Notes: generated from the letters alone by a model not told the origin. A stretch of 62,846 nt of DNA, filler included, from Chrysochromulina tobinii (GCA_001275005.1; 5 parts of 5 records of this genome joined end to end with filler, not necessarily neighbours in it); one strand, 5' to 3'; numbered from the whole stretch's first letter, positions 1-62,846 are shown. Translations and numbers: made by a program.

Positions 1-349
1 CGGAGTGGTCCCGCCCACCCACCGCGATGTAAGCCTGGTCTAGCTTTAGCAGGGACCGGGTTGTCGCGCTCACCAGGCTGCTTGTGTACATGTGTAGCTC
101 TGATGAACAGCAATTCAAGTCAAACACGCGACCAAGTTTACCGGGCGGAATGACGAAAAACCCGGGAGTGCGCTCGCGCGGGAGTATAGGCGAGATTTCT
201 TGTGACTCTTTGTGATGAGGGGGCCGGCAAAGGCAGCCCCTCGGGGCTGGGGGGGTGACGGTTTTTTTTTGGTCGAATTTTTGGGTGCGATTGTTATCAG
301 GATAAATGAATGCTACAGTCGCCGTGTTAGCCGTGCGGATCGTGTGCAG

Positions 350-541
350 GGGTGGGGATCAAGCCGGCGGTAGCACTCTAAACATTACTCTTCAGTATAG
401 GTGACTCAGGTGCAACTGGACTCAGGCAGACGAGAGACGTCAACGGACAACGCTAACCCCCATTCCCCCCCTTCCCCCCACCTCTCCCCCCCAAACTTGC
501 GCTAAACTTGCGCTGAGAGACACGTCAATCAAACTCCTCAT
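350..541 (+). repeat. Copy 1 of an imperfect ~165-190 bp direct repeat (copy 2 at 1775-1938)
   Basis: Both copies share GGGTGGGGA..AAGCCGGCGG..CTAAACATTACTCTTCAGTA.AGGTGACTCAGGTGCAACTGGAC..CGTCAACGGACAACGCTAACCCCCAT..C-tract..AAACTTGCG..TGAGAGACACGTCAATCAAACTCCTCAT, with small indels. Confidence 0.95.
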
Positions 542-1115
542 GATGCCCTGCGTGGACGACACGGCAGTCGCTGGTCGCCAACGCCTTCTACTCGACCATG
601 CTCTGGGTGTGCGCGCACCTCGCGGCCTACGAGGACACGCTCAGCGCCTTCGGCACCAAGAAGGGCGGTTAACCGTCTCTCAGCACATGATCAAGATTCT
701 CCTCCTTCATTGGGGGTGGATCACTGCGTCAGCTGGCAGCCGCGGCGCTCCTGGCCAACCAGCATGCCGAGAGACCCCTTCCAGGTGACGAGCTTGTGCT
801 GCAATGGAGTGAGTGCTTCACGTGCGAATTCGAGGCCGCTGTGGGCACCCGTGCAGCAGTGGAGCTCACGGACCTATGTGCAGTGGTGCGCAAGCTACTA
901 AACCACTTCCCGCACGAGCTGCAGCGACGAAGCACGTCAGATGCACAATATTCAAGAATGTCCCCAGACTTAAGAATCATGTTTGAGTGCACAGGGAAGA
1001 GATCTTCATGGTGCTCCTGCCGCCGAGCAGCCCCCTAGAGCTGACAATAAGTCTTTCTCGCGGTGGGCTTGCATTCATGCATTGTCTGTGCGCACTCCCG
1101 CCACATCTCCTGTAG

Positions 1116-1709
1116 AAGCTCCTCGTGCCCGGGCGCCGGGGTCACATACCGGGCCCAGTTCACAAGTGCAGAGCGTGCCAAGCTACCAAGCAAGCGACCA
1201 ATGATGCTGTGGCTACCAGCTTCCGTCAACGCGTTTCGCAAGAGGACGATGTTCTGGAGGACGAGGAGGATGAGGACGACGAGGCACGAGGACGACGAGG
1301 CACCGCCTCTGCTGCGGTCGCCGCCTTCGCCACCACCGCCAGCGCTGCCTGTGGCGAGTACGCGCGCGCGCAGCGTGCGGAACCGCAGAACTGGTGCAAC
1401 ATTTGTCTTGAAGCCGAAGATGAGCATGGTGTCAGGGCATGGTGTGAGCGTGTGACGAACCTCGTCGCATTCGGCTGCTCCTGCGTGGCGCCTTGGTTTC
1501 ACCATAGGTGCATGTGGAAATGGTACTTGCAGAAAACCAGGCATTCAGAGCTTGGGCAGCTTGGGCACGGCGCTGCATGGCGGAGCACGTGGCAGGACAA
1601 GGTAGTAGCGAGGTGTCCCTGTTGTAGGACACTTGTGAGAGTGTCGCGCCCGCCCCGCGCCAAAGAATGTGACCGGTCCAATAGCAAGGTGTGTGTGACC
1701 AGCAGATAA
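1116..1709 (+). CDS. RINGv (RING-CH, C4HC3-type) domain protein, putative E3 ligase; 5' end unresolved (terminal exon or pseudogene)
   Basis: Reads CNICLE...FGCSC..PWFHHRCMWKW...RCPCCR after an acidic tract. The ORF has no ATG at its start, but CTGTAG ending at 1115 is a possible splice acceptor. Confidence 0.65.
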   Translation, partial: KLLVPGRRGHIPGPVHKCRACQATKQATNDAVATSFRQRVSQEDDVLEDEEDEDDEARGRRGTASAAVAAFATTASAACGEYARAQRAEPQNWCNICLEAEDEHGVRAWCERVTNLVAFGCSCVAPWFHHRCMWKWYLQKTRHSELGQLGHGAAWRSTWQDKVVARCPCCRTLVRVSRPPRAKECDRSNSKVCVTSR

Positions 1710-1774
1710 CTAAGGTAAGAGCTACTCACCATGGCTACACACCCCCGAAACGACGAAACGACAAACTGCTAACT

Positions 1775-1938
1775 GGGTGGGGAAGCCGGCGGTGGCAATC
1801 TAAACATTACTCTTCAGTAAAGGTGACTCAGGTGCAACTGGACAGGCACGTCAACGGACAACGCTAACCCCCATCCCCCCCTTCCCCCCCTCTCCCCCCC
1901 AAACTTGCGTTGAGAGACACGTCAATCAAACTCCTCAT
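1775..1938 (+). repeat. Copy 2 of the direct repeat, about 105 nt upstream of the FKBP ATG
   Basis: Aligns by eye to 350-541. Confidence 0.95.
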
Positions 1939-2044
1939 CAAATCCTCCACACACAGAGCAGAGAGCAGTTGGATGTGTTTCTTTTTGACACCGCCACCGT
2001 CGCCGCCGCGGCTGTAGCCGCCGCTGTAGCCGCCTTGGCGACGA

Positions 2045-3400
2045 ATGTCCTTCCCGCATCGGACCAGCCACGAGTGGAGCCGGCGTGACGCCACCACGCC
2101 ATACACGGTCAGTGTGTTCAACAAGCCTCCCGTGTTGAACAGGGGTGCGATCGCTCCGCTCGGCAATGCATTCGGCCAGAAATTCTCCATCGTCCAGGGC
2201 ACGATGATGTCGCAGAGTACAGCGCTTCCAGCTTTTGCGCCGCGGAGCGCAGTGACGCCGCCATCCAAAGCGGTCTTGCTGCCATCGATGGCCTTGGCGC
2301 CTCAGACTCTGGGCGTCGTGCCGACACGCACACAACGGCTTGGATTGTCCACGTTTGAGCCACTGCCGATGGTCAAGAAGACCACTCTGAAAGTGGGGCA
2401 TGGCAAGCCGTGCGCTGTGGGGGACATGGTCGATGTCACGTACGTCGGCTGGCTAGCGGGCGACGACCCGTCCTCTCCGTCGGGCCGCTTTGACGAGGGC
2501 GCACACTTCCAATTCGTCCTTGGCGCTGGAGAGGTGATCCCCGGGTGGGACCTCACGTTCGTCGGCATGCTTGAGGGCGAACGAGCGCGGTTGGTCGTGC
2601 CGCCGTTGCTCGCGTATGGCGCGCGAGGGATGCCCCCCAAGGTGCCGCCGAATACGGAGCTCCACTTTGAGGTTCATATCAATACCGTTGCTCGCCCAGC
2701 CTCCGCCGCCTCCAACGCTCCCGCCCCGGCTGCAGCTCCCCCAGCTGCCGCAGCTGCCGCTGGCCTGCATCCCTTCTCCCAAGACAGGCTCCGGGAGCTG
2801 ATCCCGTCGCCCCCTAAGGCTGCGCGTACAAAGCCTGCGATGCCCTCCACGCCAGCACCAGATGCGGCCGCGCCCCAATTCAATCCGCTGGGCTCGTACA
2901 CGAACGGTCGTGCGCCGGTGCTCCAGCCTCGGGTGGGAATGCCAGTTCCTGGCACAGCCCCTCTCTCCCACCTGCCTCCTCCGACGGCGACCGCTTTGAC
3001 AACAAGAGCCAGCTCTGCGGCCGCCGCCAAAGTGGCCGCCACCCCCGCTCACACCAAGGCCGCTGCAGCAACCCCTGGCGCGCCCGCTGCTCCTGAGCGT
3101 CACCGGCCCGCTCTCCCCGGCGTGCCTGCCGAGCGTCCAGAGCCTGAGCGCGTGCAGACGGCGAGTAAATCGGTCCGATTCGACGAGAGCGTCTTGCTGC
3201 CGCCCCCGACCGCCGAGGCCACCGATCCTCGCCGGTACTACGAGCGTGCTCTCGCCGAGATCCTGCAGCGCAAGATGAGCGAGCAGCTGGGTGTGTTCCA
3301 GCCGAGTGTGTTCCAGCCGCCGACAGCACTGCAGCAGCAGTTCCCAAACGGCGTGCCGGGCCAGGGGAACTTTATGCGCCGAGGCTTCAAGCACCTTTGA
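2045..3400 (+). CDS. FKBP-type peptidyl-prolyl isomerase domain protein with a Pro/Ala-rich C-terminal extension
   Basis: GDMVDVTYVGWL...FD....FQFVLGAGEVIPGWD..FVGMLEGERARLVVPPLLAYG..GMPPKVPPNTELHFEV matches the FKBP_C signature. Confidence 0.92.
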   Translation: MSFPHRTSHEWSRRDATTPYTVSVFNKPPVLNRGAIAPLGNAFGQKFSIVQGTMMSQSTALPAFAPRSAVTPPSKAVLLPSMALAPQTLGVVPTRTQRLGLSTFEPLPMVKKTTLKVGHGKPCAVGDMVDVTYVGWLAGDDPSSPSGRFDEGAHFQFVLGAGEVIPGWDLTFVGMLEGERARLVVPPLLAYGARGMPPKVPPNTELHFEVHINTVARPASAASNAPAPAAAPPAAAAAAGLHPFSQDRLRELIPSPPKAARTKPAMPSTPAPDAAAPQFNPLGSYTNGRAPVLQPRVGMPVPGTAPLSHLPPPTATALTTRASSAAAAKVAATPAHTKAAAATPGAPAAPERHRPALPGVPAERPEPERVQTASKSVRFDESVLLPPPTAEATDPRRYYERALAEILQRKMSEQLGVFQPSVFQPPTALQQQFPNGVPGQGNFMRRGFKHL

Positions 3401-3740
3401 GGCCATGCTCCTCTGCTCAGCAGCAGCGCATGCCGATTGGTGCGGGGACATCTGAGATTCTGAGATGGTCACACAGGACACATGCGGTTTCATGGTCTTC
3501 TGCGAGCCTCAGAAGATCCGACCGTGGTCGCGAGGGACCGGCGAGCGGCGTACAAGCTACAACCCTGAAAGGGTGTTATATCTAGACGTCTATAGCGCGA
3601 CCGTCCGAATCCAGCCGCGAGCCGGGCCGCCATGCGTATCGGTTAATTATAAGACCGCCACGACGCACGAGTCTCACTGAGTCACTGTGGCAAGGCGCCC
3701 GTAGAATTGGCATCGCAATCCGCGTCACGCTGAGAAAGCT

Positions 3741-6700
3741 TCAGCCCCGGCTCTTGGCCCCCATCCGTGGGAGCCGCTTGGGCGGCGGCACGGCAGCGGC
3801 ACTCGAGTGCGCCATCGCAGGCACGTCACCTCTCGCGACCGCCGCGGCGGCGGCTTGGCGGTCTGAGAGGGCCTGCGCGAGCAGCACTTGTGCGGCCGCG
3901 GCCCCTCGCGAGAGTGGCGCGGGCGCGGCCGACGCAGATGAGGAGTGCGGCAATCGTTCCTCAGCCTGGTCCAAATGAGGCGCCGCGACGGTAGCGGGCA
4001 CTGATGATAGCGAGGCGGTGGTTGGCAGGGCAGCCGAGGGCGGCGAGGGTCGAGGAGGCGGCGACGTCGGCGGCAGGGAGTCGAGTGGATTCGACGGGCG
4101 CGGCGAGGCGACCTGGGGAGCCACAGGCGCAGGCGGTGGCGAATGAGGAGAGTGCCCAACGCGCCACCCCCCCGACCTCGGAGATCCAATCTCCGATCGC
4201 AGCAGCGCAATGATCTCATCACGCTCGACGCACCCAGAGCAGTCGATTGATCGTCGTTTGGCCTCTGCCAGCAGCTCGCGAACGCCCAAGCTCTCGAGCG
4301 CCATGCCGGGCGCCTGCACGTCCTGCTGGCGCTCACCGCCCGCTGCCGCAACGGCCCCTGCTGCATCGGCCGACGCTGCATTGACTGATGGCGCCGTATC
4401 TTCCGACGCCTCGGCGAGCGGCGCCGTAGCGGGAATCACATGGGATGCCGCTGGCGCCGCCGCAGCCCCATCGAGCGCGTGCGCGGCAAGTGGCGCGGTC
4501 GATGAGCCGCGCTTGATAGGGCGTCCGGTCCGCTTGTCCCACAGTGCAGTAGGCGGTGTGGGTAGGAGCGCCGAACGCAGCGCCTCCGCACGTGTCTCGA
4601 GTAACTCCGCCTCAAGTGCACGCAAGAGCTCCATGGACTGACGAATCGACGGGTTGATCGTGGGTGGGCTCACGACGGCGGCTGGCGCGGCGCTCTGCTG
4701 TGCGCTGTGGCTCGAAGGCTGTGCGCGGCTCGCCGGCAGCCGGCGGCAGCCGGCGGCGAAAGTGAGTTGATCCCATTTGAGGGTGAGAACCCATCGCATA
4801 GCCACCTCGAATGTTGCCAGGCAGTAGCCTTGCTCGCCTGCCTGTTGATGGTCGGTGGCCAGTCCCTGGAGCAGCGCCATCTCGATGGGGAGGGAAGCCA
4901 CCTGCGCTATCACGATCACGTACGCGACGAGGGGCACGAGCTCGTCCGCAGCGGGAGGTGGTGCCCCGAGCGCCTCGGCAGCCTGGGCGATCAGGCGACA
5001 CGTGTCCACGAGGCAGGCGAGCGCGCGCGTGGGAGTGGTCGCCTGTGGCAGCTGCTGCAGTCGCCCCACGGGCTTCGCGTACGGTTGGCGTGCTGGGGCC
5101 AGGGGCGCCGATGCCAGCGCCTGCAGCGTCTGCGAGGACGACGACGACGGCTGCTGCGGCGTCACCGACGACGACAACGACGACTGCAGCAGCTGCTGCG
5201 GCGGCGGTGGCGGCGACGGCTCGCCACAAAAGGCCTTCGGTAGTCCAAGGTGCTCGGGATTGAGCTTCGCGAGGAGTCGCAGCTGCTGCTGATAGAGTGT
5301 CATCTCCGCCGCATAGGCCTCCATATGCACGCTCACCAACGGGCGACGCAAGGCTTCGTAGGCGGCCATCTCGACGGCACTCACGAGCTCGACGCCCGCC
5401 GCGCCATACGCAATCTCGGCGGCAGCGCGTGGCGCGAGCTGTGGATAGCACAAGAGCACCTCCGCCACCAACCTCTTCACGGCAAGCCTCGCCTGCACAC
5501 ACGATGCCACGCAGTCGTCGGCCGTCGGTTCGGCACGTGCTGTGAGACGCGCCCACCTCTCAAACTCTCCCCCGAGCCGCCCGATAGCGCGCGCGAGGGG
5601 GTGGACGGCGGAGGCTTCACCGTCCGCGTCGCCGCCCTCCGCGCTGGCATGCCGCACCCCCTCAATACGTCCTTCGAGCACACGCTCGAGATGGCGCTCT
5701 ACCAGCGCCGCATCCCATGGCCGTGCCGCGAGCTGCCTGAGCCATTGCACCTCCCGAGCGAGCCAGCCGCCCGACGCGGCCGGTACGGGGAAGAGGGCGC
5801 GCCCGACGGACAGTGCGACCGCGTGTGGCCCGCGCGCCGACAGTCGAATCGGCACGCTTGATGAGCTGCCGCCGCTGCCGCCGCTGCCGCCGCCCGCGGT
5901 CGCGCTGGCCGGGAGGCGAATCGCCTGGACCAGCAGCCCCTCAACGAGGTCGTATATGCGCACGTGGCCGCGCGAGCACGTGATCAGCAACGGCCAGCCC
6001 ACCACCGCGTCCAGCGGAGGCCCCGAGCCGTCAAGCGCTAGCGCTGGTCGGCTCAGGGTGCCGAGAGCACCTGTGGGTGTGCCCGGCGCCTCGCGTTGCA
6101 GGACGCTCCAATCGGCGGCCTCAAAGGTGAGAGCGACGGTGCCGCCACCCTTGCGCGGTCCGAGTACGATCGTCTCGCCCGTGCCCAGCGAAAAGGTGCG
6201 CGCATGCCCGCCTGGCCGTCCGTCGCGCGCGTGAGGCGTCTCGAGCCACTGCTGAAGCGTCCGCACGGGCATCGCGGCCACCGGCACACTCTCGCGCCGC
6301 GTGGGTCCGCCCGGCATGGGCAGGGGTGGCACAAGCATAAAGTGCACGCCGTCGCACAGCAGCACACTGTCGTCCGCTGCCCATGCAAGCGACGCCAGCC
6401 CAGATGCGATCTCGAAACCGAGCGGCAGCTGCAGCGGCACGATGGCTTGCAGCTCGCACGTCGTGCTGCTGCGCAGGTCGCCGCTCGTGGCGGCCTCGTC
6501 GCCGTCGACGTCGTCGCCATGGTTCTGACGGAAGCCGAACACGTGGAGTGCGTACTCGCCAAGGCAGGCGCAGCACAGACGCGTGCCGAGGCGGCGCGAC
6601 CACGACGGTGCCATGCAGCTCACTGCGCTGCACTCGGGGTGCGGCGGTTGCAGGTCGATGGTCGCGACGTCGTCGGCGCCGCCGCCGCTAAGCAGCGATG

Positions 6701-6965
6701 CGTCGGCCAGTGGGCAGGCCGCGTGCGACACCGCACCCGACTGTAGCACGAAGACGAACGTGGTCGCCGAGTCGCACGCGAGGTGAGTGACGGGGCTGCG
6801 CTCGTGTGCGCGTGCGCGAGCGAGCAAAGAGCCGCTCGCCGCGTCGAGCAGAAGGAGCTCGCCGTTGGCCGTGCCGATCAGCAGCGCGCCCTCCATGTGC
6901 AGCAGCGCGGTGACAGTAGACAGCCCGGTCGGCAGTGGCATGCCATTATGCGCGAAGGGCTGCAT
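3741..6965 (-). CDS. VPS9-domain (Rab5 GEF-like) protein with an N-terminal CNH/WD40-like beta-propeller and a C-terminal SAP-like motif
   Basis: VPS9 motifs: AADELVPLVAYVIV and GEQGYCLATFEVA. Propeller-like strands: LLIGTANGELLLL and WPLLITCSRGHVRIYDL..GLLVQAI. SAP-like motif: LGVRELLAEAKRRSIDCSGCVERDEII. The first in-frame ATG is at 6965. Confidence 0.8.
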   Translation of the reverse strand: MQPFAHNGMPLPTGLSTVTALLHMEGALLIGTANGELLLLDAASGSLLARARAHERSPVTHLACDSATTFVFVLQSGAVSHAACPLADASLLSGGGADDVATIDLQPPHPECSAVSCMAPSWSRRLGTRLCCACLGEYALHVFGFRQNHGDDVDGDEAATSGDLRSSTTCELQAIVPLQLPLGFEIASGLASLAWAADDSVLLCDGVHFMLVPPLPMPGGPTRRESVPVAAMPVRTLQQWLETPHARDGRPGGHARTFSLGTGETIVLGPRKGGGTVALTFEAADWSVLQREAPGTPTGALGTLSRPALALDGSGPPLDAVVGWPLLITCSRGHVRIYDLVEGLLVQAIRLPASATAGGGSGGSGGSSSSVPIRLSARGPHAVALSVGRALFPVPAASGGWLAREVQWLRQLAARPWDAALVERHLERVLEGRIEGVRHASAEGGDADGEASAVHPLARAIGRLGGEFERWARLTARAEPTADDCVASCVQARLAVKRLVAEVLLCYPQLAPRAAAEIAYGAAGVELVSAVEMAAYEALRRPLVSVHMEAYAAEMTLYQQQLRLLAKLNPEHLGLPKAFCGEPSPPPPPQQLLQSSLSSSVTPQQPSSSSSQTLQALASAPLAPARQPYAKPVGRLQQLPQATTPTRALACLVDTCRLIAQAAEALGAPPPAADELVPLVAYVIVIAQVASLPIEMALLQGLATDHQQAGEQGYCLATFEVAMRWVLTLKWDQLTFAAGCRRLPASRAQPSSHSAQQSAAPAAVVSPPTINPSIRQSMELLRALEAELLETRAEALRSALLPTPPTALWDKRTGRPIKRGSSTAPLAAHALDGAAAAPAASHVIPATAPLAEASEDTAPSVNAASADAAGAVAAAGGERQQDVQAPGMALESLGVRELLAEAKRRSIDCSGCVERDEIIALLRSEIGSPRSGGWRVGHSPHSPPPAPVAPQVASPRPSNPLDSLPPTSPPPRPSPPSAALPTTASLSSVPATVAAPHLDQAEERLPHSSSASAAPAPLSRGAAAAQVLLAQALSDRQAAAAAVARGDVPAMAHSSAAAVPPPKRLPRMGAKSRG

Positions 6966-7022
6966 TTTGCGCGCCGTCTCGAGCACCCGGCGCCGTCTCG
7001 AGCGAGCAAGCGTTCACACAAA

Positions 7023-8036
7023 ATGGCGCCGATCGTCGAGGCTCTGTATCGATACACCGTCAAGGGTCTGGATCGCGACGCGCTCGAAACCGTGGCGCTC
7101 GTTCCAAACCGTGGCCTCCCCAAAGACCGCGAGTGGGCCCTCCACTTTGAGGAGCCGCCAATCGCCAACGATCCGAATGTACCGCTCACACGCTTTCATT
7201 CGCAGGCGCCCGCATGGACCCACAAGAGTAACTTTCTATGTGCATACACAGCCGGCGAGTTGCTCGCGACATTCGAAACGCGGTATAGCGATGCCACCGA
7301 CGAGCTCACCGTGTGCCGCCGGGCCGACGGCGAGTCGCTGCTCGTCGCTCGGCTGACGGACGCCGACGAGCGTGAGCGTGTTGAGACCTTCTTTTCGGAC
7401 GCGAGCAGCAGGGGCGTGCGCCTCGTGCGCCCTGCCGATAATCGGCCGCACCACTTCGGCAATACCAACGCCGGCTTCCGGGTGGGAGATGCCGGCGGCT
7501 ACGTCCTCCATATCGTCAACCTCGAGACAATCGCCGCACTCAACAAGGCGACGGGCAACACGTTCGAGCCGTCGCGATTCCGCCCCAACATTGTGATCTC
7601 GGGCGTGCCCGCTTGGGCCGAATTCGACTGGGTCGGGTCCACAATCCGTGTCGGCGGCGCCACCCTCGAGGTGCTGAAACGCACGGTCCGCTGCGATGCC
7701 ATCAACGTCGACGGCCACGAAGACCTCGGCAACGCTCTCCGACATCTGCGCTCAGCACAACGGCCCGACGTGCCCGGATTGCTTTCGAAGCACTTTCCGG
7801 AGCACGGGCCCTACCTCGGGATCTATGCGCGCGTGGTTGAAGGCGGCTCCGTGCGCGTCGGCGACGCGCTGCAGCCACCGCCGTCCCCCATGTTCAGTAT
7901 CGACCCCAGGGGATGGTCAATGAAGGCGAAGGCCACCGCCGCCATCATGCTTGCGACGCTGCTACTGCCGCTTCTCGCTCGCCGGGATCGTCTTCTACTA
8001 CCACCCTATGCGTGGCCCGCTCAGAGGAGCAATTAA
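7023..8036 (+). CDS. MOSC-domain protein (mARC/YcbX-like) with a hydrophobic C-terminal tail
   Basis: LYRYTVKGL, GLPKDREWAL, LHIVNLETIAALN, RFRPNIVI, WAEFDW, RC and GIYARVVEGGSVRVGD. ATG at 7023. Confidence 0.9.
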   Translation: MAPIVEALYRYTVKGLDRDALETVALVPNRGLPKDREWALHFEEPPIANDPNVPLTRFHSQAPAWTHKSNFLCAYTAGELLATFETRYSDATDELTVCRRADGESLLVARLTDADERERVETFFSDASSRGVRLVRPADNRPHHFGNTNAGFRVGDAGGYVLHIVNLETIAALNKATGNTFEPSRFRPNIVISGVPAWAEFDWVGSTIRVGGATLEVLKRTVRCDAINVDGHEDLGNALRHLRSAQRPDVPGLLSKHFPEHGPYLGIYARVVEGGSVRVGDALQPPPSPMFSIDPRGWSMKAKATAAIMLATLLLPLLARRDRLLLPPYAWPAQRSN

Positions 8037-8251
8037 ATGACGGTGCGGATTGGCGTGGGCGTTGCGGCACCACCGGACTCTGCCACGGCACCGCATCGCG
8101 CACGGCATGGGCGCGCGGCGCGCCATGGCACCAAAGTCCAAATCTGCCGAGGTTGGTGCTAACGCCGTTTTATACTGTTAAACACTGTATTGCCGTGATG
8201 CGTGTGCGTGTGCGTGTATTACGGTGCTGCTCAAAATCACCATTAAGTCGT

Positions 8252-10564
8252 TCACGGCATCTCTACTTCGATCATCACGGGCCCTTGGATGAGGCGCCTT
8301 GCGATGCCCGGGTTGGCATTCGCCGCATTGACCAGCACGGTCGCCGGATCCGCCCGCGTGCCGAAGCGCACGCGCGCCGCACCTGCGCCTTCATGGATGT
8401 GCCCAAAGAGCCACAGGCGCGGCTTGCGCGTGGCACGTCGCACGGCGGTGCGCAGGCTGTCATCGCCTGCCTCCTCGCCGCCCGTGGCCCTGTCGAGCAC
8501 CCGCTTTGGCGGCACGTGCGAGACGAGCACATCAGAGGGAGGCAGCTTGCCACGGAGCGGGCCCTTGCAGTACGGCACGAGTGTGAACGAGAGGCCAGCA
8601 GCCTCGAACTGGCTCACGCTCGTCACGTATGTGGCACCCGAGAGTGGGAACGCCGCGACCGGTGGGTCGTGGTTGCCTCGCAGCACAAGCTTTGTCGGTG
8701 CTTCCAGTCGGCTCAGCCACTCGTCGAGCCGTGCCGCGGCATCCTCGTGCTCCCGTGACTCAGTGCCCTCGCCGCTGCGCGACCCCGCACGCCCTTCCGC
8801 CGCAAAGTCGGGTGCAAAGTCACCGCAGTGCACGACGACGTCGGCGGCGCCCACGTGCGTGAGCGTGGCCTCATGGCCGTGGGTGTCCGATACGACCAGA
8901 AGCCGCGCCACGTCAACTGCCACGTCCAACGGCTCTGCCTGCGAGCGGCTCGCAGCAGAGCCCGAGTGAGCGGCTACGGGGGTGCTCAGCGCGGCTGCAT
9001 CAGCGGTCGAGGGCGGTGGCACGTCATCATCCTCATCAATCTCCGCGGAGCTCGCATCGGAGATCGCATCTCGCTCCATCGCCGCGGCAACTCGATGCGA
9101 CGCGACGAGTCGAATGCCCACCTGAGCGTGCCGCCGCTTGCGCTGCCTCTCGCGCCGCCCGCCGCCGCGCTCTGCCTTGGCGCTGCCGCTCATGTCTTCA
9201 ATCGGGCGCACGCCGTCGCGTAGGCTCACCCGCAGCATGCGCACCGCCATTCGCTCGTCACTCGTAGGTGTCAGCTCGAGGGGCTCGAGAGTGCCCTCGT
9301 CACGCGCGCTGTCATCGGCGCTGTCGCGTAGCATCTCACGCCACGCCATTCCGACGGGCGCCGCGACGAGCTGGGCCACCTCCGCACGCGTTGAGGCGCG
9401 CAGCTCGGCGGCGCTCAGCACGGTCACTTTGGCCGCGGAAGTCGCCGCTTCCTTCGAGTACGGGGCGAATGTACTGGTTGCTGCCGCGGTGGCTGGATGC
9501 TCGTCGCGTTGGTTCTCGCCGTTGAGCATCGCCACATACCGCGCGGACGGCGAGGAGCCCACCGCCCTCTCCACAGCCCCCGTGGCCACCGCCGCGGCGA
9601 CTTGTCGCTCTTGCCGTCGGCGTAAGCGTCGGCGTAACCGTTCGGCGAGGACGACTCGATCGCAAGTATGCTCAGTAGGGACGGCCGAAGTGTGCTTGGC
9701 GCCACGCACGGCGGTCTTCCGGCGTGCGACGAGGGTGTCGAGCCACTGCTGCTGCACGCCCATCTCGAGCGCTCCCTCGCCGAGCGCCGTCACCTGGTCT
9801 AGCGAGGGTGCGCCTACCTCGGACGAGTGGGCAAGCGTCGTCTCGAGCTCTGTGCGCAGCGCCTTTCGCTGCTTCTGCAGCGCGACGGCCTTTTTGGCAT
9901 TGCGTGCGACGCGCTGGTGCGCCCGATCGGCGCGCGTCACCGCCGCGCGCGCCCGCATCTCCGCCTCGAGCGCCGTCAAGTGAGTTTCGTCCAGGCTCTG
10001 TGGCGGCGGCGACGCCGCCGCCGTGGCAGCCAAGGCGGGCAATGCTGGCAAGGCCGACGACGAGTCGTGGCCGATGGCGGCAAGGAGCGCCTGCGGCGGC
10101 GCGACAATGAGTGAACGCCCCGATGGCCCTTTGCGGCACCGCTGGATCAGGCCCGAGTCGGCCGTGACCAGCATCACATCGTGCCCACGTCGTTGGAACC
10201 ATGCCACGTCTCTCGCCGCAACATCGTCGGCAGACGCATCCGGCCCAGAAAATGCGACGGCTGTGCCGCCCAGCTGTGGCATGTGGAAGGCGTCCGCGGA
10301 CGATCCGTGATCTATAAGCACGATGCAACGCCCTTCGAGCCCAGACCGCTGCGCCCATCGCGCCGTGCGACCCAGCAGCGCTTCATGCGACAGCGAGAAA
10401 CCCGACTTTCCACGCGTGTTATCGCCATCGACGACCAACACGCCATTGGCATGAGCAAGCTGTGAGACCAACCCATCGAAACGTTTGAGCGCTCGATCTT
10501 TGGTGCTCACCGGCGCGACCAACGCACTGAGAATTGCTGTCGGGATGCATAGCGGCATCATCAT
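8252..10564 (-). CDS. Fusion of a NYN/PIN-like (YacP-type) nuclease domain and a calcineurin-like metallophosphoesterase, with an N-terminal targeting-like peptide
   Basis: N-part: VLVVDGDN, VLIDHG, FSGPDASADD, VMLVTADSGL. C-part: VVSDTHG, VHCGDF, LRGNHD, SHVPP, FGHIHE. The start MMMPLCIPTAILSAL at 10564 is hydrophobic. Confidence 0.82.
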   Translation of the reverse strand: MMMPLCIPTAILSALVAPVSTKDRALKRFDGLVSQLAHANGVLVVDGDNTRGKSGFSLSHEALLGRTARWAQRSGLEGRCIVLIDHGSSADAFHMPQLGGTAVAFSGPDASADDVAARDVAWFQRRGHDVMLVTADSGLIQRCRKGPSGRSLIVAPPQALLAAIGHDSSSALPALPALAATAAASPPPQSLDETHLTALEAEMRARAAVTRADRAHQRVARNAKKAVALQKQRKALRTELETTLAHSSEVGAPSLDQVTALGEGALEMGVQQQWLDTLVARRKTAVRGAKHTSAVPTEHTCDRVVLAERLRRRLRRRQERQVAAAVATGAVERAVGSSPSARYVAMLNGENQRDEHPATAAATSTFAPYSKEAATSAAKVTVLSAAELRASTRAEVAQLVAAPVGMAWREMLRDSADDSARDEGTLEPLELTPTSDERMAVRMLRVSLRDGVRPIEDMSGSAKAERGGGRRERQRKRRHAQVGIRLVASHRVAAAMERDAISDASSAEIDEDDDVPPPSTADAAALSTPVAAHSGSAASRSQAEPLDVAVDVARLLVVSDTHGHEATLTHVGAADVVVHCGDFAPDFAAEGRAGSRSGEGTESREHEDAAARLDEWLSRLEAPTKLVLRGNHDPPVAAFPLSGATYVTSVSQFEAAGLSFTLVPYCKGPLRGKLPPSDVLVSHVPPKRVLDRATGGEEAGDDSLRTAVRRATRKPRLWLFGHIHEGAGAARVRFGTRADPATVLVNAANANPGIARRLIQGPVMIEVEMP

Positions 10565-10782
10565 ATCAAACTCGAAGTTGAGATTTCGATCTCCTTCATT
10601 CGTTTCAGGGCCCTCTCGGCCAGACACACACCCGCCGTGATTCGCGAAGATGTGCAGTCGACTTCGTCTGACCCTTTTTCGGTGATCCAATCTCCGATAC
10701 ATCCCCGAACCCTGCACCCGAACCCGAGTCCAAAACTCTCCGCGCAACGTCAATTTATCGGCATCCATCATCATATAACGTG

Positions 10783-11348
10783 ATGAAGCTCCTCGTCCTC
10801 GTCCTGCCCTTTGCGTCGGCGTTCAAGCTTCCCATCTCACCAAAGCTGTCGGCAACTGCAGTCACACTGGCTGCGCCTCTGCCTGCGTTGGCGGTGTACG
10901 AACCCATTCACAAAGTGCTGCCCGGCACGGAGTGTGAGTGACCAAGAGGCTTTGAACTCTCATCCGATGGATCACAAAACACGCGCTGCTCTGACGCCTC
11001 CTTGTTGCTCCGTCCAGATGGTGACGTGATCATGTCCCAAAACAACGTGGCGTCCGCGGCCCTGGGCCTAGTCATGCTGCTTGGTACGCTGGACATTTGA
11101 GCCATCAAGCTCGCCTAGTTTTCCTTGTGCCTGGCACTCCATCACGCACTTGCGCCGCACTCACGCTTCCTTATGCACCCAACTTCCCAGGCGTCTTCTT
11201 CGCCTTCTTCGATTACATGCTCAAGTTCGGCGCTGAGAAGGCCTGCATCATCTCGAGCACCACTGGCAAAAAGGTCTGTGGCTACATTCTAGACGCCTCG
11301 CAGGATGGCTGCGTGCTAACCGACCACGATGGCTGGCAGTGCGCCTAA
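10783..11348 (+). CDS. Small 3-exon, plastid (probably thylakoid)-targeted single-pass membrane protein with a C-terminal 4-Cys motif. Exons 10783-10924 or -10933, 11018-11083, 11191-11348
   Basis: Manual splicing gives MKLLVLVLPFASAFKLPISPKLSATAVTLAAPLPALAVYEPIHKVLP..GDVIMSQNNVASAALGLVMLLGVFFAFFDYMLKFGAEKACIISSTTGKKVCGYILDASQDGCVLTDHDGWQCA*. Intron phases are compatible with the donor and acceptor sites. Confidence 0.75.
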
Positions 11349-11668
11349 ATGGTTCGCGCTATCAACGGGGATGTGGGCACTTTTCCTTCGTGCCGAACTG
11401 GAAGACGAGCTTGATGACGCGCTCATGCACGCGAATTACCAGCACGATGTCCGCGCACGAGCACGGCCAATAGAGCCCGTCCTCGGCCGTCGCATGGAAA
11501 ATCACCTGAAATACACCCTCCTTCACATACCATACAAAGAAGGGAGGGGGCGAGGTGCTATGTGTGGGATGTATTATTTTCCGTTCCCAAACTATACTCG
11601 ATCGGCGCACCTATACATACGGTACCGGTATCGAAGGCGTTACAGAAGTTCAAAAGTTGCGCCGCGCG

Positions 11669-13546
11669 ATGTCCGACGGGCTCTCACGCTGTCCCACGCC
11701 TGAACCCGCGCAGAGCCCTCGCGACGGACTCGCCGCGCAGGTGAAGCAGCTGCAGGAGCACGTGGAGCGGCTTGAGGAGGATAACCGCAGACTGAGACTC
11801 TTGCGCCAGGCCAATCTGAGCGAGATCTACGAGCAGAGCCAGGCGGCGCCGGCGGGCGGCGCAACTGGAGTGGAAGATGAGGGTAAGCATGATATGGTTG
11901 CCTCCTATCTTGCAGCGGAGACAAAGAGGATGCGGCGCGAGCTTGCAGACAAGAATGCTCTGATCGCGCGGCTCAGTAGGCTCGCAGACGTGCTCCCGGA
12001 GGACGAGATGCTCAAAGGCGTGCTCGCAGAAGATATGGAGACTCAACATCGCCGTGAGCGTGCGCGCTGGCGCTGGCAGCAGGCGATGCTCCGGGTGGGC
12101 CTCGCGCACAGGCAAAAGAGGGTAGAGCGCGCGAGTGCAAAGCAGCTCGTTGTGCACTGGTTGGGCGCGCAGCATCAAAAGGGCGCGATCGAAAGGATTA
12201 ACACTCAGCTTCAAGAGACGAAGTTGATGTTGGACCGCACCCTCGCCGAGCGTGAGTTTCTGGAGGCACAGGCAAAAGAGATCGGCGAGGAAAAGGCGTC
12301 GCTGCAAGCGCAGCAGACCGCACTGATTAGGACGGCGCTCGAGGCGGCACAGCGCGACAAGCAGCTCTTGCAGGTGGCCGATTCGGCAGAGGAGAGGGCC
12401 ATCGCTGCCTCGAAGCGTAAGGACGAGCTTGCATCGGAGATACACCATCTGCGCTGGCTGGTCAAGCAGGTCGAGGAGGCTGCGGCCGCCTCCATGGATC
12501 GCTCGGCGCTGCTGGAGTCCGAGCGCGACTTTGGGCGCAAAGAGATTCTGGACGCGCGGCGGCGCCAGGCGGCGGCGGAGCAGCGCGTCGCGCTCCACTT
12601 GCAACAGAAGCACGAAGCCGAGGCAGAGCTCGTGGCCACACGCGCCGAGATGGGCGCCCAGATGGACGAGCTCCGCCGCAAGGAAGTGCGCGGCGCCCGT
12701 GGCAGCACAGCCGAGCTCGCGCACCAGCTGGAGGCGCTCAGGCACGCGCGCCACTGCGATGCGGAGGCGTTCGACCGCATGCGGACCACGGCACGTCTGC
12801 TCGCGGCGCGTGTCGTCGAGCTCGAGGGCTCCTTCGGCGAGATACTGCGCCCCTCGGCACCCAATGCGGCGATCGCGCGCGCCATCGAGAGCCTCTCCGA
12901 TGGTGATGGAACGAGCATCACGTTCACGATGCCGTCGGCGGCTGAGGGCGCCACTATGGCGCTGGGCGCGTTCCCCATCGGGAGAAGAATCTCGGCAACG
13001 CCGCCACGCCGTGCGAGCGACTATCGGCCGTCCATCATGCCGACGCCGACCTGTGAGCCGCCTCGAGGGGCGCTGAGCACGCCGCCCGCCCTCGCGCCAG
13101 CGGCTTGTGGGCCCATCCGAGCAGTGGATATGGCAAGCAGTCGGGCAAAAGCCACCAGCTACGCGCACGCATTCACTTCATCGCGCGCACAGATGCAAAT
13201 GGCCTGCTCGCCTCTTGCGGGCCCACCGCTCAAGAGTTCGTCTCTTGCCGCCTCGCTGTCCATGCCATCCATCGTCTTGTCGCCCTCTCTTTTGCCGCTC
13301 CCTCGACCTATCACGTCGCCTCTCATATCGCCAATGCAAAGGGCACCCGCCGACCTCAATGTTGCCTCTCTGCCCGTTGCGCGCGGCGCGGCTCGTGCAG
13401 CTTCGCGACAAGGCACGCCCTTGAATTGCGCGAGCCGTAACGAGACCTGGCACGTCGTGCGCTGTCACGCGAACGCGTCGGTCACGGGTGCGGCCGCAGA
13501 GTCAAACCCAGTAGGACCTTGGCGGCCCGAGTGGAGCCTGAGTTAA
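11669..13546 (+). CDS. Long coiled-coil protein with a Pro/Ser-rich C-terminus, function unknown
   Basis: Uninterrupted ORF with E/Q/A/R-rich heptads (LAAQVKQLQEHVERLEEDNRRLR...). ATG at 11669. Confidence 0.75.
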   Translation: MSDGLSRCPTPEPAQSPRDGLAAQVKQLQEHVERLEEDNRRLRLLRQANLSEIYEQSQAAPAGGATGVEDEGKHDMVASYLAAETKRMRRELADKNALIARLSRLADVLPEDEMLKGVLAEDMETQHRRERARWRWQQAMLRVGLAHRQKRVERASAKQLVVHWLGAQHQKGAIERINTQLQETKLMLDRTLAEREFLEAQAKEIGEEKASLQAQQTALIRTALEAAQRDKQLLQVADSAEERAIAASKRKDELASEIHHLRWLVKQVEEAAAASMDRSALLESERDFGRKEILDARRRQAAAEQRVALHLQQKHEAEAELVATRAEMGAQMDELRRKEVRGARGSTAELAHQLEALRHARHCDAEAFDRMRTTARLLAARVVELEGSFGEILRPSAPNAAIARAIESLSDGDGTSITFTMPSAAEGATMALGAFPIGRRISATPPRRASDYRPSIMPTPTCEPPRGALSTPPALAPAACGPIRAVDMASSRAKATSYAHAFTSSRAQMQMACSPLAGPPLKSSSLAASLSMPSIVLSPSLLPLPRPITSPLISPMQRAPADLNVASLPVARGAARAASRQGTPLNCASRNETWHVVRCHANASVTGAAAESNPVGPWRPEWSLS

Positions 13547-14003
13547 GAAACGTTATGGTAGGGCTATAGAACGGTAGAAGTGTTCCATTAGGCCTTCTTT
13601 CGTTTGGTAACGCCTTTCGCGTTCCTTTCGCATAGCAACGTTTTTCCGCATTCGACATTGTCCGTACTCTCGAACGCTCGAGCCGCCGGCCCGAGCCGAG
13701 AGTTAAATTCCGACTATTGATTGAGTGTTGTCCGCCGCCGCGCAGTGCCGCGGGCGGGGCCGCGGCACTGTCTCTCAAGTCCGGTCAGGTCTCTACGAGT
13801 CACTACGCTACACGCTATATACACGCTATACTTACGGGTAGTCGCAATCACCCTATATGTACCCTCTCGTATGCGTGAGTGTATTGCTACATCGGCCATT
13901 GCTACACTATGACTGCGCCGTTCTGCGCCGCGACAGTGATGAGTGAATTTCACTGTGAGCTGTGTGATCCCTGCGGCTCCTCAACTTCTAGGAAGCTCAA
14001 CGG

Positions 14004-17000
14004 TCACCTCTTCGAGCTCGGCTTGAAGATGAAGTCGGTGGGCGGCAGCACGCGCTGCTGCAGCAGGCAGTGCTTGGCCCAATCCTGCGAGATCGCGATC
14101 ACCTCGCGGGCCCGAGCCCGCTCAAGCCTCGTGCGGACCGCCGCCTCGTCGGCATCCTTCTCTACGAGGACCAGGCAGCGCTGCGACACGTGGTCGCGGG
14201 CGCCATGGTGCTGCGGCGGCAGGTCGGTGCGCACCTCGGCGCCGGCGGCGCGCAGTAGCGGGGTCCACTTGGCGCAAAAGTCATCGGAGCCTGTGGGAAC
14301 GATGACGTACCCGCTCAAGAGCGGCGTCCACGCCTGCGCTCTCGCGCGATCGGGCGACGCATCGACGCTGCGGCTTCTGGGCCCGCCGCCGCGACCGGCG
14401 GCGGCGGACGCGTTGGTATTGGCAAGCTTGGCCGCGTACTCCCCGGGCACGGGCTGCCAGCAATTCTGCATGAGGGAAGCATGGGCCCAGCTGGGGCGCA
14501 GGGGCACGCAGCCGTACGCGAGCCCAAAGAGGACTTTCTCCGTGATCCTGATTGGCATGTCCTCGGCACAAGCTTCGGCGAGCAGCACGAGCTTTCGATT
14601 CGCCACGAGCCGGTGCAGATCGTAAAAGAGACTCTCACTGTCGCTCTCGACGATGACCAGCCCAGCACCCTGCTCCCGCGCCACGTCAACGATGCGCCCG
14701 CCCGCCACACGAAGCGTCGCCTCGAGCGCGGCGCGGTCGTCATCCGTGAAGCCGGTGAGCATGAAGGCAGCGCCTACGAAAAGGCGGCTGCATGCGCCGG
14801 CTGCCGCTGCGTCGCTCGAGCTGGCGCCGGCCGTTGCGGCGGCGCCGGCCGTTGCGGCGGCGCCGGACGCAGAGGAAGCGCCAGCGCTACCGAGGGCGAT
14901 ACGCGTGCCACCTGGTGACGCTCGGCTGCGGGCGGAGCGGCCGCCGGCGGAGCGGCCGCCGTCACTTGGTATGGGCGATTCCGCAACGGCCTCGTCCGTC
15001 GCGCCGTAGTCGCACGTCTCAGCGAGCGCGCGAGATCGAGGACGAGATTGTGATCGAGGGCGAGATGGCTCTTCACCCTCGTCCCCCTCGTCCTCGTCAT
15101 CGATCTGCCGAAGCCGGCCGCTGCTGCAAGCAATCCACTCGTCGAAGCGCTTATTCCATCCGAGGAAGTGCACCTTGACCTCTCGATGCGACCCTATCCC
15201 TCGGGCATCGACCACGCGTCCATCATACCACTCGGAGAACGAGTCGCGCGCCTGAAGCGAGGTGCCCACGCGCAGAGCAATCACCTCCTCCGTGCTGAGC
15301 ACACGGCAAGGCGGCTCCGGCTCGTCTTCCTCCTCACCCTCCTCCTCCTCACCATCCTCACCCACCACCTCCTCCTCCTCTGCGTCCTCTGCCTCCTTTG
15401 CCTCCTTTGCCTCCGCCGCCTCTTTCTCCGCCTCCTCCGGAACTCGTGCCGCCCTGGCCGCCCTGGCTGCGCTGGCCGTCGTCCCCCCAGCGGAGCGCCG
15501 TCGCGAGCGCATCCCCTCAGGCGAGCGGAGCGCCGTCGCGAGCACCGCCCCCTCAGCAGAGCGGTCCTCCCTCAGCCGCCCCGCGTTGAGAGCAATCCAC
15601 ACGTCGTGCCGCTTATGCCATCCATGGAAATGAATCTTCGCCTCGCGCTGCACACCCAGCCCACGCAGGTCGACCACCTTGGCCCCGTACCACCCACCTT
15701 GCTGATCGCACGCCTGTAACCAATCACCCAAGCGCAGTCCATCCCGAAGCATGGTGTCGGGCGGTGCCGTCGCAGCGGCGGGGGGAGCGGCGGGTTCCTC
15801 TGCTAGATCCGGTGCCGCCTCCGCATACAACGCCTCGTGAGCGTCGACGTGAGCATCATCGTCGTCGCCTCCGGCCTCATCGTCGGCGCCTCCGGCCTCG
15901 TCCTCGGCCCCGGCCGCCGCGCCCGCGCCCACTTCTCTCAGCCGACCCGCATCCAAAGCAATCCACTCGTCGTGCCGTACGCTCCAGCCATGAAAGTGCA
16001 CCTTCACCTGACGGCGAGCCCCCAGCCCGCGGAGCGCGACCACCCTGGCCAAGTACCACGCGCCGCGCTTGTCGCGTGCCTCCAGCCGGTCGCCCACGCA
16101 CGTACGTGCCCACGGCGACGCGTCCAGCTGTGTCGGCTGCTCCTGCTCGACGTCAACCTCCTCGGCCTCCTCGTCCTCCGCCGGCGCCGCGTCTGCTGCG
16201 GCCTCGCTCGCGTCGTCCTGGGCGGCTGGCTGCTCCTCGTCAGCCACTGCCATCGACTGGGTGGCTACGATCACCTCGAGCTGCGTCGGCACGATGGGCT
16301 CTTCGTCCACGGCCGCGTCCGCGGCCTCCTCTTCCGCGGCCTCCATCGGCGCACCCGCGTCCAAGTCCATAACCTCCTCGGATCCGCCCCGGAAGTGTCC
16401 CGGAAGTGTCCTCGCCTCCGCCGCCTCCTCGCGCACCGCACTCGCATGCGCCGTGTCGAGCGCACCTTGTGCATGGAACTCGCGCAACAGCTCATCACAG
16501 CCTCCCTCAAGGTTCGCTCGTGGCTCCCACGTCGCATCAGCTTCGCCGTAGCCTTTCCAACGTACCAAGTACGCGAGGCCGCCGTCGTCGCCCAGGCGAG
16601 ATGCGAGGAGCGCCTCCGCCTCAAACTCCTCCTCTGCTTCCTCCGCTTCCTCCTCGTCCTCCGCCTCAAACTCCTCGTCGTCTTCTTCTTCCTCATCTGA
16701 CACGATCACGAACCCTCGTTGTCTGACACGACAAACTCCGCGCGGCGGCTGCCGCCGCGCCGCCGCGCGGGAAAGGTGGCCACGAGAAGCGCGCCGATCG
16801 GGCGGCGAGGCGGCGGCTGCCGATCGTGCGCCCGGTGCCGCCGCTGCCCAGACCTGGGCTGCCTTAGCTGCACACGCGCGCTTCGGCTTGGCCTCGGCGG
16901 GGGTCGGCTCGGCGGATGGCTCAGCGGCCCGGCGCTTGGAACCAGCAGGCGGTGGCGGTGGCGGTGGCGGTGGCGGTGGCGGCGCCGCCCGCGCCGTCGT

Positions 17001-20000
17001 TGGCACCGCCGGTGGTGCCTTGGGTGCAGGCGCCTTGGCTGCTGCTGACGCTGAGGAGGCGGCAGCCGAGCCAGTGGCGCCGGCGTTGGCGAGGAGAGCA
17101 CCAAGGACGGCGGCAACCGAAGACTCTGGCGGCGCATCACACGTACTCGAGAGCCTCGAGCGACCGGGGAGCGCACGTTTCTTCACACTCCCGCTCTCAG
17201 CGCGCGAGGCTGCGGACGGCGACAGGAGTGACACTGAAGGCGGCGGCGGTGCGAGAGGTCGCTTACGTGACGGTGGCGGCAGCTTGGCACGCGCCGCCCT
17301 GGCATCACTCGCCGCCTGGCCGCAGCATGCACCGCCACTGCTGCCGCCTCGGACAGCCCGCACCAGATTTGCCGCACCTGAGGCGCACACTGCCAGCGCG
17401 AGCACGTCGTCGAGGTCGACAGATGGTGACTCCTGCGAGCCAAACGCGCCAGCGCCGTCAGAGCCCTGTGAGGCTATCAGCATGGGTGGCACGATGGGCA
17501 GTGGCTGAGCCCTTGATTTCGCCCCTCCGTCTGCTCGCTCGGAGCGTTGGCCGCTCAGCGGAGGCGCGGCCGCCACAGCCCCCTTGGCCCATTCGGCTTC
17601 GGCTCGAGAGCGAGGCGCCTCGAGCCACGCCAAGGGGTTGTCCTCAGAGCTCTCGTCTGACGCCATGGCGCCCGCCGCCGCTGGCTCCGAGTCCATCCCC
17701 ATCTCGGAGGCCGCCACGGGTGGACTGTCGCACGCGACTGTCGCACTGGCGGCAGAGCGCGCGGAGGCGCGAAGGCCGCTCTGCCCTCCACTGGCCCGCC
17801 TTTGGCTGCGCCCCGCGGCAGACGAGTCCTCATGACGAGACGACGCGCGGCGAGATGAGGCGCGGTGAGACGAGCTGTCTTGTCGGGTCTCAGAGCTGCC
17901 CTGGCCCTCGCCGCTCCTCATGAGACTCTCGTGCAGGCTGTCGCAACGGTTCATACTCGCGCTGGCCGGTGTGGTCAGACCCTCGCCCACGCCCTCGCCC
18001 ACGCCCTCGCCCACGCCCTGTCCCTCGCCTGTGCCCAGCCCCTCGCCCTCACCCTCGAGTGGACTGCGGCTTGGGCTGGCACGCGCCGCAGCCGCCATCG
18101 CGCTCTGCCGAGGCTCGGGTGGCTTGAGGGTGGCTTGGGGATGCCTTGGGGGCGGGGGAGGCTCGGGCGGCTTTGGGGTGACCCTCTTGCGCTTGCGTTT
18201 GGGTGGGGGCGCCTCCCATGGCAGCTCGTCCTCATCTGGCAGAAGTGCCATCTTCGAACCGTCGTCGTCGTTATCCTCCTCCTCCTCCTCATCCTCCTCC
18301 TCCTCCTCGTCTTCGTCGTCGTCGTCGTCCCTCTCCTCCTTCTCCTCCTTGCCCTCCTCCGCTTCCTCCTCCTCCTCCTCCTCCTCCTCCTCCTCCTCTG
18401 CACGCACAAGGCAGCTGATGGGCTGCAGCGGCGGTGGCGCCTTGGCCCCCTCGGCCTCCTCAACCGCCTCCGCTACCGCCGCCTCTCCCCGCTGCCAGGT
18501 GCTCGTGGCCCCGCCATTCTCCTCGTCGCTATCAAGGTTGATCACAACAGCCGAGGATTGGACTGCCGTTGGGAGCCCTCCGGCGATGCCGCCGACGATG
18601 CCGGAGGCAGCCGCCGCCTCAGCACGGGGCGCATGTGCCGGCGTCTCGACCGCCTCGTCTCCCTCGGCTCCTAATCGCCCTGCCGCTAATCGCTCTGCCG
18701 CTGGGGTTGCCTCCGCTGGCGACGGGCAGCCCACAGCGATGTCGTACGGCGCCGACAGCTCGGAACCACCAAAGCAGCCCGTCTGCGCCTCCACCCAAAG
18801 GACGCCGTGTTGGGCAGATGCGGCGCCGCCCTCGGCTGCCTCCTCCGCCACCGCCTTCTCTGCTTCCACATCCTTCGCCTCCGCCTCCGCCTCCGCCTCC
18901 TCATCCTCGGCGATGGCACCCATGCCGGCGCCCATGCCACTAGCGACTTGGTGACTCAGGCTCAAAGACGGGCTCATGCCCGGCTGCTCGCTCGTGGGTG
19001 GTTGCTGGCTCGTTTTGAGCTGCTGGCTGGGCCGATGGCTTGGCGGCCACGAAGGGTACAGCGATGGGCCTTGCTGCCCCTCCTCCAAACCTGCAAGTTG
19101 CGCCGCCTCCGCAGCCACCGCCTCGCGCGCCGCCGCTATCACTTCGGACTCTCGCTCTGATGCCTCTGATGCCTCATGCTGCGCCCTATCTGCGCCATGA
19201 GCCAGCGCCACGCTCTCCGCCACGCTCTCCGCAAGCTCGAAGGCCGCGAGTTGCGAGGCGGGCTCCGACAGTGCCATGACGGCGGCCCCTGCCCCCGCAA
19301 GCGGCGCCGATGGCGGGTACGGCTGCGTGCATGCATTCGGAGCGTCGCCCTGGTAGCGCATCAGTGCCGCTGCGGCGTCCTCGACAGAGGTCGACGGCGG
19401 CTCGGCGGGCGCAGCTTCGTCGGCTTCGTCGGCTTCGTCCGGCTCGGCGGGCGCGGCCTGGGCTTGCACCGACTCTGAGAGCGTCGAGTCGGGCGTCGAG
19501 CCCCTGCCAAGGCCAAGCAGCATGGCCGCCTCGGACGTGCCGTGACGGGGCGTGCCGTGACGGCGCAGCGCGCCAACACCTGCCGCCGTGGACTGCTCTG
19601 AGGACCTGCCTGAGGCTGATGGCCCTCCTTCAACTGCCGGCTCTGCTTCATAGGTGGCAGGCGCCGCGTCAGTAGGTGCTGGGTAGTCCGCCGGTCCACT
19701 GCCTCGATTGCTATGGATTGCGCTTGATAGCCCTTGATGACCTCTCTCATCAGGCGTCGCGTCACTCGGTGCTGGGCCGTCCGCCGGCCCAGTGGCGTTG
19801 GGGGGCAACGGCATTGGAGGGGTGCCTTGCGTGGCTCTTGGCTTGCTCGAGGAGGGTGCCGTGGTGAGCACTTGCATGCATCGGGCTCGTGGCTTCTCGT
19901 GGCGCACGTCGTCAGGGCCAGCGGCACCGCCCTCGCTAGGCGCACCGATCTCAAGGGCGCCGGCCGCAGGGAAGGACTCGAGCGCCAGCAGAGGGAGCTG

Positions 20001-22547
20001 CGACGGCGGTGGCGGCAGTTCCAACGGCGGCGGCGGCGGCGGCGGTAGTGGCAGCAGCGGCAGCAGCGGCTCATGTTGCGTCTCACCAGCCGGATCGGGC
20101 TCGTTGATCCCCAGCTGCGTCGGCGCCGGCTCATCCTCTTCGTCCACATCCTCGTTTTCGCCGTCCACGCCCATATATGGGATCGTCTCCAATGCCATAT
20201 TTGGGTTCTCGATGGGCACCTCGAAGGCCATCGGCTCAGTGCTCGGGACGGCGCTCGGTTCCGGTGGAGCACTATCGAGCTGAGGCCAGTCTAGCGGAGG
20301 TTGGGCGCCACCCGCCATCGCCGGCGCTGCTGGCGCTGCCACGTCCGCGACGATCCCCGTAACGTCTCCAAGAGGATTTCCGAGAGGCGTTCCCATCGTC
20401 ACACCTGCCACGCTCGCCGCAGCACTCGCCGCAGCACTCGCCGCAGCACTCGCCGCGGCGCCCGCCGCGTCGTCGCCCTCGTCATCTTCCGAGCTCAGCT
20501 CATCCAGGTCCTGGGTGGAGCCCAGGCGCAGCGCCGTCGTGTCGGCAGGGCAGGCGGCCTCGTGCTCGGGACGGCGCTCGCGCTCGGTACGGTGCTCGTC
20601 CTCGTACTCTGTGGCTGAATGCGGCGCCGCGAACCGCGTATACAGATTGACAGGGCGGCCGCCCGAGGCAACGGTGGAGGCAGCACGGACAGTGGCAGAG
20701 GCGGCGGCGGCAGGAACGACGGCAACAGTGCCAGCTACGGGCGCTGCTGCGGCGGCGGCAGCGCCGGGAGCGCCCTTGGCTTCGATGGCGCCCAAGACGG
20801 CGCCTTGGGCTGCCGACGACAATTCGTCAGATTCGTCAGAGCCGCTGGCGGAAGCCGACATGCCGTTCCCACTGCGCGAGCACGGGCCCGGGTGCGATGC
20901 CCTCAATGCGACCGATGAAGGCGAGCCGCATGGGACAGGCGCATGCGCGTGCGCGTCTGCCGATGCGTGCGACGAAACATGCGACGTTGCATGCGACGAT
21001 GCATGCGACGAAACATGCGACGATGCATGCGACGAAACATGCGACGATGCATGCGACGAAACATGCGACGATGTGTGGGCGGACGGCTGCGCAGCGGACT
21101 GTGCGGAGCCGTGCACCGGGGGTCGAGCACAGGAGGGAGGCGCGGAGCCGACGGAGCCTCGGCCTGCGCCTCGGTCCGAGCAGCCCGTCGACACGCGTGG
21201 CGAGGTGGCAAGCAGACTGTCGATCTGGGAGGCAGTGCCGCCGTAGACACGCGGCTCGGAAGCGATGGCATATGGTGAGATGGAGCCCATCGGGGGAGGC
21301 TGCGACGCATCAGCACGCCGACGGTTGTTCGAGGGCGGTGAGGGCATCGCAACGGCAGCGTGTCTCAGTAACTGACTCAACCCTCCACCATCGGAGCCGG
21401 AACCGATCCTGGTACCGGTACCGGTACCCGTACCGGTACCCGTACAACCCGTGCCGGCCGCAGCGGCAGCTGCTGCCGCCGCACCTGCGATTGCCGGCGT
21501 ATGCTCGCTGGCAAATGAAGCGGCTGCGGCCACGTGGGCCGTTACGAGCTCTTGTGCCGCGCACTGCCTCGCCTCAGCCCGGCCCAAAGATTCGTCAGCC
21601 CGGCCCAACGATTCCTCTTCCTCGGTCTCGGCGTCGGCGTCATCGACAGGCGCTGGCGCCGCCGCGGCCGCCGCTCCAGAAGCTCGCACTGCCTCCGACT
21701 CCGGCTCCGACTCCGGCTCTGTCTCCGCCCCCGCCGCCGCTGCGGCCGCCGCCGCCGCCGCCTCAGCCGCCGCCTCGGCCGCCGCCGCCTCGGCCGCCGC
21801 CTCGGCCGCCGCCGCCTCCAGACCGACGTCGACTGCCGTGTAGCCGACGTCGACGACCGAGTGGCTGACGTCGAGCGTCGTGTGGCCCTCGGCTGTGTGG
21901 CCAATTTCCGTGGCTTGTCGGCCGATGTCGATCGCCGTGTGGCCGATGTCCGCTTCAGTGAACCCGAGCTCGACGGCCGTGTGCCCAAAGTCCAAGACCG
22001 TGCGCCCGCCCGCCATGCCGCTCGGGATCGGCTCGGCCTCGGTCTGGCCCACCTCGGGCTGGCTGGCTGAGAGCAGTCTGTCCGAGCGTACCACCGGAGG
22101 AGCGCCCATGCGCTGCGCTGGTGACGCCTCGTCGTCATCCGTGTCCATCCGAAGGACGTTCTCCACCAGGCTGCCGGAGCTGTTGGCGCTCGCCAGTCCG
22201 CCGGTTTCTGTCACAGTCGCATGGGCAGACACGCCACCTCGAGGCGTATCTGCAGCCGGAGCGCTGGCAGTGGCAAGGGGGCGTCCCCAGCAGTCCTGTG
22301 GAGCGAGGCCCATGGCTGAGTCCAAATGTTTGAAGTGAGTTGCATGGCCTGCGCTGCCGTCATCTTCGGGTGGCTCGGGAGTCGGGACATCAGAAGGTGC
22401 TCGTCTGTGTGGCACTGGCGGCGGCTGCTGCAGTGGATTCCGATCCGGGGATTGGGCGCTGCGCTGCTGCTGCTGCTGGTTGTCTTCAGCACGCCTGCGA
22501 CGAATGTCGCGCTCGCGCTGAGCTCGGCGCTGAGCATCACTGAACAT
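14004..22547 (-). CDS. ~2850-aa chromatin/DNA-damage mediator-like protein: disordered acidic N-terminus, chromodomain, three Tudor-knot (chromo-barrel) domains and tandem BRCT
   Basis: Chromo: YLVRWKGYGEADATWEP (~16490-16635). Three copies of GDxLxAxD..WYxxxVV..RGxG..RxxKxHFxGWxxRxDxWI (~15110-16100). Two BRCT-like repeats: FMLTGF..DRAALEATLRVAGG..TEKVLFGLAYG..LRPSWAHAS and LLSGYVI..LLRAAGA..ISQDWAKHCL. A possible small intron lies near 19830-19907. Confidence 0.85.
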   Translation of the reverse strand: MFSDAQRRAQRERDIRRRRAEDNQQQQQRSAQSPDRNPLQQPPPVPHRRAPSDVPTPEPPEDDGSAGHATHFKHLDSAMGLAPQDCWGRPLATASAPAADTPRGGVSAHATVTETGGLASANSSGSLVENVLRMDTDDDEASPAQRMGAPPVVRSDRLLSASQPEVGQTEAEPIPSGMAGGRTVLDFGHTAVELGFTEADIGHTAIDIGRQATEIGHTAEGHTTLDVSHSVVDVGYTAVDVGLEAAAAEAAAEAAAAEAAAEAAAAAAAAAAGAETEPESEPESEAVRASGAAAAAAPAPVDDADAETEEEESLGRADESLGRAEARQCAAQELVTAHVAAAASFASEHTPAIAGAAAAAAAAAGTGCTGTGTGTGTGTRIGSGSDGGGLSQLLRHAAVAMPSPPSNNRRRADASQPPPMGSISPYAIASEPRVYGGTASQIDSLLATSPRVSTGCSDRGAGRGSVGSAPPSCARPPVHGSAQSAAQPSAHTSSHVSSHASSHVSSHASSHVSSHASSHATSHVSSHASADAHAHAPVPCGSPSSVALRASHPGPCSRSGNGMSASASGSDESDELSSAAQGAVLGAIEAKGAPGAAAAAAAPVAGTVAVVPAAAASATVRAASTVASGGRPVNLYTRFAAPHSATEYEDEHRTERERRPEHEAACPADTTALRLGSTQDLDELSSEDDEGDDAAGAAASAAASAAASAAASVAGVTMGTPLGNPLGDVTGIVADVAAPAAPAMAGGAQPPLDWPQLDSAPPEPSAVPSTEPMAFEVPIENPNMALETIPYMGVDGENEDVDEEDEPAPTQLGINEPDPAGETQHEPLLPLLPLPPPPPPPLELPPPPSQLPLLALESFPAAGALEIGAPSEGGAAGPDDVRHEKPRARCMQVLTTAPSSSKPRATQGTPPMPLPPNATGPADGPAPSDATPDERGHQGLSSAIHSNRGSGPADYPAPTDAAPATYEAEPAVEGGPSASGRSSEQSTAAGVGALRRHGTPRHGTSEAAMLLGLGRGSTPDSTLSESVQAQAAPAEPDEADEADEAAPAEPPSTSVEDAAAALMRYQGDAPNACTQPYPPSAPLAGAGAAVMALSEPASQLAAFELAESVAESVALAHGADRAQHEASEASERESEVIAAAREAVAAEAAQLAGLEEGQQGPSLYPSWPPSHRPSQQLKTSQQPPTSEQPGMSPSLSLSHQVASGMGAGMGAIAEDEEAEAEAEAKDVEAEKAVAEEAAEGGAASAQHGVLWVEAQTGCFGGSELSAPYDIAVGCPSPAEATPAAERLAAGRLGAEGDEAVETPAHAPRAEAAAASGIVGGIAGGLPTAVQSSAVVINLDSDEENGGATSTWQRGEAAVAEAVEEAEGAKAPPPLQPISCLVRAEEEEEEEEEEEEAEEGKEEKEERDDDDDEDEEEEEDEEEEEDNDDDGSKMALLPDEDELPWEAPPPKRKRKRVTPKPPEPPPPPRHPQATLKPPEPRQSAMAAAARASPSRSPLEGEGEGLGTGEGQGVGEGVGEGVGEGLTTPASASMNRCDSLHESLMRSGEGQGSSETRQDSSSHRASSRRASSRHEDSSAAGRSQRRASGGQSGLRASARSAASATVACDSPPVAASEMGMDSEPAAAGAMASDESSEDNPLAWLEAPRSRAEAEWAKGAVAAAPPLSGQRSERADGGAKSRAQPLPIVPPMLIASQGSDGAGAFGSQESPSVDLDDVLALAVCASGAANLVRAVRGGSSGGACCGQAASDARAARAKLPPPSRKRPLAPPPPSVSLLSPSAASRAESGSVKKRALPGRSRLSSTCDAPPESSVAAVLGALLANAGATGSAAASSASAAAKAPAPKAPPAVPTTARAAPPPPPPPPPPPPAGSKRRAAEPSAEPTPAEAKPKRACAAKAAQVWAAAAPGARSAAAASPPDRRASRGHLSRAAARRQPPRGVCRVRQRGFVIVSDEEEEDDEEFEAEDEEEAEEAEEEFEAEALLASRLGDDGGLAYLVRWKGYGEADATWEPRANLEGGCDELLREFHAQGALDTAHASAVREEAAEARTLPGHFRGGSEEVMDLDAGAPMEAAEEEAADAAVDEEPIVPTQLEVIVATQSMAVADEEQPAAQDDASEAAADAAPAEDEEAEEVDVEQEQPTQLDASPWARTCVGDRLEARDKRGAWYLARVVALRGLGARRQVKVHFHGWSVRHDEWIALDAGRLREVGAGAAAGAEDEAGGADDEAGGDDDDAHVDAHEALYAEAAPDLAEEPAAPPAAATAPPDTMLRDGLRLGDWLQACDQQGGWYGAKVVDLRGLGVQREAKIHFHGWHKRHDVWIALNAGRLREDRSAEGAVLATALRSPEGMRSRRRSAGGTTASAARAARAARVPEEAEKEAAEAKEAKEAEDAEEEEVVGEDGEEEEGEEEDEPEPPCRVLSTEEVIALRVGTSLQARDSFSEWYDGRVVDARGIGSHREVKVHFLGWNKRFDEWIACSSGRLRQIDDEDEGDEGEEPSRPRSQSRPRSRALAETCDYGATDEAVAESPIPSDGGRSAGGRSARSRASPGGTRIALGSAGASSASGAAATAGAAATAGASSSDAAAAGACSRLFVGAAFMLTGFTDDDRAALEATLRVAGGRIVDVAREQGAGLVIVESDSESLFYDLHRLVANRKLVLLAEACAEDMPIRITEKVLFGLAYGCVPLRPSWAHASLMQNCWQPVPGEYAAKLANTNASAAAGRGGGPRSRSVDASPDRARAQAWTPLLSGYVIVPTGSDDFCAKWTPLLRAAGAEVRTDLPPQHHGARDHVSQRCLVLVEKDADEAAVRTRLERARAREVIAISQDWAKHCLLQQRVLPPTDFIFKPSSKR

Positions 22548-22737
22548 CAGGAAAGGGCGCGGACGAGATTCGCGGACGGCTCGAGGGCGACTCTTCACGA
22601 GCGCTCTACTTGAAGACTGTGAGAACGTGACGGTAGAAAAGCTAGTCTTTTGTCTCACCGGACCGTACCTAACGAGGCGGGCGGCTAGCGAACCTTACGG
22701 TAAACTCCCCCACGCGCGCGTGCACACCGAGACCCCA

Positions 22738-25354
22738 CTAAACAGCGCCTAGCGCCTTCATCGTGGATAGGAAGTCATCAAACGCTGCTGGCAGCGTGGT
22801 CGTCATGATAGGCGGCGGCGGCGGCGCGCACTGCTCGAGCACTCGATAGTAGCCGCGGCCCTCGGGGCCATCGCGGTGCACATAGCCCGGAAGCTTCGTC
22901 ACCTGGTCGGCGCACGCGACGAAGGCTGCCCCCGCGGCGGAGGCGCGCTGGAGGACGAGGCGCGAGTACTCGGCCGCGTCGGGCGGCGGCGCGTCGGGCC
23001 GTCGATAGTAACCGCCGCCGCCTTCGGCGAGCGCACGCGGATGGCCGTCCGACACGTACTCGTATCCCGCATAGGGGCCGACGTAATCTGCACAGCGCAC
23101 AAACTCGGCGGCCTCGGAGGCGGCCTCACGTAGGATGAGGCGAGCTGCCTCGATCGGGTCGGCCGGAGGCGGCGCGTCCAGCCGCCGGTAGAAGCCGCGC
23201 CCCTCGAGCCCGTCGAGGAAGTCATATGCATGCGCGAGGCTCGCGATCTCGTCAAGGTCACGGATGCCCGAGGGGTCCCCACACCCGATGAACGCAGCGC
23301 CAGCCTCGCTCGCGCGCACCAACACGGCGCGCGCCTGCTCGTCGGGTCGGCGCTTGGTCAGCGACGCAACCAGAGGCACTCAGAAGAGGCAATCAAGAGG
23401 CAATTAACGACACTCGCCTGCTCGTATGGGTCGGGCGGTGGCGCGCCCTCGTGCCGATAGTAGCCGGCACCGTGCGCGCCGGCGGCCGCGTACTGGTAGT
23501 GCTCGAGCTCGGCGACAAAGGCCGCGCAGCCGATAAAGGGTGCCCCTTCCGCCGAGGCAAGCCGAAGCACGCGCATCGACTCTTGGTATGCTTGCGCCAT
23601 CTCGCCGAACCCAAAGCGCTGCTGACGGCGCACATCCTCGCCCGCTGGCAACACGCGCGCCGCGCGCCCGTCGTCGAACGCCACGCTGAGCGCGCGCTCG
23701 CAGAAGAAGCGGCCGTCGAGCGCGTCGACGGCGGCGGCGGCGGAGAGCACCGACTGAAAGCGGATCGCTGCACATCCCTCTGCGGAGCTAAGGGCGTCGC
23801 CATCGAGCAGCGGCTCGATCCGCTCGACCTCGCCATATTTACAGGCCTCTTCCCACAGCTCATCGACCATGCGCGCGGCCCACACGCGCCGCGCATCGAC
23901 GGCGCTCGCCGACGGCACCTCCGACGGCAGGAACAACCGTCGTACCACTACGACGCGCAGCATGTCGCCGTCGGTCGGCGCCGTCGTGGGCACATCGCTC
24001 GGGTGGGCGAGGCGGGATGGCGCCGCCGCCACCGCCGCGCTGGAGCTCGAGCCGCCGGTGGCGGCGGCGCTGGCGCCGCTGGCTGCGGCGCTGCGCTTCG
24101 CACCGGCTGCGACCGTCTTGCCTGGCTGCGCTCGTGCACTGAGCATGGCTTGGTATTCGCACAGCCCTGGGATGCGGGTCAGTCCCGGGATGAGGCGAGG
24201 AGGCGCGGCGATGCTGCTCGCGGCTGGGGCGGGCGCGGCTGCAGCGCCTCGGAGGTCGACGAGCGCGGGCGCGGCCACCTCGAGCGGCGCGGCCGCGGAG
24301 GTCGACGACCAAGTCGTGCTGGCTGGGCCAGCCGGTCGGTCGGCGGGCGCGCCGACTGCCCCACCATTCCACACCGGTCGCGAGATGTCCACCGGCCAGC
24401 GCTGGCCAGCGCGCTGTCCCGGGCGCAGCTCGCGCCCGTTGAGCAGCTGGATGGCGCCGAGCACAGCCGCGTCCTTCTGGTACGTGACGAGCGCATCGCC
24501 CTTGGCGTTGCCCTCGGCGTCGCGGTAGAGCTTGACGCGCACGACCGGTCCAACTGCCTCCATGAGCAGCTCCAACTCTTCTGGTTGGGCGTCGTGAGGC
24601 AGACCTGACGAGGGAGGCAGTCAGACGTCATCAGAGGTCATCAGAGGTCATCAGAGGTCATCAGAGGTCATCAGAGGTCATCAGAGGTCATCAGCATCTC
24701 AATCTCTTCCGGCTGGGCGTCGTGAGGCAGACCTGATGAGGGAGGCAATCAGACGTCATCAGACGTCATCAGAGGTCATCAGAGGTCATCAGCATCTCAA
24801 TCTCTTCCGGCTGGGCGTCGTCGTGAGGCAGACCTGCGACGTAGACCGAGCACGCCGCCGCGCCGCCCGCCGCCGAGCGCTGCGTGAGACGCGAACCGTC
24901 ATCGAGCCGCGCGGCCTTGGCCGCCGGCGCGCCGTCGGCGGCTGCAGAGCCACCCTCGGCGTGAGTGGAGGACGAGGCGCTGGCCGTACTCGAAGCGGCT
25001 CTCAGGGCCGTTGTGGCCGCGCACGCGGCCGCCTTGGCTCGCGCCTTGGCTGCCTCGTGCTGCTCGGCTACATAAGCGAGGTTGCGCTTCTCAGCCGCGG
25101 CGATGCGCGCACGTTCGCGCGCGAAGAGCTCGTCGAGCGTCTTCTTGGGCGGAGGAGGCGCCATGCTGGGCGCCATGCTGGCGAGCTGCTGCTGCAACGG
25201 AGCCGCCGCGGCGCTGAAGGCGTCCGCCATCCGCTTGGCTATCTCGAGCGCCAGGCTCTGCGCATCCGCCGCGCTTCCAGGCGTCTGTGGCAGCACGTCG
25301 AAGCCGGTCTGCCGCGGCGGCTGCGGCGGCGGCGGCGGCATCATCATCATCATT

Positions 25355-25385
<31 letters not shown>

Positions 25386-25710
25386 CCATCGATGCGCCCG
25401 AATGGCGCCACTCGTCAAACGATGGTGGCGGCACGGATGGTGGCGGCGGTGGAATCGTCGGAGACCATCCGAGCGAGGCAAAAAAGGCGTTCGCTTGCTC
25501 GGACGGCGGTGGCACAGCGCCAAAGGCAGCAGGCGCAGCTGGCAAGCCTGACAGCATTGGCAGCATGGGACCTGTGGTGGCGCTGAGCATCGGACTCGCA
25601 ACAGCGCCGAGGCCGAGACCACCACCAAGGCTGCTGCCGCCAGCAAGTCGTCGTTCAATGTCCTCGAGCGCTGCACGCGCTCGAGCGACCGACGCTTCTC
25701 GCGCGGACAT
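22738..25710 (-). CDS. HTATSF1/CUS2-like splicing factor (RRM + UHM) with four C-terminal GYY repeats. Introns 24605-24833 and 23335-23417 (GC-AG)
   Basis: The spliced RRM reads SVYVAGLPHDA..EELELLMEAVG..VKLYRDAEGNAKGDALVTY. UHM: VVVVRRLF..EACKYGEVERI..GCAAIRF..LDGRFFCERALSV. Removing the two introns joins three ORF-track fragments in frame. Confidence 0.8.
24624..24692 (-). repeat. Intronic 10-nt microsatellite (TGATGACCTC)n
   Basis: About seven tandem AGAGGTCATC units on the + strand, with further units at 24750-24792. Confidence 0.95.
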
Positions 25711-26576
25711 ATCTGCTCGACTCCACAGAATACTTCGAGAAACTTTCACACGTAAGAGTGTGAAAAGTAGGTGGTTCGTGAGTGGGGGCCTAAACCGCAC
25801 CGTGAAGTACTTCTGTGGAACGATGGAGCTCGAAATAGAAGACGAAGTTTTACAGCTGCTAGCATAAATAAGGAAAAACCATTCGTTGAATTACTTATGA
25901 TACAATTGTAGGCGTTTTCGATTTTTTGAATTACTCTGAGCTGCGCACTTCAGGGTCTCGCACGTCCTTCGTTGGCGCACTGTCAAGCATTTTGCATGCG
26001 CTGCTGCTCCGTCCGCCTGCTCCTCGTCGCGATGTTCGCCACACCCATGACACCGACTTCGAGCGGGACTTCGAGTCGTTTACGAATGCGCTCGGTGCCC
26101 TTCCGAATCAGCCGCCCGTACCGATGGCGTGCGAGCCGTCGCCGAGTCCCATCGATGTGGACACCAAAGCCATCGTGCAGCAAGTGGTCAATGTGCTGGT
26201 GCTCCTTGCTGGTGCTCAAGCACACAGCCCTTCGCCCGCGGTGCATCTCGAGGTGCTCGGCCGCCGATGGCTTGCGCTCGCTCGCAACGAATCCGTGTCC
26301 AACCTCACGTATCCGCCGCCGCGTTCAGTAAGTGGGGGTCCGGCGGGCTTTTTGAGTATTCCGAAAAGAATACGTATCCGTCGCGCCCCCGTTCACTAAT
26401 TGGGGGTCCGGGGGCGGGCCCCAAGCTTTTCTGAGTACCAAGTTCCTTTTCTCTAGCCTATCTTCCGGTCACGCTATGTTTCGGGGGAATTTGCATGCCT
26501 TATCAAATGAAACTCCTTTTCTGTTTTTTTCCCCCAGGGGGAGCCGCACGGCTCGCAACGAGAGGACGACGCGAGC

Positions 26577-27261
26577 ATGAATTTCTCTAAGAGAGATGTG
26601 CGTTCACCCCCACTCTCAGAGTCGCCGTCAAATCGTAGCGTTTCGAACTGGTACAAGCGGAACTGGAACTCCCATGCATGTGCATCTAGCATAGCCGGTC
26701 GTACATATGCTCTGGTCATCCGCGGCGAGGCGTATCGCTATGGCTGCCATGAGCATGGCGTTATGCTGCAAGATGCAATCATGGAGTCGCAGCGTGACAT
26801 GATCACAGAATCACTGCGCTCTTGCGGCGCAAAAGTTCGGTGTCTTCTTGCCCATCGACCCACGGGGCTGTGCAAATATTACGCTGCTACAACGATTGGC
26901 TTCGTGGTACGGAAAGCACGTTCATAGCTCTGCCACTGTTATTGCACGGACTCAAGGGCAAAATGTGCGCGGCGCACTGCAATTGTTTAGTTCGTGGGCA
27001 GCAGATTTCGACATGATGATCTTATCGCGTTACGATCTTAGGATCCTCCAGCCCTTTAGCACATGGCATGGTTGCCAGGACTCGAGCACAATCGGGATTG
27101 CTAGCCGGTGCGAGATGCAACAGTGGCAGAATTGGAATTGCTCAAGCGATATTCTCTTTGTCGTTCCGAGAGCTCTCCTGTGGGCATTCAATGCCTCGGT
27201 GGGAGCTTCACTCTACGCCCACGACTCAAGATACTTTAACGCCCCTCGAGGTAAGGCCAAA
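26577..27261 (+). CDS. Hypothetical protein, possibly glycosyltransferase-like; apparent frameshift near 26850 and truncated by the contig end
   Basis: Two overlapping ORFs read as one protein (YALVIRGEAYR... / ...FDMMILSRYDLRIL, an RxD-type motif). GC is visibly lower than in neighbouring genes. Confidence 0.4.
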
Positions 27262-27361
27262 NNNNNNNNNNNNNNNNNNNNNNNNNNNNNNNNNNNNNNN
27301 NNNNNTTAATTAATTAANNNNNNNNNNNNNNNNNNNNNNNNNNNNNNNNNNNNNNNNNNNN
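27262..27361. other. Artificial contig linker (N44-TTAATTAATTAA-N44)
   Basis: The identical 100-nt spacer, with stops in all six frames, occurs four times. Confidence 0.99.
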
Positions 27362-27945
27362 GGGGCGCCGCGGCGGGGCTGGGAGGCGGGGGGCGGCGCG
27401 CGACCCGACACGCGACAGTAACCGGCATCGCATACATTGCGATGATAGCGTAGGAGCATCAATGCCGTAGTGCGTAGAGATAAGATGAGTCCCCGACCAC
27501 ATCAAGGATAAGATGAGTCCCCCGACCACATTAAGGATCAAGAGATACAGATCTTTCGACCCAAAGGGGTACCCGGTGCGAGGGCTACTACACATGCAGT
27601 CAGCATGTCTTACAAGTTACGCGTAATTTGTCATTCTTACAGGTCAACACCCCTCGATATTAATGTAAGGGCGGGAGTAAGTGCGTGCACTCTGCACATC
27701 ACCAGGTTCACGTTGGTTCACGTCACCAGTACGCCAGCAAGCTGCAAGGGATTGTGTCGCGACTCGCGTGCGCCGCGCGCGTGTGTTCTGGTGTGCATTT
27801 GTGTCGTATAAACAGTGTGCATTTGTGTCGTAATCAGTCCCATGTATTACATACGATGAGGAACGAGTACCACACAGCATAATCCATAATGATCCTATTT
27901 CCAGCCCCGTTCGAGGGCCACATTGCAGTCAGCATGTCTTACAGA

Positions 27946-30084
27946 TCACCCCACATGCACATTTCCATTGTTTTCGATGGCGAAAGCCGGTGCAAAGCGC
28001 AGGATGGTGCTGGGTGGCACTCCGGCGGACCTGAGCATATCGAAGCTCGACATTAAGCTCGACATTCTCAGGTCGAAGCTCGCGGGCAGCGCGATTGACG
28101 TCAACGAGGAGCAGCCAGAGAAGGCGCCATCACCGAGGCTCGTGAGGCCGGTGGGCAGCGTGATCGACGTCATCGAGGAGCAGTTCTTGAAGGCGCTCCT
28201 ACCGATGCTCGTGAGGCCGGCGGGCAGCTCGATCGACGTCAACGAGGAGCAGAGCTGGAAGGCGCACTCACCGAGGCTCGTGAGGCCTGCAGGCAGCTCG
28301 ATCGACGTCAACGAGGAGCAGCCATAGAAGGCGTGATCACCGATGCTTGTGAGGCCGGCGGGCAGCTCAATCGACGTCAACGAGCCGCAGAACTGGAAGG
28401 CGCACCCACCGATGCTCGTGAGGCCTGCGGGCAGCGCGATCGACGTCATCGAGGAGCAGTCATAGAAGGCGAACTCACCGAGGCTCGTGAGGCCGGCAGG
28501 CAGCTCGATCGACGTCATCGAGGAGCAGCCCTCGAAGGCGTGCAGACCGAGGCTTGTGAGGCCCACGGGCAGCTCGATCGACGTCAACGAGGAGCAGCCC
28601 CAGAAGGCGTACTCACCGATGCTTGTGAGGCCGGAGGGCAGCTCGATCGACGTCAACGAGGAGCAGCCCCAGAAGGCGCCCTCACCGATGCTCGTGAGGC
28701 CGGCGGGAAGCGCGATCGACGTCATCGAGGAGCAGGCCTCGAAGGCGCTCCTACCGATGCTCGTGAGGCCGGAGGGCAGCGTGATCGACGTCAACGAGGA
28801 GCAGCAATTGAAGGTGTCCTCATCGATGCTCGTGAGGCCGGCGGGCAGCTCGATCGACGTCATCGAGGAGCAGCCCCAGAAGGCCCTCTCACTGAGGCTC
28901 GTGATGCCGGCGGGCAGCTCGATCGACGTCAACGTGGAGCACTCATAGAAGGCATACTCACGGATGCTTGTGAGGCCGGCAGGCAGCTCGATTGACATCA
29001 ACGAGGAGCAACCCCAGTAGGCGCCCTCACCGATGCTCGTAAGGCCGGCGGGCAGCGCGATCGACGTCATAGACGTGTCATCGCGGAACGCGTACGCCGG
29101 CACGCGCGCCTCGCCGTCGCGCAGCACGCACGCGGCAAGCAGCACCTCCATGGGCGCCTCGCCCTCGCCGCGGATGCACGCGCGCACCCCCGCCATCGGG
29201 TACGAGCCTGCACCAGAAGACTCCACGCGCCTCAGCGCGGCCACGTCCACCTCGAAACCGCCCAGCCCTGTCACCTTTGCCAGGTTGGGCAGCCAGCGCG
29301 ACGCGTCGGCCACGTCGGCGACGAGGCGACCAGCGGCGCGGCTGTCTGAGAGGTCGAGCTCGGTCACCTCGACGAGGTTGCTCGTGAGCGGCAGGCCGAC
29401 GCGTGCGCACAGCCGCGCGCACAGGACGCGCCGCGCCCGCGCGCGCCACGCGAGGCTCACGCCCTTGAGTGCGCACAGCGTCGGTACGTCGGCGTCCGCG
29501 AGGGCGTCCTCGAGGGCGTCCTCGTTGACGAGCTGCGTCGAGAGCCAGCATGCGGGCGCTGGCGGTGTGGGTGCGTCGGCCGCTCGCGGTGCAGTGGCGT
29601 CGTGCTGAGCGTCGTGCGTGTAAATCGGCTCCTCCGTCGCCGCCTGCCGCTCCGCCTCGGTGGGGAAGTCGCTCACGACGCCCAGCAGCCACCCGAGCTC
29701 CGGGCCACTCTTGCCAGCGAGGTGGCCGGTGCACAGGGAATGCGAGAGAAGGCGGCGCAGCTCGACGTCCACGTCGAGAAAGTGCGCGCCGTGCAACAGC
29801 TGCGCGAGGTGCGTGAGCGAGCACCCCTCCAGCGCCCCGCCGCCATCCTCCGCACCGCCTTCGGCGACGCGCGAGAGCGTGCGGAGCGCAGCCGCAGGCA
29901 CCAGAGTGGCGAACGCCCCCTCGGCGCCGCCCGTGTCGCTCACCCAGTTGGCGAGCGCCGCCGATCGCGCCGCGGCCGAACGGGGCCACGCGACCTCCTC
30001 GCCCTCGACGCTTCGCATCCTTACTTTGCCGTCGTCGCCGTCGCCGCCGATGACGTCGCCGCCGCCGACGGACCTCCCCGACAT
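27946..30084 (-). CDS. SKP1-like domain + F-box + BspA-type (LRR_5) leucine-rich repeat protein, intronless
   Basis: SKP1-like: VRMRSVEGE...LAQLLHGAHFLDV..L...L.GKSGPELGWLLGVVSDFPTEAE. F-box-like: LVNEDALEDALADADVPTLCALKGVSLAWRARA. Then 14 full 23-aa repeats of SSLTSIELPAGLTSIGxxAFxxC. Confidence 0.88.
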   Translation of the reverse strand: MSGRSVGGGDVIGGDGDDGKVRMRSVEGEEVAWPRSAAARSAALANWVSDTGGAEGAFATLVPAAALRTLSRVAEGGAEDGGGALEGCSLTHLAQLLHGAHFLDVDVELRRLLSHSLCTGHLAGKSGPELGWLLGVVSDFPTEAERQAATEEPIYTHDAQHDATAPRAADAPTPPAPACWLSTQLVNEDALEDALADADVPTLCALKGVSLAWRARARRVLCARLCARVGLPLTSNLVEVTELDLSDSRAAGRLVADVADASRWLPNLAKVTGLGGFEVDVAALRRVESSGAGSYPMAGVRACIRGEGEAPMEVLLAACVLRDGEARVPAYAFRDDTSMTSIALPAGLTSIGEGAYWGCSSLMSIELPAGLTSIREYAFYECSTLTSIELPAGITSLSERAFWGCSSMTSIELPAGLTSIDEDTFNCCSSLTSITLPSGLTSIGRSAFEACSSMTSIALPAGLTSIGEGAFWGCSSLTSIELPSGLTSIGEYAFWGCSSLTSIELPVGLTSLGLHAFEGCSSMTSIELPAGLTSLGEFAFYDCSSMTSIALPAGLTSIGGCAFQFCGSLTSIELPAGLTSIGDHAFYGCSSLTSIELPAGLTSLGECAFQLCSSLTSIELPAGLTSIGRSAFKNCSSMTSITLPTGLTSLGDGAFSGCSSLTSIALPASFDLRMSSLMSSFDMLRSAGVPPSTILRFAPAFAIENNGNVHVG
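28082..29075 (-). repeat. Coding tandem array of 69-nt LRR units (14 full plus a partial unit)
   Basis: Recurrent CTCGTGAGGCCGGCGGGCAGCTCGATCGACGTCA.CGAGGAGCAG with a 69-nt period. Confidence 0.95.
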
Positions 30085-30241
30085 GTTTTCGGTGGAAAAG
30101 TATAAACCCTTTCCGGATATCCAATTTGAGGAAGGGAGAGGGCGGAGCAGGGGGCCATGTACATAAGTTGTTGAGGCTACATGCCATGTGTGCTTGTCTT
30201 GCCTTGCAGGACTCTTGCCGTCAAGAATTGCAGGTGTCCTT

Positions 30242-30818
30242 ATGGAAGGGCGCGTCCTTCGGCGAGCTGCTCACCTGCTCGGCCTCGGCCTTCTCGCTGG
30301 CGCGCACGCCTCGACGATGCGCGTACTGCTGCCCGACGGCCGCAACCTCACGCTGCCTGCCACGCATACGGCCTCGTCGCCGGCGCTCCCGGCGCTCTCT
30401 CCGATGGCTGCGCCGCTAGCGCTGCTCTTTGCGGGCGACGCGTGCGCGCCGCTCGCTCCCGACGTGCCGCGCCCCGCGATCGGCGGCTTCGTGCTCTTCG
30501 CACGCCGCGGCGGCTGCGTCTTCGACGTCAAAATGCAGACGGCGATGGCCGCAGGTGCGGCTGCGCTCGTGGTCGGCGACACTCTTGCAGCCGAGTATGC
30601 GGCTCTGTCGGATGCGACCGCGCAGTCGGCGGCGCTCACGAACCCGTGCATCGTGAGCTGCACGGTCGGCCGTGGCGTGGTCGACGCGAGCACCCTCTCG
30701 CTCGCCGACGTACTCGGCGGCTTGCCCAGCTCCTGCCCCGCTCCCGCCGAGTATACGGGCCGCCGCTGCCCAACGAACCTCTGCGCCTTTTCGGGCCACG
30801 CGCCCAATGGCAGCGGCA

Positions 30819-30849
<31 letters not shown>

Positions 30850-33800
30850 CAGCAGCGGTGGAGCTGGCGCCCAAGCCCCTCTATCTGCCCCTCCACCTAC
30901 CCTGCGAGAGGTGTGCTGTGTGCTCGACTCGCTGGGCTGGTCGTCTTGCATGCAAGTGCTCACCACGGCGCCGCGACTCCCCCACAGGTGTGCTGTGTGC
31001 TCGACTCGCCCGCCTTCGAGATGTCGCTGCCCAACACGAGCGGAGCAGGCCATTCAACTGCCGTACCTGCCCTCTACCTGCCCCTCGCCCTGGGCCAACT
31101 CCTCGAGGCTCAGTGCGACCCGCACGCGCGGGCCACGTCACCGCACGCGCGTGCCACGTCACCGCACGCTCGGGCCACGTCACCGCACGCGCGTGCCACG
31201 TCATCAGTCGGCGGCGGCACGGCGACGCCCGGCACGGCGGATCACGGCATGGCACCGGCACTGTCGGCTTGCTCCGCGCTGTTGTATGAGGAGGAGGTAC
31301 CGGTAGGCCACGGCCGTTGGGATTCGTCAGCGCCGCTCATCTGGCTGCTCGCTACTAGGTGCGATGCCCGCTGATGACATCTGATGACATCTGATGACAT
31401 CTGATTACGTCTACGAGGTGCGATGCCCGCTGATGATATCTGATGACATCTGATGACACCTGATGACATCTGATTACGCTTGAGTGCATGCAAATGCTCA
31501 CCACGGCGCTGGCTCCCTCCCCACAGTACCGCCGCCCTCGCCTCGTACCTCGCAGCCCGGGCGCAAGACCAACAGGACAAGCAGGTGTGATGCCCGCTGA
31601 TGACATCCGATGACATCTGATGACATCCGATGACATCGGATTACATCTGAGTGCATCCGAGTGCATGCAAGTGGCGCAAGACCTACAGGTCAAGCAGGCG
31701 CTTGGCGGGACCGCTCGGCGGCGCATGCGAGTGCTCACGACGACGCCCCACGCTCTCCGTTTCCCCACAGGTGGCGCTTGGCGGGACGTCGCTGCGCCAG
31801 GCCGACGTCGACGCCTCGACCCTCGACGCATCGACCGCGATCGGCTTCCTGGTGGGCGTCCGCCCTCCTGATTGCGTCTGATTGCGTCTGATTGCGACTG
31901 ATTGCGATCGGCTTCCTGGTGATGGCGTCCACCTTCTTGAGGATCCTCCTCAGCATGCAAGTGCTCACCACGGCGCCTTGTCCCCACAGGTCATGGCGTC
32001 CACCTTCTTGATGATCCTCTTCTTTCTCGTGCGGGCCGGCTTCAACATCGTGCTGGTGAGCATTGATCTCCCTTGATCTCCCTTGATCGTGCGGGCCGGC
32101 TTCAACATCGTGCTGGTGAGCATTGATCTCCCTTGATCTCCCTTGATCTCCCTTGATCTCCCTTGATCGTGCGGGCCGGCTTCAACATCGTGCTGGTGCT
32201 GCTCAACCCCATGCTCGTCGAGTGCATGCACGTGCTCACCACGGCGCCGTTCCCCCACAGGTGCTGCTCAACGCCATGTTCGTCTTCGCCTCCTCCACCG
32301 CCACCGGGCAGCTGCTCATCGTGCCCGCGCTCACCACGGCGCTCGAGGCGGTTGGGCCTCGGGGCTCCGCCGCATCATACGTGAGCGTGCCCTTCTGCGC
32401 CGACCTGGACAACCTTTGCAGCCCCGGCCGTCTGTCCGTCGTCATGCTGGTAGGCGGTGGCCTCGCGCTGAGCGCTTCGGTGGGCTGGTTCCTCCATCGG
32501 CATGATGAGTGGATGTGGCTGCTCCAGGTGCGTCTGATTGCATCTGAATGGCGTCTGATTGCGTCATGATTGCGTCTGAATGGCGTCGGATGGCGTGATT
32601 GCGTCTGAATGTATCTGAATGGTGTCTGATTGCGTCTGATGGCGTCTGATGGCCTCTGATGGCCTCTGATGGCCCTCTGATTGCGTCTGATTGCCCTGAC
32701 GGAAGTGGATGTGGGCCGCTCCAGGACGCGTTCTCGATGGCGATCTCCCTTGATCTCCCTTGATCTCCCTTGATCTCCATTGATCTCCCTTGCTCCAGGA
32801 CGCGTTCTCGATGGCGATCTGCTGCTTGTTCGTGCGCACGGTGCGCCTACCGTCGCTCAAGGTCGGCACTCTCTTCCTTGGCATGATGTTCTTCTACGAC
32901 GTGTTCATGGTCTTCATTTCGCCCTTGCTGTTCCACGGAGAGTCCGTGATGATGACGGTCGCCACCGCCGGCGAGCCCACGGCGGCTGTCGAGCATGATA
33001 CCGGTCAGTGCACCCTGCTCCAAGTGCCTCTTGATGGACTCTCTGAGTGCACCTGATGAGCTTGCATGCACAGGCAAGTGCATCCGGACCGAGGGCGAGA
33101 CGATGCCGATGCTCATGCTCATCCCCCGCCTGAATCCCTTCCAAGAGGACCTCCTCGATCGCGTCTTCTCGCCGGCACCGCCCCCCCCGCCGCCGCCACC
33201 CCCGGGCACCCCGGACGTTTCGGGCTTGTGGTTTCGTCTCTCCGGCGCTCCGGGCTCCTTTGCCATGATTGGGCTCGGCGACATTGTACGCGTGCCCTCC
33301 TTGATGGCCACTGATTTCAATGATTGGGCTCGGCGACATTGCACGCATGCGTCCGAGCAGCCCTCCCATCCATATTAGGTGCTTCATGATTGCTTCTGAG
33401 TGCTTCTCTGATGGCCGCTCGGATTTATTGGATTACGTCCCTTCCATATTAGGTGCTTCCGGCGCTCGCCATCGCCTACGGCCGCCGCATCGACCTCTAC
33501 CGCGCAGCCGCTGGTCGGCCTGGTAGTGTTTCCTTATTAGACAAGGTGTCCTCGTGCTGCTCCTTTGGCTACTTTGGCTGGTCGGTCACCGGTTACGGTC
33601 TGGGCCTCGCAGTCACGCTCGCCGCCAATGCGTATGGGTGGACCTTTAATGGTGTCCAAGGGCAGCCTGCACTCCTGTACGTCATTGCTACTGATTGCCT
33701 TTGATGGCCATTGATTGCCACACATTAAAGGTCCGCGCTTTGATGGACTGCCTGCACTCCGGTTCGTCAGCACGGTCGTGGGCTTCTCGCGGCAGGCAAG

Positions 33801-34056
33801 TGCTCGCGGCATGCAAGTGCTCACCACAGCGCGCGCGCCCTCTTCACGCCCTCTTCACAGGTACCTCGTGCCCGGAGTGCTCGGGGCGTTACTACTGCGC
33901 TCGTGGCTGCGCTCGGAGATGAGCGCTATGTGGACAGGGAGTGCGGTCCCACCCGCGACGCTGGAGGACGAGAGTCACTCAGAGCTGTGCTCTTATCAAG
34001 AGCCGAGCTCTGGGTACAGCCCCACCTCCTCCACCTCCGCCTCCCAAGTCAACTGA
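30242..34056 (+). CDS. Signal peptide peptidase-like (SPPL2-type, A22B) aspartic protease with a PA domain. At least 9 introns: 30911-30987, 31359-31526, 31585-31770, 31852-31989, 32056-32260, 32528-32798, 33004-33073, 33286-33452, 33677-33860
   Basis: Signal peptide and PA motif (RRGGCVFDVKMQTA). After manual splicing, catalytic FFYDVFMVF, GLGDI|VLPAL and QGQPAL|LYLVP are all in frame. Confidence 0.9.
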
Positions 34057-35157
34057 GCTCCGAATCTCCCGCGTGCACCTCGCGATCTCCCGCGTGCACG
34101 TCGGTGCCGATCTCGCGCAGACCTCGCGCCGACCTTCATCGCTGTTTTGGGGTCCCACGGCTGTTTTGGGTCCCGAGGGGTCTCACCAGGAGAGGGCGCC
34201 TCTGAGGGCGCCGTCGTGGGCGTGGGCGGAGACCACGCACGGGCAGGGGGAGGCTCCTGGTCCGCTCGCGCCCACGACGGCGCCCCAGAGGAGCTCCTGG
34301 TCGACGTGCTGGCTGCTGCTGAAATCGGTCTCGCGAGCTCCCATGCCGCCCACGAGCGGCGACAAGTGCCACGTGACCTGGCGAGTGGCGTGGTCCGGAG
34401 TTGTAACTTTATCTTTAACTTGCGTTGCGTGTCGGATCGACGCTTCTCGCAACCTCGTTCAGGTTCACGGCACCGAACCCCTCCACATGCTACAGGCGGG
34501 CGTACGCGCGGGTCCCCAACGCGCAACGGCGTCGCATATGGGGGTATCGCATATGTTGCGTCGCCGTTCTGCCCAACGGCGCGTCCACCCATATGGGCAG
34601 CCGCCCATATGGGGGTATGCGACGCGACGTGTAACCCCGGCCGCGCGATACACATATGCGACACGCGTGGCCAGGATGTGGCCACCCGACACTCACATAC
34701 TGACCGCGTACACACCGGAGACTCAATCTGAGCGCATTAACGCACGGGGTCCAGTCGCGGGCCGATCCGCGGCGTAGTCGGGCCCCGCGCTCGGTGCGCT
34801 CGGCTCACACTACGTACTCACAACGAGACACACCACACAGGTCACAGCGCTACAACCATTTCTGCCGGGCGCCGGGACCGGGCACCCGCGGCCATTTCCA
34901 ACAGCATGCTGTAGCCTGCACAGCTCCGGAGCCATAAGCCATGCATGCAATAGCCTGCACAGCTCCGGAGCCATATCCTTGCCCTCGAGTCCATTCGTCG
35001 CGAATCTCGGGGCTATCTCTCCATCAGAGGTCCAAGATTCGTCAGCGCGAATCTCGGGGCTATCTCTCCATCAGAGAGTCCGCGTCCGGCGACGCGGGCC
35101 CACTGGCACGTAACGGGAATCTCGGGGCTATCTTTCCGTCCGAGAGTCCGAGATTCG

Positions 35158-37083
<1,926 letters not shown>

Positions 37084-37298
37084 GAGGGCGTCGACGTCCG
37101 TCGATTGCAGTCGCCGGAAAAGAATCCGGAAGTTCCTATGAATATTCCCCCTTTCTCCGAAGTGGCCGAACGCAATCCAACTTTAGAAACCGCTAAGAAA
37201 CCGTAAGCTGTGTGATTCGGAGCCCGCACAGTGAAACAAGTCGGGCCTTATCGTCGGCGCTTGAATGCGCTCTAAATGCGCTCGTGAGGGCTCAGGCC

Positions 37299-40200
37299 TT
37301 ATTTCACTTTCATAATAGGCTGCATCCCACGGCTCACCCTCAGCGTGACCTTCGTCCCTTCGACGAGCAGAATGAGCGGGTCTTCGCTCTCCTCAGGATC
37401 GGCGGCGCCGTGCGACTGGTCGAGCGGCGCACAGAAGACGCCAAAGTGGAGGCGTGAGCGTACCCGATGGTGGCGGGCGAGCGCGCGCAGCACCGTGCCA
37501 TGTTTGGCTCCTGAGGTGGGATCGATTTCGACCATGGCGCACCTGAGGGAAAAGGCGCTGTGGTGAGCATATGCATGCAAGGCAGCCCGTCGGAAGCGTT
37601 ACAGGATCGATTTCGACCATGGCGCACCGCGCGCACGCGCTCGTCACCCGGAGTACAACCCTGCCATCGGCCAGCACGATCTCCGGCACGATCTCCGGGC
37701 GTCGGCCGGGCGTAGCAAGGGCGTCGTGGGCCTCGGCGCCATAGGGTGGGGACGCACTACTCCCATCTTCGGCCTCCTTACTCATCTCGGCGCTCTCGGC
37801 GCTCAAAACGGCGCTCGACCCATCTTCCGCCTCCGCCTCGTCCACCTCAAAAGGCTCGAGCGCCGGCTCGGGCGCCGGCTCGAGGGCCGTGTGCAATCCC
37901 TCGCCGTCGAGCACCAGATTCGGCCGAAAGTGGCGCGCGCTCACCGGGGCATGCCCCACCGCCCGGAGCGACGCGTTCAGCGCTTCCACAGCCGAGTGGG
38001 CGAGCACAAGCAATGGCGCTTCGTTGGCAAAGGCGACGCGGGCAGCACTCGCCTCCTCGATCTGGCTCGTCGAGGCCGCGCTGTGGTGAGCACTCGCATG
38101 CTCCTCGTCGTCACATGGTGCGTCCCTCGTCGCCAGCGGAGACCTGGGGGTTGCACCTGCCGCCATTTGCCGTCGAGGAGCAACTGTCGAGCTGACGCAG
38201 TGCCGGACGAGGCGGCACTGGACTTTGAGTGCCTCCGAGAGCCACTGCGAGACGAGTGCGCCGCCGCAGTCGACGGCGTCACAGTCTTTGCCACACACGT
38301 TGAGCGAGCTGCTCGTCTGCGGACGACTCCCAACGCCCAGCGGCAGCACCAGCGGTGGCCCGCTGCCCATCCGCAGCGTCAGGCGCACAGCGCGCTGCTC
38401 CTGATCTAGCTCGAGGCTGGGCACGAGCAGCGCGAGCATCGGGTACGTTTCGAGTCGCATGACCCTTCCCCCCCCATCAACCAACGCCCACTCGCGATCG
38501 TACAGCAGCTTGGCCGAGCGCCGATGCATCCACCAGCGCGGCACACACATCGCCGGGCAGCTCTTGATCGGGTACACGTAGATGGCGCGCAGGGTGGGCG
38601 CCGTGGTGGGCGCCTTGGCGGCGAGCAGCGAGCGTGCGGGCGCGGGCGAGGATGGCGCCGTGGTGGGCGCCACGAACGCAGACTGCAAGAAGGTGATCAA
38701 GGCGTCCACATCTTCCCACAACGAGTCCTTCCCTAGCGAAGCACGCACCACGCCCGTCGGATGGCCGTCGAAGAAATCCATGGCATCGCCACATTGCTTG
38801 CCCGACGCGGCCGCCGCACGCACCTGCGCATCAGTCAGCCCCAGCACGCTCTGGCAGCCGCCCGGATTACAACAGCAGCCGCCCCGCAACTGAATGGGCG
38901 GCCCGTGCAGCGCCGCCAGCTTCGTCACCTCCGCGTACCCCACCAGCTCCCCAGACTGACGGCGCACGTTGAACGCGACTGTTGGCCCGCTGGTCGGGCC
39001 CTCCACGCTCGTGCGGTCGCCCACCACGGCGCGCTCGGAGCCCACCACGGCGCGTTCACCCACCACGGCGCGTTCGCCCACCACGGCGCGTTCGCGCGCC
39101 GCGGCGCCGTCGGCCGCCAGGGCGGCGCGGGCCGCATGGCGGCCGTAGAGGACGATGGCCGCGCTGCCGTCGGCATGCCGTAGGGCGCGAAGCCGCTCGA
39201 TGAGCTCGGAAGTGAGTGCCGCTGTGTGGGCCGCGATGGCATGCATGCCGCCGAGCTGCTCTATGGCCTCAAAGCCCGCAGGGACGGCGAGGGCTCCGCG
39301 GAAGTGCATCGTGCCATGTGCGAGGGCCTCGACGGCCGTTGGCTTTGGCGTGTGCTCGTTGTGCGCGGCGAGCACGCTCGAGACGGATCCACCTGTGGGG
39401 AAGGGGAAGGGGGGCGCCGTGGTGAGCACATGCATGCTTGTTGGGCGCCGTGGTGAGCACATGCATGCTGGCGGGAGGGTCTCGAGCACGGACCCACCTC
39501 CGAAGTAGCCGGCACCGTCTCGACGCAGGCGCGCTGCGAGGTCCCTGCGCACGAGGAGTGCACCCAATCCCGTAGGCTCCCCGAAGAGCTTGTACAGTGA
39601 CACGCACGCCATGGCCGCGCCGGTGGACGGCAGGTGCACCGGCGCGCTCGCGGCTGCCTTGGAAGCATCGAGCAGCACCCAGTACCGATCGGCGATGCCG
39701 CCGCACAGCATCTGCTCGCGCGTCATCTGCTCGAGGAGCCGCGCGGGCAAATCGGCGTCGGTAGGTCGGTCGCCGGTGAGGTTGCACTCCGCAGGCAGCA
39801 CGATGAGATGATCCACACCGTGCTCGACACTCCCCTCGACACTCGCCTCCAAGGATGGCGCCGGGGCAGCCAGCAATTGCCTCGACACAGCGCTCGACAC
39901 AGCGCCATACACAGCGTCATTCACAGCGTCATTCACAGCGGCGAGCCCAGCGAGCGCTTCGAGTGAGTCGAGTGACACGCAACGGCACTGGGCGCTGGCC
40001 GCCGCTGCAGGTACACGCATCCCAAGCACCGACGTGTGCGCGTTCATCGTGTACGCAAAGAGCGAGCGGCCGCAGCGCGAGAAGGGAAAGGTCTCTGCAG
40101 CAATGCGCAGAGCCGTCGTCGCGCCTGAGGTCCAGATGAGCTCCCATTCATTCGCACGCGCGCCGCAAAAGTGCTGGAGGACGCACCGACGTGCGCGCTC

Positions 40201-40623
40201 GATGGCCGCCGCCGCCGCCGCCGCCGCCGGGCCCGTGGAGTGGGGATTCGCAAGCACGATACTGGCGCTCGCCAGCTCTGCGACGCGCGCTAGCTGCGAT
40301 GAGAGCGGCAGCGCAGCCCCCGCATAGTCCAGGTAAACCATCGCATTGTCACACATCGGCGCGCCAAGCGGTGGCAGTAGCCCGGGCAGCTCACGCGGTC
40401 TCCACGAATCAATCGGCTGCCGAGCAGCCGGGTAACCGTACGCAGGGTGTGCCGCAAGAAATCGGCGCTTGCGCGCCTGAGCAGCGTCATATTCGAACTG
40501 GGTTGCGAACATGGTACGAATTGCGCGCTGCGCACTGCGCCTTTTGCGCAAGCGTCGCACAAGTAGCACCACCGCAGATGCAGCGATCACCGCGACGAAT
40601 CGAAGAGGGAACATCAGCAGCAT
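37299..40623 (-). CDS. MOCOS: Molybdenum cofactor sulfurase (NifS-like PLP domain + MOSC). Introns 39393-39497, 37543-37627 and probably one near 38062-38160
   Basis: VYLDYAGA, ANPHS, HTSVLGMR, LLDASKA, SLYKLFGEPTGLGALLV, LRGGCCCNPG, VRASLG, YVYPIKSC, YDREWALVD, FANE, FRPNLV and CARCAMVEIDP. Confidence 0.92.
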
Positions 40624-40702
40624 TCCTTTGTGTGAATTGGCTGTGAACTCTCGCCGGCACCTACTATCGCGGCGGCCACCTCGACCCCCCCACCCACCCC
40701 CA

Positions 40703-40802
40703 NNNNNNNNNNNNNNNNNNNNNNNNNNNNNNNNNNNNNNNNNNNNTTAATTAATTAANNNNNNNNNNNNNNNNNNNNNNNNNNNNNNNNNNNNNNNNNN
40801 NN
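40703..40802. other. Artificial contig linker
   Basis: N44-TTAATTAATTAA-N44. Confidence 0.99.
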
Positions 40803-41125
40803 CAGACTCCCCTCTTCTCTCCTTCTCCTTCCTTTCCCTTCTCCTTTTTTTCTTTTATTTCTCCAACCGTTAGAAAAACGCCGCCGGTTTTCGCTTCTGG
40901 GAGAGAAACCCGATCTAACAGGTTCTTTTTGGGTCCCCAGTGGTGTCCGACCGAGCTAACATTATGTACGTACTAGCCCCTACAACCCGCCGCCGGCTAC
41001 CCACACCCGTACAATCTAAAACGACCGAGGCTTTTGGACAGGCGGGTATGCTTTCACAGCATGGTTCTCAATTTTCATAAACGTAGCACCGGTTGTCGCG
41101 GCTGTCGTGTTTACGTTCACAGCCA

Positions 41126-42169
41126 ATGATCGTTCACACGACCCGACCGGGCTCAGAAATTCTCTCCCCCTTCATCATCGCCTTCATCGCCTTCATCATC
41201 GCCTCCGCCATGGGTCGCAATGCCGCCGCCAATATCGCCGTGGTGAGCCGCCGGGTCTCTCTGCGGAGCAGCGCCCGACTGACAGCCTTGGAGCCTCTGC
41301 CGCTCCCAGCTGCATCGGCGAAGCGGAGCTCTGCGTCAACAGCCGAGTCAGAAGATCAGCCCGTGGAGAAGAAGACGAAGAAGGCGCGCGTACCAAAGTC
41401 CGCTGCGGCCGTGGATGCCAAAGAACTGCCGGCGCATGCCTCACGAGCCAGAGAAGAGGCCGCCTGGGTTCGTAAGACTTTTGTGGTCGGGTGTGATGAG
41501 GCCGGGCGTGGGCCGCTCGCCGGCCCGGTTGTCGCTGCCGCGTGCTCGCTGCCCGCCGACGTCGACCCCATCCCAGGCGTGGGTGACTCCAAGACCATCA
41601 CCGATGAAGCTGAGCGCGAGGCGCTGTACGACAAGATTGTGAACACGCCTGGCGTGGTATGGTCTGCCCGCGTCGTGAGCGCTTCCCGCATCGACGAGGT
41701 TAATATTCTGATGGCGTCGCTCGAGGCGATGCGCCTCTCGGTGGTCGACGTGCTGCAGCAAGCGCAGCCCAAGGAGGCCCTCGCGCTCATCGACGGCCCC
41801 TTTTCGCCCTGGAAGGAAGGCGTCAAGTATGCTGACTTCCAACTTCCAGCCCCACCGCCATCCGTCTCGCTGAAGGTGGAGCCGATCAAGGGCGGCGACG
41901 CCAAGGTGTACTGCATCGCGGCCGCCTCCATTCTCGCCAAGGTGACGCGGGATCGGCTCATGCATGCCCTTCACACAGAGTGGCCTCAGTATGGCTGGTC
42001 CAATAACAAAGGGTACCCCACCGCAGAGCACGTGGCTGCTATTGCCAAGCACGGCGCTTGTGCCGCACACCGCCGCAGCTTCGCCCCGCTCAAGACGAAG
42101 GGGCTGGCGCCGCCAACGGAAGCTGAGATGATGCACATTGAAGAGCTGTGCGCGAGAGCACAACCATGA
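41126..42169 (+). CDS. rnhB: Ribonuclease HII, bacterial-type, with an N-terminal extension (alternative ATG at 41210)
   Basis: GCDEAGRGPLAGPVVAAA, DSK, IDEVNIL, LIDG, KGGD...IAAASILAKVTRDRLM, YGW..NKGYPT..H and HRRSF. Confidence 0.93.
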   Translation: MIVHTTRPGSEILSPFIIAFIAFIIASAMGRNAAANIAVVSRRVSLRSSARLTALEPLPLPAASAKRSSASTAESEDQPVEKKTKKARVPKSAAAVDAKELPAHASRAREEAAWVRKTFVVGCDEAGRGPLAGPVVAAACSLPADVDPIPGVGDSKTITDEAEREALYDKIVNTPGVVWSARVVSASRIDEVNILMASLEAMRLSVVDVLQQAQPKEALALIDGPFSPWKEGVKYADFQLPAPPPSVSLKVEPIKGGDAKVYCIAAASILAKVTRDRLMHALHTEWPQYGWSNNKGYPTAEHVAAIAKHGACAAHRRSFAPLKTKGLAPPTEAEMMHIEELCARAQP

Positions 42170-42584
42170 ACGTGGGCCATCGTGGAGGTGGTGCAGCTCT
42201 CTGGCCAAGAGCATCAGGGCATGGCATCGAGGCAAGGCAGCTGTTCCTAGACGCTAGACGGAGCCGAGCTCTCTGGAGTACGCCGCTCTGGACTGCTCTC
42301 ACGTCTCGCAGCCAGAGAGAGAGACGAGACTCTGGGTCTGGCCTATTTTGACGTACCGTCTCTAGTTAATTAGGTTCGCTATTGAGTGTGGACTTATACA
42401 TGTACCGCCTCGATGGCATCCGGCCCGGTTCGCGCCACGCAGCACGCCGAGCACGGTGTGCACGCGACGACCCGGCCAACCGGGCCGGAACCGGCAACCG
42501 CGCGGCGCCATGGCATCCCTCGCGCCCTCCCCCGCTGGCGCTGCACTGCGCCGCGCGTTAGGCCGCACCTCACCTTGGGACCTG

Positions 42585-45500
42585 TCAGCTCGCACACTCG
42601 CGCCCCACGCACGTGAGGGTAAACCCGTCGGGCAGGTCATCGGGCAGCGGGAACAAGTTGAGCTCATTGGCGGAGCTGCGCGCGCGGCTCACGAGGCGAG
42701 CGGGAAGCTGGATCATTCGGTGCGCCACCGATGAGTGCGCGCCGTCGGATGACGCGGCCATAGCAGCGGCCGCGTGGTACAGATGTGACGCGTGGTACCA
42801 GGAGGGGGGGGTGAGCGCGTCGAGGAGCCGGCGGCAAGCGTGGCACGGCGGACCGTCGTCGGGGCCACAATCGCCATCGGAGCCCGGGATGGCACTTGCG
42901 CCCTTGTAGCGTCCGCAATAGAGGATCTCGGAAAACGCGGCGTTCGAGCCCCAGCTGACGGCATCGCCGTCGTCGTTGACAAGGCTTGCGAGGAACCGAT
43001 CGCACGAGGGGCATGCAGGGCCGCTCGTCGGGCCGCAGACGCCGTCTGAGCCGGGGATGGCATCGCCACCGAGTCGGCGCCCGCAGTAGACGGTCCTCCG
43101 GCCGTCGTGGCGCGTACCCGCGAGCTCGTCGTTGCCGAGGGCTACCGGTGCACCCTCATCATTCAACGGTCCCGCGCGCGCGTCGATGATCGCTGAGACG
43201 CCGTTGATGGCTGGCTTGTCCATCCCGGCTGTCGGGTCGCCCTTGGCGTGAGCATCGAATCTGCCGGTGAGGTTTGCCAGTCGTACGAGGACGAGGGCGC
43301 GACGCCACCGCTCGCTGGGCGAGAAGCTCGACACGACGACATTGGAACCCACCTGGGATCCTCCCTCCGAGAGCTCCTCCTCATTGCCGCTCAGAGGGTC
43401 GGATGCCTCGTCCATCGCCTCGGAGCCATCATCTTCTCGTGCCTCGCCTGAAGTGGCCGAGCTCCATCCGAGCTCGATCTCAATCTCGAAGCCCTCCTTG
43501 TCCCCGTTCGACGCCTGCAGCGCCGCCAGAAAGGCCGAGGCCGAGGGGGCCCTATTCACCCCAAGCGCCGTCTCGAGCTCGATCATCTCCTCTTCCCGAA
43601 GCTCGGCCTCGAGCTCACGCAGCCGTGAGATTGCAATCTCCTCTGAGACTGCAATCTCCTCTTCGCGGAGCACACGCTGCCGTCCCTTAGCCTCGGGCTC
43701 CCTGTCTACCGCGGCCGCTCGCCGCTCCGCCTCGGCCTCAGCAGCAGATGGCAGTGGCGGAGCGGGCATGCCGTCGGCAGCTGCCTCTTCTTGCGTCGGC
43801 TTAGCGTCACTCGCCGTAAGCGCTCTTCTGGCCGAGGGCGCATCAGGCCTCGAATGCACCGCCTTGGGCGCTCCTGCCTTAATTCCTGCCTCTCTACTAG
43901 CCTTTGAGAGGTTCTCCGAAAGACTCCGCTTCGCCTCTGGCCTGGGTTGGAGGTCAGGGCGTGTCGTCGCCGTGCCGGCCGCATCCAGTGTCGTCGCCAG
44001 GTTGAGGGCAACATGCTCAGCCGTACCTGGGCCCGTCTTTTGAGATTCCGCCGTCAGTGTCGTGTCTCTTGAGCTGCTGGAGCTTGCACTCGCGCGCTCC
44101 AGCTCGTCCTCGTAATCGTCACTGGTGGGCGCCGTCCTGTGTGCCCTTTCGAACCCAAGCAGCCTCTCGAGCTCTCTCATCTTGCCGCCCCCAAGTACCC
44201 TCTCGAGCTCGAGCAGCTGCGCCTCGTCGGCCGCCTCGGTGACGGCTTGCATGTCCTTCGCATTCTGAGTCGCCTTCTCTGCAGACGCCCTCTCTGCAGC
44301 ATGTTTCTCTGCCATCGCCGCATCTGCTGCAGCCGCCGCCTCTGCAGCCGCCGCCTCTGCCGCCGCCCGCTCCGCCTCTAATTTGGCTTCTTTGACGAGT
44401 TTAGCAAGGATCTTCGCCTCTGCGACGCGCTCCTCCTCCTCACATTCCTCCTGTGCGCAACTTGCCGCCGCCACCGCAACCTTCTCGGCCGCCGCCGCCT
44501 CCTCCGCCGCCCTCTCGGCCGCCGCCGCCTCCTCTGCCGCCCTCTCGGCCGCCGCCCTCTCGGCCGCCGCCTCCTCCTTGGCCGCCCTTTCGGCCGCCGC
44601 CCTCTCGGCCGCCGCCTCCTCCTCCGCCGCCCTCTCGGCCGCCGCCCTCTCGGCCGCCGCCCTCTCGGCCGCCGCCCTCTCGGCCGCCGCCCTCTCGGCT
44701 GCCGCCCTCTCGACCGCCGCCTTCTTTGCCGCCGCTTTCTCTGTTGCCGCGCGCGCTGCGGCTGCAAAGAAGGCTGCGTTGTCCCGGCGTGCCTCGGCAG
44801 CCTTGCGTGCAGCCTCCTTGGCCTCCGCCTCCTTGGCCGCCGCGGCTTGGGCTTCGAGACGATCCGCCTCCACTCGCTCCTCTGCCTCCGCACATGCCTC
44901 CGCTGCCTCCTTCTCTGCCCTTTTTAGGGCCTCCATGGCCTCCTTCTCCTTGGCCTCCATGGCCTCCTTCTCCGCCTCCGTCTTTACCTCTCTTGCATCC
45001 TTCTCTGCCTTCTTCTTTGCCTCGTCCACCTCCTTCCCCGCTCTTTTCGCCTCCTCTGCAGCCACCTTGCCTGCTTTTTTCTTGGCCTCCGAGTCCGCCT
45101 GCTTGGTCAGCTCTTCTGTAAGCCCTTGGGTCTCCTCCTGCCTCTCCTCCGCCTCCTGCTTCTGAGTCAGCTTATCAAGCGAGCGGCTCTTTGGGTGCTG
45201 CTGCTGCGCCTCCTTGGCCCTCTGTGCCTCAAATCGCTTCTCCGCCTTGAGCGCCTCCGCCTCCGCCTTCGCCCTCGCCCCATCCGCCTTAGCAGCTTGC
45301 TTGGCGGCGGCGGCTTGAGCGTGCGACGCTTCCTCGGCCGCCGCCTTCTCGGCCGCCGCCCTCTCGGCCGCCGCCCTCTCGGCTGCCGCCTTCTCGGCCG
45401 CCGCCTCCTCCTCCGCCGCCCTCTCGGCCGCCGCCCTCTCGGCCGCCGCCCTTTCGGCCGCCGCCGACCTCTCGGCCGCCGACCTCTCGGCTGCCGCCTT

Positions 45501-46938
45501 CTCGGCTGCCGCCCTCCTCCTCCGCCGCCCTCTCGGCCGCCGCCCTCTCGGCCGCCGCCCTCTCGGCTGCCGCCCTCTCGACCGCCGCCTTCTTTGCCGC
45601 CGCCTTCTCTGTCGCCGCGCGCGCTGCGGCTGCAAAGAAGGCTGCGTTGTCCCGGCGTGCCTCGGCAGCCTTGCGTGCAGCCTCCTTGGCCTCCGCCTCC
45701 TCGGTCGCCGCGGCTTGGGCTTCGAGACGCTCCGCCTCCGCCCGAGCGCGCGTGTGCTCAACGGCTACGGAGGCACACCTCGCCTCCGCCTCCTGCTTCC
45801 GTGTCAGCTTATCAAGCGAGCGGCTCTTTGGGTGCTGCTGCTGCGCCTCCTCGGCCCTCTGTGCCTCAAATCGCTCCTCCGCCTTGAGCGCCTCCGCTTC
45901 CGCCTTGGCCCGCGCCTCATCCGCCTTAGCAGCTTGCTTGGCGGTGGCGGCGGCTTGAGCATGCGACGCTCCATGCTGTTTTTCGACCGGCGGCGGAGTC
46001 ACACTCCGACTCCAAGGAAAGGAGCTTTTCTCGGCCGCACGGACGCTCTTCTCCGCCGCACGTGCGAGTTTCTCCGCTCTCGCGGCCGCTTCAGCGGCCT
46101 GCCTCATCTCCGCGTCCTCGAGCGCGAGGTTCTCCGCTCTCGCCGTCGTCATTGCGTTTTGTGCCGAGTCAGAGGCATCGTCAGGCAATGGCACCTTGTC
46201 CCCGTCGACGGGGGGCTGGATCGCTTCGTATTCCTCCTGCTCGTCGGCGTCCAGCTCATCGAACTCCGCTTGGCACAGGTCGTAGTTCTTGCCGCGCAGG
46301 TGGTAGCGCATGCCCACGATCGGGTGCATGCCTGACCGATCGCAAATGATGCTCGGGTGGAAGCCCTGGTTGTAGAGAATGGCGGGCGCTGGAACGGGCG
46401 GGGGCGCGGCTGCCTCCTGGTTCGTGGGCATCAAGAAGGAGAAGAATGACGAGATCTCGGGCGACGGCATCTGCACATTCGTTAGCGAAGAATTTAGCGA
46501 AGTATCCGGCTTGATCGTTTTGAGCACCAGTTGCGAAGGCTCCTCGAGCTCTTGCTCCTCGTCGCCTTCATGATTGTCATTCTCGAGGGCATCAAGGAGG
46601 CGCTGGAGAAGCGCATCTTTGCTCCCTGTGGTCAGGAGGCCCAAGCCTTGGAGCCGCTCCTGCAGTTCAGCCTTTGAGACACCCTCGAGCTCCTCATGGA
46701 TCTCCCACTCTCCCACAGAGCTTCCGCTGTGCACACTTTCGGAGCCGGCAGATGCCAGTTGAGCGGACGAGGGCGTTCTAGATAGGAGAAAGCGGCGGAG
46801 CTCCACAACCTGCTCTTCCTCTTCTCGCCACATGGACGACGAAGACCCTGCCTGCGTTGGGGTGATGCAACCCGGGCAGCCTTCGGCGGTGCTTTTGGGT
46901 CTTGTGCCTGCTTTTCGACCGAGCCACATCCGCCACAT
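42585..46938 (-). CDS. Large SAP + ZZ-like zinc finger + (AAAER)n coiled-coil + 2x Cys-rich repeat protein; one apparent frameshift near 45512
   Basis: [32 protein letters not shown]-like: [20 protein letters not shown]...YDLCQAEF. Two copies of N.dG..V..G...YCGR..G..AIPGSDG.CGP..GP.C..C. ORFs 45289-46938 and 42585-45761 join across an indel in the repeat tract. Confidence 0.7.
44480..45970 (-). repeat. 15-nt GCGGCGGCCGAGAGG (AAAER) arrays plus two internally duplicated ~170-nt blocks
   Basis: Block [30 protein letters not shown] occurs at ~45790-45970 and ~45150-45330. Block [30 protein letters not shown] occurs at ~45570-45740 and ~44700-44870. Confidence 0.9.
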
Positions 46939-47939
46939 TGGCCTCCGCGTCCTCCGCTACAGCCACCCTGATTTGGGACTAATTTGGGACGCTTCGGGTT
47001 TTGTGCGAGGTCGCCGCGCATGCATTGGGATGAAGAGAGAGTATGTAACTGACCAAGCTACCTACACATTGGCAGGACCCCCCATGAAGAGGGGGGACAA
47101 TGTACAATTGAAAGGGGGTAGGGCGATTTTGCAGGAAGATGCGGGCGATCTAAAGCACGGCTTGTTTCGAGGAGCATGTTGAAGTGATTTAGAGGTGATT
47201 ATACCCACAGCTCGCCGCCTCTGCCTGAACCTTTAGCTGATACATATAGCTCAGGCCAACTCAACCGCTGTCTGGTCCGAGTGGCAGAACATGAGCAGAC
47301 TGACTCACAGACCAGGAAGATGAGCGTGGGAAGTCGGTTTATTCGTCCCTCGCTCGTCATCTCCCCAATGTCACACATGAGGTGCAATCGTATGTAATCA
47401 CAGACGCAATCGGACGCAATCAACATGCCTATGCATTGTGTTTGGCGTCCTTTCGTGTTACACCGTGTTTTGGGAGGGCCCTTTCAGGGCCTGTGTTTTG
47501 TGTGTTTGTGTTTTGGGCCGCGGCCGGTACAAGCGTACAACGGACCTCTGTGTTTACTTAGTGTTTACTGTTTTGTATAAAATTCGTGTTTTGGGAGACC
47601 TATTTGGCAGACCCCTCCCAAAACACAGGGACCACAGGGGGCGGAGGCAACAATTGGCCCTGCATGCGGCATAATATCCACATCGCTAGTACGCTTGGAA
47701 AGAAAGGGGGGGGGGGAAGTAAGTGCACGCGCTCACGCGTGCGTTGCCTTGGGCCGGTGAGTGTGGCCTTCGGTCGGCCGAAGATGAGAGCGTCTGGGGA
47801 CACGCTGGTGCCGGTAGGCCCTCTTCCAATTTTGCATGCACTTCATTTTTCAGACCCCTTAACCGTTCCTACAAGAGGGGTTTTTGGGGAGCGCCCACGG
47901 GGCAACTCCCGTTTCGATTTCTGCTCTCCGAGTTGTCGA

Positions 47940-48992
47940 ATGTCGCACGCTAAGCCGGAGCTGAGCTGGTGTGCTCCAGATAGCATCGCACAGGCGCAGC
48001 TGATCAAGAGCTGCTCAAAGGAGAGCACTTGGACACGCTTGATTCGGCCAGACCCGAGGACGGCGGATGTGGTCATGCTCAACATCGGAGCAAATAAGGG
48101 CTACGAAATCGCGGAGTTCTTTCAGCGGCACGCACCTCACCGCGGCATCACCAATCGAATATGGTACTCCGAGATAGTAAATTACGCGAATCTCACGCAC
48201 TCAAAGCATTTGAGGTGGTCGGCTCCTGGGGGGTGCAAAGACTACCGCAATTCCAAGCCTTCTTGGGCCACTGACTTGCCGAGCGGTCAGCGCCTTCGCG
48301 TGCACGCGTTTGAGCTTAACCAGCGGACATCCGCGCTCCTCACCCACCTGGCGAGCTCCTTTAACCTCTCTGATATGGTTACGGTCCATCGCCAGCCGGT
48401 GTCCGACGTCAGCGGACCAGTGTGCGTACATCAAGGGCCCGCCGGCTTTGAGAAAGGCGGAATCCGTACGGTAGCTGCGGCAAGGTGCTCTGAATATCTA
48501 AACGCAACTTCCATCGATTCCTTTCTGCGACGTACGTCTTTCAGCCACGTCTTTCAGCTTGTGGTTGACACCGAAGGTCATGACGCTGCCGTGCTCATGG
48601 GAATGCGCCAGAGCCTTCGGGAGCGTCGGATTCGTATCTTGCAATTTGAATACTCCGGCAGATGGCCAGTCGAACCCAAGGAGTGCAAGCTGAGAAGCCT
48701 AGACGCACACTACCCGGTGGCCTGCAAGAAGCCTAGCCGCACACTTGGCAGCACCGTGCGCTGGATGTGGGAGGAAGCAGGATACGCCTGCTACTTCACG
48801 GGCGCCCAAGACGGCGCCATGATACCGATCTCGAATGCATGCTGGCGGCCGGAGCTTGAGGTGCGCCGTTGGAGCGATGTGCTGTGCGCTCATCAGCAGG
48901 GCGACATTGACGTGCTCTCTGAGCTTTCCGCGAGCGCTTTTGCCCGGAGGGGAGCGCGCGGAGGACCACGGGCACAGCTTCAAAACAAATGA
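47940..48992 (+). CDS. FkbM-family (Methyltransf_21) SAM-dependent methyltransferase; true start uncertain
   Basis: MLNIGANKGY, VHAFE, TSIDSF, VVDTEGHDAAVLMG and LQFEY. Confidence 0.82.
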   Translation: MSHAKPELSWCAPDSIAQAQLIKSCSKESTWTRLIRPDPRTADVVMLNIGANKGYEIAEFFQRHAPHRGITNRIWYSEIVNYANLTHSKHLRWSAPGGCKDYRNSKPSWATDLPSGQRLRVHAFELNQRTSALLTHLASSFNLSDMVTVHRQPVSDVSGPVCVHQGPAGFEKGGIRTVAAARCSEYLNATSIDSFLRRTSFSHVFQLVVDTEGHDAAVLMGMRQSLRERRIRILQFEYSGRWPVEPKECKLRSLDAHYPVACKKPSRTLGSTVRWMWEEAGYACYFTGAQDGAMIPISNACWRPELEVRRWSDVLCAHQQGDIDVLSELSASAFARRGARGGPRAQLQNK

Positions 48993-49171
48993 CGGTGTGG
49001 GCTGCAGAAACTTCAGCTCCCCGCTATTGAAGAGGATGGGTACCGTATGTGTGTCCCGGCTCCCCGTTTTGATCCTTCCATAAACACGCTTTCTCAGTCA
49101 ACCAAGGACAACCACATGTTTCGAGCGAAATCGCCGTCCCTTTTCTCCTTCATGTGAACATTTTTTTCTGA

Positions 49172-50404
49172 ATGCGACGCGTCGCACAAGTCCAGCTGAG
49201 CGTCGTCGCTCTGCTCGCGACGGTCATGGTAGTGAGGCTAGTGGTCTACAGCGCATCGCAAACCACGTCTAGCTCCTTGGGCTTTGCCGGCAAAGTTGAT
49301 CCATACTCGAACACGGCAAATACACGTTCTCCTTTTTTAATTGAAGCAGACTCGCCGCCATCGCCACCGCCGCCGCCATCACCACCGCCGCCGCCGCCTC
49401 CTAAGCTAGCGGCCGATCAGTGCTATACGAAACCGCACACGGAGTACGACGGCCCAGTTGTCATTTGGGGCTCCAACAACATTCAGCAGACTGCCGCCGA
49501 TTGCTGCATGTCGTGCCGGAACCACCGTGCAAGCGTCGCGAGCGGCAGTTCCCAAGAGAAGGTGGGCTGCCAGCTGTGGGTGTGGTGCGGCGAAAAGGAC
49601 GGATGCGGCATCCCAAAGTTTGGCGAGTGCTGGGGCAAGGCAGGCTTCAAAGCTGGCGACGCAACGCCGTCACTGCGTGCAGCTGGCGAGGGTATTGCCT
49701 GGACATCTGGCGCCGTGTTCACCCCAGCTGAGGCGGCCTCTGTCGAGCAGGCAGAGGCGGATGCCGCGCGCAAGCTGGCCGAGCGTCGCGAGCGGCCAGG
49801 CAATCCGCGCGTCTTTTTCGACGTTGAGATCACGCCTGCTCCGACCGATGGGCGAACCGGCGCGGCGCTCGGGGGGCGTATAGAGTTTGCGCTGTACGCG
49901 CACGAGTCGCCTCGCGCGGCCGAGAATTTTCGCGCCATGTGCACCGGCGAGAAGGGCGGCCAGTACACGTACAAGGGCATGCGCTTCTATCGGATCATCG
50001 ACATGTTCATCGACCAGGGCGGCTCGAACTTTGTCAACTCCATCTGGGGCGGCGCCTTCGACGATGACCCCGGAGGGTTGGAACTGCGACACGACCGAGC
50101 TGGGCTGCTCAGTGCCGCCAACAGCGGGCCCGACACCAACTCGGGCCACTTCTCGATCGTCGTCGCGCCCGCGCCCCATTTGGACAAAAGCTATACGATC
50201 TTTGGAGAGGTGACCAAAGGCTGGGACGTCATGATGGCCATCAACAAGCTCGACAAGTTCGACAAGGGGCGTCAAGCCACGGTGGTCCGCGCGGGCTGTC
50301 TCTCGTCGTGCGAGCCGCGCCCGGACGTAGCCGCCAAGTGCAAGACCCGCGCGACGACTAAGCAAATGGTGCAACAGAGGATGATGTACAAATGTGTCGA
50401 CTGA
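49172..50404 (+). CDS. Type II membrane/secretory cyclophilin with a Pro-rich stalk and a PAN/Apple-like Cys domain
   Basis: N-terminal hydrophobic anchor and SPPPP stalk. Apple-like: C..HTEYDG..V.WG..ADCC.SC..C..WVWC..CW.K..WTSG. Cyclophilin: NPRVFFDV..SPRAAENFRAMCTGEKG..FYRII..QGG..LSAANSGPDTNSGHFSI..HLD..YTIFGEV. Confidence 0.9.
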   Translation: MRRVAQVQLSVVALLATVMVVRLVVYSASQTTSSSLGFAGKVDPYSNTANTRSPFLIEADSPPSPPPPPSPPPPPPPKLAADQCYTKPHTEYDGPVVIWGSNNIQQTAADCCMSCRNHRASVASGSSQEKVGCQLWVWCGEKDGCGIPKFGECWGKAGFKAGDATPSLRAAGEGIAWTSGAVFTPAEAASVEQAEADAARKLAERRERPGNPRVFFDVEITPAPTDGRTGAALGGRIEFALYAHESPRAAENFRAMCTGEKGGQYTYKGMRFYRIIDMFIDQGGSNFVNSIWGGAFDDDPGGLELRHDRAGLLSAANSGPDTNSGHFSIVVAPAPHLDKSYTIFGEVTKGWDVMMAINKLDKFDKGRQATVVRAGCLSSCEPRPDVAAKCKTRATTKQMVQQRMMYKCVD

Positions 50405-50653
50405 GCCACAGTCGACTCTCGTCTATCTCGTCTTCTCGTCTCTGACCCGGACTGATAGACGTGTGCGCGCAGCTCTGCGCTCTGTGGCTACTGTGCTCTC
50501 GAGCGGCCGCTCGGGCTTTCGAGGTACGGGCCGGACGCCGATACAGCACTGGTATAATGTCATCTTAACAACCGTTTTATTGTTATTTTATTGACCGTCT
50601 TAAAATGGTGAACATGAATCGTCTCCTTCACGCAACGCTTTTGACCTCACCAT

Positions 50654-50803
50654 CTAACCCGCTCGCAGCGTTCCCTGTATCTGACGGAGGAGGGCAAGTT
50701 TGTTTGTGTTGGGCGTCTTCCAGTCGTCCAGCAGGAGGCCTCCCGTGTCGCGGCTCGTGGGGTTGAGCGCCCAGTAAAAGGAGCCAATGCGGTGCTCAGA
50801 CAG
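50654..50803 (-). CDS. C-terminal 49-aa fragment of a GH5 (subfamily 1-like) endoglucanase, cut by the contig end; absent from the ORF track
   Basis: Reverse translation gives LSEHRIGSFYWALNPTSRDTGGLLLDDWKTPNTNKLALLRQIQGTLRAG*, matching the GH5 FYWxLNPxSxDTGGLLxDDW motif. Confidence 0.85.
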   Translation of the reverse strand: MSEHRIGSFYWALNPTSRDTGGLLLDDWKTPNTNKLALLRQIQGTLRAG

Positions 50804-50903
50804 NNNNNNNNNNNNNNNNNNNNNNNNNNNNNNNNNNNNNNNNNNNNTTAATTAATTAANNNNNNNNNNNNNNNNNNNNNNNNNNNNNNNNNNNNNNNNN
50901 NNN
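50804..50903. other. Artificial contig linker
   Basis: N44-TTAATTAATTAA-N44. Confidence 0.99.
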
Positions 50904-53900
50904 GGCGGGGCCTGCAGGCGCACGGCAGGCGGCGGCGCCCCCCCCGCCGCTGGCAACTGTGCGTCCGCCGGCGCCACGGGCGACGGCGGCGGCGACGCGT
51001 GCGGCGGCGGTGACGCGGGCGGCGGCGGCGACGCTAGCATCAGCCCATCAATCTCCGACTCTACCAGGCGCGTCTGCGTCAGTGCCATCGCCGGGGAGCT
51101 CTCACTGGGCACCAGATGCGACGGTTGCGGCTGCGGCTCTGGCGGCTGCTGCTGCTGCTGCGGCTGCTGCTGCGGGTGTGGGTGCGGGTGCGGGCTGCCA
51201 GGGCCCCCTAGCGGCACCGATGGTGGCTTGGCGTTCACCGCCGCGATCGCCTCCGCAATCGCCTCGTCCGCCTCCATCGCCGCCTGCTCAGCCAGCGCAA
51301 ACATCTGTGCGGCGGTGGCGGCAGCTTCCTCGGCAGCAGCCTCGGAGAGGAGGGCGGCCTCCTCGGCGCGTGAGGCGAGGCTCTCATTGCTCCGCGTGAA
51401 CCAGCCGTCCAGTGCTCGCTCGGGCGCCGTGTCGAGCATGCGCTCGGGCGCCGCCAGCCACGAGGCCGTCGCTAGGGGTATCGCGGCCGAGGTGGCGTCG
51501 AGGGGCGAGCCGAGGGGAGAGCCGACACGGCGCTTGGGTCTGCTCCCCAGCAGCTGGGTGTCGAGAGGCGTGGCGATCGGGTGCGGCCGGATGGCCAGCT
51601 TCAGAAGATCGGAGGGCGCCAACGGGTACTCCTCGAAGCCGGAGGGCGCCAACGGGTACTCCTCGAAGCCGGAGGGCGCCAACGGGTACTCATCGAAGCC
51701 GGAGGGCGCTAAAGGGTACTCATCGAAGCCGGGCGCCCAGTCGGCGGCGCCCGCAGCGGTCGCCGACTGGGCAGAGTGGGAGGAGGCCGTGGTGGTGGGG
51801 TCGGCGGCGCTGGCAATCCCGGTCGCACCGACGTCGACGTCCTGGAGCCGCTGGTAGCCGACGCTGCCCGTGCGCAGTGTGATCTTGAGGTTCGTCACAT
51901 TCGAGGAGCGCAGCGCCGTCGCGAGCTCGTGCTGGGAGATCACACCGGTGCCTTCGCGGTCCATGGCGCCGAAGACGGCGTCGACGTCCCGCGAGCTCGC
52001 ACGAATCCCGAGCGCGCGAACGGCCCGGCACAGTCCCTCGCGGTCGACGCGCCGCTCGCCGCTCGCATCCCACGCGCGCAGCAGGTCGATCAAGCGCCGT
52101 GCCGAGCGCGAGAGCGCATCGAGCAGAAAGGCGCGAAGCGCGAGCTCCGAGTCGACGCGCCCCTCGTGATCTGGGCCGAGCTCGCGGAAGCGCTCGCGCA
52201 GCGAGGTGCGCGAGTGCGTGCCACCGCCCATGTCATGAGTGCGCACGAGCTCGCAGAACTGGGTGAAGTCGAGGGGCGAGGCAGCCGCCGATGCAGGCGA
52301 AGCAGTCGAAGAGGGTGGGTGCAGCGGCGAGAGGCGCGGCGCGGCGACGGCGGCGCTGCCGCTCATGGTCATGGGCGCGTCGGAGCAGACAGACGAAGAT
52401 GACACCGCTGCGAACGCCATCTCGGAGGCTGCCGCGCTCGGTACAGCGCTCGGTGCGCGGCTGGGCATCACACTCGCGCTCACACTCGCGCTCGGCACAG
52501 CGCCCAACGCCATGCCCGGCACAGCGCCCATCGCCACGCCCGGCACAGCGCCCATCGCCGCGCCCGGCACAGCGCCCAACGCCACGAGCGCGATCGCGGC
52601 AACAGCCTCGTCGGCCAGCTGAGAGGGCGCCGGTGGGGGGTAGGTTTTTGGTGGGGAGGTGTTTGGTGGGCGGGCGAGGGAGCAGACGAAGTCCGCGGGC
52701 GCGATGGCGGCAGTGCAGTTCGGCGACGCGCCGCCCGACACGGCGCCATGCGGCGCTTGAGGTCGCGACGAGTGTAGTGCGATGCCGTTGATGCCCCCAG
52801 CGCTCTCTCCGATGCCACCGCCGCCAGCGCTATAACCGCCGGCGCCGCCAGCGCTGTAACTGCCACCGCCGCCAGCGCTGTACCCGCCGGCGCACGCGCC
52901 ACAACCACCGCAGCCGCCGCCGCTGCTGCTGTGCCCGCTATGACCGATGGCGGGGGAGGATGACGCGCCCCCGCCCGCGCCGCCGCCGCCGCCATCCGAG
53001 GGCGGCGGCGGGAAGCGTCCCAAATTAGGAAAGCCGGGTTCAATAGGAACGCCTGCATGGGCCGCATCCGCCTCGTCGCCATCCGCCTCGTCGGCATCCG
53101 GGGGCGCCGTCGTGAGCGCGGGGGGCGCCGTCGCCTGTGGCGGCGGCTGCGGTGGCGGCTCCGATGGAGGTGGCCATAGCGCGTTCGACAGCGGCGTGCG
53201 CGGAGCGGGGAGGAGCGCGGGAAGCGCCGTGGTGAGCGCATGGTGCGACTCGTCGCGCTCACCACGGCGCGCCTCGAGGAGAGAACGGAGCGGTGGTGAA
53301 GCCACCGCAGGCGAAACCACCGCAGGCGAGGCGGACGACGAGCCGGGAGAGGAGGCGGGTGAGCCTCGCTTGCGCATCGCCTCCGCCCGCGTGTACCCTG
53401 CGGGTAGAGGGACGGCGGCCCGCAGGCGGGAAGGCGCCGCACCCCTCGCTGCCGCTGCCGCCGCCGCCGGTGCTGGGACTGCCGGGACTGCCGGCGCTGC
53501 TGACGTAGCTGACGTGGCACGTCCCTCGAGGGGGCTGGCGCTCGCCACGGCGCTCGTGCTGCGTGGGCTCGCATGGGTGGACAGACCCGATGGCACCGTG
53601 AGCGCCGTCGTGAGCGCCGTCGGGTCGCCCACGCCCCGTGATGAGCTCGGCAATCCGATGGGGTTCGTCAATGGCTGCCCCTGCGGGCTCACGACGGCGC
53701 TTGCCCCTCCATTCACACTGGCCCCATCGGGGGGGCTTGCCAAAGCGTGAATGGGGGTACTTGCCAAAGCGGGGCTGCTTGCTTTGGGGTGGCTCGCTTC
53801 GTCGCAGGCTGGCTGCGAGGGCGGCGTGCTCAGCGCGGGGGCGCTCGGGGTTGGGCTGGGGCCCGCCGAACCGCCCGCGACGGCGCTCTCCACCGCGACG

Positions 53901-55942
53901 GCGCTCGCCATCTGTGACGAATCCGAGAGCCCGGGTGCCCGGCACGGCGCCTCGACGCCTGCTGTGGGCGTCGTCGGTGGCGGCGACAGCGACTGCGCCT
54001 GCGCCGGCTGCGGCGGCGCAGGCGGCAGCGGCGGCGACGCAGGAGGCGGCGCGTCGTGTCGAGCAGGCGGCAGCGGCGCCCCCGACGCAGCGTTTGCGGC
54101 GGCGGCCGGCCGAGTGCTGCCTCGGAGCAACTGCTGATGAGCGCCTTCATCAGTGGGGAGCCACTGATGAGCGCCTTCATCAGTGGGGAGCCACTGATGA
54201 GCGCCTTCATCAGTGGGGAGCCCGAGGCGTGCCTGGAGCAGGAGCTGCAGGAGCTGCCGCTGCTGGTTCGCCTGCCGCTCGTGGGCGGCCACCAGCTGGC
54301 GTGCGTGCAGGGCCTGCATGCGCGCGGTTCGCTCGGCAGGGCGCTCGGTAGGGCGCTCGGCAGGGCGCTCGGGCTCGCCGCCCTCCGCCGAGGACGGACT
54401 GTACGACGCCCGATGCGGCGCTCCCGCCGCGTCTGGGCGCGCCGTATCGGGCGCGGGCGGCACGGGGGGCAGCGGCTGCGGCGGCGGTGCGGGCGCATGG
54501 CGCGCCGTATCGGGCGCCGACGTATTCCGCAGCACGCTGCTCGGCGCGCCAGCGCCCGCAGCGCGAGCGGCCGCTGCGCCAACGGCCGTGCCAGCGCCTT
54601 CGAGGCTCGCACTTACGCAGGCAGCGCCGTCTCGGGCACCCACGCAGGCAGCGCCGCCCACGCGAGGCTGCGAGATGGGCTCCGCGCGCGGCGAGATTGC
54701 GACCTGCCTCGAGATGGGATCTGCGCGCGGCGAGATGGGATCTGCGCGCGGCGAGATTGCGATCTGCCGGCAGCGCGCGGCGAATCGGAGCGTCGATCGC
54801 AGGTGGTCGACGAAGCGGCGCTCGAGGCGGCAGTGCGCGAGGATCACGCAGCCACCATCGAGGGTGAGCGGGCCCTGCAGCAGGCGGGTCAGCCGCGCAT
54901 CCTTCCACTTTGCGAGCGGCGGCCGCGCAGCCTCGCCGCCAGCCCCCTCGCCGCCGCCCCCCGGCGGCCCTGCGCCCAAGGCGGCGCGCGTCGTCAGCCC
55001 TCGGACGACCTCCCCGAGAGCGTACAGCGAGGCGTTGATGGCTCGCCCCTCCACCTGAAGGAGCGAATCGCCATGGAGCCGTTGCCTCATCAGCTCACCC
55101 CGAGCCGCCGCTTGTGTGATGGTCTCGGCATTCCGCAGCTGGTTCGGGTCGGCGGCGCCGGCGAGGTCGACCAGGGTGAGCTTGGCGCGAGAGGGTGGCG
55201 CGGGAGCACCGCAGGCGCCTGCCGCCGACGCACCGTCCGCGCCACCACCGCCGCCGCTTCCGCCGCCGCTTCCGCCGCCGCTCGGCCCACACAGACGGAT
55301 CGTGAGCACCGCATGGCCGCGGTGGGAGCGCGCAAGCGGCGTGTTGATGCGCGGGCGCGCGCCCACGTGACGGCGCTGCTCGGCGTCACGCACGAGCTCG
55401 ATGAGCTCAGTGCCAGTACGCACAGGCACGCGCGAGCCGCCGCCGTCGGGAGCTGCAGTGGGCGACTCCCGCAGGCGCACCGGCCCGTTGCGCGCGAGCA
55501 GGTCGTAGAGCCCGTCGTTGTAGAGCTCGATGAAGGAGGCGCGCACCTCGCAGCTCGCGGGCAGCTCCGCGAAGAGGTGCATCGCCGCCCGCGGTAGCAG
55601 GCCGGGGCGTGCGCCCTGGCTCGTCTCGAGGAAGAAGAGCGTCGACGACTTGCCCGAGCCCGACTGGCCACATGCGATGAAGGAGGCACGGCCGCCGGCG
55701 AGGACGCGCTCGACGCCCGCGGCCACGACGCCACGGTACAGCTGCTCGGCTGTGGGCGACTCGGCCGCCCAGTCCGCGTCCGAGACGGGGTGCCCCTCAA
55801 CAGAGAGCACAATGCCTCCTGTCGCCGTCCGGACTGCTATCCGCGTTGTCTCCGACGAGGAGGCCGTGGACCGGCGGAAGATGACGGCGGCCTTGGGCGG
55901 CTTGAGCAGCCATACGCCATCGCCTGTTGCCGCATCCGCCAT
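50904..55942 (-). CDS. Divergent kinesin with an N-terminal motor, long low-complexity stalk and EF-hand-like cluster; 3' end truncated
   Basis: Motor: GQSGSGKS, SFIELYND.LYDLL, SHRGH, LVDLAG, AINASL.ALGEVV, RLTRLLQ and STLRFA. EF-hand-like: WDASGERRVDRE and FGAMDREGTGVISQHEL. Confidence 0.85.
51610..51731 (-). repeat. 30-nt tandem repeat, 4x (GF[DE]EYPLAPS)
   Basis: Repeated CGGAGGGCGCCAACGGGTACTC.TCGAAGC. Confidence 0.92.
54134..54221. repeat. 30-nt tandem repeat, 3x, each unit with an internal hairpin CTGATGA-GCGCCT-TCATCAG; possibly inside an in-frame GC-AG intron
   Basis: Repeated CTGATGAGCGCCTTCATCAGTGGGGAGCCA. A CAG|GCACGC donor-like site lies just upstream on the - strand. Confidence 0.85.
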
Positions 55943-57299
55943 GCCCGCAACTTCGAGCGCGGGCCGCAACGTCGAACTGATTGCTTGGCCGGCACTTGAG
56001 CACTTGAGGACAGCCCAGCTCGAGAGAGTCGCAGGGACCTCCGGGTGACGCTTTCACAGTTGGAACAGCGGAAAAGCGGGCTACTTACTCAGAGCCTAGG
56101 TCTCTCTTTCTCCTGCGATTTGCTTTTAGATGTTTGTGCAGACTTCTCGCCGAGAAGAAAATATGGGCCCAGGGGGCGAGGGCTGGGGACCCGCTTTTCT
56201 TTTCGTCTCTCTATACAAAAACTTGCACCCGGACCCGGTCAGCGGAAACCGCGGACGCCACCTACGGACGCCTCCCACGCAGCCGGGCGGGTCGGCGGCA
56301 GGCGCAGGCCTGCGGCGCACCGCCGGGCCGGCATCGGTGCGAGGCAGCCTCTGTGGGTTACGCACACGCACCAGGCGGGGAGGCGACGATGGCGGGGCGC
56401 GGCGCGTGGAGACTAGATGGCGGGGCGTGGCGCGTAGAGACAATGGCGTTATCGTCGCCTCCCCCGGTTCTGGATGCCGTCCCACATCGCCTTGTAATGC
56501 GCCGACGCTTCCTTGCTACCGTGCCCGTCGGGGCGGTGTTGGAGACGTCGGCGGCATCGAACCTGCGTGCACCGACGCGCCCGATGGTGCGCGCCCCCGT
56601 GGGGAACGCAAAGACGCACTCGACACTGTCGCATTACGACGGTGTTGAGCACAAGTAGCTTTCATCGCCGCGGCCGCCGCCGTAGCCTCCGTGGGCGTCA
56701 AGCCGCAGGCCGAGGCACCACATTCGGCGCCGCTTGCGCCGCGCAACACGCTGCGTCGGCGCCTTCGCCGCCGCACCTGCACAGCACGCGCGCGCGCTCA
56801 GCGCCATCGATCCGTGCTGCGGGCACGAGCTGGCCCGACTTGAGAGTCCGAGCGCAGCTCCTCCGTAGCGCGCGCGCGTCAAGGCGCGCGGCGAAAAGGG
56901 CGGGCAGGTCGATGGCAAATGGAGAGATGGTTGGGAGCAGCGCCGTCCTCCGACGCGCCTGAGCCGGCCGCAGCGGGACGCGGAGGCGCGCGCATCGCGC
57001 GGAGCGCAAAAAGGTTGCACGCACGCACGAATTAAAAAGGGGTCCGAGCCAGTACCCTGAAAGGCTACTGCGCTCGCCTTTTTCAGGGTCCCCAGGATTT
57101 CAGCTCTTGGCATTCTGACATCGTAGGTACATGGCCCACGCCACGATCCCACGACGGTTTTGTGCGCTGAGGAATCCCTGATGCGGCAGGAGCCGATTGT
57201 TACGCTGAGGAATCCCTGTTGGGGCCGATTGCATCTCCTTGGAGACGCTCGCGGGATTGGGGGAATTTTACTATACAAGAAAAGGGAATTTTCTATACA

Positions 57300-57420
57300 A
57301 GATATCATTATATATCATCATATATCTTGATTATATCATTGTGTATCATGTGTATCATCGTCTTGTATCTCATATATCATGTCCCTCGTCGACACATGAT
57401 ATATCGCTTGTATCATCTTT
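57300..57420. repeat. AT-rich degenerate (TATCAT)n low-complexity tract at the contig end
   Basis: Repeated ATATCAT/GTATCAT units. Confidence 0.7.
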
Positions 57421-57421
57421 T

Positions 57422-57521
57422 NNNNNNNNNNNNNNNNNNNNNNNNNNNNNNNNNNNNNNNNNNNNTTAATTAATTAANNNNNNNNNNNNNNNNNNNNNNN
57501 NNNNNNNNNNNNNNNNNNNNN
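57422..57521. other. Artificial contig linker
   Basis: N44-TTAATTAATTAA-N44. Confidence 0.99.
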
Positions 57522-60500
57522 CAAGTTCTGCTGGCCGGTGGTCGCCTCGCTCAGGCGTGACCCCGCTGCGCGGAACAGGTACTGCCAGACTCGCGGGCAT
57601 GCTCGCTGCGTCAGCGGCGAGGCGCACGTCCAGTCGGCCGAGATGCGCGCTTTCTTCGACACGCTCTTCAGCGGCAAGAAGAAGAGGAAGCAGGATTTTG
57701 AGCGCGGTCGGGACCTGGACGGACCCGACCGTGACTACACGTCCAAGGGCAAGGCGGCCAAGCTGGCGAGCGACCTTGAGGCCGAGTTGCGGGCCATCCC
57801 GCCCGGCTGGCCGCCGGCGCTCGGCAAGCTCGGCGCGCGCATGGCATTCCCGGATGGTGCCCACATAGTGCCTGGGTACAACTCGGCCGAGCCTGATGTC
57901 GACGAGGTGGACTGGTCGATGGCGGCTGGCGCTTGGGCTATAGACGACGCGGCTGGGACGAGCGGCGAGCTCGACGCGGCGGCGGCGGCGGCCATGCTCA
58001 GCCTGGGGGCAGCCAAGGGCGGCGGCGCGGCGGGTGGCGGAGGAAAAGGCGGCGGGGGCCGCGGCGCCAAGGGGGGAGGGAAGGCGCGAGGCGGGGCCGC
58101 CAAGGGTGGTGGCAAGGCGAAGGCCGCGGTGGAGGCGGGCGATGGAAAGGACAAGGGAGCCCAGAAGGGCGGCAAGGGTGGCGGCAAGGGCGGCACCAAG
58201 GGCGGCGCGAAGGGGCGCGGTGGAAGGGGTGGCAAGGGCGGCGGCCGCGCTCGTGTGGTGGCCTTCGCCTCGGGAGTTGCGGGCGCGGTGCAGTCGGCGG
58301 TCAAGGCGAGCAGGGCGGCGGTGCCCATCCTGCTCGCGCCGCTGGCGACCTCGTACTCCAAGATCATCCTCTACGTGCTTGCGATCTCGGCCACCTCGGC
58401 CCCCTCGCTGTTGCTGCCGTCGGGTGGCGGGGTGTGGGGGCGTGCGGCGCCTCGTACCTTTGCGGGCGCGATGGCGATGAAGGGGGCCTCGGCCGCGGCG
58501 ACGCGCTGGGCTCCGGCTCTCTTCGCGTGCGAGCCGACGGGGCTCACTGCCCACTACGTGGCCGCGCAGCGGCTCTCGCCTGGCGCCGTCGGGTGCACTA
58601 ACTGGCTCGCGGTGTGCTTGGTCTCGCCCGGTCTCGAGGGCGCTCCCGGCACTGTGTGGCGTGGGCTCGGCGAGCTCGATGGATCTGCCGAGCACACGAT
58701 GGCTGCGGTGGCGGCGTACCGCGGCCACAGCCTCCTCTACAGCCTCCCGAACCTGTCGACTCGCGACCCGATCTTTGACGGCGCGGTGCGCGATGAGATC
58801 GACGAGGCGCTGGGTGTGGGCGGCCATTTCGAGGTGGGCAAGCGAGCGGCAATGCCGCCGTTGCCTGGGCCATCCCAGGGCTTCGAGAGAGAGCCGCGCA
58901 GCTTCGAGGAGATGTGGGCCGTACATCGGTCCGAGGTGGCGGAGCTGAGGAAGGTGTTCTCGACGCCAGGGCCCACCCTCACCGCAACCGAGGCTGACCG
59001 CCTGGCAGGCTCTCTCTCTGCGGGTTTCGGTGACGCTGGGGATGGGTCACGGCTGCCTGACTCGCCGCGCGCGCTCGCGGTGGGTTTCGACGCGATCTGG
59101 GCGGCTGACTGCCCGGCGTGGCACGCTCGGGTGGGCGAGGCTGATCCTGAGCAGATCCCGCTGGCGCTGCGCGAGGCAGGGGCGCTGGCGTCGTTCACAG
59201 ACGACGCGCTGGCGATGGCGCCGTTTGCGACTAGGTGCCGGCCGCCGGTGACTACCGGGCGGCCGCCCCCTGCCGGTCAGCGATCCGGGCCGCCGGGCCC
59301 GCGGAGCTACGAGGGTTTCTACCCGCCGGGCCATTTCAGGTCGAAGGCTGACCCTTGGCTGCTCGCGCAGCACGCGTACCTGCTCGACGCGCTCGAGCAC
59401 GGCGAGGCGTGCACGGTCAAGCCGCCGAAGGCGCTCCTCTTCTCCGACCACGAGAGGCTGCCCGAGTTTCGAGGGCGGCTGTACGAATACAGCAGCGCAC
59501 GCGACGAGTACGTTCTCACGGACACGTCGGCGCCTGCCACCACTCATCTCAACCTGCCGTTCGCCGCCCAGTTCTCGGGCGACTACCCCGATCGGGAGCT
59601 CTTCAGCACGCTCGAGTTCGGTGTGGACTTTGACGCGGACAACCTCGAGATGCAGGTGGTGCTGCCTCCGCACCTGCTCTCGCTGGCGGGCGGTCTCTCG
59701 AAGGTGCAGTCCGACATCGCGGGGAGAGCAGGGCGGGGCTGGTACGAGGTCTTTGATCGCATGCCGTTCAACCCGTGGAGGCCGCAGCAGATGGGCTCGA
59801 GGCCCAAGCCGAACGGCAAGTACCGGGTGATTGTGAACGCCTCCTTCCCGCACAGCGAGCTGGCGGACGACTATGGAGTCAGAACTCACTCACTCAACTC
59901 GCTCTCTAAGCGCAGCTACGACGCCGTGCGCGGCTCCGATGGCAAGCGCATGTGCCGCATGCTCGCCATGGTTCGGGTCACCGCGCGCTCGCCGCCGCCG
60001 CACGCCTCTGATGCTGTGTCACCATCGGCGGCCGCTGCGTTCGCGCCTCGACTCGGCAAGATACGCGTTGAGCGTGCGGAGGCCACGCACCCCTGGAGCG
60101 TGAGTGGGGGGGCGGGGTCGCTACTCGGCACCCCCTTCTACGCCTCTAGCCCAGATCAGCAGGGCGCGGCCTGTGATGCTTACGATGTGCTCCAGTCTAG
60201 CCCGAATCGCTCGGCGTTCACCATCGCGGCCGAGTTTGGGGTCAAGTGCAATGCGTCACAGGCAAAGGTCTCGGCGCGTGCTCGTGCCTCCCTCGAGTCC
60301 GTGCTGGCCGCTGGCGTTGCGCGCGGGCGCAGCCTGCAGCTCGCCGCGCGCGGTCCGCCGGGCAGAAGTCACCTGGACTCGGTGGCGGGCCGAGTCGAGG
60401 CGAAGGCGCGCCTGCTCCACGGCGCGCAGCGCGTGTCGCTCGCGGTGGTTGGCACGGGCGAAAGGCAGGTGCTGCATCTCTTCGCTGCCACGGATGATCT

Positions 60501-62846
60501 GGCGGAAGAATGCCGGCGCCTCGGCGTCTGCTGCACCAACGCGGGTGTGCATGGAGGCGACGAGCTGCGGGACGACGTGACGTACCAGCGCATAATGGCA
60601 GAGGCCAACGCGGGGGTGTACTCGGTGGTCGTGGTGACCACCTCGCGCTCGAACGTTTCATTCTCCCACGACGATGGGCGAACGGCTATCGAGGTCACGC
60701 GGCGCGCGGTCGCGATCGTCGTCGCGGCGGGCCGTCGGGGGGCGGCCTACATCCTCGAGGGCGAGGCGGACTCGCCTGAGGCGCCACCCGGTGGGGCCGC
60801 CTCAACGGGTCAGCTGTCCATAACTGTAGGCAACCTGGGCACTAAAGGGCGGGCGCCGCCGCCTGGCACCTTTGACCTGCGCGTGGACCGCCAGACAGCC
60901 TTTGGGAATCCGTTCCCGATGGGGGCGGATGAGCGTCTACGTGCCGCCGTGTGCGACGCGTGCGAAGAACTCCTCGAGGACCCGATCGGCGCCGATCTCG
61001 ACGCGATCGCCGCCAAGTACCAGCTGTGCATCGACGAGCGCTTCCGCGGCCCAGCGGCGCGCTCTCAGCTCGCAGACGCGCTCGGCGAGGCCGAGGCGCG
61101 CCTACGAGCTGGCGTGTCCCTGCGCCTGATGTGCTGGTGCTCACCGAAGCGCTGCCACGCAGACGGCATCGCGCGTGTACTGCGCCGTCGCCTGCGTGCT
61201 ACTACCGGCGTCGAGGGCGCAGCGCTAGCTCGCCACGCTTCTCCCTGCTGGTCCGTGCAGGCTGTGATCGACCTCAAGAAGTCGACGGAGCCAAGTGAGG
61301 TCTGCTTCGATATGTGCCGCCTTGGCTCTGCGTGCCGGATGGCGACGACGTTATTGTACTCGGCCGGTCTCACGCGACTCGACGCCCTGGCGAGCCTGCG
61401 GTGCGGCTGTCATAGGCCCCCACGCTCGCGAGGTCTCGGCGCACCCGGGCGCGTTCGCCGCGCTCATCGCTGCCACGGCGATAGACTGGGTCCACCGCGC
61501 GCAGAGGAGCTCGAGGTGGGCCGTAGGGCTGGCGCTCAACCCGTGCGAAGGCGTGCTCGCCCTTAGCGACGACGGGCCCAAGCGGCCGCCGGAGCTCAAG
61601 TGGTACATCAGCGAATACATGAACGACGACGCTGTGCTCAAGCACGTCGCGATCATCGTCGGCACCTTCGTGGTGACGCTCGCCGACGACTTCGCCGACT
61701 GGTTCTACCAGCTCAAGCTCATGGCAGGATGCTACTGGATGGTTGGGTACGTCCTCCTCGAGCTCGAGAAGCTCGCGGAGCAAGCTCCCGAGCTGCGCTT
61801 TGTCGTCGAGAAGGTCCTCGGACAAGGGACGGTCCCGGGCTCCAACTGGGGTCAGCGCCTGTGCGAGCTCGTGCTGCATATGTGGGACGTCGTGTTCGAT
61901 GTACTCGACGGAGCCTACACGGCTGAGCAGCGGCGCGACTCGGCCGAGCTCGACGGCTGGTTCTCGCGACGCGAGGCTGCGGGGCTAGTCAGCCGGCTCC
62001 ACTCCAGGGGCGGCTACACCGACGACACCAAGTTCCGCTTCGTTGGGCCCGAGCGCGCGCGCCGCGGGGCCAAGGCGTGGTGTTTCGTCACCAAGGGGTT
62101 CAGAACCATCATGGCCGACGCGTCGAAGCGGAATGCTCGGCGTCCACGACATCTCACTCGGCACGTGCTTCAACTACTCCCTCGGCATCGCCTTCATCGG
62201 CGAGGAGAAACGGAAGCGAGCGCTCGATCAGCTGCTCTCTCTCCTCTCGGGGGAGCTCGCCGTGAGCATCTACCGCTCGCTGGTCGGCCTGCTGCTCCAT
62301 CTCTCCTTTCTGGCTGGCATGCGGCCGTCCGCGACGCACGGGCTCTTCACGCCCATGATGGACGGGGGGGCGCTGGCGCAGGGGCCGGATAGGGGCCGGA
62401 CACGCTCGTGGCCGGCAGGCACCTGACACCGGTCATCAAGGCGAGAGCGAACGAGTGGTCCGAGCGCCTCTCTCGGTCGGCGGGCGCACCCTTTGCGAGC
62501 GCGGTGCCATCGCTCGCGAGGGTCGCACCGCTCGCGAGGGTCGCGCAGGCGGGACCACTGACGGCGCGGCGCTTCTGGCGCAGCGACGCGTGCAAGGAAG
62601 GCACCGATCACCCGGGGATCGCCGGGATCTGCACGGGCCCCGACAGCCCATGTGTGTGGGTGCGGCGCCTCACCGGCGACGAGCTCCTTCTGCCCGTGCC
62701 CGTGACGGAGTTCGCAGGGTTCTTCGGGAACTGCTGCATGTGGGGTGCGGCCGCGCCCGCCGATGTGCTCATCGTCTCGGAGGTCGATGCGCTCGTGCCT
62801 GCATTCGTGCTGACTCGAGAGGCATCGGCGTCGCCGCTCATGCAGC
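57522..62846 (+). mobile_element. Degenerate DIRS/tyrosine-recombinase-class-like retrotransposon pol (RT + RNase H) carrying C5-DNA-methyltransferase-like and DUF4326-like inserts; incomplete at both ends, 3 frameshifts
   Basis: RT N-part: YPDREL..LEFG..MGSRPKPNGKYRVIVNASFP (~59580-59850). Motif A: DDFADWFYQL (~61685). Motif B: GQGTVPGSNWGQR. YTDD at 62015-62026. Thumb: LG..EKRKRA..YRSLVGLLLH. RNase H: WRSDACKEG..TEF..EVDAL, in an open frame from 62393 to the window end. No recombinase or termini are in the window, so the class is inferred from RT/RNase H style. Confidence 0.8.

Follow-up and report, generated by a model that had tools for sequence, protein, structure and literature searches.

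Introns of a Chrysochromulina SPPL2-like gene carry copies of their own exon-exon junctions, likely left by stepwise intron gain

Four introns of an SPPL2-like signal peptide peptidase gene from a freshwater Chrysochromulina-type haptophyte alga each contain a copy of their own spliced exon-exon junction. These introns are real, spliced and probably young. The copy likely represents the original boundary between exon and young intron, which a second insertion then enclosed. We put at about 60% the probability that two insertions, of an acceptor piece and a donor piece, each with a 15-33-nt duplication of flanking exon sequence, took place, the copying being done by microhomology-guided template switching during DNA repair or replication.

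Results

Junction copies in four SPPL introns

The window, the 62,846-nt stretch of DNA analysed here, consists of five contigs joined by N linkers. The SPPL gene lies on the contig at 27362-40702 and spans 30242-34056 on the plus strand, as delimited by Pfam matches, the protein P0015 and RNA contigs; its product has a PA domain and a Peptidase_A22B domain (Pfam). There are ten exons (30242-30910, 30988-31358, 31527-31584, 31771-31851, 31990-32055, 32261-32527, 32799-33003, 33074-33285, 33453-33676 and 33861-34056), with the first two introns placed only by reading frame and likeness to P0005 and P0026. Two single-exon proteins of the window fall in the same 90% clusters as Chrysochromulina parva records. 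Of the further assemblies, L002 and L003, the latter is similar to the window over 28073-37083 only and has other genes on both sides (L003:1-5800 and 14900-20371), either because the haplotypes differ in structure or because the assembly is misjoined at repeats. We also noted a 69-nt repeat in 14 copies at 28082-29069, which presumably codes for leucine-rich repeats on the minus strand, and long frames with reverse-transcriptase-like words at 57522-62846, which we take to be possibly a DIRS-type retroelement.

In what follows, X is the end of the upstream exon, Y the start of the downstream exon, X' and Y' their intronic copies, and i1-i4 the four SPPL introns with junction copies, all on the plus strand. 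The initial annotation had proposed four GT..AG introns here, each with a junction copy; the introns and the copies, which are 39-52 nt long, were found where it had placed them, and in all four X'Y' reads as mRNA. Intron i1 (31585-31770), seen in DNA contigs and as an RNA assembly bubble, consists of a donor with TGATGACATC-type satellite, X', Y' and an acceptor module. Its junction copy (31673-31711; X' 31673-31697, Y' 31698-31711) lacks the first 3 nt of Y, and has 2/25 mismatches in X' and 0/14 in Y' on either side of this 3-nt gap. Intron i2 (31852-31989) begins with a diverged copy of Y that serves as the donor (31852-31872), followed by satellite, X' (31904-31918, 0/15 mismatches), Y' (31919-31951, 3/33) and an acceptor module (31953-31989). 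Intron i3 (32056-32260) has a donor with satellite, an extra 60-nt unit of exon end plus donor (X copy at 32088-32115) that L002 lacks, X' (32168-32195, 0/28), Y' (32196-32219, 2/24) and an acceptor module (32224-32260). Intron i4 (32528-32798) has a donor with satellite, X' (32704-32724, 21 nt aligned with 20 nt, differing by one inserted and one substituted nucleotide), Y' (32725-32746, 0/22) and a second satellite, and its last 7 nt are the end of the upstream exon. X' of i4 resembles a former acceptor, as its terminal AG lies downstream of a branch-like word.

The donor half of i1 (31585-31664, plus strand) is identical at 69/80 nt to the second unit of the neighbouring intron iA (31359-31526, plus strand), in which no exon copy was found at the 30-nt test. 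The match runs from the GT into the start of an acceptor motif and, as judged from sequence likeness, iA is the likely source of this half. The i1 donor half is not among the very abundant repeats, since its summed contig depth is about 210, against 12,000-35,000 for the satellite bins of i2-i4. This match, the Y copy at the start of i2 and the extra unit of i3 had been overlooked in the initial annotation.

Locally aligned with their own 60-nt spliced junctions, i1-i4 scored 60, 80, 96 and 74, respectively. These scores were matched by 1, 0, 0 and 0 of 5000 pieces drawn from the window at distances above 1.5 kb and by 0/5000 junction shuffles (best 29-31), and alignments with the other three junctions gave 11-18. 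All four scores lie far above these controls. The copies also recur outside the assembly of the window. Logan DNA contigs from two runs, the better of which may be the window's own source, are identical to it over 31376-31896 and 32169-32653, stretches that include the i1 and i3 copies. All four copies are present in L003, those of i1-i3 are present in L002, which is a different allele with several differences, and the i3 copy is translated in P0058, from another contig. Given this recurrence in DNA contigs, L002, L003 and P0058, we rejected misassembly as their origin.

Splicing of i1-i4 was assessed from the arithmetic of RNA contig pieces and from proteins, and both RNA contigs and transcript-like proteins bear out the proposed boundaries. 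Record 16 of RNA run X17 has 649 nt between 32519 and 33861, equal to the exon sum 8+205+212+224, and departs from the genome at the i3 acceptor. The proteins P0001 and P0015 continue across the junctions of i2, i3 and i4. Record 10 of run X12 extends over 31558-31797. These are the ends that the unspliced arm of an assembly bubble would have if i1 were also spliced at 31585-31770. The unspliced i1 contig in X12 has a depth of 7.5, compared to 10.8 for its spliced neighbours, and retention or DNA in the library is possible. Retained introns have 1-6 in-frame stops, so for the main transcript we rejected the view that the copies are exons or alternative exons. The internal AG of i4, if used, would add 74 nt, and minor use of the copies as alternative exon sequence may occur.

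One-sided forms and the acceptor module

We looked for X or Y copies in 17 introns from five genes of the window and one gene of L003, a set chosen by motif, satellite or reading frame, with two members entering partly through their repeats; the non-SPPL introns are predicted, with boundaries taken from sequence. A copy at p<=0.01 was found in 12/17 introns (10/15 without the two noticed through repeats). The five without an X or Y copy included iA, i5 and a kinase intron, which carry satellites or the motif, and a control intron, plain1, was entered one base off and is counted as a miss among the 17.

The acceptor module has a 23-nt branch-site core and a C-rich tail ending in CAG, is 36-52 nt long and is non-exonic. 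The core is common to 11 modules, whose tails and 5´ halves differ, and the 3´ end is fixed while the 5´ edge is ragged. The motif has 11 matches in the window, 11/11 in sense to their open frame. Nine of them fall in eight introns, six of which hold a Y copy at p<=0.01; in three of these six (30911, 37627 and 39497), the Y copy is the donor itself. The exon duplications vary in length from 14 to 45 nt.

In the SPPL gene, the 77-nt intron at 30911-30987 (plus strand) consists of an exact 22-nt copy of the downstream exon, used as donor, and then an acceptor module. It is single in the window and present as three head-to-tail, complete GT..AG units in L003 (L003:8596-8826), a difference due either to a collapsed repeat or to an allele; the three units have the form of stacked introns with zero-length exons. 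Two introns of the same one-sided form are predicted on the minus strand in a gene that, from its motifs, we take to be ABA3/Moco-sulfurase-like: 37543-37627, with an exact 24-nt downstream-exon copy as donor and an acceptor module, and 39393-39497, with a downstream-exon copy of about 16 nt and a doubled acceptor module. The sulfurase-like gene also has a copy of the acceptor motif in an in-frame, 93-nt GT..AG stretch at 38062-38154 (minus strand), which RNA contigs of both runs cross unspliced; this is either an exonised module or an unspliced intron. In an RRM-protein gene, a predicted intron at 24605-24833 (minus strand) has a downstream-exon copy of about 45 nt, satellite and an acceptor; the whole unit is doubled (period 98) and is Y-first, without the acceptor motif. 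The mirror form is predicted at 23335-23417 (minus strand), where a GC donor and satellite are followed by an upstream-exon copy that supplies the AG, and a second case of donor, satellite and X', again with the AG from X', is found at L003:3631-3699. Finally, a module core lies at 19857-19879 (minus strand) in an open frame of 2896 codons, flanked by direct repeats of 16/17 nt that match imperfectly.

Acceptor modules of neighbouring introns were not clearly more alike than those of distant ones (the best pair being ABA3a with L001), which points to a dispersed source for the acceptor half; a local source is not supported by this comparison. When viral and prokaryote collections were scanned with motif and satellite, the module was found at one contig end only (L001). 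This contig is phage-like and ends in haptophyte-type sequence with an acceptor module (L001:4380-4554), an end that is probably chimeric. Five other motif or satellite matches in phage- or bacteria-like DNA were taken as chance.

Downstream in the SPPL gene, i6 (33286-33452, plus strand) contains 21 nt copied from the upstream exon and, after them, a degenerate copy of the intron start, with its own 3´ boundary repeated, and i7 (33677-33860, plus strand) has an 11-nt upstream-exon copy and an acceptor module. An exon-end-plus-donor unit is also present in i4 of L002. Exon end plus intron start is thus copied in i3, i6 and L002 i4, and these copies required an unspliced template, as spliced RNA cannot template them. 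The intron at 33004-33073 is longer in the relatives P0002 and P0011 through tandem doubling of its interior, and introns at L003:16780-17070 (minus strand) and L003:2990-3170 have three or four copies of the exon end or of their own start.

Relatives with and without i2 and i3

Nine ENA proteins (P0013, P0014, P0016-P0018, P0020, P0021, P0023 and P0024), out of 15 listed from a P0001 cluster of 19, continue into i4 but pass the position of i3 without interruption; i3 is apparently absent from these predicted proteins. P0016-P0018 start inside i1 and read across the positions of both i2 and i3 (on contigs of up to 2.1, 6.5 and 13 kb). In the P0046 cluster, with 15 of 49 members listed, 12 proteins start at the exon after i3, two start later and one has the i3 copy. 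The distant relatives P0005, P0006 and P0009 align through the intron positions without insertion, P0006 covering i2-i4 only; they appear to be genomic, since elsewhere they continue into unrelated sequence. A metagenome scan with P0016, covering 48 of 64 parts, found at least two loci, both intron-bearing, and a search for near-length proteins gave one further cluster.

These predicted proteins indicate near-identical strains without i3, some also without i2, and three more distant lineages without an intron at these positions. The simplest reading would be recent gain, with i2 and i3 still segregating. Loss by recombination between repeats could give the same pattern of presence and absence, and partly spliced transcripts might lie behind some of the read-through proteins. 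At the i2 position, P0020 opens with a satellite-like peptide that joins straight onto the final three codons of X and a complete Y; it is possibly a donor-only state or a chimeric contig. We also noted that one codon of the i1 copy encodes H in strains of the P0016 type but L in both the window and L002, in each case as in its own exon. At this single site, the agreement suggests that copy and exon exchanged variants after the strains split.

A two-step construction and its alternatives

The copies, both one-sided forms, the genomic boundary duplications and the allele differences in unit number, all directly visible, are the starting point for the history that we propose. In a first step, a short piece of another intron would enter an intronless exon at a G/GT-type site (slashes mark exon-intron boundaries), and 15-45 nt of the exon beside the insertion site would be duplicated. 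Insertion of an acceptor module would give X/Y'-acceptor/Y, where the duplicated exon start is the donor; insertion of a donor plus satellite would give X/donor-X'/Y, where the duplicated exon end is the acceptor. In a second step, the same process on the other side would supply the missing dedicated splice signal, with X'Y' staying in the middle. As X and Y' are adjacent in DNA once X/Y'-acceptor/Y exists, a second event that duplicates X would leave X'Y' without any mRNA. Two insertions, each with a long one-sided duplication, give every form seen. The acceptor would have come first in i2 and i3, and probably in i1, and the donor first in i4. The divergence between halves in i2, i3 and i4 runs in the direction predicted by this order (reversed in i4), with counts too small for significance singly, and i1 shows no clear asymmetry.

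The copying would most likely be template switching, with an adjoining intron of the gene frequently serving as the source and either DNA or unspliced RNA as the template. Short words shared at the switch points, as read by eye, are TGAT, GCGA and GATCT, and switching at such words is, on balance, our favoured explanation for the exact splice ends, the donor borrowed from a neighbour and the unstable unit numbers. The initial annotation had offered two routes, insertion of a donor and an acceptor module, each with exon duplication, or writing of the junction back into the intron from mRNA or cDNA. The one-sided forms, the half divergence in i2-i4 and the read-through that points to young positions support the first, while the second is not needed and fits i2 poorly.

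The same two-step history could instead have involved retro-insertion of the pieces, with a non-LTR reverse transcriptase priming at a staggered nick and copying intron RNA or a short mobile acceptor element. Variable-length target duplications mark target-primed reverse transcription, and the duplications here vary between 14 and 45 nt; of the features expected of a non-LTR insertion, variable duplication and a ragged 5´ edge are present and a constant tail is absent. With its fixed 3´ end and ragged 5´ edge, its lack of neighbour bias and its 11/11 sense matches, one of which sits in a long ORF and is flanked by direct repeats, the acceptor module, dispersed and in sense orientation, is accounted for by retro-insertion as well as or better than by template switching. 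However, there is no poly(A) or constant tail, and the acceptor tails differ beyond the 23-nt core. Moreover, the exon-end-plus-donor tandem units and the allelic changes in unit number look like DNA slippage, and the sense bias is also predicted by selection. Overall, we consider retro-insertion unlikely.

If instead a break in an existing intron had been mended from the gene's own cDNA or mRNA, as in RNA-templated repair with partial intron loss, the spliced junction would be written in directly. The mRNA-like reading of X'Y' in all four introns fits such a patch, as does the one i1 site at which the copy follows its own exon in the window (L) and in P0016-type strains (H), and RNA-templated break repair is reported for human cells (PMC12065846). 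However, a patch requires a pre-existing intron, and relatives appear to have none at these positions. The diagnostic case is i2, i1, i3 and i4 not being informative here. Across 30 nt inside i2 of L002 there are 0/30 mismatches to exon end plus intron start and 2/30 to the mRNA junction, so that it is the genomic boundary that the copy follows. At +3, the i2 copies of both alleles share the intron-start base, and mRNA write-back fits poorly because the copy has the intron-start variant and not the exon variant. Against our reading, the window copy agrees with the exon at one site where the L002 copy agrees with the intron start. In addition, 0/4 copies span two junctions despite exons of only 58-81 nt (a weak point, as the copies are short), and the copies of exon end plus intron start need an unspliced template anyway. 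We regard the patch as quite improbable, and the SPPL introns offer no evidence for RNA-templated repair.

Plain tandem duplication or triplication of a proto-splice-site segment, with satellites and acceptor motif added later by slippage and conversion, corresponds to the model of Rogers, in which introns are gained by tandem genomic duplication (as outlined in PMC3296678 and PMC3087553). Here too, splice signals come from duplicated exon around a proto-splice site, i2 has the order X Y''-X' Y'-Y, i4 ends in the last 7 nt of the upstream exon, and tandem units are frequent at these loci. Plain duplication, however, yields the order Y'X' without foreign DNA, whereas the introns have X'Y' with foreign modules between the repeats, including, in unrelated genes, the non-exonic 36-52-nt module with its common 23-nt core. 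We therefore consider plain duplication highly improbable.

Introners, reviewed in PMC11282704, make fixed 3-9-bp target duplications and recruit one splice site from the duplication, according to sections of PMC9860276 and bioRxiv 10.1101/2020.10.14.339549. Site-recruiting families are given there for Aureococcus, Symbiodinium, Polarella and marine Chrysochromulina, and one family in marine Chrysochromulina MAGs carries the 5´ site and has a 4-bp duplication (PMC9860276, same sections). The likeness is that the inserted piece bears one splice site and the duplicated exon the other, in both polarities: the donor is recruited from the duplication at 30911, 37627, 39497 and 24833, and the acceptor at 23335 and L003:3631-3699. 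Double insertion of a conventional Introner, a non-autonomous DNA transposon that donates one splice site with the other coming from the target-site duplication, is nevertheless the least probable reading, even with Introners in marine Chrysochromulina MAGs and an acceptor core that forms a repeated family, as the duplications are 14-45 nt and variable rather than fixed at 3-9 bp, terminal inverted repeats, which part of the Introner families have, are absent (4-7 of 15 end matches in five introns), the introns lack similarity over their full length, the two polarities occur stacked at a single junction, and C. tobinii appears with 0 Introner families in a 2025 survey (PMC12130899, supplement file 7). 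By the features tested, the SPPL introns are not Introner introns. Replitrons were dropped, a single C. tobinii locus without link to introns being mentioned in the portion available of PMC10288648.

Discussion

Two other systems share ingredients with the introns described here. In Daphnia pulex neointrons, direct repeats of 4-12 bp are shared with the exon (33 cases), the neointrons are polymorphic in the species, and repeated bouts of repair add internal repeats (55/90), according to PMC4202315. As in those neointrons, the end of the adjacent exon is repeated directly at the far end of the intron, and a direct repeat of adjacent exon sequence bracketing inserted DNA was found in 12/17 of our introns, where it is longer than 4-12 bp. 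By contrast with Daphnia, the repeats here are 14-45 nt, both sides are duplicated in turn, the acceptor module recurs and a donor half matches a neighbour. Amphioxus mirages are minisatellites of exon-intron boundaries, proposed in PMC3087553 as a route to intron gain. Tandem copies of the 5´ or 3´ boundary, with a number that is unstable between haplotypes and no effect on splicing, are the likeness, which applies to the extra units and not to the X'Y' copy: such repeats of unstable number occur in i3 (window compared to L002), in L002 i4 and at 30911 (1 compared to 3). However, mirages repeat the boundary of an existing intron, whereas here the introns themselves appear young, and the SPPL boundary copy, unlike a mirage, reads exon-exon, since the intron started out from a duplicated piece of exon.

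The view that this architecture is undescribed thus stands for the exact two-sided layout in the literature searched and gives way for its ingredients, namely the repeats of Daphnia neointrons, the co-option of splice sites by Introners and the mirages. Among titles and abstracts, with sparse coverage of subscription journals, we found none that describes the two-sided layout or these Chrysochromulina introns, and, in the text consulted, the C. tobin genome paper (PMC4580454) mentions introns once and does not describe this layout. The gain of i1-i4 would be of the duplication or repair type, with an exact layout that appears to be new.

How spliceosomal introns can originate without transposons is a long-standing question, as the origin of a young intron is seldom visible in its sequence. 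In this case, the pieces used, the two half-built states and the completed form all lie within a single 30-kb stretch, and two introns seem to be segregating among nearly identical strains in a cultured group of algae with public genomes. If i2 and i3 are truly absent from close relatives, intron birth would be observable within one species group, and rates, step order, selection on donor strength and precise loss would be measurable in principle. The listing of 0 Introner families for C. tobinii in the 2025 survey (PMC12130899) suggests that screens for whole-intron similarity miss a class of gains. More tentatively, freshwater Chrysochromulina may build introns from a kit, in which donor and acceptor halves are copied from introns into exons with long duplication and the crude intron is later upgraded. 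Such a process might be active now, invisible to Introner screens and reversible via the repeats, with intronic copies and exons swapping variants, and if this is true, the exchange of variants between intronic copies and exons can change the protein.
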